A model generated the notes under the pieces. The model made no database searches, was not told the DNA's origin, and saw only the letters and a list, made by a program, of their open reading frames with translations. Positions 1 through 40,447 of a stretch of DNA of 40,447 bases are shown here, in pieces; position 1 is the first letter of the stretch, and each line of letters starts with the position of its first letter. This DNA comes from Leptospiraceae bacterium. Its GTDB lineage: Bacteria > Spirochaetota > Leptospiria > Leptospirales > Leptospiraceae. Position numbers and translations under genes: made by a program. Location of the stretch: assembly GCA_031368925.1 (NCBI GenBank), contig JANMOF010000135.1, positions 1 through 40,447 of the forward strand, in the 5' to 3' direction.

Positions 1-320
1 CCGGCCGTGCCACAATCCGCATCGATGTGAACCAGGGATGGGACGAGGTGACGGCGAAGCGGCTCCTCCCGCGCATGGCATCCGTGGGTGTGATGATGGC
101 CGAGCAGCCCCTGCCCAAATGGAATCTAGAGGGCATGAGCCGGCTCGCCACGTCCTCCCCGATAGCGATCATGGCGGACGAGGGCGTGGCGTCTTCCCAC
201 GATGCGATCGCTCATGTCCGTCAGCATGCAGCGAATGCAGTCGCGCAGGCATACTCGCAGTTCTCGAGTCAGATGCTGGAAATGAATTCAGTGCGCGTAT
301 ATTTCCAATTCCCGCGAAGG
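1..320. other. GC-rich segment (about 60% GC) compositionally foreign to the rest of the window. It carries the 3' part of an ORF (27..335, + frame). The junction with AT-rich DNA lies at about 300-335
   Basis: Abrupt GC shift seen directly. The 27..335 translation is protein-like (Ala/Val/Gln-rich) and unlike the spirochaete-like remainder. Confidence 0.6.
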
Positions 321-331
321 GCGATAAGGAT

Positions 332-3100
332 TTAATTGTATCTTATTCAACAGTATTAGACACAAACCCTCCTCAATATACAATTCCATTGGTAGGATTA
401 CCAGAAATTGAAAATTTTAAAGTGACGGTTCTCTATGATGAAAAAGAATTTCAGCAGGAAAAAGCCAAGCCTTCCAAAGAAGAAGGAAGCACAGTAAACC
501 GAAAAGTATTTTCCATCCAAAAAAAGAATTATAAACCAGAAAGAGATTACGGGTTCGAGCACAAAACAAAGGGTAACCTCTATTTAAAAAATGATTCTCT
601 CTTTGCGCTTCATTTTGTTCCTGTAAAAGAATCTGCTAACGAAAAATTTAAAGAAGACAAAGTTGTTTTTTTAATTGATACCTCTGCCTCGGCTGCGATT
701 CGTTACCAAGATCACCTAGAAAGAATCGAAGATATCTTAAGACAAATGCCTGCTAAAGAAATTCATATCTTTGGATTTGATAATAAGCTTAGCTATTATG
801 GAAATTCTAAGGAAGATTTAGATAAATTAAAAAAAATTCTTCCTCTAGGAGCGAGTAATATCTATTCTGCGCTAAAAGGAATTCCTACCAAAGCAGAAAT
901 AAAAGAAGCCCGCCTGGTGGTATTTTCAGATGGTGTTGCTACCGCTGGAACCATTGAAAAAACAAAGATAGCCGATTTAGTAAAGGGTCAAAAATGGATT
1001 AGCCGCTTGGACTTCATTATTCCTGGAACCTATAAAGACCCAGGACTTATTAAAAAAATAATTCCCCTTGGAAAAAACCCGGGCGCGTCTATTGATTTAG
1101 GGGATGATATTGAAGAAATTCTAAAAAAATTAAACCGAAAAGTTCATACAGATAATAAAGTTTCTATTCCAGGGGTAAAATGGTTTTATCCGGATACACT
1201 TGATTCCATTCAACCCGGCGATCCGGTTGTAGTATTTGGAGAGCTAAAGGATAAGGACGGTAATCCGTCAAAAGACATTCTTTTTAACGGAAAGCCAGTT
1301 GATAGTTTTACGAATCTCACAATGGATGAACTTCTCTTAGAGCGTGAGGCAATGGCAGCGCGAATCAATCGACTCATTGACCTTTCCGAAAAAGAACAAA
1401 ATGAAGATACAGCGAAAGGATTTGAATTACAAGCACGCGAGCTTTCGATTAAACATAGAATTCAATCTCCGTATACATCCTTTTTAGTTTTAGAAACGGA
1501 AGCAGACTATGCCAGGTTTCAAATTACACGAAATTCTCTTACGAATATTTTAACCATCGGTGTGAGTGGACTAGAGGTGATTAACCGCCGCAATGCAAAG
1601 AACTATGAATTTCTAAGCGAAGAAAAAATTGAAGAAGCAAGACGAGAAAAAGAAGCACAAGCAAATCGTGTAACTAAAAATCACGCCAAGAAAAAATCCA
1701 AGGGGAAAAATGGAGGTTCCGCTTCTTCGAGTGACTCTATTGCAGCGAATAAAATGGATGCAGACTACGATGAAGACGATGCTTCAATGGAGGAACCAAG
1801 AAGATCAAGTGATAAAAAGTCTCTTGATATGAAAGTATCAGAGAAGGAAACCTCTAAACAATTCAATGGCAAGGGATTCACGCCGGAAGGACCCGCAGGA
1901 ACAGAACCAAATCTTCCACCTGGATACAAAGACATGGATTATCAAAAAGGAGATAAATCCCCTGCATCAGGCAAATCCTCCGTAGCCGACATGAAGCCTT
2001 CCCCAAAACCAGAATCTAAAACAGAGGAGCTAAAAAAAGAAGCAACGGTGGAAAAACCTCAGCAAGTTCCGGCTAAGACTGTTATAACGATTAACGACGA
2101 ACCAGAGCCCCTACCCGAAAGAGAAAGGCGAAGACTGGAATCCATTCGTAGACCACCTCCCCGCCCCCGTCCTGAGGTTGATGAAAAAAGAGAAAAAGTA
2201 GAGCCATATACTGGAAATATGAAAAAGTTTCAAAGCCTTTTGGATAAAAAGGAATTGAAGAAGGCATATCAATTTGCACTCGACTGGAGAATTAAAAGTC
2301 CAGATGATGCACTAGCTCTCATTGCACTTGGGGATGCATTTGATAAGTTAGGCGATAAGCCAAATACAATTCGAAGCTATACTTCTCTCGTAGATTATTT
2401 TCCGAAACGTGCGGATATTCGTCGTTGGGCGGGAGAGAAGCTAATGTCAATTGGTGAATATGATGATGCGATAGACACATTAAATCACGCACTCATCCAG
2501 AGACCGGATCATCCAAGTAGCTACCATCTATTAGCCATTGCCTACATCAAAGACAAACAATACAAGAATGCGGCAGGAGTGACATTAAAAGGAATTAATT
2601 ACCAATTTGACGGAAGATTTGGCGCCGTGCATGATATTCTATATGATGACTTAGATCTTGCTTACAGCCTTGCGATGAAAACAGACGGTAAAGACAAAGA
2701 GTATTTTACAAAAATAAAATCCGAATATAAAATTAAGCAGCTAACGAAGGAAATCCGTTTTATCCTGGTTTGGGAAACAGATGCAAATGACGTTGACTTT
2801 CATATCTACGATAAGAATGGAAACCATGCTTTTTACAGTGCGATGGAACTTGCAACTGGTGGTGCGCTATATGCTGATTTAACCGGCGGCTACGGACCTG
2901 AGTGCTTTCGTATCATTAACCCACTTGCATTTCCTTATAAACTAGAAGCTCATTATTATAGCCGTGGTCCTATGGGATACGGCATGGGGGCAGTTCAGAT
3001 TATCCGCTATGATGGTGATAAGACATTGGAAGTGGATACCCGTGATTATGTGATAATGAATGATGGAGCATTCTTGGATTTGGGAAGTGTTAAGGAGTAG
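332..3100 (+). CDS. 5'-truncated VIT/vWA protein. It has the tail of a VIT-like domain, a vWA domain with the MIDAS motif D-T-S-A-S, a Lys/Glu/Pro-rich disordered linker, TPR-like repeats and a C-terminal beta-domain (DUF2135-like). No start codon is present in the AT-rich part
   Basis: [16 protein letters not shown] motif. [10 protein letters not shown] motif typical of bacterial VIT-vWA proteins. TPR-like helices [10 protein letters not shown]...[10 protein letters not shown]. First in-frame Met comes only after the MIDAS motif. The upstream in-frame sequence is Arg/Gly-rich read-through of the GC-rich segment. Confidence 0.65.
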
Positions 3101-3632
3101 AATTCCCCTGAATTTCCCTAATCATAACCTGTAAGCTAGTTTCCAGTGCATGGGAAATCTCTTCTTCCACGTGGAGATTTCCCTCTTTATCTACTTTGTT
3201 TCTTAAAAACGCAATATGCACAGCAGCTTCTTCGATTATCCGCGCTGACATCACGGATAACGTTTCAGATAATGATGCCTTAATAATTGGAGATGCATTT
3301 AAAAAGGCGACAGGCTTTCCTACAAACTCACCACTTGACACAACCCAATCAAGTGCATTCTTAAAAACGCCCGGAATTCCATGTGCATATTCAGGACAAG
3401 AAATATAAAATCCATCGGCTAATGCGAGTTCTCTGCGCCAAATTTTTACATTTGGTAGGACTTCGTCTTTATCTAGGTCTGGATTAAAATGAGGAAGCTG
3501 GTCGATATGTATACTAATTTTGAAATCTACATTCTTGGGTGCAAGCTTTGCTAACTCTTGTAAGGCTGCAAGATTGGAAGATCCCTTGCGTAGACTTCCA
3601 GAAAGTCCAAGTATTCTAATTCTATTTACCAT
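3090..3632 (-). CDS. NAD(P)H-dependent FMN reductase (flavodoxin-like fold, ChrR/YieF family)
   Basis: [16 protein letters not shown]-terminal motif, [21 protein letters not shown]. Length 180 aa. Confidence 0.8.
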
Positions 3633-4105
3633 TTACAATGCTCGATATTTATTTCAGTCCATTGGAGTGGGATCATATTGGGATGCATATTCTCATCTTC
3701 TTTGAGCTTTAAAACCTTTGCTGTTTTATCAAGTGCTTCAAATCCCCAATAGAATTTATGACCATTACGCGCAGTAGAAAGATCGGGACAATTGGCAAGT
3801 CCGCTATGGTATGTGGGTGAATACTGTTTGCCTTTGTCGTCGATTAGAATGTTGGATTGTAAAATAGTGCACGCGCTATAGTCTTTGATAAATTCCATCT
3901 CGATGACTGTCTTGCCCTTACCCACACAAATTTTATTGACTCTAATCTCGTTGTATGTGTTGACATGAAAAATTTCACAACATACGATGTCACCTTTTGA
4001 TGGTTTAGGTTTATCAGTCTTCGCCTTAACTTTCATTTCTCCAATTCTTGCAAAAAGCGAAACTGAAATAAAAGCGGCTAATAGTAATAATACTGTCTTC
4101 ATCAT
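3626..4105 (-). CDS. Secreted Cys-containing protein, tandem paralogue A (signal peptide, 159 aa)
   Basis: N-terminal hydrophobic signal MMKTVLLLLAAFISVSLFA. Conserved CC, NCP, F-W-F-E-LDK and C-terminal H-C-K-W motifs shared with the neighbouring ORF. Confidence 0.6.
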   Translation of the reverse strand: MMKTVLLLLAAFISVSLFARIGEMKVKAKTDKPKPSKGDIVCCEIFHVNTYNEIRVNKICVGKGKTVIEMEFIKDYSACTILQSNILIDDKGKQYSPTYHSGLANCPDLSTARNGHKFYWGFEALDKTAKVLKLKEDENMHPNMIPLQWTEINIEHCKW

Positions 4106-4114
4106 GCTCTCCTT

Positions 4115-4594
4115 TTATAAATTGCAATGCCCGACTGTAACTTCTTTCCACGACCACCAATTCCATGCACCGCTCGTTGGATTTGGTGCAGTAGAATCCT
4201 CTTCTATACTAATTGAAATTGTGTTCTTGTCCAATTTTTCAAATTCCCAGGAAAAGAGAGTATTACCCTGAATTAGATTTGCCTTAGGACAGTTGCTAAT
4301 TCCATGAATGGCAAGCGGTTGATAACTCTTTCCCTTTTCGTCTGTAAGACTAATTTTATCTAAGTAGGAACAAGCATTGGCAGTATTTTCTAAATGCATA
4401 TAAATTAGAGTAGATTGCTTCATCTGGCAAAGTTTGATTAGCCGCACATTGTCTTGTTCTGTCGCCTGGAGAGCACAGCAATTTGTTTTCTTGGTTGCTT
4501 TTGCTTTTTTGATCGGTTTCACACCAGGGTTTATGATTGTATATACTTCACTTGATAAAAATGAAAGAAAAAGAAAAATTAGAACTCGTTTCAT
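4115..4594 (-). CDS. Secreted Cys-containing protein, tandem paralogue B (signal peptide, 159 aa)
   Basis: Signal MKRVLIFLFLSFLSS. Same Cys pattern and GHCNL C-terminus as 3626..4105. Confidence 0.6.
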   Translation of the reverse strand: MKRVLIFLFLSFLSSEVYTIINPGVKPIKKAKATKKTNCCALQATEQDNVRLIKLCQMKQSTLIYMHLENTANACSYLDKISLTDEKGKSYQPLAIHGISNCPKANLIQGNTLFSWEFEKLDKNTISISIEEDSTAPNPTSGAWNWWSWKEVTVGHCNL

Positions 4595-4597
4595 AAA

Positions 4598-5764
4598 CTA
4601 CCCCTTCACACAAAGAATTTGTTTTAACTCGAATTCTACCTTCACTAAATCTTTTTGATTTTGAATTACTTCATCAATGTTTTTGTAGGCTCCTGGAATT
4701 TCATCTAGAACTCCCCCGTCTTTTCTACACTCAACACCAGAAGTTTGTGCTTCTAAGTCCTGTAGAGAATAATTCTTCTTAGCCTGTGTGCGACTCATGC
4801 GCCTTCCTGCCCCATGAGAGGCGGAATGAAACGATTCAGGATTTCCAAGACCGCGAACGATATAAGACTTAGTTCCCATTGATCCGGGGATAATACCCCA
4901 TTCCCCCTCGCGGGCAGAAATAGCTCCTTTGCGAGTAACAATTACATCTTCTCCGAAATGAGTTTCTTCTGAAACATAATTGTGATGACAAAGAATTGGC
5001 TCTTCAAATTTGATTTCTGGAAAGAATCCTTTTAGAATTGTTTTATAAATTTCAAACATAGTTTGTCGGTTTAGCAATGCGTATCGTTGCGCCCAGAATA
5101 AATCTCTTCTGTATGCTTCCATTTCGGGAGTATTGGCAAGAAAAACCGCAAGGTCTCTATCCGGCAAATAGGTATTATGCGATAGTTTCTTAGCTGTGGA
5201 TATATGAATCTCAGCAAGCGTCTTACCGATATTACGCGAACCGGAATGAAGCATCATCCAGACAGTGTTTTCCGTATCCAAACAGAGTTCTATGAAATGG
5301 TTTCCACCGCCGAGTGTTCCGCATTGATAGATTGCCTTTGACTCCAGTTTCATTACTTTTGGGTGGAGGGAACGAAATTCGGCAAATAATGAATTTGTCC
5401 TACTTTGCACTTTTGGTTGCTTGTGCTCGTTAAATCCAACTGGAATTTTTTGTTCGATTTTATTTCGAATTTCCAATAAGCTATCGGGTAACGCATCTGC
5501 TTTTAAGTTTGTGCGAATCGCACCCATTCCGCAACCAATGTCAACTCCCACCGCCGCGGGGCTAATGGCATCTTTCATAGCAATCACAGATCCAACAGTA
5601 GCACCAATTCCGAAATGCACATCGGGCATAACAGCGACATGCCGGAAAACCCACGGGAGGCTCGCAATATTTTTGAGTTGAGTCAAAGCTTGTGATTCAA
5701 CATCTTCGAGTTTCGTCCAAAGTTTTACGGGAACAGTTTTGCCTTGTAATTCAGAAATTGCCAT
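4598..5764 (-). CDS. rtcB: RNA-splicing ligase RtcB (3'-phosphate/5'-OH RNA ligase)
   Basis: HFGIGATVGSV, GCGMGAIRT, HSGSRNIG, HHNYVSEE and NPESFHSASHGAGRRMSR motifs characteristic of RtcB. Confidence 0.9.
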   Translation of the reverse strand: MAISELQGKTVPVKLWTKLEDVESQALTQLKNIASLPWVFRHVAVMPDVHFGIGATVGSVIAMKDAISPAAVGVDIGCGMGAIRTNLKADALPDSLLEIRNKIEQKIPVGFNEHKQPKVQSRTNSLFAEFRSLHPKVMKLESKAIYQCGTLGGGNHFIELCLDTENTVWMMLHSGSRNIGKTLAEIHISTAKKLSHNTYLPDRDLAVFLANTPEMEAYRRDLFWAQRYALLNRQTMFEIYKTILKGFFPEIKFEEPILCHHNYVSEETHFGEDVIVTRKGAISAREGEWGIIPGSMGTKSYIVRGLGNPESFHSASHGAGRRMSRTQAKKNYSLQDLEAQTSGVECRKDGGVLDEIPGAYKNIDEVIQNQKDLVKVEFELKQILCVKG

Positions 5765-5779
5765 TTCAAATCTCCTCGC

Positions 5780-6076
5780 TTAGAATTCGTAGATCCATAA
5801 ATAAATTGAAAGAACTACAGCAGAAATAATCAAACCATAAAAGAATGCCTTAAAAATAAATTCAATTCTTATACTAAAATCTTCAATGGAAGCTCTCCTT
5901 TCTTCATAGCTTAAAGTCTTTTTATGGCGAATAGAATTTCCCTCTTTAGCAAAAATGATATGCTTAAAAAAAATACCTACTAGAAAAATAATTAGAAAAG
6001 CTAATAGCAAAGGGAAAATGTATAAGAAAATCCAGGTAGTTAGATGGATAAAGAAAAGGGAAATACTAAAATTCAT
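5780..6076 (-). CDS. Small integral membrane protein (3 predicted TM helices), function unknown
   Basis: Hydrophobic segments. Start overlaps the upstream FolC-like gene. Confidence 0.4.
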   Translation of the reverse strand: MNFSISLFFIHLTTWIFLYIFPLLLAFLIIFLVGIFFKHIIFAKEGNSIRHKKTLSYEERRASIEDFSIRIEFIFKAFFYGLIISAVVLSIYLWIYEF

Positions 6077-7241
6077 TTTTCTTTACTTGGTTGTATAATC
6101 GAAAACTTCCGATTACTAAACTTGCAGACTCAATTTTTGAGAGAGCTATATCTTCTTCGGCAATATGTAAAATCTTAGAATGCGAAATGCTTTCTGTATT
6201 CCAATTTACACCTACGATTTGAAAAACTTTCTGAACGATTGGCTCCTTGACTAAAATCTCTAAAATCTTTTTTACATCCTTATCTTTTAAAGAACCAACA
6301 TACATATTCCAATGGGTTTCAAATGGGTAAAGTATTTTTAAAGATTGCAAAATAAAACTTATGGCAGAAGGATTGTGACCAACGTCAAATAATAAAATTG
6401 GCTCTTTGCGCAAAACTTGCATTCGCCCCGGTATAGTGTGGATAATATCTAGTATATCTCTTTCGATATCCTCTTGCAAATGTTCGGCTAGAATCTGATT
6501 TACAATAAATAGCGCAAACTCTTTATTAAACGAGAGATAATCTTTTTCAACAAGATGTGGATATACAATTAGTTCAATATTTTTATCTTTACAAAATTTT
6601 TCTACTAGTTTATTTATAGTTTCTTCTTGTAGAAAAGTGAATAATAACTTTGTATTTGTGCCTACAATTTGTAATTTCTCCATTAGAATTTTTTCTTCTG
6701 TATCACCTAAGATTTCTGTATGATCTAAACTAATTTTTGTCAGAACAACAATATCTGGATTTACAAGCTTAGTTGCATCAAGCCTGCCGCCAAGTCCCGC
6801 TTCATAGATTTCCATCTTACAGCTATTAGCCTTAAAATAAAGAATTGCGAGAAAAGTGAAAAACTCAAAATAAGAGAGCGTTTTTAATTTCTCTAATTCT
6901 TCTTTAGAAAAAGAATTTAATTTATCATCCATCCACTCATCAGAAATCATAATTCCATTTAACTGGATCCGTTCATTCTGAGTTACCAAATGTGGAGAAG
7001 TATAAAGCCCTACCGGAGAAAAATTTTTTAATCTAAAAAATAATTGGCTCAGAAAATAAGCAGTCGACCCTTTGCCGTTAGTCCCAACCAGGGAAATACG
7101 AATATTATTCTCACTTGCCTGCAATAACCCAAAGCTAGTTAATATAGATTGAAATTCAGTAAGCGAATATTCCTTAAATACATTAAAGTTACGAGTCTTC
7201 TCCAGATTTGTAAGGCTAGATAAAAATTGGTTTATATTCAA
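6066..7241 (-). CDS. folC: Mur-ligase-family folylpolyglutamate synthase/dihydrofolate synthase (FolC-like)
   Basis: P-loop VGTNGKGST of Mur ligase/FolC family. Length of about 390 aa fits FolC. Confidence 0.65.
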   Translation of the reverse strand: MNINQFLSSLTNLEKTRNFNVFKEYSLTEFQSILTSFGLLQASENNIRISLVGTNGKGSTAYFLSQLFFRLKNFSPVGLYTSPHLVTQNERIQLNGIMISDEWMDDKLNSFSKEELEKLKTLSYFEFFTFLAILYFKANSCKMEIYEAGLGGRLDATKLVNPDIVVLTKISLDHTEILGDTEEKILMEKLQIVGTNTKLLFTFLQEETINKLVEKFCKDKNIELIVYPHLVEKDYLSFNKEFALFIVNQILAEHLQEDIERDILDIIHTIPGRMQVLRKEPILLFDVGHNPSAISFILQSLKILYPFETHWNMYVGSLKDKDVKKILEILVKEPIVQKVFQIVGVNWNTESISHSKILHIAEEDIALSKIESASLVIGSFRLYNQVKKNEF

Positions 7242-7294
7242 TTTGTTGTTCCTGTTCTTTTAAGGATAATACTAATTACACTGTGATATAGAGG

Positions 7295-8077
7295 TTAACT
7301 CATTTTTTTCCCACCATAATAATTCCAACTTACCAATTCTTCAAAACTTCGTCTCTCATCAGAAACCCAATCAATTGTATTTCGTTTTCCATCCTGACTT
7401 ATATACCCCAAGCGGTATACAGCCATTAGCTCATGTGTATCAGGAACTTTTAGTATATTTAAAATCTTATTCCAGTTCTCAGGAATTTCCATCGGAGTGG
7501 ATACGAACTGTAAGCCAATACCTAGAGAAGTTGCCGTTAACCAAATATTTTGCAGTGCTGCTCCCATTGATATGAGTGAATAAATTCCTGATTTTTCTCC
7601 TGGCTGGTATTCCTCTTTTCGTAACATGAATCCAAGTAGCAATGGTGAGTCTGATACAATTTTCTTTGCATCTTTGCCGAGTATATTAGGCACTCTTAAA
7701 AAATTTAGAATTTTTACTCCGTCTGCACCGAAGATTTTTGAAATAAATGGTCGTAATATTGTTGGGACTTTATCTATAAAAATTCCTGATTTTTTTTCTT
7801 CTATTTCTGTTTTCGAAAATCGAAAGTATTTCAAATACCGTTTAAAGAAATCCCCCTTTGATATGAGTTGATTCATTGACTCACCTGCAATTACACCAAT
7901 TTCTTTTCTAATTCCCTGGTCAGTAACCAAAATAAAATCCCAGGGCTGGCTATTAAAATGTGACGGTGCTCGATTCGCCGCAAAAATAATTTCACGAATG
8001 TCCTCTTCTCTAAGTGCCTCGTTTTTAAACGCCTTATTCGTTGTTCTTCTTCTAATAATGCTTTCTCTTAATTCCAT
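7295..8077 (-). CDS. Nitroreductase-family flavoprotein
   Basis: Nitroreductase signature around RAPSHFNSQPWDFILV. Confidence 0.65.
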   Translation of the reverse strand: MELRESIIRRRTTNKAFKNEALREEDIREIIFAANRAPSHFNSQPWDFILVTDQGIRKEIGVIAGESMNQLISKGDFFKRYLKYFRFSKTEIEEKKSGIFIDKVPTILRPFISKIFGADGVKILNFLRVPNILGKDAKKIVSDSPLLLGFMLRKEEYQPGEKSGIYSLISMGAALQNIWLTATSLGIGLQFVSTPMEIPENWNKILNILKVPDTHELMAVYRLGYISQDGKRNTIDWVSDERRSFEELVSWNYYGGKKMS

Positions 8078-8168
8078 GCTTTAGTATTTCTTTGGAAAAC
8101 ATTGTAAGTCAACGAATAAAACTGTAAATTTACTTGAAGAATTTCTGCATGTTTAGAATTCTATTTTT

Positions 8169-8954
8169 ATGAAAATACATCCTACAGCTATTATAGACCC
8201 GAAAGCAGAACTGCATGAATCGGTAGAAGTGGGACCTTATTCCATCATCGAAGGCGATGTGCAAATAGGAGAGGGTTCTTGGATTGAAAGTTGTGTAAGA
8301 ATTTATTCTGGAACACGAATGGGAAAATTTAATAAGGTGCATCATACCGCGGTTATCGGCGGATTGCCACAAGATTTAAGTTTTAAACCTGAGACTAAAA
8401 CTTATACTCAAATTGGAGATCATAATACTTTTCGCGAAGGCTTTACCTTGCACAGGGCAACTAAAGAAGGAAACGCAACGATCATTGGAAACAAAAATTA
8501 TTTCATGGGTCAAGCGCATATCGCACACGATTGTGTATTTGGCGATGAAAACATTATCGTTCTAAACGGACAAGTCGCAGGACATTGTCATATTGGAAAC
8601 CATGTTTTTATTTCTGGCTTAGTTGGACTCCATCAATTTTGTAGCGTTGGCGACTATGCTATGTTAGCCGCTTGCTCTAAGATTCCACGAGATGTTCCGC
8701 CCTATGTAACTATTGATGGAAATCCAGCAACAGTCATCGGACTCAATTCTGTTGGGTTAAAAAGAGCAGGTTTTTCTCCTGATACGCGCAATAAAATTAA
8801 ACATGCTTACAAAGTGATTTATCATTCGAAGATGAATACCTCACAAGCATTAGAGGTATTAAAAGCAGAAAATGATCCTTCCCCTGAGGTAAAATACATT
8901 ATCCGCTTCATCGAAACTTGTGAAAGAGGAATCACAGATCACAGAGCCATATGA
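8169..8954 (+). CDS. lpxA: Acyl-ACP:UDP-N-acetylglucosamine O-acyltransferase LpxA
   Basis: Left-handed beta-helix hexapeptide repeats from the N-terminus (IHPTAIIDPKAELHESVEVGPYSII...). About 260 aa. Helical C-terminus typical of LpxA. Confidence 0.85.
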   Translation: MKIHPTAIIDPKAELHESVEVGPYSIIEGDVQIGEGSWIESCVRIYSGTRMGKFNKVHHTAVIGGLPQDLSFKPETKTYTQIGDHNTFREGFTLHRATKEGNATIIGNKNYFMGQAHIAHDCVFGDENIIVLNGQVAGHCHIGNHVFISGLVGLHQFCSVGDYAMLAACSKIPRDVPPYVTIDGNPATVIGLNSVGLKRAGFSPDTRNKIKHAYKVIYHSKMNTSQALEVLKAENDPSPEVKYIIRFIETCERGITDHRAI

Positions 8955-9922
8955 GATTAATCGTATCCGGGGGAGCCGGGTATATAGGAAGCCATATCGT
9001 ATGCGAGTTAAACGCCCGCACAGAACATGAAGTAGTTGTTGTTGATTCAATGGAAAAAGGTTGTGAGGTAAATCTTTTTTCCAAGAATGAATTTATCAGG
9101 GGGGATATTGCAGATGACACTATTCTAAAGAAAATCTTTTCGAAAAAAGTAGACGCAGTATTTCATTTTGCCGCCTGGAAAGGTGCAGGCGAATCAATGT
9201 TACTCCCTGAAAAGTATTCTATCAATAATCTGAACGGAACTTTAAAACTCCTAACTGCCATGTCAGAAAATGGCTGCAAGAAAATTATCTTTTCTTCTTC
9301 TGCCGCAGTCTACGGCGCACCAGTATATCTTCCAATAGACGAAAAGCATCCTTTGAACCAGGAAAATTATTACGGCTACACTAAATTTGCCATTGAAGAA
9401 AATCTTAAGTGGTATGATAAACTAAAAGGAATTAAGTTTGCCGCTTTGCGCTATTTTAACGCTGCGGGCTATGACACACAGGGTCGTGTGCGTGGATTAG
9501 AAAGAACTCCTGCCAATCTTCTTCCTATCATCATGGAAACTGCTTCCGGTATGAGAAAGAGTTTTGATATTTTCGGTGACGACTATGAAACACCTGATGG
9601 AACTTGCATCCGAGATTACATACACGTTAGCGATCTTGCTCTTGCTCATCTTTTAAGTTTGGATTATATTGTTGCAAACGAGAGTTCAATCACGATTAAC
9701 CTCGGCTCTGAAAATGGATATTCAGTAAAAGAAATTACTTCTATGGCTGAGAGTGTTGTGGGAAAATCCATTCCTCATAAGATCGGTCCACGTCGTCCTG
9801 GAGATCCCGCAAAGCTTCTTGCCTCCTCCGCTAAGGCGCGTGAGCTTTTAAAGTGGAAACCAGTATTCAGTGATTCCAAGACACTTATAGAATCTATGTG
9901 GAATGTATATCCTAGAGGGTAA
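8951..9922 (+). CDS. galE: UDP-glucose 4-epimerase GalE (SDR family). The ATGA start/stop overlap with lpxA indicates coupling
   Basis: GGAGYIGSH Rossmann motif. YGYTK catalytic YxxxK. 323 aa. Confidence 0.85.
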   Translation: MRLIVSGGAGYIGSHIVCELNARTEHEVVVVDSMEKGCEVNLFSKNEFIRGDIADDTILKKIFSKKVDAVFHFAAWKGAGESMLLPEKYSINNLNGTLKLLTAMSENGCKKIIFSSSAAVYGAPVYLPIDEKHPLNQENYYGYTKFAIEENLKWYDKLKGIKFAALRYFNAAGYDTQGRVRGLERTPANLLPIIMETASGMRKSFDIFGDDYETPDGTCIRDYIHVSDLALAHLLSLDYIVANESSITINLGSENGYSVKEITSMAESVVGKSIPHKIGPRRPGDPAKLLASSAKARELLKWKPVFSDSKTLIESMWNVYPRG

Positions 9923-9958
9923 TTTTAATTACTCTCTAGAATTTTAATGACCACTAAA

Positions 9959-10429
9959 CTATAAAGAATTCCAATTGTCTAATTTCTTAACGAATTCAAT
10001 TATCTTTGTTTGAAGTTCAAAATTAGGTTCATCTAAATCTCCAAGCGTGTAAAGGATTTTAGTCTTATCCTTTGCACCCATTTGGAGACTCAGTTCATTG
10101 AAACTAATTCCAACGTTATTCTTAATATCATCGCTTAACTCAACATTAATTCCCAAAGCATTTAGATCCAAAAGAGCATTCAATATCTTTATTGATTTAT
10201 CTTTAGGAATGAGTTCATCTATAGTTTTTTTTTCTTCCGGTTCGCCTGCAACGAATTTTCCTTTATAAGAATATCGTATGCGAAGTCCACTTCCCTCATT
10301 TTTCAAAACTATGTTCAGATCAAATTGGTACATTGGAGAAACCGGACCTGATGATTCAATCAATTCGATATAAACAGGAACTAAATTCCCGTGAGAGTCA
10401 AACAAATTTGTTTTATTTATTTCTGGCAT
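9959..10429 (-). CDS. Hypothetical 156-aa protein directly downstream of the first C1 peptidase
   Basis: ORF only, no recognisable motif. Confidence 0.4.
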   Translation of the reverse strand: MPEINKTNLFDSHGNLVPVYIELIESSGPVSPMYQFDLNIVLKNEGSGLRIRYSYKGKFVAGEPEEKKTIDELIPKDKSIKILNALLDLNALGINVELSDDIKNNVGISFNELSLQMGAKDKTKILYTLGDLDEPNFELQTKIIEFVKKLDNWNSL

Positions 10430-10482
10430 TTTCTATTTCCCTTATTTCTGAATTTGTAATAAACTGACTTGAAAATACGTTC

Positions 10483-10514
10483 GAGTTGCGGAAAATAGCT
10501 ATTCCCCGCAACTC
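10483..10514. terminator. 9-bp inverted repeat (gagttgcgg/ccgcaactc) with a 14-nt loop followed by tatttttc. Hairpin between the peptidase gene and the downstream 156-aa gene
   Basis: Perfect stem read directly from the sequence. A T-run follows on the + strand and a weaker U-run on the - strand. Confidence 0.45.
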
Positions 10515-10534
10515 TATTTTTCTTAACTCTACTA

Positions 10535-11845
10535 TTAACTAACGAATGCCGCAAAGCAAGGAGAAGACTCCATCAAAGCTTTCTTAGTGATGTAACAATA
10601 TCCTTTATCGCCCCAACTTGTTCCCCAAGAATTTTTCACTATGTAATAGTTTCCGATATAACCAACTATCAACATTGAGTGACACCCATGTTTTCCGGAC
10701 GGTTTTTCTGCTTGTCTCAAAATTCCATCTCGACCAATTTTCTGAAACTCTGTTCCTGTGTTCATATAAAATTCTACAGGTATACCCTTCGACAGTAATT
10801 TTTTCAGATCTTCAATTCCAACATTAACAGGGTTTAGCTTAATCTTGTAATTTGCCGCATCCTTATTCATTTCTTCTTCACTAACTTTTGGTTTTTTGTC
10901 ATCGTTAGGCCATAACTTTGCGCTGCAAATTCCATACTTGACTATATTCTTAAAAGGCTCAATATTTCCTGGAGTTCCATCGGAAGCAGCATGAGCTTTT
11001 TCAAAACTAGTGAATTTTTTTAGAAGTTTATGTGTGCGTAACATGGTATAGTTAGTAGAAAGTTCTTCATGCTTTTTGTTAGCCATTATTCGCAGCATTT
11101 CAAATCCATGTGTCATAGCATATGCTTTACAACGCCCAGTCTGTTTTTGGTTACCAATCGGAGAACAGTATTTTCTTAGATCAACTATTTCCTTAGGGTC
11201 TACATTTTTCAATTCATCTGGAAGTACTTGCGGTTTTGGTATTTCTTCTTTTCGAGGAGGATCTACCAAATGTAGATTTTCGGTTTGAAACTTCTGTCCG
11301 AAAATAGCTAGCAGAATAGCAAACGACTCCGGTGTTAAGAATCCCTGTGGAATTACCATGTCTCCGTTTTTATAAAACTTTATCGTATCAAAAGAAGAAC
11401 TTGGACTTTCAAAAGCTAATTGTTCATAGTAACTGCTAGCCGCTGCTTCTTCAACCGGTTCATTTCCTTCTTCAGCCATCCAATCGTCATATGATTCACC
11501 GAAATGTTCGTTGTCAGCAAAAACCTTTCCACCAAATTCCTCATAGTCTTCGTCTGACCAATCACCATTATCCTCTTCTAGCCATTCATCTTCTAAATCA
11601 TAATCAGCAGCCGACTCAAATGCATCGTCATCGTCACCAAGATCATAATCTAATTCTTCTCCATCATCTTCGGGCTCTTCCTCTGCTTCTTCTTCACCAG
11701 ATTCATCTTCTTCTGGCTCGTCACTTCCTGTATCATCCGAATCGTCTTCGTCCGGAGAAAAAAGTTGAAGATCCATTAAAAAAACTGGATGCAAAACTTC
11801 CTTATTATTCTCGCTTTCTATAATTACTTTTTCATTATTCTCCAT
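10535..11845 (-). CDS. Papain-like (family C1A) cysteine peptidase with a ~170-aa poly-acidic (Asp/Glu-rich) N-terminal extension and no signal peptide
   Basis: VDLRKY...SPIGNQKQTGRCKAYA (Gln/Cys region). GKHGCHSMLIVGY (His). YIVKNSWGTSWGDKGYCYI (Asn-Ser-Trp-Gly). N-terminus EDDSDDTGSDEPEEDESGEEEAEEEPEDDGEE. Confidence 0.8.
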   Translation of the reverse strand: MENNEKVIIESENNKEVLHPVFLMDLQLFSPDEDDSDDTGSDEPEEDESGEEEAEEEPEDDGEELDYDLGDDDDAFESAADYDLEDEWLEEDNGDWSDEDYEEFGGKVFADNEHFGESYDDWMAEEGNEPVEEAAASSYYEQLAFESPSSSFDTIKFYKNGDMVIPQGFLTPESFAILLAIFGQKFQTENLHLVDPPRKEEIPKPQVLPDELKNVDPKEIVDLRKYCSPIGNQKQTGRCKAYAMTHGFEMLRIMANKKHEELSTNYTMLRTHKLLKKFTSFEKAHAASDGTPGNIEPFKNIVKYGICSAKLWPNDDKKPKVSEEEMNKDAANYKIKLNPVNVGIEDLKKLLSKGIPVEFYMNTGTEFQKIGRDGILRQAEKPSGKHGCHSMLIVGYIGNYYIVKNSWGTSWGDKGYCYITKKALMESSPCFAAFVS

Positions 11846-12086
11846 TTTCCCTCCAGACCATGTCTGCTATTAGAAAGATTACTTTTATTTAATGAAATTT
11901 ATATGTCTATTTTTTTTTCCTATACCCTAATTCTTTTTAATAACTTATAAGCCTCAGTATTGTTTAATTATAAAACAACGGTAATAAAAAAGAATTACTA
12001 TTGATTATCCGCTATCATAAAATATTCTAGTTGAAGCTTAGACTGAGTATTATAAAATGCAACGAAAGAGTGGAAGGTATAAATAA

Positions 12087-12278
12087 ATGATTTTCTTAAT
12101 ATCTGTTTTTAAAATATTAATCTCAATTTTTATCGGGGCTTTAGTAGGTTTTTTTGGACCCTTTATCATTGCACAATTTGATGGAAATCCGGCATGGTCT
12201 TTCGTCACAATGATAACTGTTCCTATTGGTATGCTAATTGGGTTAGTGGTTGGAATAGTGATTATCGTATATAAATAA
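12087..12278 (+). CDS. Small membrane protein with two TM helices (63 aa)
   Basis: Two hydrophobic helices, follows AT-rich divergent promoter region. Confidence 0.4.
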   Translation: MIFLISVFKILISIFIGALVGFFGPFIIAQFDGNPAWSFVTMITVPIGMLIGLVVGIVIIVYK

Positions 12279-12467
12279 TCCCTTAAATGGGAATTGAATC
12301 GTACTATTTTTATTACATACAGATCATTCAATAAAAAACATGAGGATAATAAGGTATTTCCCCCTGCACTATACCCGGGCACCAACCTTAAAAGATAATT
12401 TTTCTTTCTTGACTAAAGCAATTACTTTTATTTTATTCGAATACTCGATAATTAAAAGGAGAGTTGT

Positions 12468-12779
12468 ATGAAATTTATATCCCCCGTTCTTAAAAGAACT
12501 ATTAAGGCAGATAAAACCAAATTAGCAGATTTACTCAAGATGATAAAAAAAACGGATGATCCATTTCTCATTGTCTCAGACAGCGAGATGACTTATATAC
12601 AAGTTTTCTGGACATCAAAGGGATACATTGTTGAATACCAGGAAGGTAGCATAAAAAAACACTACGAGTCAGTCAAAAGAGTAACAATGACGGAAGCGAG
12701 AAAATCAATTGAACTTTATATGGATGGAGATAAATCCTGGAAAGATCGAATTGAATATGTTAAAATGAAAATACAATAA
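12468..12779 (+). CDS. Hypothetical 103-aa cytoplasmic protein
   Basis: ORF with a GGAG-type RBS (aaaaggagagttgtATG). Confidence 0.45.
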   Translation: MKFISPVLKRTIKADKTKLADLLKMIKKTDDPFLIVSDSEMTYIQVFWTSKGYIVEYQEGSIKKHYESVKRVTMTEARKSIELYMDGDKSWKDRIEYVKMKIQ

Positions 12780-12891
12780 AATCTCATCGCAAATCAATTG
12801 CATTTGATTTGTGAAATAAAGATAAACTAGAAATCTAATTGCGAAAAATCTCTGCTATTTTATAATAGCCCAAATTTTTCATGGAGAAAAT

Positions 12892-13158
12892 ATGAACAAA
12901 ACAATTTTAACATTAATCGCTATGCTTGCACTTAGTTTTTTTTCCTTTACTTCTATTGTTGCTAAAGATAAAAACGAGAATGAAAACAAAAAGGAAAACA
13001 ATGATGATAAGAAAAGTTGCAAAAAAGAGTGCGGCGTAGCTCTCAATAATTGCAACACTGAAACTAGCAAAATCAGCAAAGAGAAGAAAGCTGAAAGAAA
13101 AGCAAATCACGAAAAATGCCAGAAAGCATTCACGGATTGCAAATCTTCTTGTAAGTAA
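12892..13158 (+). CDS. Small secreted Lys-rich, 6-Cys peptide (signal peptide plus a ~65-aa mature part)
   Basis: Signal MNKTILTLIAMLALSFFSFTSIVA. Mature part KDKNENENKKENNDDKKSCKKECGVALNNCNTE...CQKAFTDCKSSCK with a C-x3-C ... C ... C ... C-x3-C pattern. Confidence 0.5.
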   Translation: MNKTILTLIAMLALSFFSFTSIVAKDKNENENKKENNDDKKSCKKECGVALNNCNTETSKISKEKKAERKANHEKCQKAFTDCKSSCK

Positions 13159-13181
13159 TTTTTTACTAACCCCCTTACATT

Positions 13182-13466
13182 ATGCCCTACGATATTACAT
13201 TTTGCGGCGGACAGGATTGTCCGCTAAAAGAGAATTGCTTGCGTTTTACTGGAGTAGCTTTTGGTAGAAGAGATTATTTCGGAAACATACCGTATGATTT
13301 TACAAAAATGCAATGCGAGCATTACTGGGACGATAGACCGAGTGAGGATAATATTCGTTTACTTGCCTATAAGCTGTGGCAACAAGCAGGATGTCTCGTT
13401 GGTAAAGATTTGGAATATTGGTTAATCGCAAAAAACCAATTGATTTATAATTTGCGCAATTCTTAA
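13182..13466 (+). CDS. Small Cys-containing protein with a DUF2934-like C-terminal helical motif
   Basis: IRLLAYKLWQQAGCLVGKDLEYWLIAKNQL resembles the A-Y-x-L-W ... D-L-x-x-W-L motif of DUF2934-type proteins. N-terminus has C-x4-C-x6-C. Confidence 0.4.
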   Translation: MPYDITFCGGQDCPLKENCLRFTGVAFGRRDYFGNIPYDFTKMQCEHYWDDRPSEDNIRLLAYKLWQQAGCLVGKDLEYWLIAKNQLIYNLRNS

Positions 13467-13471
13467 TTATT

Positions 13472-13933
13472 ATGCTAACAAAAATTGAATCAGAAGTTTT
13501 GTTTGGAGCAATGAAACACGCACGAGTGGAAGGGGAATACATACAAATATCCTCATCTCCTATTGCCAAGAAAGAAGGCAATGAAATTTATACATGGAAA
13601 AATATTCATTCTAGTGAATTTCCAGTTTCAAATGAATTGTATGAGAATTGGGTTCTTAAAAACAAAGAGCCCATTTCACTAGATAATTTTTTAGAAGATA
13701 TAGAGGTTAAATTTACAACCTGGAAAGACTTTGATTCAATCAGTAATAATAAAGTATGGTCAGTATTGTATTCTTTTTCCAGACCAGGTATATCGAATGA
13801 TGGGAAATTTGCACTCGTGCAATTAACAGCATTTTGCCCCTCAGGTCCTCCGAATTACGGGAGTATTTTCTTACTTGAAAGGTCTACTTCCGGTTGGATT
13901 GTAAAATTTAACTATGGGTTATACAATCAATAA
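13472..13933 (+). CDS. Hypothetical 153-aa protein
   Basis: ORF only. Confidence 0.4.
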   Translation: MLTKIESEVLFGAMKHARVEGEYIQISSSPIAKKEGNEIYTWKNIHSSEFPVSNELYENWVLKNKEPISLDNFLEDIEVKFTTWKDFDSISNNKVWSVLYSFSRPGISNDGKFALVQLTAFCPSGPPNYGSIFLLERSTSGWIVKFNYGLYNQ

Positions 13934-14347
13934 TCATCTGCTGCTAGCGAGGATAATCGCTGTAATCTCTACAATGAGTAGAGGAAAAAGAGAGTAAATC
14001 ATTAAATTAAAATTTGATTCTATCAGGTAATTAGTGAACTTACCCTTACCTATTATCTTCTCTAAAACAATTACTGTACTATTAGGTGCATCATTAAAAT
14101 CTATCTGCACTAAATAAAAAAATATATAAAAGAAATTCATTCCCAAAAATAGCAATAAATCCAGCGCATCGGGATTAGGGAAACTCATTGTATTCAAAAA
14201 CTTCCAGCCTGCGTACAGGTGAAGGGCAGAAATCAAAAGAAATCCAATTCCAAAAATAAATAAAAACCATCCAAATGCAAGAACTCTAAATACAAGCATA
14301 AGAAATGTAATAATTACTAATGTTGTCTTAAGTGCGACTAATGCCAT
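13934..14347 (-). CDS. Integral membrane protein (4 TM helices), downstream of the second C1 peptidase
   Basis: Hydrophobic helices. Confidence 0.4.
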   Translation of the reverse strand: MALVALKTTLVIITFLMLVFRVLAFGWFLFIFGIGFLLISALHLYAGWKFLNTMSFPNPDALDLLLFLGMNFFYIFFYLVQIDFNDAPNSTVIVLEKIIGKGKFTNYLIESNFNLMIYSLFPLLIVEITAIILASSR

Positions 14348-14565
14348 ATTGCCTCTCTTTAATAAACCACATAGCTCGGCTGTTGGTCAATGTCAGTAAG
14401 TTAAGAAAGAGAAAAGAATGATTAACCGCGAAGGGCACGAAGAACGCGAAGAAAAGACTAGTTTTGATAAACTCCTTCGTGAACTTCGTGCCATTCGTGG
14501 TAAAAATTCTCTTTTTGCACAAACTCTTTTAGACATCGACTACGCTTTACGTTATGCGCTATTTT

Positions 14566-15921
14566 TTATTTATCTTCTTCCTCTTCATCATCATCTTCCT
14601 CTTCTTCGTCATCACCCTCTTCTTCGTCATCACCCTCTTCTTCGTCGTCTTCCTCTTCCCCCGAATCTTCGATTTGCCAAGTTTCAGTTAAGGTTGCTAA
14701 GAATTCCTCTTCTTCCTCAGAAAGATCATCAACACCTATGATTTCTCTTATATCATTTAAAATTTTTGCTAGTAAAGCAGCAGATAGATATTCTCCTACG
14801 AGACTTATTGATTCATCTAGAAGATCTTCATTGTCTTTTTCTTTCGCACAATTTTTTAGAATTGCTTTTGCAGACATAGTTACGCCCAATTTTTCAAGAG
14901 TGGTCTGCATATAAGTAGAGATTTCATCGTATTCTTCTTCACTAACATCTCCATCAGCTGCTGCAGCGGCTAATACGATTAGTCCGAGTCTAAACTCTAG
15001 CGGATAATCACCCATAGCATCTAGCATTTCTTGGTAGTCTTCCTCGCTCATATCTGCAAGTTCAGAATCATAGTCCCCAGTGATAGAAGACTCATCTCCC
15101 CAAGTAGATTCATCCACTTCAAAATTAGTAAGTTGCTTAATAATCCAAGTATCACCGTCATTGTATTTCGGATTAACCAGATAATCATATGGAATATAGC
15201 AATAACCCTTGTCTCCCCAATCCTCTCCCCATGAATTTCTAACAATAAAAACTTTATCTGGGTCAGAGTAGCCAACGCATAACATTGCATGTCCGCTGTG
15301 AGATTCCCTTGACTCTTCTGATGGAGTTGGAGCAGGGACTAATCCCGGTTTGCGCTGTGAGTCAAATGAATTAAATAAACTTAATCCAAAAATAATTGGA
15401 TGTCCTTCTGCTAATACTTGCTTCCAGGCATTTAAGTTTACCGGAACGGATTGCATATCTTCTACCACAAAATTTGCAGCTTCTGTAAAAGCTTCTTCCG
15501 GGGGCTCTTCCTTAAATTTGTCTATTTCATAGGGCCAAGTTCCTTCAGAACACGCACCTTTCTCTTGTAAACTTTCAATGGCAGACGCAATTACACATCC
15601 AGCATCTTCTTTAGCAGTTCCATCAATTTCTCTTGCATTATAATAAATGAAAAGCCTACTAACATCATAGCTGTCTATACCTTTGTGCTTTTTTACCAGA
15701 TATTCGTAAGCACCAGCTACTGCATTTGCGACACAACTTCCGATCTGGTCTTGGTCCTCTACTTTTGTCATATATTTCCTGAGATCGACTTTTGGAGGAA
15801 GCTTACTTGGAGCACTGCTACTTGCTGCATACTGTTTAGTTCCTGCTTTAGGTTTAGCCGCTTTGTAGCCATGAACTTGTCTTGATGAACCGTCTGCTCG
15901 ATTTAATGTAAAATTTGCCAT
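14566..15921 (-). CDS. Papain-like (C1A) cysteine peptidase fused to a TerB-like domain and a C-terminal poly-acidic tail. Probable start is the Met at 15921; the ORF extends to 15978
   Basis: KVDLRKYMTKVEDQDQIGSCVANAV, HSGHAMLCVGY and IVRNSWGEDWGDKGYCYI (C1A catalytic motifs). EFRLGLIVLAAAAADGDVSEEEYDEI...ILNDIREIIGVDDLSEEEEEFL (TerB-like). Tail EEEDDEEEGDDEEEGDDEEEEDDDEEEEDK. Confidence 0.75.
   Translation of the reverse strand: MANFTLNRADGSSRQVHGYKAAKPKAGTKQYAASSSAPSKLPPKVDLRKYMTKVEDQDQIGSCVANAVAGAYEYLVKKHKGIDSYDVSRLFIYYNAREIDGTAKEDAGCVIASAIESLQEKGACSEGTWPYEIDKFKEEPPEEAFTEAANFVVEDMQSVPVNLNAWKQVLAEGHPIIFGLSLFNSFDSQRKPGLVPAPTPSEESRESHSGHAMLCVGYSDPDKVFIVRNSWGEDWGDKGYCYIPYDYLVNPKYNDGDTWIIKQLTNFEVDESTWGDESSITGDYDSELADMSEEDYQEMLDAMGDYPLEFRLGLIVLAAAAADGDVSEEEYDEISTYMQTTLEKLGVTMSAKAILKNCAKEKDNEDLLDESISLVGEYLSAALLAKILNDIREIIGVDDLSEEEEEFLATLTETWQIEDSGEEEDDEEEGDDEEEGDDEEEEDDDEEEEDK
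14589..14658. repeat. Tandem 18-bp repeat of about 4 copies. Two are perfect (gtcatcaccctcttcttc at 14607-14624 and 14625-14642), flanked by degenerate copies. It encodes the (D/E)6 units of the acidic tail
   Basis: Read directly from the sequence. Unit is a multiple of 3. Confidence 0.8.
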
Positions 15922-16227
15922 TGTTGTTCCTTGAATTATAAAATCTAAATGAGAGAGAAATTTAAAAACTAAACCCATTAAAAAAAACTTATTGATTTAT
16001 TAAATGATAAATATTGAAATAGGCAAATTATTTTTTGCATTGCAAAATGTTATGCCAAACAAAGCAAGTGAGTCTTACTCTTATTATCCGGAAAACTAAT
16101 TTTATTTAAAAATAAGGTATGTATACTTACGTTAATGTTATATACAAAATAATCAAAAAAAAGTTTCTGGATTATTGCTTGGATAAAATTCCAAAAGTAA
16201 ATATCTCAAAATTAAAGGAAATAAAAA

Positions 16228-16440
16228 ATGAATATAGATAAAGCAGTAGATAAAGCATTCGCAGCAAAGTCATTAAAAGAAATAGCAGATGCGCCGGTAG
16301 ACGCTCTTAAAGGTGTAAGCGAAGGTGATGCAGAACTTTTACAAAAGGCATTCAATGTTAAAACAGTAAGGGACCTAGCTGAACTTAAGTATGTAAAATG
16401 GGCACAAGCAATTGTAGCTTTATCGGAAACTGAATCTTAA
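16228..16440 (+). CDS. Small 70-aa protein with a helix-hairpin-helix-like motif
   Basis: LKGVSEGDAELLQKAFNVKTVRDLA resembles an HhH element. RBS aaaggaaataaaaaATG. Confidence 0.4.
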   Translation: MNIDKAVDKAFAAKSLKEIADAPVDALKGVSEGDAELLQKAFNVKTVRDLAELKYVKWAQAIVALSETES

Positions 16441-16520
16441 AATATAGCTTTCTGAACAAAATACGGAAGTCTCATTTAATTTATCAGGCTTTCGTATTTT
16501 AGAAATCACTTAAAAACAGA

Positions 16521-16820
16521 ATGATAGCATACATAGTTACTTTTATTTCAGCCATCTTTGCTTTGGGAGTTGGAACGTTAGGCGGTTACCTAAGCTTTAA
16601 TCTTATCAAAGATGTTCGCGACGATTCAACGAGTATAATTGTTGGTTGGATTCTTTTAATCATTTCGCTTGCATACACTGCTAGCCCGACAATATCTATA
16701 ATATTAATCAAATCAGATCGAATAGGTTGGAGTTATATTTATAATATTTTATCAATATTGATTAGTATTGCTCTCATAGCAATACTAATCAGCTCTCTTG
16801 AAGCAGCAGCAAGACCTTAA
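16521..16820 (+). CDS. Small membrane protein (3 TM helices)
   Basis: Hydrophobic ORF. Confidence 0.35.
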   Translation: MIAYIVTFISAIFALGVGTLGGYLSFNLIKDVRDDSTSIIVGWILLIISLAYTASPTISIILIKSDRIGWSYIYNILSILISIALIAILISSLEAAARP

Positions 16821-16860
16821 TAATTCGAATCATTTCACAGGGACTAATTCAGATTATCCA

Positions 16861-18657
16861 CTATGACTTAATCTCATCTTTAATGTCTTGAATATCAGTT
16901 TTCTCAACGACAGGTATTTTCGGATTTGTTGCATCAGGAGTCTCTTCTTTTGGCGCAATATAACCGCCCTGCCCTGCTTCTACAATTTCTATTTCTACAT
17001 TAGATGCAATCGGTGCTCCCGATGGAGGTAATAATGTAAGAGAAAGCTTATGAACCGTGCTAAACTTAGGCATAATGAATGTTAGCTCGGATGCACTTTT
17101 ACATTCTGTTCCAATAGGATTACTAACTCCTTCCAAAAGAATTTTAGTTCCCTGTACAAATCCTGAACCCAAGATTGTTACCATCACGTTCTCTTGATTA
17201 ATCTCAATATTATTTGGAGTAACCGCATTGATTGCTATTTCTTTTCCAATTGCTTTACTACCCAAATAACCAGTTTGACTAACACCCATTAGCCCTAACA
17301 ATGTGGGCGGAATATCAGGAAGTCCTTGTAGCGGATTCCCGAGCGCGATGTTATAAATATAAGCTCCAATCGATACAATTGTAAATCCAAACAACTGTAA
17401 GCGGGACAAATCAACACTCCCCCCTTCACAAAATAAATTACTCAATTCAGGAGGTTTGGATTTGATTTCGTTCTTTGGTCTCTTTGCACCAAGTCCATTT
17501 GCAGCGATTAATCCACCGTAACTGATTGACATGAGCACTACAAGAGTAGGATTAAAGTCTGGAATTCTTCCATTTCGAAGTAGTAGCCCCTGACTTATAA
17601 TTACATACGAATAACTCCCAATAGCCGCTATCGTCCATACAAATGCCTGAAACTTAGAAAGACTGTAGCTATTAGTCGCTCTATCGGTTAGCATTAGTTC
17701 AAAAAAATATACAATAGAAGGTCTTTTTACTCCACCTCTCATTTTCATATCTCTTTCCTGGTGAGTTTTAATCAAACCTCTCAAAATTAGATAAAGAGAA
17801 ATCAGAAAAAGGATAATCACGATTAACCCGAAAAAACCAGACATCCATTTCCATGTTGGAGGCAGTAGTGTCAGTCCTACGAAATTGGAAGGGCGACCCG
17901 AAACAAATAATCTTATTTTCAGAGATTTACGAATTTGCCCCCCTTTCATTAGGTCTCTTTTTAAAGGTATGTTGAATTTTATTTCTTGTTCTTCATTGAC
18001 GATTGGAGAAAGATAAAATGGATGCTTCTCATCAATTTCAATAAAAGTATCTTCCCCTTTTTCGTTTTTTGATGATTCATAAAGCACAATAGTTAAATTA
18101 TAAATATCACTACCAAAGTTATTTCCCGTAAGTGTAATCGTATCTCCGCGTGTCCCACCTTCTGGATTAATGCTTGAGATAAATGGTTGTTTGCCCGGCT
18201 GGTCATTAAGCAAAGGAATAGTAAAATCAAGCACAGCCTCTAGAGTCTCAGGTGAATTAGGATACTTAGAAAAGAGTTTAATCTGTGTTTTCCCCGATTC
18301 GATTTTATAATAAGCGGCGACTAAAAAATTAATAATACTCGGATTTTCATAATCCTTCACAGCAGAGCCAACTATAATGTCTGTCTTTACTTCTCCAATT
18401 TGTATTCTCAGCTTTTTATCTTTTTTACCATTTAGCTCTTCAATTAACTCATCAGGCGTATCACTAACGATAGATACCCAATAAGTATCATTGGATAAAT
18501 CCTTAAAGCTAAAATACTCAATATCATATTTGGAATTCGACATCGTATCCGAACTCGGGTGAGGTTGTTGGGGCTGCGTAACATCGGTCGGTGTATTACT
18601 TATCTGAGCAAAAAGTAAAGACGGGATGAATAGCAGTAAAATTATTTTTTTAAGCAA
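16861..18657 (-). CDS. Membrane-anchored protein with a signal peptide, two IPT/TIG-like Ig-fold domains and a central multi-TM region
   Basis: Signal MLKKIILLLFIPSLLFAQ. ISSINPEGGTRGDTITLTGNNFG and VTPNNIEINQENVMVTILGSGF are IPT/TIG-like. Confidence 0.5.
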   Translation of the reverse strand: MLKKIILLLFIPSLLFAQISNTPTDVTQPQQPHPSSDTMSNSKYDIEYFSFKDLSNDTYWVSIVSDTPDELIEELNGKKDKKLRIQIGEVKTDIIVGSAVKDYENPSIINFLVAAYYKIESGKTQIKLFSKYPNSPETLEAVLDFTIPLLNDQPGKQPFISSINPEGGTRGDTITLTGNNFGSDIYNLTIVLYESSKNEKGEDTFIEIDEKHPFYLSPIVNEEQEIKFNIPLKRDLMKGGQIRKSLKIRLFVSGRPSNFVGLTLLPPTWKWMSGFFGLIVIILFLISLYLILRGLIKTHQERDMKMRGGVKRPSIVYFFELMLTDRATNSYSLSKFQAFVWTIAAIGSYSYVIISQGLLLRNGRIPDFNPTLVVLMSISYGGLIAANGLGAKRPKNEIKSKPPELSNLFCEGGSVDLSRLQLFGFTIVSIGAYIYNIALGNPLQGLPDIPPTLLGLMGVSQTGYLGSKAIGKEIAINAVTPNNIEINQENVMVTILGSGFVQGTKILLEGVSNPIGTECKSASELTFIMPKFSTVHKLSLTLLPPSGAPIASNVEIEIVEAGQGGYIAPKEETPDATNPKIPVVEKTDIQDIKDEIKS

Positions 18658-18720
18658 TGTTTGTCTCCCTTGGTAAATTAGAACTGTTTTACAGTTTTTT
18701 ATATCGAGAAAAAATGCAAT

Positions 18721-20418
18721 TCAAAATCGAAAATTAAACTTGGCATAGGATTCAACACTAGGCGTCACTATTCCATTGGTTGTATTATTTAGCATTGGCG
18801 GAATAAAGGCAAATTCAAACGCATCATTATCAACACCTAAATAATAAAATACTCCCGCAAGAACTAGCATTGATACTGCGCCTATCGCACTAGCATCTCT
18901 AAAATTTCGAAAGCCTACTCCAGCATGTTGATTATTCTTAACGACATTCGTCTGGTAAAAATACAGCAATGCAAAGTTATTAGTAACCTGTTGCTGTTGT
19001 TCCTGCGCTGTCCCCGAAAATTTTACATGGGTTTTATCAGCCGCTTGCTCGGTAGCCGATAATTGTGTAAACTTATTATAATCATCTAATACTGTATAAT
19101 AAGTAAGACCCATCACATCATCTCGTATCAGATCTCTGTGCGCATTAATTCTATAATTCCAATACTGAAAGCTAGCATAAAACAAAGCAACCGAATAAAT
19201 AGAGTATTGAGAAAAATCAAAATAGGTATAATCTAAAAAAATCTTTAAGCGGTTTTTGTAATAATCCTCAGTCTTACCCTGTTTTAATTTTGCATTCACA
19301 GTAAAAGGTTTTCCTTGTTCTATTTCTACTCCTGCATAATAATCTACATGATCTTCTTTTTCAATTCGAATTCGATTCTGACCAAGCGGCACAACAACGT
19401 TAGCCAGTGGACTTTCTCCCAGATAAGTTATTCCCAAGTAGACGCTTGCTCCCTCAGGATTTGTTTTAACCGATATTAATCCTTTCTTTTCCAATTTTTT
19501 TAATACAAATGAATACTTAGAAATAGATTCTTTTTTTAGATTAACAACCCTATTTAATGTTTCAAATCCTTCCTTTGTTATATTAACAGAATGCTTTCCT
19601 GCGGATACATCTGATTTGTCGAGAGGTGTCTTTCCTGCATAATGACCATCTATAAAAACGAGTGCATCTACTTCGTCGCCTGTATCAATTTGAATTGTTG
19701 CCATTTCTTTACTGAATAACAATTTCTTTACTTTAAAGCCAATCGAGTTCATTTCCTGGTAGGCGCGGCGAAGGGAGGTATTCTCGGAAATTTTTTCCAC
19801 TTTCCCATTCTTGCGATTTGTAAATTCTAAATTAATGGTAAGTGTATCATCTTCTGTTGTAATGTATTCACCTGTAATCACGTAAAAGCATTTATTTTTT
19901 CTTCCAATCTCAAGGTTTGATTCCAAAAGCGGAGGAGTCTCCATAGAAATCAAAGCTACATCCAACTTGATATAACGCGGATCTTTCTCGGGTAACGCAT
20001 CCTTAGCCCCTGAATTTAATTCATCTAATGATTTTCGATTAACTATCGGTTTACCTCTCTTAGCCGGTGCTTCTTTTGATTGAGCTCCGAAAGAATGGTA
20101 TACAACATTTTCTAATACATCTGAATCGAATACATATTTGAATCCATTTAGATTTGAAATGACTACGGATGGAATTCCATTCGACAGATACTGAAACTTT
20201 TCATTTTCTACTTTATTGCGAAATGGAAATAAGCAAAGCTTTCTAGATTTTTCGTATTCAACTTTTTCGGGTAGAGATTGATCTAAGAATTGAAAGTATT
20301 CATCAATTCCAAAAATGGAAAACGAAAACAGAAAAAAGAGGAGTAGACTTTTTAATATTCTTAATTTTAACAAAAATTCCATGATTTTATTCATTATCGT
20401 AAGATGAGTTCTTATCAT
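18721..20418 (-). CDS. PEGA-domain protein (two PEGA-like repeats), probably an envelope protein
   Basis: Literal PEGASVYLGITYLGESPL motif and a second copy VFIDGHYAGKTPL. Confidence 0.6.
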   Translation of the reverse strand: MIRTHLTIMNKIMEFLLKLRILKSLLLFFLFSFSIFGIDEYFQFLDQSLPEKVEYEKSRKLCLFPFRNKVENEKFQYLSNGIPSVVISNLNGFKYVFDSDVLENVVYHSFGAQSKEAPAKRGKPIVNRKSLDELNSGAKDALPEKDPRYIKLDVALISMETPPLLESNLEIGRKNKCFYVITGEYITTEDDTLTINLEFTNRKNGKVEKISENTSLRRAYQEMNSIGFKVKKLLFSKEMATIQIDTGDEVDALVFIDGHYAGKTPLDKSDVSAGKHSVNITKEGFETLNRVVNLKKESISKYSFVLKKLEKKGLISVKTNPEGASVYLGITYLGESPLANVVVPLGQNRIRIEKEDHVDYYAGVEIEQGKPFTVNAKLKQGKTEDYYKNRLKIFLDYTYFDFSQYSIYSVALFYASFQYWNYRINAHRDLIRDDVMGLTYYTVLDDYNKFTQLSATEQAADKTHVKFSGTAQEQQQQVTNNFALLYFYQTNVVKNNQHAGVGFRNFRDASAIGAVSMLVLAGVFYYLGVDNDAFEFAFIPPMLNNTTNGIVTPSVESYAKFNFRF

Positions 20419-20431
20419 TTTTTATCGGTGT

Positions 20432-21211
20432 TCATCCGTGTTCATCGGTGGTAATCCTAAACTTTTTTCCTAAAGACAAAACTAAAAATAAAATTCCAAG
20501 GATAGGAGTAAAGAGAGAAATTGGGGAAACTAAAAAATAATCCTTAGAAAAAGCAATCTGCTCTCCGAGTCCGGGTCCTAAAAATTCTGTTCCAAAATCA
20601 ATTCCCATATAACTAAAAATTGCAACTGTCATAATTACACTGGGAATTCCTGTTACAAATAAAATAAAAAGCATGGAGACCACTTCTGGAGCAATATGCA
20701 TCTTAAATAAATAATACTTATTTGCCCCCATGGTTTTTGCCGCGATGACAAAACCACTTTCTTTTACTTCTCTAACTTTACTTTGTATCGACTCATAGGC
20801 AAACGCCCAATCAGAAATAACAATTGCAATATAAAAAACAAATAGCTCTGAGCCCAGTGAATACAACACAATAATCGCTACTAAAAAAGAAGGAAGAGAA
20901 AGAAATACAGAGGCAACAGAATCAATTATAAAATTGGCATACTTACCTGTAGCATAAGATAAAAAAGAAATACAAACTGAGACAAACAATGTAATGGCTC
21001 TGGCAGGAATAGAAATTAAAAATGTAGTAAAGGTTCCGTATGCGTATAATGCGTATATATCTCTACCCAACCTGTCGCAACCTAGGGGATGATTCCATGT
21101 TTGAAATCCTATCACACTTGATTCGAGTAGGTTTACATTTACGGGAGCTTTAAAAAAAACTAATCCCAGGATAACCGAAAGAATAAAAAGTAATTTAAAA
21201 ATAAAAAACAA
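20432..21211 (-). CDS. ABC transporter permease, OppC/DppC-like
   Basis: N-terminal HPLGCDRLGRD motif (OppC HxLGTDxLGRD signature). 6 TM helices. Confidence 0.7.
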   Translation of the reverse strand: MFFIFKLLFILSVILGLVFFKAPVNVNLLESSVIGFQTWNHPLGCDRLGRDIYALYAYGTFTTFLISIPARAITLFVSVCISFLSYATGKYANFIIDSVASVFLSLPSFLVAIIVLYSLGSELFVFYIAIVISDWAFAYESIQSKVREVKESGFVIAAKTMGANKYYLFKMHIAPEVVSMLFILFVTGIPSVIMTVAIFSYMGIDFGTEFLGPGLGEQIAFSKDYFLVSPISLFTPILGILFLVLSLGKKFRITTDEHG

Positions 21212-21214
21212 CCT

Positions 21215-22102
21215 TTACTCCATCGACAATCTGAATTGCAAATTTTTTGCAAGTCGAGTCAGAATATAAAATACAATGCCTGAATAAAATAATAACGCGC
21301 GAAGAAGATTTTCATCTAAACTCTTTACAGCGTAATATAATGATTTGCCAATGCCGGGAAAGAAAAAAATCTCTTCCACAAGAATAGAGCCGGACAAAAG
21401 AGAACTAAAATCTATCAAAATAAAAATTAATAAGAGGGGAAGTATTTTTCTAAAAATATAATAAAACACAATACGAGCACGACCAAACCCACGGGTTTGT
21501 AGAAAGAAAAAATAATCTGAATCTATTTCCTTTTTTCCCTCATCGAGGCTAATATAAAATATCCGTGCAAACACGCGCGACCCAAGAGCAACTCCTGGTA
21601 ATATCAAATAGGTTGTATTACCAGCCTCATATCCTCCGGGTGGTAAAACTCCTAAGTATAAAAAGAAAAACAAAAAAAGTAAAATAGATACTACAAAAAT
21701 AGGAGTAGATAATATTAATCTAGAAAGAAAGAGGAAAAAATTCTCAAGAACCTGCATATCAAAGTAAATACAAGCAAGTGCAGTCGAAATAGAAGTTACT
21801 GAACCAAAAAAAATTGCGAAAAAAGATAATTGAATAGTAGGAAAAATTTTCTTCGCAATATGAGAACTAACGCTTTCTCCAGATTCAGTTTTCCCAAAGT
21901 CTAAAAAAAAAAGTGAGTGCATCGAATCCACAAAAGATTTAACATAAGAAGTTTTGTTGGCTAATTCTAATATGTCGCTCTTCTCTAAACTAGATTCTGC
22001 ATAAAGAAAGCTTTTATCCTGTGATCTAATCGTCGTAATGACAGAAATTAATACAGAAAGACAAAGAATAAAAACAGCAAAATGAGCAATTTCACGAATC
22101 AA
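21215..22102 (-). CDS. ABC transporter permease, OppB/DppB-like
   Basis: BPD-transport core with PGIGKSL (OppB/DppB PGxG signature). About 295 aa. Confidence 0.65.
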   Translation of the reverse strand: MIREIAHFAVFILCLSVLISVITTIRSQDKSFLYAESSLEKSDILELANKTSYVKSFVDSMHSLFFLDFGKTESGESVSSHIAKKIFPTIQLSFFAIFFGSVTSISTALACIYFDMQVLENFFLFLSRLILSTPIFVVSILLFLFFFLYLGVLPPGGYEAGNTTYLILPGVALGSRVFARIFYISLDEGKKEIDSDYFFFLQTRGFGRARIVFYYIFRKILPLLLIFILIDFSSLLSGSILVEEIFFFPGIGKSLYYAVKSLDENLLRALLFYSGIVFYILTRLAKNLQFRLSME

Positions 22103-22114
22103 CGAAAACTAATC

Positions 22115-22570
22115 CTAATTCGAAAAGGCAGCTAAGATATCATCGTAATTATTGGAATAAATCATCTTATTGCGCTCTTCTTTTAAATTGAGTGTCTTAG
22201 CAATTAGCGCTAATGTTTTTATATGCTCTTGAAATTTATTTTTAGGAACGATGAGTAGAATAAAAATGTGAACAGGCATTTTATCAATCGCATCAAATGC
22301 GATTCCCTCTTTCGAAAGACCGATAACAACTTTTAAATCTTCTACGAGGCTAACAGAGCAATGAGGAATAGCAACTCCACTTCCAATTCCTGTAGACATA
22401 GATCTTTCTCTATTGAGGAGAGATTCTATTATTTCTGCACTTGCAGTCTCTGAAATACTACCAATATGAACCCCGTGCTCTACAAGAATAGAAATCACGC
22501 TTTCTTTATCAGTAGCCTTCAAATCATAAATAATATTATTCGGTGTGATAAGCTCTAAGAGATGATTCAT
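22115..22570 (-). CDS. ptsN: PTS EIIA type-2 domain protein (PtsN/EIIA-Ntr-like)
   Basis: VAIPHCSV active-site His region and overall 151-aa EIIA-2 layout. Confidence 0.7.
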   Translation of the reverse strand: MNHLLELITPNNIIYDLKATDKESVISILVEHGVHIGSISETASAEIIESLLNRERSMSTGIGSGVAIPHCSVSLVEDLKVVIGLSKEGIAFDAIDKMPVHIFILLIVPKNKFQEHIKTLALIAKTLNLKEERNKMIYSNNYDDILAAFSN

Positions 22571-23514
22571 TTTCTTACAATGTATCTATAGAGTAAGTTT
22601 TTCGCTAAAATACTTTCTGTCACTAAATAAAAAATAATCCCATACAAAATAAAGAAAATTATGATAAAAATAATTGGTGGGAAAACTAGATTTGCTTGGA
22701 TTAAAAACCAACTTGCGATAAGCGTGCCTAAAGAAACAAAAAGAGATAGGAAAGAAGAAAGATGATGGCTCCTGCCGGGCGCGGAAAACAAAATATACCA
22801 AAGGCTTGTAAAATTTATGATTTTATTTTTGCAGAGTACCAAGTCATATCTATAGTAGTAGCTAAAGATAAATGCCATTACTGAAATTAGAATTATATCT
22901 AGAATAAAATTTTCCTGCCGCAAAAATAAAAATCCAACTAGCATAAGAAGATACAAATCTAAACTTTCCAATATCGAAAAAAAAGTAGGAGCGAACGAAT
23001 CTCCGACGGAAATAAAAGGATTCAGATACATGCCTGTGACAGAAGGAAAAAATGAAAAAGGCATTTCTGGGTTAACAGCAAATACGCTTAGCTTTATTAT
23101 ATGCATTCTTTCTAATATAAGTCCCAGAGCGACCGAAAGCAAGGAAAGAAAAAGCCCCATAGGAAATCTAAATTTATAAAACACATTTCCGCGAAGAGAG
23201 AAAATAAAATAAACGATAAGGCTAAAAGAAATTGTAAACCAATTCAAAAATCCAATCGGAGTAATTAAAAGATAAAGTGTAAGCTGATAAAAAAAACTTA
23301 AGTAGTAAATGTAACCAACTTTTAATTTGTAGTAGAGGTAAAATAAAGCAGCCGCTAGGTAGGCAAAAGAAAAATAAAACAAAAAAGATAAATCTTGAAA
23401 AACTGTAAATACTGCAATTGTAAATAGACTTATAAAAGCCAATACATCTACAAAAAAATCATTGGAAAAAACTTTAAACCCGCGGTTGGTTAATAAGATA
23501 CTATGCGACGACAA
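22567..23514 (-). CDS. Polytopic membrane protein (about 9 TM helices), function unknown
   Basis: Hydrophobicity only. Confidence 0.4.
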   Translation of the reverse strand: MSSHSILLTNRGFKVFSNDFFVDVLAFISLFTIAVFTVFQDLSFLFYFSFAYLAAALFYLYYKLKVGYIYYLSFFYQLTLYLLITPIGFLNWFTISFSLIVYFIFSLRGNVFYKFRFPMGLFLSLLSVALGLILERMHIIKLSVFAVNPEMPFSFFPSVTGMYLNPFISVGDSFAPTFFSILESLDLYLLMLVGFLFLRQENFILDIILISVMAFIFSYYYRYDLVLCKNKIINFTSLWYILFSAPGRSHHLSSFLSLFVSLGTLIASWFLIQANLVFPPIIFIIIFFILYGIIFYLVTESILAKNLLYRYIVRK

Positions 23515-24676
23515 AGTTTACCCCTTGTTTAATTTCATTTATGCGAGTAGACAAATCAATATGAGAAGGACAAAGTAAAGAACAAATTCCACACTCAAGA
23601 CAAACGCTTGAGTTAAATGCTGATTTGTCTTTTTCCAGGATCGCTCTTGGATTTGCACTCACAGGACAGTAATAGGAACAATCATTACAATCCGTGCAGT
23701 GTTTTTCTGTTTTCTCAAAATGAATTCTATCACAAATGATGACAGAATGATGCCTGTAGATGTCAAAAATAAATTCTGTTCCAATTTCATAAACTGGTTG
23801 CTTATCATAAAAAGAATTTACGGTGAAGTATTTATACTTTGATTGAAAGCTATTTAAAAAGTCCGCAAGATTCAAACCATTCTTTAATAAAAATGCTTTC
23901 GTTTCTCCCTCAAGGGTTCCACTCTGATTGATAATATTTACGGATACATATCGTTCATGAAACGGTATATTGAAATATAGCGCTCGAATTAAATGATAAA
24001 TTGTTTCAGGTCCTAAGTATAAAAATCTTTCTTTCGGAAAATCTTTTACTATATCTACGCCTACATGCTTATGCAAAAAATACCTTGGACTTCCTTCTGG
24101 ATAACGGTAATTAATCTTTTTTTCAGTAAGGAAGTCTATCGTATTTACGTTCGGGAAAATGTTACTTATATTTTTTTTTAGTCGCCCGAGTTCTTTTTTA
24201 TAGACTTCGAAGATTTTGGATTTATAATCAATAAGGTTCTCTTTTGTAAAAGGAGCGTACACAATAAAGGAATCCCTATCAGGAATGAGAGAAGAAAAAA
24301 GAGATGCAAGGGATTGCCCAGGAAAATCTAAAGAAACTACACTGGAAGAAATAATTTTTTCTTTTAATAAATCAAGCGCATACTCCCCATTAAACTCTTT
24401 AGGTCGATAATTAAGTTCACCATCAATTGTAAACTTTATGGTAGACGTACTTGGATAATAATTGGCAATTCCATTTACAGGGGATAATACCTTAATTGCA
24501 TCATCCTGAAAAACTGTATCGCCGATATTCAGTCGCCGGGGATACTCACCGACAAGAGATAATTTTTTTCCATGGAATTCGTTGTGAAGAGTAAGCTCAC
24601 TGAGTGAGGGGACAGGCACCCTTAGGTCAGTAGAGCTTTTAATTTTAAAGAATTGAGAAGTTTTGTAAGTTGCCAC
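23501..24676 (-). CDS. Protein with C-terminal 4Fe-4S dicluster ferredoxin domain. The N-terminal ~300 aa are uncharacterised
   Basis: CTDCNDCSYYCP and CLECGICSLLCP, two CxxCxxCxxxCP motifs. Confidence 0.6.
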   Translation of the reverse strand: MATYKTSQFFKIKSSTDLRVPVPSLSELTLHNEFHGKKLSLVGEYPRRLNIGDTVFQDDAIKVLSPVNGIANYYPSTSTIKFTIDGELNYRPKEFNGEYALDLLKEKIISSSVVSLDFPGQSLASLFSSLIPDRDSFIVYAPFTKENLIDYKSKIFEVYKKELGRLKKNISNIFPNVNTIDFLTEKKINYRYPEGSPRYFLHKHVGVDIVKDFPKERFLYLGPETIYHLIRALYFNIPFHERYVSVNIINQSGTLEGETKAFLLKNGLNLADFLNSFQSKYKYFTVNSFYDKQPVYEIGTEFIFDIYRHHSVIICDRIHFEKTEKHCTDCNDCSYYCPVSANPRAILEKDKSAFNSSVCLECGICSLLCPSHIDLSTRINEIKQGVNFVVA

Positions 24677-24700
24677 GAAGAACTTCCCCGAAGAGTTTAC

Positions 24701-24982
24701 TTAAGAAGCTGATTTTACCATATAAATTTCATCTTTAATAGGAAGTTCTTTTTTGAGGTTTTTGATGTATGGGAGAATCTCACCCATCTCTTCGTAGAAT
24801 TCACAATCTGCTTGCATACGTCTTGCAACAGTAAAATACTTATAGAGTTTCTCTTCCCCAGAACGCTTTGACCATTTTTTCTTTGTGCATTTCACACGAA
24901 GAATGTATTTATCCTGCTCTGCTTCAAAATTTCTTACGACAACACAATTAATGCAATTCGCACAATAGACTTTCTCACTCAT
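24701..24982 (-). CDS. Small 93-aa Cys-containing protein (C-x2-C-x2-C N-terminal cluster), possibly a zinc ribbon
   Basis: YCANCINC...KC...C pattern. Confidence 0.35.
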   Translation of the reverse strand: MSEKVYCANCINCVVVRNFEAEQDKYILRVKCTKKKWSKRSGEEKLYKYFTVARRMQADCEFYEEMGEILPYIKNLKKELPIKDEIYMVKSAS

Positions 24983-25130
24983 ATTTAACTCGTCCCTTTC
25001 TTAAGTTTAAAATAATTAGAAATTAATTCAGGATTTGGCAAAGGAAATTTCCCAGAAACAAAACTCTCTGTGCCTCAGTGGCAATCTTTCACACAACCCT
25101 GAATCAGTAAATTTAATGTTTAGTACACTG

Positions 25131-26684
25131 TCAAGCAATTTCAATACTGACTGCAGTCTTCTCTTCCATAGCAGGCTTCGCACTCCAAAGAGCTTCTTTG
25201 ATAGAATTAATCGATACAAAGAAAAAGCCTAGAGAATAAATAAACATGAATCCTATGATAAATGGTTTTTCAACCATAATTGAAATATATACACAGAATA
25301 GACAATATACACCCATTAAGAATTCAAGAATAGTTAAGAAGTCAAATGGAACGAAGTATTTCAATCTCTCTTTCATATTGTCAGAGTTATTCTCAAGTCT
25401 CATCTTAGGCGTTCTCTTAAAGCTAGATTGAATTCCTAAAAGCGCTTCTAACCATGCGCGGGTATTTACAATCGCTACCCCAGTTCCAATCATAATCATA
25501 ACAGGCAAAAAGAAGATTCTAGACTTCCAATCAGGATAAATTTCTCTTTGGGAATACATATAGAATATAATCGGACCAATAGAGCCAATCGAAAGAAACG
25601 CAGCCGTTCCATAAAGAATCACAACTGGTAAATCGAATAGATTAAATCCAGACCAAAATTCCATTAAAAGTAGTGGAGCTGTGAATAGAATATTGATTAC
25701 CATTAACGGGTGAACGGAATAATTGATTAAATGAATAATCGCCTCAGATTTAATTCTCCAAGGTAATTCAGCATTCCAAATTCTAGGTAAAAGTTTTACA
25801 GCAGTCTGAATGCTTCCCTTACACCATCTGAATTGTTGGGATTTATAAGCAGAAATCATCGCAGGAATCTCAGCTTTACAAACGATGTCTTTAAAGTAAC
25901 GGAATTTCCAACCTTTTAATTCAGCACGGTAAGAAAGGTCAAAGTCCTCAGTCAAGGTATCATGCTCCCAACCACCGGCGTCGATTACACAAGCTTTTCT
26001 CCAAATCCCAGCAGTTCCGTTGAAGTTCATCCAGAGGTTGCTAGCATTACGAGCGACTTGTTCAATCATAAAGTGACCGTCGATTCCATAACTCTGTGCT
26101 TTGGTAAGCAAGTTATAATCTTGGTTGATATGTCCCCAACGAGCTTGCACCATACCGATACCAGCGTCTTTAAAATAAGGAACTGTTTTTAATAAGAAAG
26201 AAGGCTCAGGAACGAAATCGGCATCAAATATTGCAACAAACTCACCCTTAGCTTTTGCGAAACCAGCTTCTAAAGCTCCAGCTTTGTGACCAGCACGATT
26301 GGTTCTATGCAAATGGGAAATATTAATCCCTTGCGCCTTGTATTGGTTTACGATTCGGCGAGCTTTTTCGACTGTTTCGTCGGTGGAGTCGTCCAATACC
26401 TGAATCTCGATACGATCAGCAGGGTATTCTAGACGAACTGCAGCATCAATCAAACGATCTACGACGTAAAACTCATTATAAATCGGCAATTGGACAGTAA
26501 CAAACGGGAGATTAGGATCTGTAACCTTAAATGCTAGGCTAGGATCAGACTCGCAGTAAGCCTTGTTCTTACGGTAAAGATTTACCATTAACAAGGTGTG
26601 AAGGCTAAATAGAAATAGAACAAATATATCTATCGCGTATATGGAGATGAAAAGAACAGTTATAATTATTAGCATACTTGTCAA
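25131..26684 (-). CDS. Processive family-2 glycosyltransferase, cellulose-synthase-like (CslA/mannan-synthase-like) with N- and C-terminal TM helices
   Basis: DDSTD, FDADF, FNGTAGIWRK, TEDFDLSYRA and QQFRWCKGS, i.e. the D, D, D, QxxRW motif set that matches CslA-type synthases. Confidence 0.75.
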   Translation of the reverse strand: MTSMLIIITVLFISIYAIDIFVLFLFSLHTLLMVNLYRKNKAYCESDPSLAFKVTDPNLPFVTVQLPIYNEFYVVDRLIDAAVRLEYPADRIEIQVLDDSTDETVEKARRIVNQYKAQGINISHLHRTNRAGHKAGALEAGFAKAKGEFVAIFDADFVPEPSFLLKTVPYFKDAGIGMVQARWGHINQDYNLLTKAQSYGIDGHFMIEQVARNASNLWMNFNGTAGIWRKACVIDAGGWEHDTLTEDFDLSYRAELKGWKFRYFKDIVCKAEIPAMISAYKSQQFRWCKGSIQTAVKLLPRIWNAELPWRIKSEAIIHLINYSVHPLMVINILFTAPLLLMEFWSGFNLFDLPVVILYGTAAFLSIGSIGPIIFYMYSQREIYPDWKSRIFFLPVMIMIGTGVAIVNTRAWLEALLGIQSSFKRTPKMRLENNSDNMKERLKYFVPFDFLTILEFLMGVYCLFCVYISIMVEKPFIIGFMFIYSLGFFFVSINSIKEALWSAKPAMEEKTAVSIEIA

Positions 26685-26764
26685 AATATAGACAAGAGGC
26701 AGGTGGTCAAGCCGAAAAACCTTACAGAGTAATTCATACTCTGATGACTACTACCCGTTTACGC

Positions 26765-26822
26765 ATGATAATTATCATACCTTTTAAGGTAATTACGTCT
26801 TCTCTTGTAATTACCTTAAAAG
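26765..26822. promoter_or_regulatory. Divergent promoter region containing a perfect 14-bp palindrome (atgataattatcat, 26765-26778) and a perfect 16-bp inverted repeat (cttttaaggtaattac at 26781-26796, gtaattaccttaaaag at 26807-26822, 10-bp spacer). Candidate operator or operators
   Basis: Read directly. Lies 47-105 bp upstream of the mcp ATG and 80-140 bp upstream of the divergent GT2 gene. Confidence 0.55.
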
Positions 26823-26868
26823 TCTATTATAAAAGAATGGATTTTTTACTAATAAGAGGTGGAAATAT

Positions 26869-29800
26869 ATGTTTAAAAATATTAGCATTAAAGGCAAGTT
26901 AGTAACTGTCTTCGTTGGTTTCTTTGTATTTATAGTGGTTATTATATTGTATGCCCTATTACAGATGAGCACCCTTGGAACTATCACCGATAAAATCGCA
27001 AACGATAGAATTCCTAAAATCATGGCACTGTCAGAAATTTCCAAACAAGTCAACTTGATTGCGCGTGCAGCGCGAAATATGTATATCTTCAAAGATAAGG
27101 CTATGGTGAATGAAGAAAAAAATACTATTATGAAAAGTAGAGAGATGATCGGACAAAAATTAGATTATCTCAAACCAATCATTAAAAACCCAAAAGCTAT
27201 TGTAATTTTAACTGAAATTTTTGAGACAAGAAAAGAATTTATAGTAGCGCAAGATAAATTTATCATGGCAATCGAAAAAGATGATTCAGAAGCAGCGTAC
27301 GATGTTCTTTTAAAAGAATTTAGACCCATTCAATTGAAATACATCAGCTCTTTAGACACACTCCTAGAATTCCAATCTCAATCTTCTCAAAAAGAAGCAA
27401 ACGATGCAATCGGTTTTATTTCTACCGTTTCCACAAATATTGCCATAGCATCTATCCTGTTTGCTATTTTATTAATTTTTTTCGGAATAACTCTTATCCG
27501 CTCTATTATAAATCCAATTCATATATTAGAGAAAGCTGTCATTGAGATTGGGCAGAATGGAAATTTCGACGCAAAATTTGAAATTCATTCAGAAGACGAA
27601 ATGGGAACTTTTGCTAAAAATTTCCAAGAGATGATGAGTAACCTTAAATCTATGTTAGCCGACGCGTCCATGCTTTCAAGCGCTGCCGTAGAAGGAAAGC
27701 TTTCTACAAGAGCCAATGCAACTAAATACAAAGGTGATATGCGTAAAATAGTAGAAGGGGTTAACAATACATTAGACGCTGTGATTGGACCTCTTAATGT
27801 AGCTGCTGACTATGTTGATAAAATCTCGCGTGGTGTTATTCCTCCTAAAATTACTGACACTTACAACGGTGATTTTAATGTAATTAAAAATAACCTTAAT
27901 TTATTGATTCAAACATTAAACGAAGTAACATCTTCCCAAATAGAACTAACAAAAATTCACCATGAGCAAGGCTTAATCAGCGAAAGGATTGACGCAAGTA
28001 AATTTAGCGGAGTTTATGCCGATATGGCGAATAACGTCAATTCCCTAGTAGAACAACATATTCAAGTAAAAATGAGAATTGTTGAAGTGGTTACACGTTA
28101 TAGTATCGGAGATCTAAATGTTGATATGGATAGACTTCCGGGTCAAAAAGCAAAGATTACCGATTCAATTGATTCAGTAAAGAAAAGTCTTATTAGCCTC
28201 AACCAGGAAATTCTAACTTTAGTAAATGCGGCTATCGCCGGTAAACTCTCCACCCGTGCAGATGCAAATAAATTTCAATTTACATTTAAAGAAATGGTTT
28301 CAGGAATTAATCAGACGTTAGACGCAGTAATAGGACCACTTAACGTTGCCGCGGACTATGTTGATAAAATTTCTCAGGGAATTATTCCAGAACCGATCAC
28401 AAAAGAATATTTTGGAGATTTTAATACGATCAAATCTAATCTAAACATTCTTGTAAATACACTTAACCGTTTCCAATCTGATATGAAAACGATGACCAAT
28501 GAACAAAAAGCAGGCGATATAGATTATTATATTGATCCATCCGGGTTCAAAGGAATCTATAAAACAATGGCAGAGGGTGTAGTTGATAACGTAAAAATTC
28601 ATGTTACCAATATTTTAGAAATACTGAATACTGTCGGTGAGTATGGGGAGGGTAACTTAACTGTTGAATTGAAAAAACTTCCCGGAAAACAAATTATTGC
28701 AAATCAAAAAGTTGATAAGGTCCGCTCTAACCTATATCTATTAACTGAAGAAATAGAAATGCTCACGCAAGCTGCAGTAAACGGCAAATTATCCACAAGA
28801 GGAAATTCGAAAAAATTTAAAGGTTCCTACACTCAATTAATAGACGGGGTTAACAATATATTAGACGCTGTGATCCTTCCTATACAAGAAGCTTCTAGCG
28901 TATTACTAGAATTATCCAAAGGAAACCTAAGAGCTAGAGTTACAGGCGATTACAAGGGTGACCATGCTACTATTAAGACCGCTCTCAATTCAAGCTTAGT
29001 TACTCTAAACGAATACGTAGGAGAAATTTCAAGAGTTCTGTCTTCCATGTCATCAGGTGATTTGACAATTGATGTGACAAAAGACTTCGCGGGAGATTTT
29101 GCTGAAATTAAAAAAGCTCTCACTCTCATCGTGGATTCTTTTAACGAACTCATCGGAGAAATTATCAACGCCTCGGATCAAATCCTGATTAGCTCCAGAC
29201 AAGTCGCTGATTCCAGTCAATCTTTATCGCAAGGCTCTAATGAACAAGCTAGTAGTGTAGAAGAGATTACTGCAACGCTCGCCGTCATCGAACTCAAAGC
29301 TAAGGATAATGCCAATAATGCGAAGAATGCAAGTGAACGCGCATTAAGCGTCAAAGAGCAAGCTGTTGCAAGCAATAACGAAATGAAGGGAATGCTTAAA
29401 GCAATGGAAGAAATCAGTGATACATCTGAAAATATTGCTAAGATCATTAAAGAAATTGATGCCATTGCATTCCAGACAAACATACTCGCGTTAAACGCTG
29501 CTGTCGAAGCGGCACGTGCTGGACAACATGGAAAAGGGTTTAACGTTGTTGCGGAAGAAGTGCGTAACCTCGCATCACGAAGTGCGAACGCTGCAAAAGA
29601 AACTACAAAGATGATTGAAGGCTCGATCAAAACAGTTCGCTCGGGTATGGACATCGCGGGGCGAACGGCTAACGAACTAAACAAGATGACTGCGGGTGTT
29701 GTTGATGTAACAGAACTTGTAAAAGATATTGCTACTGCTTCGATTGAACAATCTTCTTCGGTTGTAGAAACTACATCGGGTATCAATCAAATTTCGCAAG

Positions 29801-29970
29801 TCACTATGAGTGCTGCTGCTACTGCCGAAGAAAGTTCTGCGGCTAGTCTTGAGTTGTCGAGCCAGGCAGAAGCTTTTCAAGCTATGGTGAAGAGATTTCA
29901 AATCAAAAGATCACGCGATGAGAAAAAGAACATTCAATCTTCTACTAAAAGAAAAATTGATTTGAAGTAA
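26869..29970 (+). CDS. mcp: Methyl-accepting chemotaxis protein with a 4HB-type sensor, a second TM, HAMP, three tandem ~90-aa HAMP-like repeat modules and a C-terminal MCP signalling domain
   Basis: TM helices flank a helical sensor region. Repeats G-K-L-S-T-R...LDAVIGPLNVAADYVDKIS...GDFN.IK.NLN.L occur three times. IAFQTNILALNAAVEAARAGQHGKGFNVVAEEVRNLASRSA signalling hairpin. Confidence 0.9.
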   Translation: MFKNISIKGKLVTVFVGFFVFIVVIILYALLQMSTLGTITDKIANDRIPKIMALSEISKQVNLIARAARNMYIFKDKAMVNEEKNTIMKSREMIGQKLDYLKPIIKNPKAIVILTEIFETRKEFIVAQDKFIMAIEKDDSEAAYDVLLKEFRPIQLKYISSLDTLLEFQSQSSQKEANDAIGFISTVSTNIAIASILFAILLIFFGITLIRSIINPIHILEKAVIEIGQNGNFDAKFEIHSEDEMGTFAKNFQEMMSNLKSMLADASMLSSAAVEGKLSTRANATKYKGDMRKIVEGVNNTLDAVIGPLNVAADYVDKISRGVIPPKITDTYNGDFNVIKNNLNLLIQTLNEVTSSQIELTKIHHEQGLISERIDASKFSGVYADMANNVNSLVEQHIQVKMRIVEVVTRYSIGDLNVDMDRLPGQKAKITDSIDSVKKSLISLNQEILTLVNAAIAGKLSTRADANKFQFTFKEMVSGINQTLDAVIGPLNVAADYVDKISQGIIPEPITKEYFGDFNTIKSNLNILVNTLNRFQSDMKTMTNEQKAGDIDYYIDPSGFKGIYKTMAEGVVDNVKIHVTNILEILNTVGEYGEGNLTVELKKLPGKQIIANQKVDKVRSNLYLLTEEIEMLTQAAVNGKLSTRGNSKKFKGSYTQLIDGVNNILDAVILPIQEASSVLLELSKGNLRARVTGDYKGDHATIKTALNSSLVTLNEYVGEISRVLSSMSSGDLTIDVTKDFAGDFAEIKKALTLIVDSFNELIGEIINASDQILISSRQVADSSQSLSQGSNEQASSVEEITATLAVIELKAKDNANNAKNASERALSVKEQAVASNNEMKGMLKAMEEISDTSENIAKIIKEIDAIAFQTNILALNAAVEAARAGQHGKGFNVVAEEVRNLASRSANAAKETTKMIEGSIKTVRSGMDIAGRTANELNKMTAGVVDVTELVKDIATASIEQSSSVVETTSGINQISQVTMSAAATAEESSAASLELSSQAEAFQAMVKRFQIKRSRDEKKNIQSSTKRKIDLK

Positions 29971-29979
29971 GGATTAAAT

Positions 29980-30468
29980 ATGACTACAACATTTGATGAA
30001 GAGCAACTCGAAGAATCACAGGATACGATGGAGAATCTCTACATCATCTTCTTCATTGATGGAAGGGAGTATGGAATAGAGATTCGTTACTTAATCGAAA
30101 TCATTGCCTTTCAACCGATTACGTTTATTCCCAATTTGCCGCAGTATGTAAAAGGAGTGATTAACCTACGTGGAAAAATTATTCCCGTTATTGATGTGCG
30201 GCTAAGATTCGGTTTGCCTCCGATCGAATACAACGAATTTACCTGTATCCTCATCATGAATATCAATAATCTCAGTGCGGGTCTTGTTGTCGATGGAGTC
30301 AAAGAAGTTTTAAAAATTCCGGCTGATGCTATTGAACCTTCGCCGGGATTTGAAGAAGCAGATGTGGAACGTTTTGTTGATTCCATTGGTAAGTCAGGTG
30401 ATACGTTAAAAATCCTTATCAACCTGAATAAATTTATTCATGAAAAAGATGTAAAAGGAATTGCTTAG
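29980..30468 (+). CDS. cheW: Chemotaxis coupling protein CheW
   Basis: 162 aa with CheW-like domain (IIFFIDGREYGIEI...GLVVDGVKEVLKIP). Position between mcp and cheA. Confidence 0.85.
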   Translation: MTTTFDEEQLEESQDTMENLYIIFFIDGREYGIEIRYLIEIIAFQPITFIPNLPQYVKGVINLRGKIIPVIDVRLRFGLPPIEYNEFTCILIMNINNLSAGLVVDGVKEVLKIPADAIEPSPGFEEADVERFVDSIGKSGDTLKILINLNKFIHEKDVKGIA

Positions 30469-30476
30469 GCTCAAAA

Positions 30477-32285
30477 ATGCTTGGAGAAAATGAACTTTCA
30501 GATCTTGTGCTTGATTCACAAGAAATTTTAGACAAAGCAGAAGGAATTCTGATTCACTTAGAAAAAAGTTTAACAGATTCGTCTGTTGACCCGGAAAAGG
30601 TAAACTCTTTATTCCGCTATTTCCATACCCTAAAAGGAAACGCGGGCTTTTTCAACTTCAATGTAATCGTTAGCCTCGCTCATTCTGCTGAATCACTACT
30701 CGAGATTGTAAGAAATGATAATTCTCTTCTAGATCAAAAAATGATTCAGCTTTTTATGGAAGCACGCGATACATTGTATGAAATTTTCTCCAATCTAAAC
30801 GAGAATAAGACAGATACAATGTTCAAAGATAAGGCGGATACATTGATTCCCCGCCTATTCTATATCAAAGCAAACCTTAAAGCAGAATCTACTGAACCTA
30901 GAAAAGAAGAACCCAGGTTTGGCATCTTCAAAAAGAAAATAGTGCTAACCGAGGAAGCTCCCACAGAAGAGAATAATAAAAATTTACCTCTAGAAAAAGA
31001 AAATCCCCCTACTCTAGAGAAAAAGAAGGCAACACCGATTGAGATTATTAACGGTAATGGAAATAATCAGGCAGCAGTTAAAAAAGACATTCGAATTGAA
31101 ACGGAAAAGCTAGATTACCTGCTCGACATGATAGGTGAGCTTGTGATTGCGGAATCTCTTGTTACCCAAAATCCTGACATTAAAGAATTAGATCTTCCTA
31201 ATTTTTCTATTCAATCTTCTTATTTACGCAAAGTTGTCCGTAACCTGCAAGAAGTATCCTTGCAGCTAAGAATGATTACCCTTGAAGGTTTATTCAATAA
31301 GATGGAAAGGCTAGTTCGAGACCTCGCACAAAAGACTGGAAAGAAGGTTGGACTCCAAATAACAGGAAAAGAAACCGAGATTGATAAAAATGCGCTCGAA
31401 ATATTGACTGACCCACTCGTTCATATAATTCGAAATTGCATTGATCATGGATTAGAAACAGGTGAAGAAAGACTAGCAAAGGGAAAACCGGAATCTGGAA
31501 ATATTAGAATTGAAGCAATGCACTCCGGTAATGAAGTTTGGATCATTGTTTCTGACGATGGTGCCGGACTAGACAAAGATAGAATTTTAACGAAAGCAAA
31601 GTCGCGCGGTTTAATCAAAGAAGGGGAAGAAGAAAATCTTAAAGATGAAAGGATTTGGGACTTCATATTTCAACCTGGATTTTCCACAAGCGACAAAGTA
31701 ACGGATATTTCTGGACGGGGCGTAGGTCTAGACATTGTTCGTAGAAACATAGCAAAGATCAACGGCGATATAGAAATCAAAACCAGGAAAGACCAGGGTG
31801 CTTCTTTTATTTTAAAATTACCACTTACAATTGCGATCATCGAAGGAATGGTTGTCATCTACAATGGGGTATTCTATATTATCCCCACAATCGACGTAAA
31901 AGAAACTCTTAACCTTACAGAATCAAAAATTGACTATATTGATCAAGACAAGAAAGTGATTCGCTTTAGAGATCAGCTAATACCTGTTGTCTCCGTAGAG
32001 AGGTTACTCAATCACGACTCGAGCGATAAAAACTCATCCTATGAAAAATCTCTTTATGTGATCATTGTGGAGTATAAGAATAATTCGCTAGCACTTGTAT
32101 TCGATGGAATTGTTGGCAATCAATCTGTCGTGATTAAACCTATTCCAGATTATCTAAAGGGCACAAAGGGATTTTCCGGTTGCACCATACTTGGAAGCGG
32201 AAATATAGGAATGATACTCGATATTAGATTCTTTATCAATAATTACTATAAGGAAAATAAAGAATCCGAAGCTTCCCATGGATAG
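30477..32285 (+). CDS. cheA: Chemotaxis histidine kinase CheA (P1 Hpt, linker, P3 dimerisation, P4 HATPase, P5 CheW-like). Short form of 602 aa with no recognisable P2
   Basis: Hpt His in FRYFHTLKGNAGFFNF. GRGVGLDIV G2 box. C-terminal CheW-like domain. Confidence 0.9.
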   Translation: MLGENELSDLVLDSQEILDKAEGILIHLEKSLTDSSVDPEKVNSLFRYFHTLKGNAGFFNFNVIVSLAHSAESLLEIVRNDNSLLDQKMIQLFMEARDTLYEIFSNLNENKTDTMFKDKADTLIPRLFYIKANLKAESTEPRKEEPRFGIFKKKIVLTEEAPTEENNKNLPLEKENPPTLEKKKATPIEIINGNGNNQAAVKKDIRIETEKLDYLLDMIGELVIAESLVTQNPDIKELDLPNFSIQSSYLRKVVRNLQEVSLQLRMITLEGLFNKMERLVRDLAQKTGKKVGLQITGKETEIDKNALEILTDPLVHIIRNCIDHGLETGEERLAKGKPESGNIRIEAMHSGNEVWIIVSDDGAGLDKDRILTKAKSRGLIKEGEEENLKDERIWDFIFQPGFSTSDKVTDISGRGVGLDIVRRNIAKINGDIEIKTRKDQGASFILKLPLTIAIIEGMVVIYNGVFYIIPTIDVKETLNLTESKIDYIDQDKKVIRFRDQLIPVVSVERLLNHDSSDKNSSYEKSLYVIIVEYKNNSLALVFDGIVGNQSVVIKPIPDYLKGTKGFSGCTILGSGNIGMILDIRFFINNYYKENKESEASHG

Positions 32286-33357
32286 TAACAGAAAAATAAA
32301 AGTATTTATCGTAGATGACCAAAGGGTTGTCCGAAATATAATCAAAAAAATGATTACAAGTGACCCGCAGATCGAAGTTGTCGGGGAAGCCTCCAACCCA
32401 TATGAGGCTAGCGAACTCATTCCTGAATTAGAGCCAGATGTGCTTACCCTAGATGTAGAAATGCCCCGCATGGATGGAGTGGAATTTTTGCGAAAGCTAA
32501 TGCCACAATATCCAATACCTGTAATAATGGTGAGTAGTACTACAGAGGAAGGATCAGAAAAAGCAATTCTAGCGATACAATACGGTGCGGTTGATTTTGT
32601 GACAAAGCCAGATGGGGGAGCGTTTACTCTAGAGTCAACGCAAGTAGAATTAATCCAGAAAATTAAAACTGCGTCTACTATCAATATTGATAGATGGCTC
32701 AAGCATTTAAAATATAAATCCCTCCCATTAGTAGCAAATCCAAATGCAGGTAAACAGCATAAAAGTAAGTATAACCTCATTGCAATTGGTGCATCAACAG
32801 GAGGAGTCACAGCAATACGAGAAGTGTTATCAACCGTTCCAAAGGATTTTCCATGCATTGTGATTACGCAGCATATGCCGCCAGGATTTACTGCAACTTT
32901 TGCAAAAGGTGTATCCAAAGACTTTGGACTCGATGTGCGAGAAGCGAAAGACTTAGATTTAATTCAAGCCGGACGTATTTATATTGCGCCTGGCGATTTT
33001 CATCTAGTAGTGAATAGAAGAAACGGAATAAACCATACAGTCGGATTAACGCAAACAGAAAAAGTAAACGGGCATAGACCTTCCGTAGATGTTCTATTTC
33101 ATTCCATAGTTGAGAATAAACTTGCACCGGAGACAATTGGCATTATTTTGACAGGCATGGGTATGGATGGAGCAAAGGGACTACTCGCAATGCGAGATGC
33201 AGGCTCAAGAACAATTGGAGAAAACGAACAATCGGCTCTGATTTATGGAATGCCAAAAGTGGCTCACGACATTGGAGCTGTAGAAGAGCAACTTCCACTT
33301 TCTATGATGGTATCCAAATTAAAAACGTATTTGAATTACTCGGGTTTGTATGTCTGA
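32278..33357 (+). CDS. cheB: Chemotaxis response regulator protein-glutamate methylesterase CheB
   Basis: REC domain (VFIVDDQRVVRN...LTLDVEMPRMDG) plus methylesterase motifs IAIGASTGG, HMPPGFT and GMGMDGAKG. Confidence 0.9.
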   Translation: MDSNRKIKVFIVDDQRVVRNIIKKMITSDPQIEVVGEASNPYEASELIPELEPDVLTLDVEMPRMDGVEFLRKLMPQYPIPVIMVSSTTEEGSEKAILAIQYGAVDFVTKPDGGAFTLESTQVELIQKIKTASTINIDRWLKHLKYKSLPLVANPNAGKQHKSKYNLIAIGASTGGVTAIREVLSTVPKDFPCIVITQHMPPGFTATFAKGVSKDFGLDVREAKDLDLIQAGRIYIAPGDFHLVVNRRNGINHTVGLTQTEKVNGHRPSVDVLFHSIVENKLAPETIGIILTGMGMDGAKGLLAMRDAGSRTIGENEQSALIYGMPKVAHDIGAVEEQLPLSMMVSKLKTYLNYSGLYV

Positions 33358-34597
33358 CAAAATATTACTTTATACTAAAAATGAAACAATTGTAGAACAG
33401 GTCACAGCCTATATTAGTGATCTTACTTATAAATTCAGTGTAGCGGATAATATAGATAATCTCACGACCAATCTAAGATCAGAAGAGTCATGGCTTTTAG
33501 TATATGACTTTATGGATACTTCAAAAGAGAATCAAAAAAATCTCGCTAACATATTAGCTGATTATCCATTTCAATTGGTAATTCTTTTAATCAACAGGGA
33601 TGAAGGCGATGAATTCATCCAGATGATGGAAAATTATAATGTCTATGACATTGTTGCTTACCCAATTTATAAATTCAAATTACATTTTGCCATAACAAAA
33701 GCAGTTAGCTACGGAAGAGTCATATCGAAAATTTCAGACTTTAAATCTAACGAAAAACAAGTTTTCGAATCTATGATCAAAGTGTTTGATTGGCGAAAAG
33801 AACTCGATACCAGGAAAGTAGAATCCCTGGCTAATGAACTTATACACCAAATCAATATTAGCTTCTTTCATGGAAGCGGGCTCGGTTCTCTTATTAGCAC
33901 ACTCAGTATTTTATTTTCGAAAGCAAAATTGGACGAAGATAAAAAAGCCTACCTGGTTCATGAAAAAATTTACCAATTATTAAAAGACAATTATGATGAA
34001 ATTCTAAAACTAAGCGATAGTCTTACCAAAACACAGGAAATACTTGCTGAAAAGAATTACTATACCGAAAAAATGACTCTTAAGGATTTTTACAGTGCGT
34101 TAACCGCAATGGTAAAAGGAATGAAACCAATAGCTGGAATTAAAACCCAAAAAATAGTGATGGGAAATTTTCCAATAGAACTTGCATCTAGATCAATCAT
34201 AGCAAGCCCTGAAAATTTAAAGCTAGTCTTTGATGAATTACTCACAAATGCAATCAAATACTCTGAAGACGGGGATACTATCTATATATTATTTTCTCAT
34301 GATAAGTCCGATCTGGGAATTAGAATTTTAAACCCTGCTTATAAAAATTCTGACGGAACCGTAGGGATAACAGAGAGTAATGCACATAAAATATTCGAAC
34401 CATTTTTCAGATTGACGAATGTTGTTGATGATAGATTTATGCAGGAGACATTTCGATTTGGCTTAGGTCTCACCGTCGTAAATAAAATTATTGATTTACA
34501 TAAAGGTAGCATTTCGTTTTATACAACAGACAATAATATGAGACGAGATAGTAACACAAAAGATGTTTGTGTTTGGGTTAGATTTCCCATTTTATAA
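33350..34597 (+). CDS. Histidine-kinase-like ATPase (HATPase_c) protein with an N-terminal receiver-like (possibly pseudo-receiver) domain and no canonical H-box
   Basis: N-box ELLTNAIKYS. G2 box GLGLTVVNKIIDLHKGSI. N-terminal alpha/beta region with LVILLINRDEGDEF resembling REC. Translationally coupled to cheB (8-nt overlap). Confidence 0.6.
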   Translation: MSDKILLYTKNETIVEQVTAYISDLTYKFSVADNIDNLTTNLRSEESWLLVYDFMDTSKENQKNLANILADYPFQLVILLINRDEGDEFIQMMENYNVYDIVAYPIYKFKLHFAITKAVSYGRVISKISDFKSNEKQVFESMIKVFDWRKELDTRKVESLANELIHQINISFFHGSGLGSLISTLSILFSKAKLDEDKKAYLVHEKIYQLLKDNYDEILKLSDSLTKTQEILAEKNYYTEKMTLKDFYSALTAMVKGMKPIAGIKTQKIVMGNFPIELASRSIIASPENLKLVFDELLTNAIKYSEDGDTIYILFSHDKSDLGIRILNPAYKNSDGTVGITESNAHKIFEPFFRLTNVVDDRFMQETFRFGLGLTVVNKIIDLHKGSISFYTTDNNMRRDSNTKDVCVWVRFPIL

Positions 34598-34616
34598 AAA
34601 GCAAGGTAGGTAGAGT

Positions 34617-34979
34617 ATGAAAAAAGTTCTTATAGTTGATGACTCCCCAATGGTTTTAAATATAATTGAGACTGCCCTGAGCCTCGAGGATTATGACGTA
34701 GTTCGAGCGTCTAATGCTGATGAGGCGCTAAAAAAAATGGATGAAGGAAAATTTGACTTTGGTATCTTCGATGTAAACATGCCGGGAAAAACAGGAATAG
34801 AACTTGTTCCATTGGTCTTAAATCATCCCAATGGAAAAGAGATGAAAATCGTTATTCTCACCACTGAGTCAAGCTCCGAAATTCGAAAGAAAGGAGAAGA
34901 TGCAGGCGCATGTGCATGGATGGTAAAACCTTTCAAAAATGCAGAAATGATAGACCTACTAAAACAACTAGAAGAATAA
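34617..34979 (+). CDS. cheY: CheY-like single-domain response regulator
   Basis: VLIVDDSPMVLN...FDVNMPGKTGIEL...KPF, 120 aa. Confidence 0.8.
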   Translation: MKKVLIVDDSPMVLNIIETALSLEDYDVVRASNADEALKKMDEGKFDFGIFDVNMPGKTGIELVPLVLNHPNGKEMKIVILTTESSSEIRKKGEDAGACAWMVKPFKNAEMIDLLKQLEE

Positions 34980-35097
34980 TCTCTCTCCATACAAATATGC
35001 CACCGAGGCAATAATCCTTGAATTAAACTTTTTTCTACTTGCTTGTTCTATTTATCAAATTAAGATTTGCAGAATAAACTAGAAGCAGGAGCGTTTT

Positions 35098-40447: not shown

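Follow-up and report, generated by a model that had tools for sequence, protein, structure and literature searches.

Results

Layout and composition of the contig end

The window analysed here, positions 1 to 40,447 of the forward strand of contig JANMOF010000135.1 (Leptospiraceae bacterium, assembly GCA_031368925.1), is the entire contig. Its plus strand starts with a foreign high-GC segment (nt 1 to 246) that encodes part of the interior of a (chloro)muconate cycloisomerase-like enzyme of the MR/MLE enolase superfamily. A short filler follows, AGGCATACTCGCAG (247 to 260), which can be assigned to neither parent, and then the 3' 88% of a VIT-vWA-TPR gene (257 to 3100, frame 2, plus strand), recognized by blastn and BLASTP comparison with relatives and closed by a stop codon at 3098 to 3100. 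The two features overlap at 257 to 259, where GCA may already belong to the VIT gene.

The GC content is 65.0% in nt 1 to 246 and 36.0% in nt 261 to 40447, the drop from 65 to 66% down to 31 to 42% taking place across about 100 nt at the contig start. The leading 250-nt window has a GC fraction of 0.652, approximately 6.6 SD above the mean of the remaining 250-nt windows (mean, 0.360; SD, 0.044; maximum, 0.496), and there is no second GC-rich island among the 250-nt windows of the 40 kb. The compositional step is real and lies far beyond chance. It is repeated at each codon position, with GC contents of 68, 49 and 76.5% in the foreign piece versus 52, 35 and 31% (GC3, 30.7%) in the VIT gene. 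The original prediction had described just such an abrupt switch from GC-rich to AT-rich DNA, and in this respect it was correct; the breakpoint, however, which it had put at about 320 to 330, falls at nt 246 to 260, with the donor alignment running to 245 or 246 and the recipient alignment starting at 257. Proteins encoded at 3093 to 3632 and 4118 to 4594 are recorded from an NCBI contig of exactly 40,447 nt, which identifies the window as a whole contig; the foreign DNA therefore forms its terminal 250 nt or so, a stretch (nt 1 to 246 or 260) at the physical end of the contig and about one read in length.

The high-GC segment is a slice of a cycloisomerase-like gene

The coding frame of the foreign piece is frame 3, a stop-free run of some 81 codons (nt 3 to 245) that is open at the contig end and corresponds to residues 187 to 267, approximately, of a protein of about 370 to 380 amino acids. 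It matches the Pfam family MR_MLE_C (PF13378) over profile positions 45 to 123 of 219 with 62.2 bits (E=7.8e-17; cut-off, 29.4 bits) and TIGR02534 (muconate/chloromuconate cycloisomerase) over positions 187 to 271 of 368, and it aligns with residues 188 to 267 of the chloromuconate cycloisomerase structure PDB 1NU5 (E=5e-17). An open reading frame at 27 to 335 had previously been taken for high-GC coding DNA. There is indeed a protein-coding sequence here, as the MR_MLE_C match shows, but it extends only to nt 245 and in the frame of nt 3 to 245; beyond nt 246, the 27-to-335 frame is an out-of-frame read-through into the VIT gene.

The nearest relatives of the piece among GTDB species representatives are Bradyrhizobium proteins (L005-L009), with 66 to 69% amino acid identity. 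The best matches reached 63 to 69% amino acid identity in JGI metagenome contigs and 63 to 65% in an exhaustive HMMER search of 1.84 billion cluster representatives. A word-indexed protein search with the foreign piece gave no match, nor did blastn against the PLSDB plasmids, and exact patterns for the junction and for the GC-rich part had 0 matches in IMG/VR. A separate homology search of the GC-rich end, as had been recommended, thus recovered high-GC relatives (Bradyrhizobium) but no donor above 70% identity in the GTDB species representatives, JGI metagenomes, IMG/VR, PLSDB or 15 billion proteins. The donor genome is accordingly a putative one.

The homology breaks off inside the enzyme. 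Protein alignments of the foreign piece all end at residues 81 to 83 (nt 245 to 251), and nucleotide alignments (blastn) reach nt 246 at most. The Bradyrhizobium homologs are complete 378-amino-acid enzymes with both MR_MLE_N and MR_MLE_C; past the break they read 'ALKVTKSGG...' where the window reads 'AQAYSQFSS', so that the conserved Lys in the 'ALK..K.GG' strand is just missed. The fragment lacks about 186 N-terminal and 110 C-terminal residues and has no MR_MLE_N domain, and judged by the capping domain, the full barrel and the second catalytic Lys, it is not a complete MR/MLE protein. As in 1NU5 and the Bradyrhizobium enzymes, the 'DVNQGWD', 'EQP' and 'ADE' segments are conserved; in the MR/MLE family, these segments carry the three metal ligands. 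Unlike the whole enzymes, the piece comprises only about 81 of some 375 residues and stops short of the Lys strand, so that no enzyme is present here. Its resemblance to muconate cycloisomerases, at 45 to 69% identity, is a family likeness and does not indicate substrate specificity. The piece is thus an internal slice of a functional-looking gene from a high-GC, probably alphaproteobacterial organism that is absent from all the collections searched, and a conserved, stop-free fragment of this kind is consistent with a snippet of the functional gene of another organism rather than with a decaying insert.

The VIT-vWA-TPR gene lacks its 5' end

From residue 132 to 134 of P0239 (1080 amino acids) to the C terminus, the window copy is 92% identical to this protein by BLASTP; the identity to P0001 (1071 amino acids) and P0239 together is 91 to 92%, from residue 133 or thereabouts. 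Full-length orthologs have 1058 to 1080 amino acids, with a signal-peptide-like N terminus and a VIT domain (PF08487; 80 bits) that occupies residues 53 to 160 of P0239 and 61 to 168 of P0001. The window copy is without the first 131 to 133 codons, and with them it has lost the signal peptide and some 80 residues of the 108-residue VIT domain; it gives no Pfam match to VIT. These parts are missing because the contig passes into foreign DNA here. Downstream, a MIDAS-like DxSxS motif is present as DTSAS (nt 677 to 691), VWA_2 is matched weakly and under the Pfam cut-off (21.5 versus 27 bits), the TPR families are significant in Pfam and the C-terminal domain is conserved with respect to P0239. 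Hence, the copy resembles other Leptospiraceae VIT-vWA-TPR proteins in its sequence from about residue 133 and in the gene order downstream and differs from them in lacking the signal peptide and roughly three quarters of the VIT domain.

Loss of the N terminus had been recognized in the original prediction and agrees with the point at which the alignment to P0239 begins. The first in-frame Met was likewise rightly placed after the MIDAS motif; it is the ATG at 746. Alternative start codons between nt 320 and this Met had been said to be absent; in fact, an in-frame TTG (389) and GTG (422) are present, and nothing suggests that either is used as a start.

The locus is intact in related contigs

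Three related contigs with 82 to 92% nucleotide identity (L001, L002 and L003) carry an intact gene of 1065 to 1080 amino acids with AT-rich DNA upstream. The blastn alignment begins at window nt 257 for L001 (NCBI GCA_020051655.1; 92.5%) and L003 (JGI 3300036715; 90.7%) and at nt 263 for L002 (82%). Downstream of the gene, an FMN reductase (FMN_red), two small ORFs and RtcB follow in the order also seen in all three related contigs, and with L001 and L003 the colinearity extends over 12 kb or more; upstream, L001 and L003, the two closest relatives, have a small ORF and then pntA/pntB, in AT-rich DNA. None of the relatives shows the same junction with an intact start in a GC-rich part, the pattern that had been set against a chimeric origin at the outset, and in the window the ATG at 38 opens an unrelated, Arg/Gly-rich sequence.

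The breakpoint corresponds to gene coordinate 418, approximately, and falls where the gene is most conserved, in a block with 89 to 92% identity between L001 and L002 compared to 80% overall. Branching of a metagenome assembly graph, and with it the end of a contig, is plausible at such a block. The same strain is represented in two Logan assemblies, ERR1352939 (100% identity over 1.4 kb, window 2992 to 4412) and SRR20217172 (99.8% over 2.8 kb), whose contigs (L004 and L037) stop short of the junction. A query joining P0239 residues 1 to 133 to window residues retrieved no N-terminal fragment above 69% identity that could represent the 5' part of the VIT gene in this strain. ERR1352939 is not mentioned in the searchable literature.

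The junction carries a filler and no recombination signature

The junction was compared base by base with L001, L002 and L003 and with Bradyrhizobium-type loci. By blastn, donor homology extends to 246 and recipient homology starts at 257, leaving a filler of 10 to 14 nt, AGGCATACTC(GCAG), that spans nt 247 to 256 or, on a strict reading, 247 to 260. It encodes 'AV', whereas an invariant 'PALLESD' occupies this place in every ortholog, including those with as little as 49% identity. Allowing up to two mismatches, no copy of the filler was found elsewhere in the window or in any compared locus, and the breakpoint shows neither microhomology nor a shared k-mer of at least 8 nt. Two candidate joining sites were set aside. 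A 10-mer, ATGCTGGAAA, is shared between window positions 273 to 282 and three Bradyrhizobium homologs, about 90 nt past the break in the latter, but it lies within sequence attributable to the VIT gene. Ligation of two XhoI fragments was given weak consideration, as a CTCGAG at 263 to 268 is unique to the window copy, but the MLE homology ends 17 nt earlier.

The locus shares with horizontally acquired genomic islands the presence of DNA of atypical GC content beside native DNA. Unlike such islands, it has no complete foreign gene, no integrase and no sign of amelioration, there is no tRNA at the junction, and neither direct nor inverted repeats nor mobile-element ends are found there. Insertion of a genomic island or mobile element was therefore rejected: there is no integrase or transposase, and the foreign DNA, as far as it is visible at the contig end (just 250 nt), consists only of an enzyme fragment.

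Discussion

This sequence has two parts of different origin, with the cut falling inside a domain in either gene; the foreign part sits at the contig end, and the gene is intact in the relatives. The junction is almost certainly not a real feature of the genome. From these sequence features, we consider with good confidence that it is a chimeric contig terminus, arising from a chimeric read or tip or from a mis-join in the metagenome assembly, and an artefact in the wider sense, including post-assembly merging, is very probable. We favor an artefact because of the terminal position, the read-sized length, the unameliorated GC content, the mid-domain cuts, the junk linker, the lack of a biological junction signature and the intact state of the relatives. 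We infer an in vitro or in silico origin of the join rather than a cellular one. Points that speak against an artefact are the lack of a donor match above 70% identity in the collections searched and the real strain-level structural variation for which contig ends are enriched. In addition, a filler of 10 to 14 nt is not expected from a simple mis-join at a shared k-mer; such a filler is compatible with a chimeric or low-quality read and also with illegitimate recombination in vivo. The original prediction had proposed a chimeric junction, for which it named as possible causes an artefact of assembly or contamination, the joining of contig ends and a very recent insertion or deletion. The terminal foreign DNA, the mid-domain cuts, the intact relatives and the lack of junction signatures all support a chimera, while the choice between an artefact and a real event rests on inference.

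How such a terminus may have formed can be outlined as follows. Within the most highly conserved stretch of the gene, the assembler would have strayed from the true path, and the contig would then have been extended by a chimeric read, read pair or tip carrying about 246 nt of a high-GC bacterium, with 10 to 14 nt of junk at the join. The source may have been a co-occurring or contaminating bacterium related to Alphaproteobacteria/Bradyrhizobium, the captured sequence being a central part of its MR/MLE cycloisomerase-like gene. The true genome would continue upstream with codons 1 to 133 of the VIT-vWA-TPR gene and ordinary AT-rich neighbors, and the Leptospiraceae sequence at about 257 would continue as '...CATCGCAAACAAGATCCTGCACTT'.

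The main biological alternative is that the junction is real, DNA similar to that of a high-GC alphaproteobacterium having been inserted by illegitimate recombination in a strain or subpopulation, with a filler of 10 to 14 nt and inactivation of the VIT-vWA-TPR gene. The 5' end of the gene would then have been deleted or displaced, and the contig would end where the graph branches at a strain-variable site. Contig ends are enriched for real strain-level structural variation and often coincide with it, both flanks of the junction are clean and of good coding quality, and a filler without homology to either side resembles the junctions left by illegitimate recombination. Against this, the composition is entirely unameliorated, the cuts inside a domain of each gene leave no selectable product, there is no mobile-element, tRNA or repeat signature and the gene is intact in all relatives. 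Moreover, the foreign stretch ends after about 250 nt, whereas an insert truly present at genome coverage would be expected to give a longer assembly, and a true variant branch would normally end a contig at the junction rather than 250 nt past it. We therefore regard a real insertion as very unlikely. A further possibility is an artefact introduced after assembly, two contigs of different organisms in one bin having been merged end to end by a scaffolder, by contig merging or reassembly, or by a gap closer, with approximately 250 nt of foreign DNA retained. The terminal position of the junction and its short linker, which can be assigned to neither side, would be in keeping with such a merge, and chimeric records are documented to arise from contig merging (PMC10978663). 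However, the junction contains no run of N, merging would usually bring in far more than 250 nt, and a high-GC contig is rarely binned with a genome of 36% GC, all of which make this origin highly improbable.

The possibility that the junction has created a functional fusion gene can practically be dismissed. Frame 2 is already open where the contig begins, and the ATG at 38, the sole start codon of the GC-rich DNA, begins an uninterrupted ORF of 1020 amino acids (38 to 3100, plus strand), which on this reading would be expressed and functional and have a new N terminus. This ATG lies in the foreign DNA and in the wrong frame, and the first 73 or so residues of the product are a wrong-frame reading of the MLE gene that runs on into the VIT gene; they are rich in Arg and Gly and no homologs of them were found. 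An open frame of such length is expected by chance at 65% GC. A fusion product would be missing the signal peptide and the greater part of the VIT domain, both found in every one of the orthologs of 1058 to 1080 amino acids, and the exact ORF is absent from a collection of 15 billion proteins in which two other proteins of the same contig (3093 to 3632 and 4118 to 4594) are present. The upstream extension had initially been described as Arg/Gly-rich nonsense, and a frame-2 read-through without any homology is what we find. The ORF from ATG 38 is hence best regarded as spurious.

With a chimeric contig end as the preferred explanation, the locus can be compared to known cases. Chimeric joins within contigs of metagenome-assembled genomes (MAGs) are a recognized class of database contamination (PMC10978663, section 2.7). 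Our contig resembles the MAG chimeras that are the target of checks of the GUNC or Conterminator type (PMC10978663), as it holds two organisms in one contig, with an abrupt switch in composition and taxonomy, a position at the contig end and broken genes. It differs from typical MAG chimeras in that the foreign part has only about 250 nt, less than one gene, and would escape genome-level or gene-taxonomy tools, and in that the donor has no close sequenced genome (no more than 69% amino acid identity). Inter-phylum chimeras of sub-gene size at contig ends thus evade contamination checks made at the level of the genome, and they can yield false calls of truncation, fusion or horizontal gene transfer.

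If the junction were real after all, it would represent a modest case of very recent cross-phylum DNA acquisition that inactivates a surface protein. Under the chimeric reading, the value of the observation lies mainly in data hygiene: nt 1 to 260 of the public contig should be trimmed. The VIT-vWA-TPR gene is best annotated as 5'-partial and not as a pseudogene, a fusion or a 1020-amino-acid protein starting at ATG 38. Proteins of the P0001/P0239 type are annotated as 'VIT domain-containing protein' in Leptospira ilyithenensis and L. kobayashii.

The RtcB gene (4598-5764, minus strand) encodes a protein 100% identical to its counterpart on the related JGI contig Ga0373634_0001603 (L003; 8629-9795), although identity in the flanking DNA of the two contigs is no more than 87-91%, which indicates that RtcB is under very strong purifying selection. 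Tandem small paralogous ORFs (3626-4594, minus strand) lie between the FMN reductase gene and RtcB and are kept in all relatives (9051-10519 in L001, GCA_020051655.1; 9799-11267 in L003). Each encodes approximately 159 amino acids with a signal-peptide-like N-terminus, and a Pfam search with these ORFs gave no match. Two Peptidase_C1 (papain-family) cysteine protease genes, at 10535-11845 and 14566-15978 (both minus strand), are spaced less than 4 kb apart; L003 has one such gene in a colinear position.

A CTCGAG sequence (an XhoI site; 263-268) is present at the very start of the recognisable VIT sequence and reads CTTGAG or CTAGAG in the relatives. A simple restriction-ligation join at this site does not fit; the site probably arose through a synonymous change or is there by coincidence.

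A chemotaxis-type signalling cluster (26869-34979, plus strand) opens with a 1,033-aa MCP containing an unusually long HAMP_2/HAMP_N3 repeat array (HAMP_2, 301 bits). After it come genes for CheW, CheA, CheB, a histidine kinase and a response regulator of a single domain.

An 829-aa protein (35098-37587, plus strand) resembles the eukaryotic major vault protein (MVP), with Pfam matches to MVP_shoulder (1.5e-23), Vault_3 (4e-8) and Band_7 (6e-7); residues 451-682 match rat and human MVP in the PDB (E of about 1e-11). The MVP-like and VIT-vWA genes are located on one contig, separated by 32 kb. VPARP, a vault-associated protein, likewise has VIT and vWA domains. MVP homologs have been reported from bacteria (bioRxiv 10.1101/872010).

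Follow-up and report, generated by a model that had tools for sequence, protein, structure and literature searches.

Two genes for papain-like peptidases with runs of aspartate and glutamate lie 2.7 kb apart in a 40,447-nt stretch of Leptospiraceae DNA (the window; GCA_031368925.1 JANMOF010000135.1:1-40447). We asked whether these genes, here called PepA and PepB, and the small open reading frames (ORFs) around them form one functional island, as the initial annotation had proposed, or whether each peptidase stands on its own. In the reading that we favour as probable, PepA and PepB are two independent, chromosomal, cytoplasmic C1A cysteine peptidases of the xylellain type, which are adjacent by stable local synteny and are not parts of one system. 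The features of the region are collected in Table 1.

Table 1. Features of the peptidase region, with positions counted from the first letter of the window
Feature	Coordinates	Strand	Basis
156-aa protein directly downstream of PepA, lineage-specific partner	9959..10429	-	Synteny
PepA ORF, 436 aa, predicted cytoplasmic C1A (papain-family) peptidase	10535..11845	-	Poly-D/E leader, family-specific N-terminal domain and C1 domain
PepA C1 catalytic domain, residues 221-436	10538..11185	-	Pfam, alignment, fold
PepA family-specific structured N-terminal domain, residues 60-220; candidate pro-domain	11186..11668	-
PepA acid-rich region, residues 31-135	11441..11755	-	Composition, pLDDT
63-aa hydrophobic (transmembrane) peptide, divergent from PepA	12087..12278	+	Maximum Kyte-Doolittle 19-residue window 2.84
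103-aa ORF, neighbour	12468..12779	+	90% identity in L010, L172-L175
88-aa ORF, signal-like N-terminus, Lys/Cys-rich body, contig-specific	12892..13158	+
94-aa DUF2934 protein, neighbour	13182..13466	+	Pfam DUF2934 3.1e-08, above cutoff
153-aa ORF, travels with the DUF2934 gene	13472..13933	+	Synteny
137-aa membrane protein downstream of PepB, lineage-specific	13934..14347	-	Maximum Kyte-Doolittle 19-residue window 2.41
PepB, 451-aa C1-TerB peptidase, probable corrected start M20	14566..15921 (ORF extends to 15978)	-	Pfam, PDB, Foldseek, AF2
PepB poly-D/E C-terminal tail, ORF residues 438-470, predicted disordered	14569..14667	-	Composition, pLDDT <50
PepB linker and TerB-like helical domain, ORF residues 286-437	14668..15123	-	TerB family matches, AF2
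PepB C1 catalytic domain, ORF residues 59-285, begins at LPPKVDLR mature-N-terminus motif	15124..15804	-
PepB conserved basic N-terminal segment, ORF residues 20-58, motif RADGS.R.V.GY	15805..15921	-	Alignment, AF2, Foldseek

Catalytic cores and domain layout

Both ORFs exist as annotated, with the motifs IVKNSWGTSWGDKGYCYI and IVRNSWGEDWGDKGYCYI that had been quoted for them. The initial annotation described them as peptidases with intact C1A residues and with neither a signal peptide nor an I29 propeptide, and hydropathy, Pfam searches (no I29 match at E<=0.1) and family alignments all agree with this description. Against Pfam Peptidase_C1 (cutoff 20.7), PepA scored 62.6 bits over residues 221-422 and PepB 66.6 bits (E 4.4e-18) over residues 60-262. 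The catalytic set is complete in PepA (Q233, C239, H389, N405 and W407) and in PepB (Q76, C82, H230, N248 and W250, in ORF numbering) and is invariant in the family alignments, where the Gln, Cys, His and Asn were followed through 119 PepA and 121 PepB homologues. The His and Asn motifs also align with those of papain and cathepsin K, and both proteins adopt the papain fold. To judge by their residues, both genes are real and encode catalytically intact C1A peptidases.

Xylellain (PDB 3OIS) was matched by PepB in sequence (1.5e-43) and in structure (Foldseek 2.6e-21, TM 0.83; AF2 model pLDDT 85.7), with an alignment of 265 columns against the 268 residues resolved in xylellain. It was likewise the best structural match of PepA, at about 21-22% identity. 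PepB fully fits the signal-peptide-less xylellain type with a short N-terminal extension, while PepA fits it in fold and missing signal peptide but has a 160-residue domain as its extension. The two had been taken for paralogues with closely similar cores; they are paralogous, but their cores share 31% identity over 207 aa, and each is nearer to homologues in other phyla than to the other. On sequence grounds their paralogy is ancient, with each in a family of its own, and does not reflect a local duplication; PepA is a member of a second widespread bacterial family separate from that of PepB.

We place the true start of PepB probably at M20 (position 15921), because an AAGGA ribosome-binding site lies upstream, homologues begin there and the gene calls in relatives give 425-450 aa. 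From that start, the predicted layout is a basic N-terminal segment, the papain-fold domain, a TerB-like helical domain and a disordered poly-D/E tail. In the N-terminal segment, D29, G30, G37 and Y38 are invariant in the family alignment, and AF2 models a beta-hairpin (pLDDT 79-92); by analogy with xylellain, these ~40 residues are a candidate pro-segment that would block the active site.

The TerB-like domain is modelled as seven helices (AF2, pLDDT 80-95) and contains two acidic motifs, ADGDVSEEE and VDDLSEEE. Among the domain families suggested by the initial annotation, Peptidase_C1 and DUF2934 scored above cutoff, whereas TerB did not in PepB itself (16.9 bits for the full protein and 19.8 bits for the isolated region, against a cutoff of 24.4). 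However, 18 of the 21 PepB-family members searched match Pfam TerB at E<=0.01 (best E 4.8e-8), and PepB homologues carry precomputed PF00112 and PF05099 matches. A profile of the region found no match among solved TerB structures, and the TerB assignment is one that homologue matches support at the level of the family. The domain, with its two DGD/DD-x-S-EEE motifs, may serve as a metal-, ligand- or membrane-sensing module.

PepA is predicted to consist of a disordered poly-D/E leader, a family-specific domain of ~160 residues and the catalytic domain. The middle domain was found solely together with C1, and it would pack on the catalytic domain and act in the manner of a pro-domain. A conserved motif, D.GDW..DY...F...FG, occupies residues 92-116. 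The protein is ~70-90 aa shorter than the copies of close relatives (506-527 aa).

Acidic appendages, location and possible latency

The acidic C-terminus of about 30 aa noted for PepB corresponds to residues 438-470, in which 28 of 33 residues are D/E; at the DNA level, tandem repeats of 18 and 21 bp (14572-14658) encode it. The acidic region of PepA, which had been put at ~170 aa, is shorter, at ~105 aa. Residues 31-135 contain 54 D/E and a single K/R in 105 positions, predicted disorder extends only from residue 1 to about 55 (pLDDT <50 at residues 1-53), and residues 60-220 are confidently structured in the predicted model. The D/E enrichment of both appendages is far beyond chance. It also recurs across the families: 114 of 116 PepA-family leaders, which vary in length, are at least 35% D/E, and in 99 of 109 PepB-family tails D/E make up at least 50% of the first 30 residues. 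By composition, the acidic appendages are thus conserved traits of both whole families, which is the new point here, and the polyanionic part of the earlier reading is strengthened because of it. We found no functional description of such appendages in the literature searched.

A cytoplasmic location is what we infer for both proteins, solely from the missing hydrophobic leader. Alternatively, they could be virulence or nutrient-acquisition proteases exported by a non-classical route, with N-terminal regions that are true propeptides cut off outside the cell. Xylellain-like peptidases of vascular pathogens have been proposed to act on plant proteins (PMC12090721), and after xylellain the next-best structural matches are secreted zymogens. 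Against export, we found no signal peptide, lipobox or transmembrane segment in either protein (maximum Kyte-Doolittle 19-residue window <=1.5 at both N-termini) and no secretion-system genes nearby. TerB, moreover, is an intracellular or membrane-associated domain (bioRxiv 10.1101/2022.05.11.491447), and signal-peptide-less bacterial C1A peptidases are stated to be intracellular in PMC10380794. Both families are widespread in free-living Myxococcota, Cyanobacteria, Beggiatoa and Leptospiraceae, and we regard export as very unlikely. The PepB family is wide and patchy, and its 55-62% identity to proteins of several other phyla is consistent with horizontal transfer.

It had also been claimed that these proteins correspond to no described system. 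This holds for the tails, to which no function was ascribed in the literature searched, but not for the proteins as such: PMC10380794 and PMC12090721 already recognise bacterial C1A peptidases that are intracellular and lack a signal peptide, as well as the xylellain type and C1-terB peptidases, with function essentially unknown. Kordis and Turk 2023 use the name 'C1-terB peptidases' when discussing transfer to fungi, with no function given in the text consulted (PMC10380794). PepB shares exactly this architecture, and the same text does not mention its conserved N-terminal segment and poly-D/E tail. Some PepB homologues bear the JGI name 'C1A family cysteine protease/tellurite resistance protein B-like'.

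Other known peptidases differ from the pair more clearly. Xylellain, the C1A peptidase of Xylella fastidiosa, lacks the TerB domain and poly-D/E tail of PepB, because the C1 domain is the last part of its 291-aa chain, and it also lacks the 160-residue N-terminal domain and acidic leader of PepA. Papain and cathepsin zymogens carry a signal peptide and an I29 (ERFNIN) prodomain, whereas PepA and PepB have neither, do not share the acidic-compartment context and, in PepA, have an N-terminal domain that is family-specific. In calpains (clan CA, family C2), a cytosolic papain-like cysteine protease is joined to an acidic regulatory module that binds cations, and the likeness of these enzymes to PepA and PepB is one of analogy only. 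Intracellular bacterial papain-like peptidases are widespread, and to our knowledge none of them, not even xylellain with its solved structure, has a known substrate or physiological role.

PepA and PepB would most likely be latent, zymogen-like intracellular proteases that are set free by a signal. The appendages are candidates for binding cations or a basic partner, for electrostatic autoinhibition or for a flexible linker. Because two families independently carry poly-D/E appendages, one of them is TerB-fused and PepB is so similar across phyla, a strongly constrained, regulated proteolytic function is suggested, and this is testable through tail and N-terminal deletions. More speculatively, and with little confidence on our part, polyanionic appendages might define a widespread class of latent cytoplasmic cysteine proteases encoded by single genes, in which the PepB tail acts with the TerB module and the PepA leader with the acid-rich pro-domain. 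Binding of cations, polycations or basic nucleic-acid-binding proteins would activate such enzymes, and they would work either as a bacterial calpain-like stress switch or, via nucleic-acid mimicry, as a stand-alone sensor-effector against invading (phage) DNA-binding proteins.

Gene neighbourhood

The proposed toxin, effector or conflict island would require the peptidases and the small genes to cooperate; the peptidases could, for instance, be effectors with immunity or membrane proteins as partners, and the acid tails would mimic nucleic acid. The closest relatives do keep the whole block in order: L010, L011 and L172-L175 have it with the same flanks, set stably between LpxA/GalE and TIG/PEGA envelope genes. 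PepA and PepB may be co-regulated in this lineage, because the block is kept as a unit there. However, the same order and flanks in close relatives speak against an accessory block, and the two genes part company further out. L001 has PepA and its 156-aa partner without PepB, L002-L004 have PepB without PepA, and more distant Leptospiraceae carry the two at separate loci. The window alone, among 92 sequences examined, has two C1 ORFs.

TerB is described as membrane-associated, with a hypothesised role in phage defence and an exact function that is unknown, and Bunzi and Shango are anti-phage systems with TerB domains (bioRxiv 10.1101/2022.05.11.491447). These systems and the ter operon have a TerB-like domain in common with PepB, but they are multi-gene, with helicase, ATPase or transmembrane partners, whereas PepB is a single gene without a conserved partner. 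Xylellain-type C1 genes are frequent in viral contigs, and one Clostridium genome has, downstream of a PepA-family gene, genes for a homologue of a 70-aa protein and for a free-standing TerB protein. Yet of 80 metagenome loci just one, from a near-identical relative, places the 70-aa protein beside a C1 gene, and no neighbour family is conserved across ~90 loci from many phyla. PADLOC matched none of the ten proteins of the region, and no conserved co-occurrence with defence genes was seen.

Housekeeping and envelope genes flank the block, there is no tRNA or mobility gene in the window, and block GC (0.30-0.39) shows no anomaly against ~0.30-0.43 across the window. Judged by the usual marks of a genomic island (tRNA or repeats, integrase or transposase, odd composition, presence or absence in close relatives), the region does not qualify as one. 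Between relatives, PepB is 91% identical, like LpxA and GalE (93-95%) and unlike fast-evolving conflict genes. We consider an island highly improbable. The region is stable lineage-specific synteny and not one system, which removes a false lead; PepA and PepB are therefore best treated separately.

One neighbour may nevertheless belong with PepA. At every Leptospiraceae PepA locus read (L001, at 51% identity, and L010, L011 and L172-L175), the next gene downstream on that strand is the 156-aa one, with 51-86% identity, and the two are probably co-transcribed in Leptospiraceae. Its product is soluble by hydropathy, and could be a cognate inhibitor or chaperone of PepA, as in staphopain-staphostatin operons; such a pair is compatible with two independent peptidases. 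However, the 19 homologues found are all apparently from Leptospiraceae, while the PepA family occurs in many phyla without them. The protein has no Pfam, NCBIfam or PADLOC match and no similarity to known inhibitor families in Pfam or NCBIfam, and we think an inhibitor pair unlikely.

The five small plus-strand ORFs and two downstream minus-strand ORFs of the initial annotation all exist, and four of the five are conserved in relatives, the exception being the Lys/Cys-rich 88-aa ORF. The 63-aa peptide has homologues in L010, L011, L017 and L172-L175. A strong AGGAG precedes the start of the 103-aa ORF, which has no family match in Pfam or NCBIfam. The DUF2934 gene is kept in L010 and L172-L175 (85%) and in L002-L004 (54%), as is the 153-aa ORF (58-59% and 35%, respectively). 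The 137-aa membrane protein is kept in the closest relatives only and is not beside PepB in L002-L005. The 88-aa ORF, with only a weak sub-threshold TIGR04561 match, is missing from every relative and sits on ~310 bp not present in L172. Only this ORF and a 99-aa ORF are contig-specific.

Catalytic cores and domain architectures of PepA and PepB

The papain-family (C1A) peptidases encoded at the two edges of the region, PepA and PepB, both scored far over the gathering threshold of Pfam Peptidase_C1. Their catalytic residues (Q233/C239/H389/N405 in PepA and Q76/C82/H230/N248 in PepB) line up with those of papain and cathepsin K, and are kept without loss across the family alignments, where they are invariant over 119 and 121 homologues, respectively. 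We looked in either protein for a hydrophobic leader, for transmembrane segments and for an I29 prodomain and found none, in agreement with the initial annotation of two intact C1 peptidases lacking both signal peptide and I29 propeptide. The cores had also been described as closely similar, but share only 31% identity, and PepA is a member of a different family from PepB. As judged from sequence, the true start of PepB is most likely M20 (coordinate 15921), because an AAGGA site lies upstream, all homologues begin there and the genes of relatives encode 425-450 aa.

Features of the region 10535-15978 and its immediate neighbours
Feature	Coordinates	Strand	Context
156-aa soluble protein		-	downstream of PepA
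PepA, 436-aa ORF	10535-11845	-	one edge of the region
63-aa transmembrane peptide	12087-12278	+	between the peptidases, divergent from PepA
103-aa protein		+	between the peptidases
88-aa signal-bearing Lys/Cys-rich peptide	12892-13158	+	between the peptidases
94-aa DUF2934 protein	13182-13933 (with adjacent gene)	+	between the peptidases
153-aa protein		+	between the peptidases, adjoins the DUF2934 gene
137-aa membrane protein		-	downstream of PepB
PepB, 470-aa ORF	14566-15978	-	other edge of the region
70-aa DUF4332/phasin-like protein	16228-16440	+	divergent from PepB, 96% identical in relatives

PepB combines a C1A peptidase of the xylellain type with a TerB-like domain in one fusion protein. 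Its nearest solved relative by far is xylellain, the Xylella fastidiosa enzyme (PDB 3OIS; phmmer, 1.5e-43; Foldseek, 2.6e-21, TM 0.83, 265 columns against 268 resolved residues), and xylellain's own substrate is still unknown (PMC12090721). The AF2 model of PepB (pLDDT 85.7) has four parts. A structured N-terminal segment, which includes a beta-hairpin, precedes the papain fold; seven helices then make up a C-terminal domain, and the tail is disordered. The N-terminal segment is conserved and predicted to be structured; a short query from it returned no match in the PDB. The helical domain carries two acidic motifs, ADGDVSEEE and VDDLSEEE. While the TerB score of PepB itself (16.9-19.8 bits) falls just under the Pfam cutoff of 24.4, TerB was matched by 18 of 21 family members (best E-value 4.8e-8), and PepB homologues in the database carry PF05099. 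Searching PDB sequences with a TerB-region profile was uninformative, as designed helical repeats alone matched.

The PepB family is large: of 8,000 candidates scored, more than 1,148 were significant, and at least 570 stretches in GTDB species-representative genomes encode relatives. It is remarkably conserved, PepB being 55-62% identical to proteins of Beggiatoa, Polyangia, Microscillaceae, Verrucomicrobia, Rhodoferax, Desulfonema and others. The name 'C1-terB peptidases' is already used in passages of Kordis and Turk 2023 (PMC10380794), and PepB is a further member of this named but uncharacterised architecture. Across loci L012-L091, many hosts of the PepB family or of xylellain-type peptidases were filamentous, gliding or social bacteria (Polyangia, Beggiatoa, Thiothrix, Desulfonema, Cytophagales, Microscillaceae and filamentous cyanobacteria); other hosts were Treponema and Bacteroidales of the gut. 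Xylellain-type C1-only genes are numerous in viral contigs, in line with the literature; neither the TerB fusion nor the PepA N-terminal domain was found there in the 80 best loci of either scan.

PepA carries its own N-terminal domain. In a highly confident AF2 model (pLDDT 86.9, pTM 0.85), residues 60-220 are predicted to fold into a structured unit packed against the catalytic domain. This N-terminal domain is conserved from Leptospiraceae through Myxococcota, Acidobacteriota and Clostridia, with D92, G94, W96, D100, Y101, F109, G110 and G116 nearly invariant. In an exhaustive search over 1.84 billion representatives, Peptidase_C1 directly followed the domain in every full-length match (five scanned proteins of ≥445 aa, plus the PepA-family members recovered earlier). 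This architecture is described nowhere in the literature that we searched. We also considered the PepA mid-region as a degenerate TerB domain (GDWSDEDYEE resembling DGDVSEEEYDE) and rejected this on an hhalign comparison of the family profiles (probability <1%).

Acidic appendages and putative latency

Both proteins bear strongly acidic stretches. In PepA, residues 31-135 include 54 D/E out of 105 and a single K/R. The acidic N terminus had been put at about 170 aa; an acid-rich stretch is indeed present, but spans only about 105 aa, and residues 1 to ~55 alone are predicted to be disordered. The acidic C-terminal tail of about 30 aa ascribed to PepB was confirmed (28 D/E among the 33 residues of 438-470). 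Such poly-D/E appendages are family-wide traits of both families. Among PepA-family members with an N-terminal leader of ≥20 aa, 114 of 116 leaders were at least 35% D/E (medians of 47% D/E, 0.9% K/R and 112 aa), and for PepB-family tails of ≥10 aa, the first 30 residues were at least 50% D/E in 99 of 109 (median tail 43 aa, range across the family 3 to 225 aa). Their family-wide occurrence on two separate xylellain-type families is absent from the literature searched.

Appendage length is variable. PepA is 436 aa in the window versus 506-527 aa in close Leptospiraceae relatives (L010, L011 and L172-L175); these proteins of differing length are 80-89% identical, and the difference lies entirely within the poly-D/E run (11441-11755). 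Imperfect tandem repeats of 18 and 21 bp (14572-14658; TRF scores 88-117) encode the PepB tail; they are a likely slippage substrate and consistent with replication slippage. Some C1-TerB proteins (P0021, P0027, P0034, P0070, P0072, P0073, P0079, P0080, P0088 and P0092) have an extra C-terminal domain of ~70-100 aa beyond the acidic run, with the motif LTGFWIYTD or LNGFYIYTD and precomputed matches that include PF12200 and PF08239; in these relatives, the poly-D/E stretch serves as an interdomain linker.

We consider it likely that PepA and PepB are two independent, latent, cytoplasmic cysteine peptidases. For xylellain, Leite et al. 2013 reportedly found the active site blocked by part of the N terminus and a ribonucleotide serving as regulator. 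By analogy, the N-terminal segment of PepB would block the cleft. The TerB domain of PepB would supply a switch that depends on a metal, a ligand or the membrane; TerB has no precisely defined function and has been reported to be membrane-associated (bioRxiv 10.1101/2022.05.11.491447). In PepA, the family-specific domain, which in the model is packed on the catalytic domain behind the disordered acidic leader, may act like a pro-domain. Both proteins are also asymmetric in charge: PepA has a net basic catalytic domain (34 K/R versus 21 D/E) behind its acidic leader, and PepB a basic N-terminal segment (7 K/R versus 1 D/E) and an acidic tail. One might speculate that this would permit intramolecular electrostatic contacts; a switch triggered by cations or basic proteins, whether calpain-like or through nucleic-acid mimicry, seems quite unlikely. 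The two peptidases could also be non-classically exported, a reading that we regard as very unlikely and that fits the evidence less well than two independent cytoplasmic peptidases.

Gene order and the island question

The five small plus-strand ORFs between the peptidases, and the minus-strand ORF downstream of each, are present as first described, and this layout had been read as a toxin, effector or conflict island. In close relatives, on contigs of up to 425 kb, the full gene order is kept: LpxA (95% identical), GalE, the 156-aa protein and PepA; the 63-aa, 103-aa, DUF2934, 153-aa and membrane-protein ORFs; then PepB, the 70-aa protein and the TIG and PEGA proteins. PepB is 91% and PepA 85% identical in these genomes, comparable to housekeeping neighbours; the 88-aa and 99-aa ORFs alone are absent from the block, and the Leptospira-specific DUF1564 family is encoded nearby. 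The window itself is an entire contig of 40,447 bp from an uncultured member of the Leptospiraceae, and its LpxA belongs to a 90% cluster labelled 'Leptospiraceae bacterium'. The synteny comparison places the block stably in close relatives, with the peptidases separate in distant ones. Among more distant Leptospiraceae, PepA and PepB are unlinked: one locus (L001) has PepA and its 156-aa partner in another gene context without PepB, in three (L002-L004) PepB is accompanied by the DUF2934 and 155-aa pair but PepA is missing, and L005 has PepB alone. When the window was compared with 91 fetched loci, only the window had two C1 ORFs.

Clustering of the ORFs lying up to 3 kb from the C1 gene, done for ~90 loci, yielded no neighbour conserved across phyla; promiscuous sensor kinases and Leptospiraceae-specific genes alone recurred. 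For ten region proteins, a PADLOC scan gave no match and an NCBIfam scan nothing meaningful, and the window has no tRNA; neither a mobility gene nor an anomalous composition was found. With unlinked genes in distant relatives, no shared neighbour and no PADLOC match, the region is neither an island nor a system; a functional conflict island is highly improbable, and fits less well than two independent peptidases. What is left once the island reading falls is a testable feature of a widespread, functionally blank protease group.

The 156-aa protein accompanies PepA in the L001 locus as well and was found in Leptospiraceae only. It might inhibit PepA as a cognate partner or act as its chaperone; we judge such a role unlikely. 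The sole terminator-like hairpin within 9.8-16.6 kb (9912-9939, 12-bp stem) separates the convergent GalE and 156-aa genes, where it could work as a bidirectional terminator; a promoter scan returned fewer promoter-like sites than shuffled controls.

Small ORFs and flanking genes

A Clostridium locus (L007) and one from an alphaproteobacterium (L079) each have a homologue of the 70-aa protein beside a C1 gene. In the former (Clostridium sp. PL3, L007:6001-8433), a PepA-family peptidase, the 70-aa homologue and a stand-alone 165-aa TerB protein follow one another on the same strand, possibly an in-trans version of the C1-TerB link that is fused in PepB. The 70-aa family is abundant in metagenomes (at least 178 loci, many of whose contig names recur from few samples). 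As a conserved C1 partner the protein was rejected: a C1 gene was nearby in 1 of 80 metagenome homologue loci, that of a 96%-identical relative.

The DUF2934 gene and its 153-155-aa neighbour stay together (L002:11379-12142 and L010:151-920, as in the window), and the pair is convergent to PepB also in a relative of 76% identity without PepA nearby. Another Leptospiraceae MAG has a homologue of the 63-aa transmembrane peptide (L017:3398-3637, 57% identical across 47 aa) immediately upstream of a PepB homologue and divergent from it, whereas the window copy is divergent from PepA. In L172-L175, gene callers placed a 60-65-aa ORF opposite this frame (corresponding to 12050-12385 on the minus strand, versus 12087-12278 on the plus strand), while protein-level conservation was found in the frame divergent from PepA; the strand of the gene is uncertain because the annotated strand is opposite to the conserved frame.

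The 88-aa ORF, with only a weak sub-threshold match to TIGR04561, lies on ~310 bp (within 12780-13180) missing from the otherwise collinear L172-L175 and L010. The strongly hydrophobic 99-aa ORF (16521-16820, plus strand) occupies a ~420-bp gap between the 70-aa and TIG genes (16441-16860); in L172-L175, this gap is ~70 bp and lacks the ORF. Neither flanking repeats nor MITE-like ends were found around the two ORFs; a perfect 14-nt inverted repeat (16759-16791) lies inside the 70-aa/TIG gap.

The right flank carries a long minus-strand run (16861-26684) with genes for a membrane protein with a TIG domain, a PEGA-domain protein, a pair of ABC permeases, PTS EIIA-2, a 4Fe-4S protein and a GT2 glycosyltransferase, after which comes a large multi-HAMP chemoreceptor gene (26869-29970, plus strand).

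Follow-up and report, generated by a model that had tools for sequence, protein, structure and literature searches.

A xylellain-type C1A peptidase with a TerB-like domain and a polyacidic tail in a Leptospiraceae bacterium, one member of a widespread family

Introduction

The 40,447-nucleotide stretch of Leptospiraceae DNA analysed here, referred to as the window, holds a reverse-strand gene for a cysteine peptidase that appears to continue into a helical domain and an acidic tail. An earlier note, made from the sequence before any search, had read the product as a C1A peptidase joined to a TerB-like domain, had called such a fusion unusual, and had pointed to an 18-bp repeat that might vary the length of the tail. 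The locus therefore raises three questions: whether the C-terminal domain is related to TerB, whether the fusion and the repeat are peculiar to this gene, and what a protein built in this way may do.

Gene structure and identity

The gene is a complete coding sequence on the reverse strand at 14566-15921, comprising 451 amino acids and a TAA stop codon (14566-14568), as taken from the open reading frame list and the sequence. A Shine-Dalgarno-like AAGGAA, read from the sequence, is located on the same strand at 15927-15932, 5 nt 5' of the ATG. A longer reading frame with an in-frame ATG at 15978 was considered, but it is an unlikely start since the N-termini of the homologues match the equivalent of 15921 (MANFT). 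The JGI call for the closest relative (P0132, at 3001-4374 of locus L006) begins 19 codons upstream, with MGLVFKKFSHLDFIIKGII...; judged from the alignments, it is probably over-extended, the extension being missing from homologues of other lineages.

The full-length predicted model had a pLDDT of 84 and a pTM of 0.78. The 451-aa protein had no meaningful match in NCBIfam. Scanning the window for Rfam families and tRNAs gave no match, and promoter and terminator scans gave no more matches than shuffled sequence did. From the analyses described below, the gene product is a stand-alone xylellain-type C1A peptidase with a TerB-like domain and an acidic tail, and we hold this identity and architecture with high confidence. 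The description of the protein in the earlier note, including the 18-bp repeat in the tail, was thus borne out in full at the sequence level.

The protease domain and the N-terminal segment

The catalytic domain (aa 41-265; 15127-15801, reverse strand) belongs to the papain family. Pfam Peptidase_C1 (PF00112) matched residues 41-243 with 66.8 bits against a cut-off of 20.7 (E=3.9e-18). The Cys-His dyad, the oxyanion Gln and the orienting Asn that characterise C1A peptidases are all present, as Gln57 (15751-15753), Cys63 (15733-15735), His211 (15289-15291) and Asn229 (15235-15237), all on the reverse strand, and the four residues are invariant across an alignment of 86 homologues. Judged by sequence, the active site of this putative peptidase is intact. 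The model adopts a papain fold, of which 248 residues superpose on xylellain from Xylella fastidiosa (PDB 3ois), the closest solved relative. Xylellain differs from the window protein in that its construct of 291 residues stops immediately behind the catalytic domain, with neither a TerB-like domain nor an acidic tail.

The window protein has no I29 propeptide; a conserved basic segment of 40 residues (aa 1-40; 15802-15921, reverse strand) stands there instead. This segment carries the motif R-A-D-G-S-x-R-x-V-x-G-Y... L-P-P-K-V-D-L-R, in which Gly18-Tyr19 is invariant and Asp10-Gly11 nearly invariant in the 86-homologue alignment. Its median net charge among 120 homologues is +5. A hydrophobic stretch was found in the N-terminus of none of the 120 homologues with the same C1-TerB architecture, and neither they nor the window protein have a signal peptide or a membrane helix. 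Since the hydrophobic stretch that a signal peptide would need is missing, the window protein is presumably cytoplasmic.

These observations bear on whether the protein might be an exported protease of the xylellain kind, with extracellular or host proteins as its substrates. Such a role is suggested by the origin of xylellain in a plant pathogen, by the proposal that xylellain-like peptidases act on plant proteins (PMC12090721), and by two sister proteases that lack the TerB-like domain, one with a signal peptide (L054) and the other with a LysM domain (L046). However, the missing signal peptides and membrane helices just described argue against it, and the hosts are mostly free-living environmental bacteria. 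Moreover, TerB domains are described as cytoplasmic or as lying on the inner face of the membrane, as in DjlA. Taken together, we regard export of the window protein as very unlikely.

The C-terminal domain is TerB-like

The catalytic domain is followed by a linker (aa 266-290; 15052-15126, reverse strand), defined from the alignment of homologues and the model, in which Trp274 is nearly invariant and little regular secondary structure is predicted. The linker leads to a seven-helix domain (aa 291-418; 14668-15051, reverse strand), the helical segment for which the earlier note had proposed kinship with TerB. By itself the window protein gave a weak answer. The whole protein scored 17.0 bits (E=0.0075) against Pfam TerB (PF05099), below the cut-off of 24.4 bits, with residues 317-419 aligned to profile positions 9-110 of 118, and the isolated C-terminal domain scored 20.2 bits, again short of 24.4. 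The Pfam gathering score is an operational threshold and not a biological feature; since this single sequence stays under it, we name the domain 'TerB-like' and treat it as a divergent subfamily.

These scores could also mean that the C-terminal region is a generic helical bundle, whose likeness to TerB would be an artefact of its acidic, Ala/Leu-rich composition. In addition to the scores of 17-20 bits against 24.4, two results fit this reading: the domain profile, run against PDB sequences, retrieved designed helical proteins only and no TerB chain, and the E-values of the Foldseek matches were weak. The TerB relationship was therefore tested in four independent ways, by family-wide Pfam matches, profile search, profile-profile comparison and fold.

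Among 53 orthologous C-terminal domains, 47 matched Pfam TerB (best E=3e-8) and 11 matched DUF533, which we take to be in the same Pfam clan as TerB. The domain profile was then run against 1.84 billion representative proteins and retrieved only 171 at E<=1e-3. Beyond the C1-fused proteins, these were small stand-alone proteins and two-domain proteins of approximately 265 aa, and the retrieved proteins scored 44-58 bits on Pfam TerB. When the domain alignment was compared by hhalign with an alignment of 19 proteins of the retrieved type, all 19 of which are TerB-positive in Pfam (best E=4.2e-21), the probability was 98.5% with E=2.5e-15 over 108 columns, and the alignment superimposed both Asp...Glu motifs and the terminal Trp. 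The model has a TerB-like helical fold: in a fold search the next match scored 6.5, and Foldseek agreed on 2h5n (probability 1.00, TM 0.54), with a weak E-value. Overall, TerB-like structures are matched only to a moderate degree (TM about 0.55, Foldseek E=0.1). A search of PDB sequences with a protein positive for Pfam TerB likewise yielded nothing of use. Since a sequence-level tie to solved TerB structures is missing, the tie rests on the fold search, Pfam and hhalign.

The conserved residues point in the same direction. In the 86-homologue alignment, E309, R311, D323, E330, L384, E404 and W415 are invariant and D398 is nearly so; D323/E330 and D398/E404 align with the ADG...E motifs of the TerB-positive proteins. 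The two conserved acidic Asp...Glu motifs of the TerB family, a putative metal site, are thus present. Anantharaman and co-workers reportedly proposed in 2012 that these motifs of TerB form such a site. A profile-profile search without a TerB relationship, the outcome that the earlier note had named as refuting its reading, did not occur. With profile-profile comparison and fold search in agreement, the domain is best described, on sequence and predicted fold, as TerB-like and of a narrow, divergent subtype, and the generic bundle becomes extremely improbable. Compared with known TerB domain proteins (PF05099 / COG3793, e.g. PDB 2ou3, and the TerB-like domain of DjlA), the window domain differs in being divergent and narrow, in being fused to a protease, and in having no link to terZABCDEF genes.

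The fusion is known and widespread

The same architecture was found far outside the window. At least 120 clusters share the whole of it, with at least 89% query coverage and 50-91% identity; these are the 120 best clusters listed from a word-indexed search that gave 1229 matches among 8000 candidates scored. They come from Leptospiraceae, Beggiatoa, Myxococcota, Bacteroidota, Verrucomicrobia, Spirochaetota and others. A scan of one genome per species added full-length relatives in Leptospira, Rhodoferax, Polyangiaceae, Minicystis, Labilithrix and Desulfonema, as well as in Methylococcaceae, Leptolyngbya, Abditibacteriota, gut Bacteroidales, Treponema and Sericytochromatia. Between phyla, the identity is 50-60%. 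The exact window protein is absent from a collection of 15 billion sequences, and it is 91-95% identical to proteins of Leptospiraceae metagenome-assembled genomes in syntenic loci.

The fusion also has names already. Several members carry the JGI label 'C1A family cysteine protease/uncharacterized tellurite resistance protein B-like protein'. [quoted passage not shown] The window protein shares with these peptidases the whole arrangement of N-terminal segment, C1A domain, TerB-like domain and acidic tail, and differs only in its exact sequence and in the repeat content of its tail. Given the clusters from many phyla, the JGI labels and the naming by Kordis & Turk, the idea that a TerB fusion to a papain-like protease is unusual has to be given up. 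The C1A-TerB fusion is known and widespread, and the window gene adds an orthologue whose tail carries a recent 18-bp duplication.

The acidic tail and its 18-bp repeat

The tail (aa 419-451; 14569-14667, reverse strand) comprises 33 Asp/Glu-rich residues, DSGEEEDDEEEGDDEEEGDDEEEEDDDEEEEDK. It begins after a conserved W-Q-I-E motif and is classed as disordered and polyacidic by pLDDT, which is below 50 for residues 419-444 in the model, and by family-wide composition. Tandem Repeats Finder placed in it an in-frame array of period 18 with 4.6 copies and 89% matches (14576-14658, reverse strand). Two exact copies of GAAGAAGAGGGTGATGAC, which encodes EEEGDD, lie at 14608-14625 and 14626-14643. 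The proposed repeat of about four units, two of them perfect, is thus there. When the tail's own 33 codons were shuffled, an exact tandem duplication of at least 6 codons arose in 63 of 100,000 shuffles, so that the duplication exceeds what is expected from composition alone.

The expected in-frame expansion and contraction was also seen. In the nearest 90% cluster, tails of 19-32 residues are attached to identical 420-residue bodies, and the closest relative (L006, body identity 94.7%) lacks 39 bp exactly at the duplicated units of the window. Nearly all tail variants are in frame. Two cluster members have other endings, ...EEERKISSRY in P0125 and ...DDELRFEDTH in P0127, where the usual end is ...EEEEK; their bodies are unaffected, and a frameshift close to where the repeat tract stops, or else an error of assembly, could account for these endings.

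If the repeat were a programmed contingency locus, in which copy number adaptively tunes the length and function of the tail, one would expect just such length polymorphism among identical bodies, such a duplication beyond chance and such a 39-bp indel towards the closest relative. However, since the unit is a multiple of 3, 18 bp being 6 codons, on/off switching is impossible, and the number of repeats does not switch expression or frame; only the length polymorphism among close strains resembles a phase-variable gene. Furthermore, the tail differences among identical bodies mostly amount to 1-3 codons and not to whole 18-bp units. The repeat units also differ by lineage. Own exact tandem peptide repeats occur in 36 of 119 homologues, with units such as EDEDE x7, EEGEE x6 and DEDEESDE x5, and the acidic segment has a median length of 31 aa (range 0-137) and a median D+E fraction of 0.76 across the family, with no sequence conserved between lineages. 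Such a pattern is usual for GAN-rich low-complexity coding DNA, and sister proteases that lack the TerB-like domain behave alike. We therefore consider a contingency locus improbable, and the 18-bp repeat is in all likelihood a recent in-frame duplication that arose by ordinary slippage in a GAN-rich, low-complexity tail. Since lengths and units vary throughout the family and in the TerB-less sisters as well, the tail of the window gene is no special variable device. Selection appears to keep the negative charge and the disorder of the tail, not its length or sequence.

Sister proteases without the TerB-like domain

Sister proteins with the N-terminal segment and the catalytic domain, and without the TerB-like domain, were found in Arcicella, Emticicia, many cyanobacteria, Thiothrix and Beijerinckiaceae. 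The C-terminus is D/E-rich in 20 of 24 of these TerB-less proteases, and some of the tails are poly-Glu runs of more than 80 residues (the sister loci include L042 of Arcicella, L064 of Oculatella, L044, L045, L055 and L071), some sister tails being masked as N in the genome collection. Since acidic tails are present on proteins without the TerB-like domain, the tail tracks the protease clade and not the TerB-like domain.

An acidic module of approximately 45-50 residues, with the pattern FDFYV...EDF...LE.LC..Y......Y.F.YE, also recurs in the clade. It occurs in one or several copies after the catalytic domain in cyanobacteria, Thiothrix and Bacteroidota (L047, L048, L061, L074-L076). In some C1-TerB proteins it follows the acidic tail, in C-terminal extensions of P0021, P0028, P0047 and P0059. 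Pfam gave no match to this module.

The sister protease of L054 (Verrucomicrobiota) has a clear N-terminal signal peptide, and that of L046 has a LysM domain (E=5.5e-5). Therefore, a cytoplasmic role may not extend to the wider clade, part of which, judging from these two sequences, may work outside the cytoplasm, in contrast to the C1-TerB proteins.

Genomic context

The window, a stretch of chromosomal DNA with 36% GC, is syntenic with contigs of metagenome-assembled genomes that carry proteins 91-95% identical to its peptidase. Near the peptidase gene lie genes for TIG and PEGA domain proteins, ABC permeases, a DUF2934 protein, RtcB, a Mur ligase and a chemotaxis cluster. The earlier note had suggested a search for a nearby TerD or another ter-associated partner. 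TerC, TerD/TerZ/TerE, TerA and associated genes, looked for as Pfam families, were found neither in the window nor in the syntenic or the distant loci, and none of them is conserved across the 41 loci compared. When all open reading frames within 6 kb were clustered over these 41 loci, no conserved flanking gene emerged apart from minor recurrences, namely ABC-transporter matches of a generic kind (6 loci) and a single further cluster (5 loci). Clusters of reading frames in 20, 9 and 8 loci looked like conserved neighbours at first and were rejected as shadow frames overlapping the peptidase gene. The Beggiatoa orthologue adjoins gyrA, and Vitiosangium and one JGI contig have other neighbours again.

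Two small reading frames flank the gene. One of 70 aa (16228-16440, forward strand) is divergent from the peptidase gene; the other, of 137 aa and predicted as a multi-pass membrane protein (13934-14347, reverse strand), is located 218 bp downstream of it. Both keep their position in the Leptospiraceae loci L002, L003 and L006 and not in other phyla, and neither had a match in Pfam or PADLOC.

The defence systems Shango, Bunzi and Dionysus include TerB domains, which may monitor the membrane (bioRxiv 10.1101/2025.09.30.679545), and proteases are common defence effectors (PMC12642450). Together with a patchy phyletic distribution that suggests horizontal transfer (genome scan; PMC10380794), this raises the alternative of a single-gene conflict or anti-phage module, whose TerB-like domain would sense infection or membrane damage and free a toxic protease. 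The loci themselves speak against it. PADLOC gave no match for the peptidase or its neighbours, the combination of protein models and partner genes that marks Shango, Bunzi or Dionysus was not found, and the neighbours are housekeeping or miscellaneous genes (gyrA, ABC transporters, cell-envelope genes) and not defence islands, with none conserved in 41 loci. Moreover, the cross-phylum identity of 50-60% points to strong purifying selection, not to the rapid diversification of conflict genes. An anti-phage role is thus quite unlikely. The peptidase gene is self-contained and stands outside a ter operon and outside recognised defence systems; no ter partner accompanies it.

Proposed function

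No functional study or experiment on any family member was found in the literature, and the substrate of xylellain is itself not known (PMC12090721). Our best guess is that the window protein would be a cytoplasmic, self-inhibited protease gated by its TerB-like domain. When the layers of identity, slippage and regulation are weighed together, our overall confidence in this explanation is about 0.6. The regulatory picture taken separately, in which the N-terminal segment would impose latency, the TerB-like domain would exert control and the tail would bind partners, is tentative and somewhat doubtful.

In this picture, the basic N-terminal 40 residues would probably lie in the active-site cleft and hold the enzyme latent, by analogy with xylellain. 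Part of the xylellain N-terminus is said to block the active site, as Leite and co-workers reportedly described (FEBS Lett 2013). The N-terminal segment is ordered in the full-length model, and this, along with the superposition on xylellain, was considered to support autoinhibition. The TerB-like domain is probably a regulatory module that controls activity or location, and it would probably bind a cation, a small ligand or the membrane via D323/E330 and D398/E404. TerB domains have been proposed to bind metals or to move between the cytoplasm and the membrane, and their role in general is undefined. For the polyanionic tail, the probable ligands are cations or basic proteins, either partners or substrates.

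A comparison with calpains (C2) is offered as an analogy only: both combine a cytoplasmic papain-fold cysteine protease with an acidic helical domain, Ca2+-binding in calpains and putatively metal-binding here, whereas calpains are a different peptidase family and their regulatory domain is unrelated. Along this line, the latent cytoplasmic protease might be opened when the TerB-like domain binds a cation or a stress ligand, and the polyanionic tail might bring in the proteins to be cleaved, basic ones such as free ribosomal or nucleoid proteins, in the way that polyphosphate does for Lon. Since TerB-less sisters also carry acidic tails, the polyanion would here be the core of the clade and the TerB-like domain one of several interchangeable regulatory inserts. 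We regard this more specific version of the mechanism as unlikely.

What can be said of the family is that a strongly conserved, apparently cytoplasmic papain-type protease is spread over many bacterial phyla and, according to PMC10380794, was passed to fungi and diatoms. Because it is coupled to a TerB-like domain, it offers a tractable single-polypeptide case for what TerB domains sense. The remaining interest lies in the function of the family and in the tie of the polyanionic tail to the protease clade.

Other genes in the window

A second papain-family peptidase is encoded at 10535-11845 on the same strand, 2.7 kb downstream of the first. The catalytic domain occupies its C-terminal part (Pfam C1, E=7.5e-17, residues 221-422) and shares 32% identity with the first, and its N-terminal region of approximately 220 residues had no Pfam match. 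Syntenic contigs of Leptospiraceae keep the gene, with a called length of 527 aa. On the forward strand, the chemotaxis cluster (26869-34597), which encodes a CheA-type kinase and a methyl-accepting protein of 1033 aa with several HAMP domains, is ordinary-looking. It is followed at 35098-37587, also on the forward strand, by a bacterial gene resembling that of the major vault protein, whose 829-aa product combines a major vault protein shoulder domain (PF11978, E=1.5e-23) with a vault repeat domain and a Band_7/SPFH domain.
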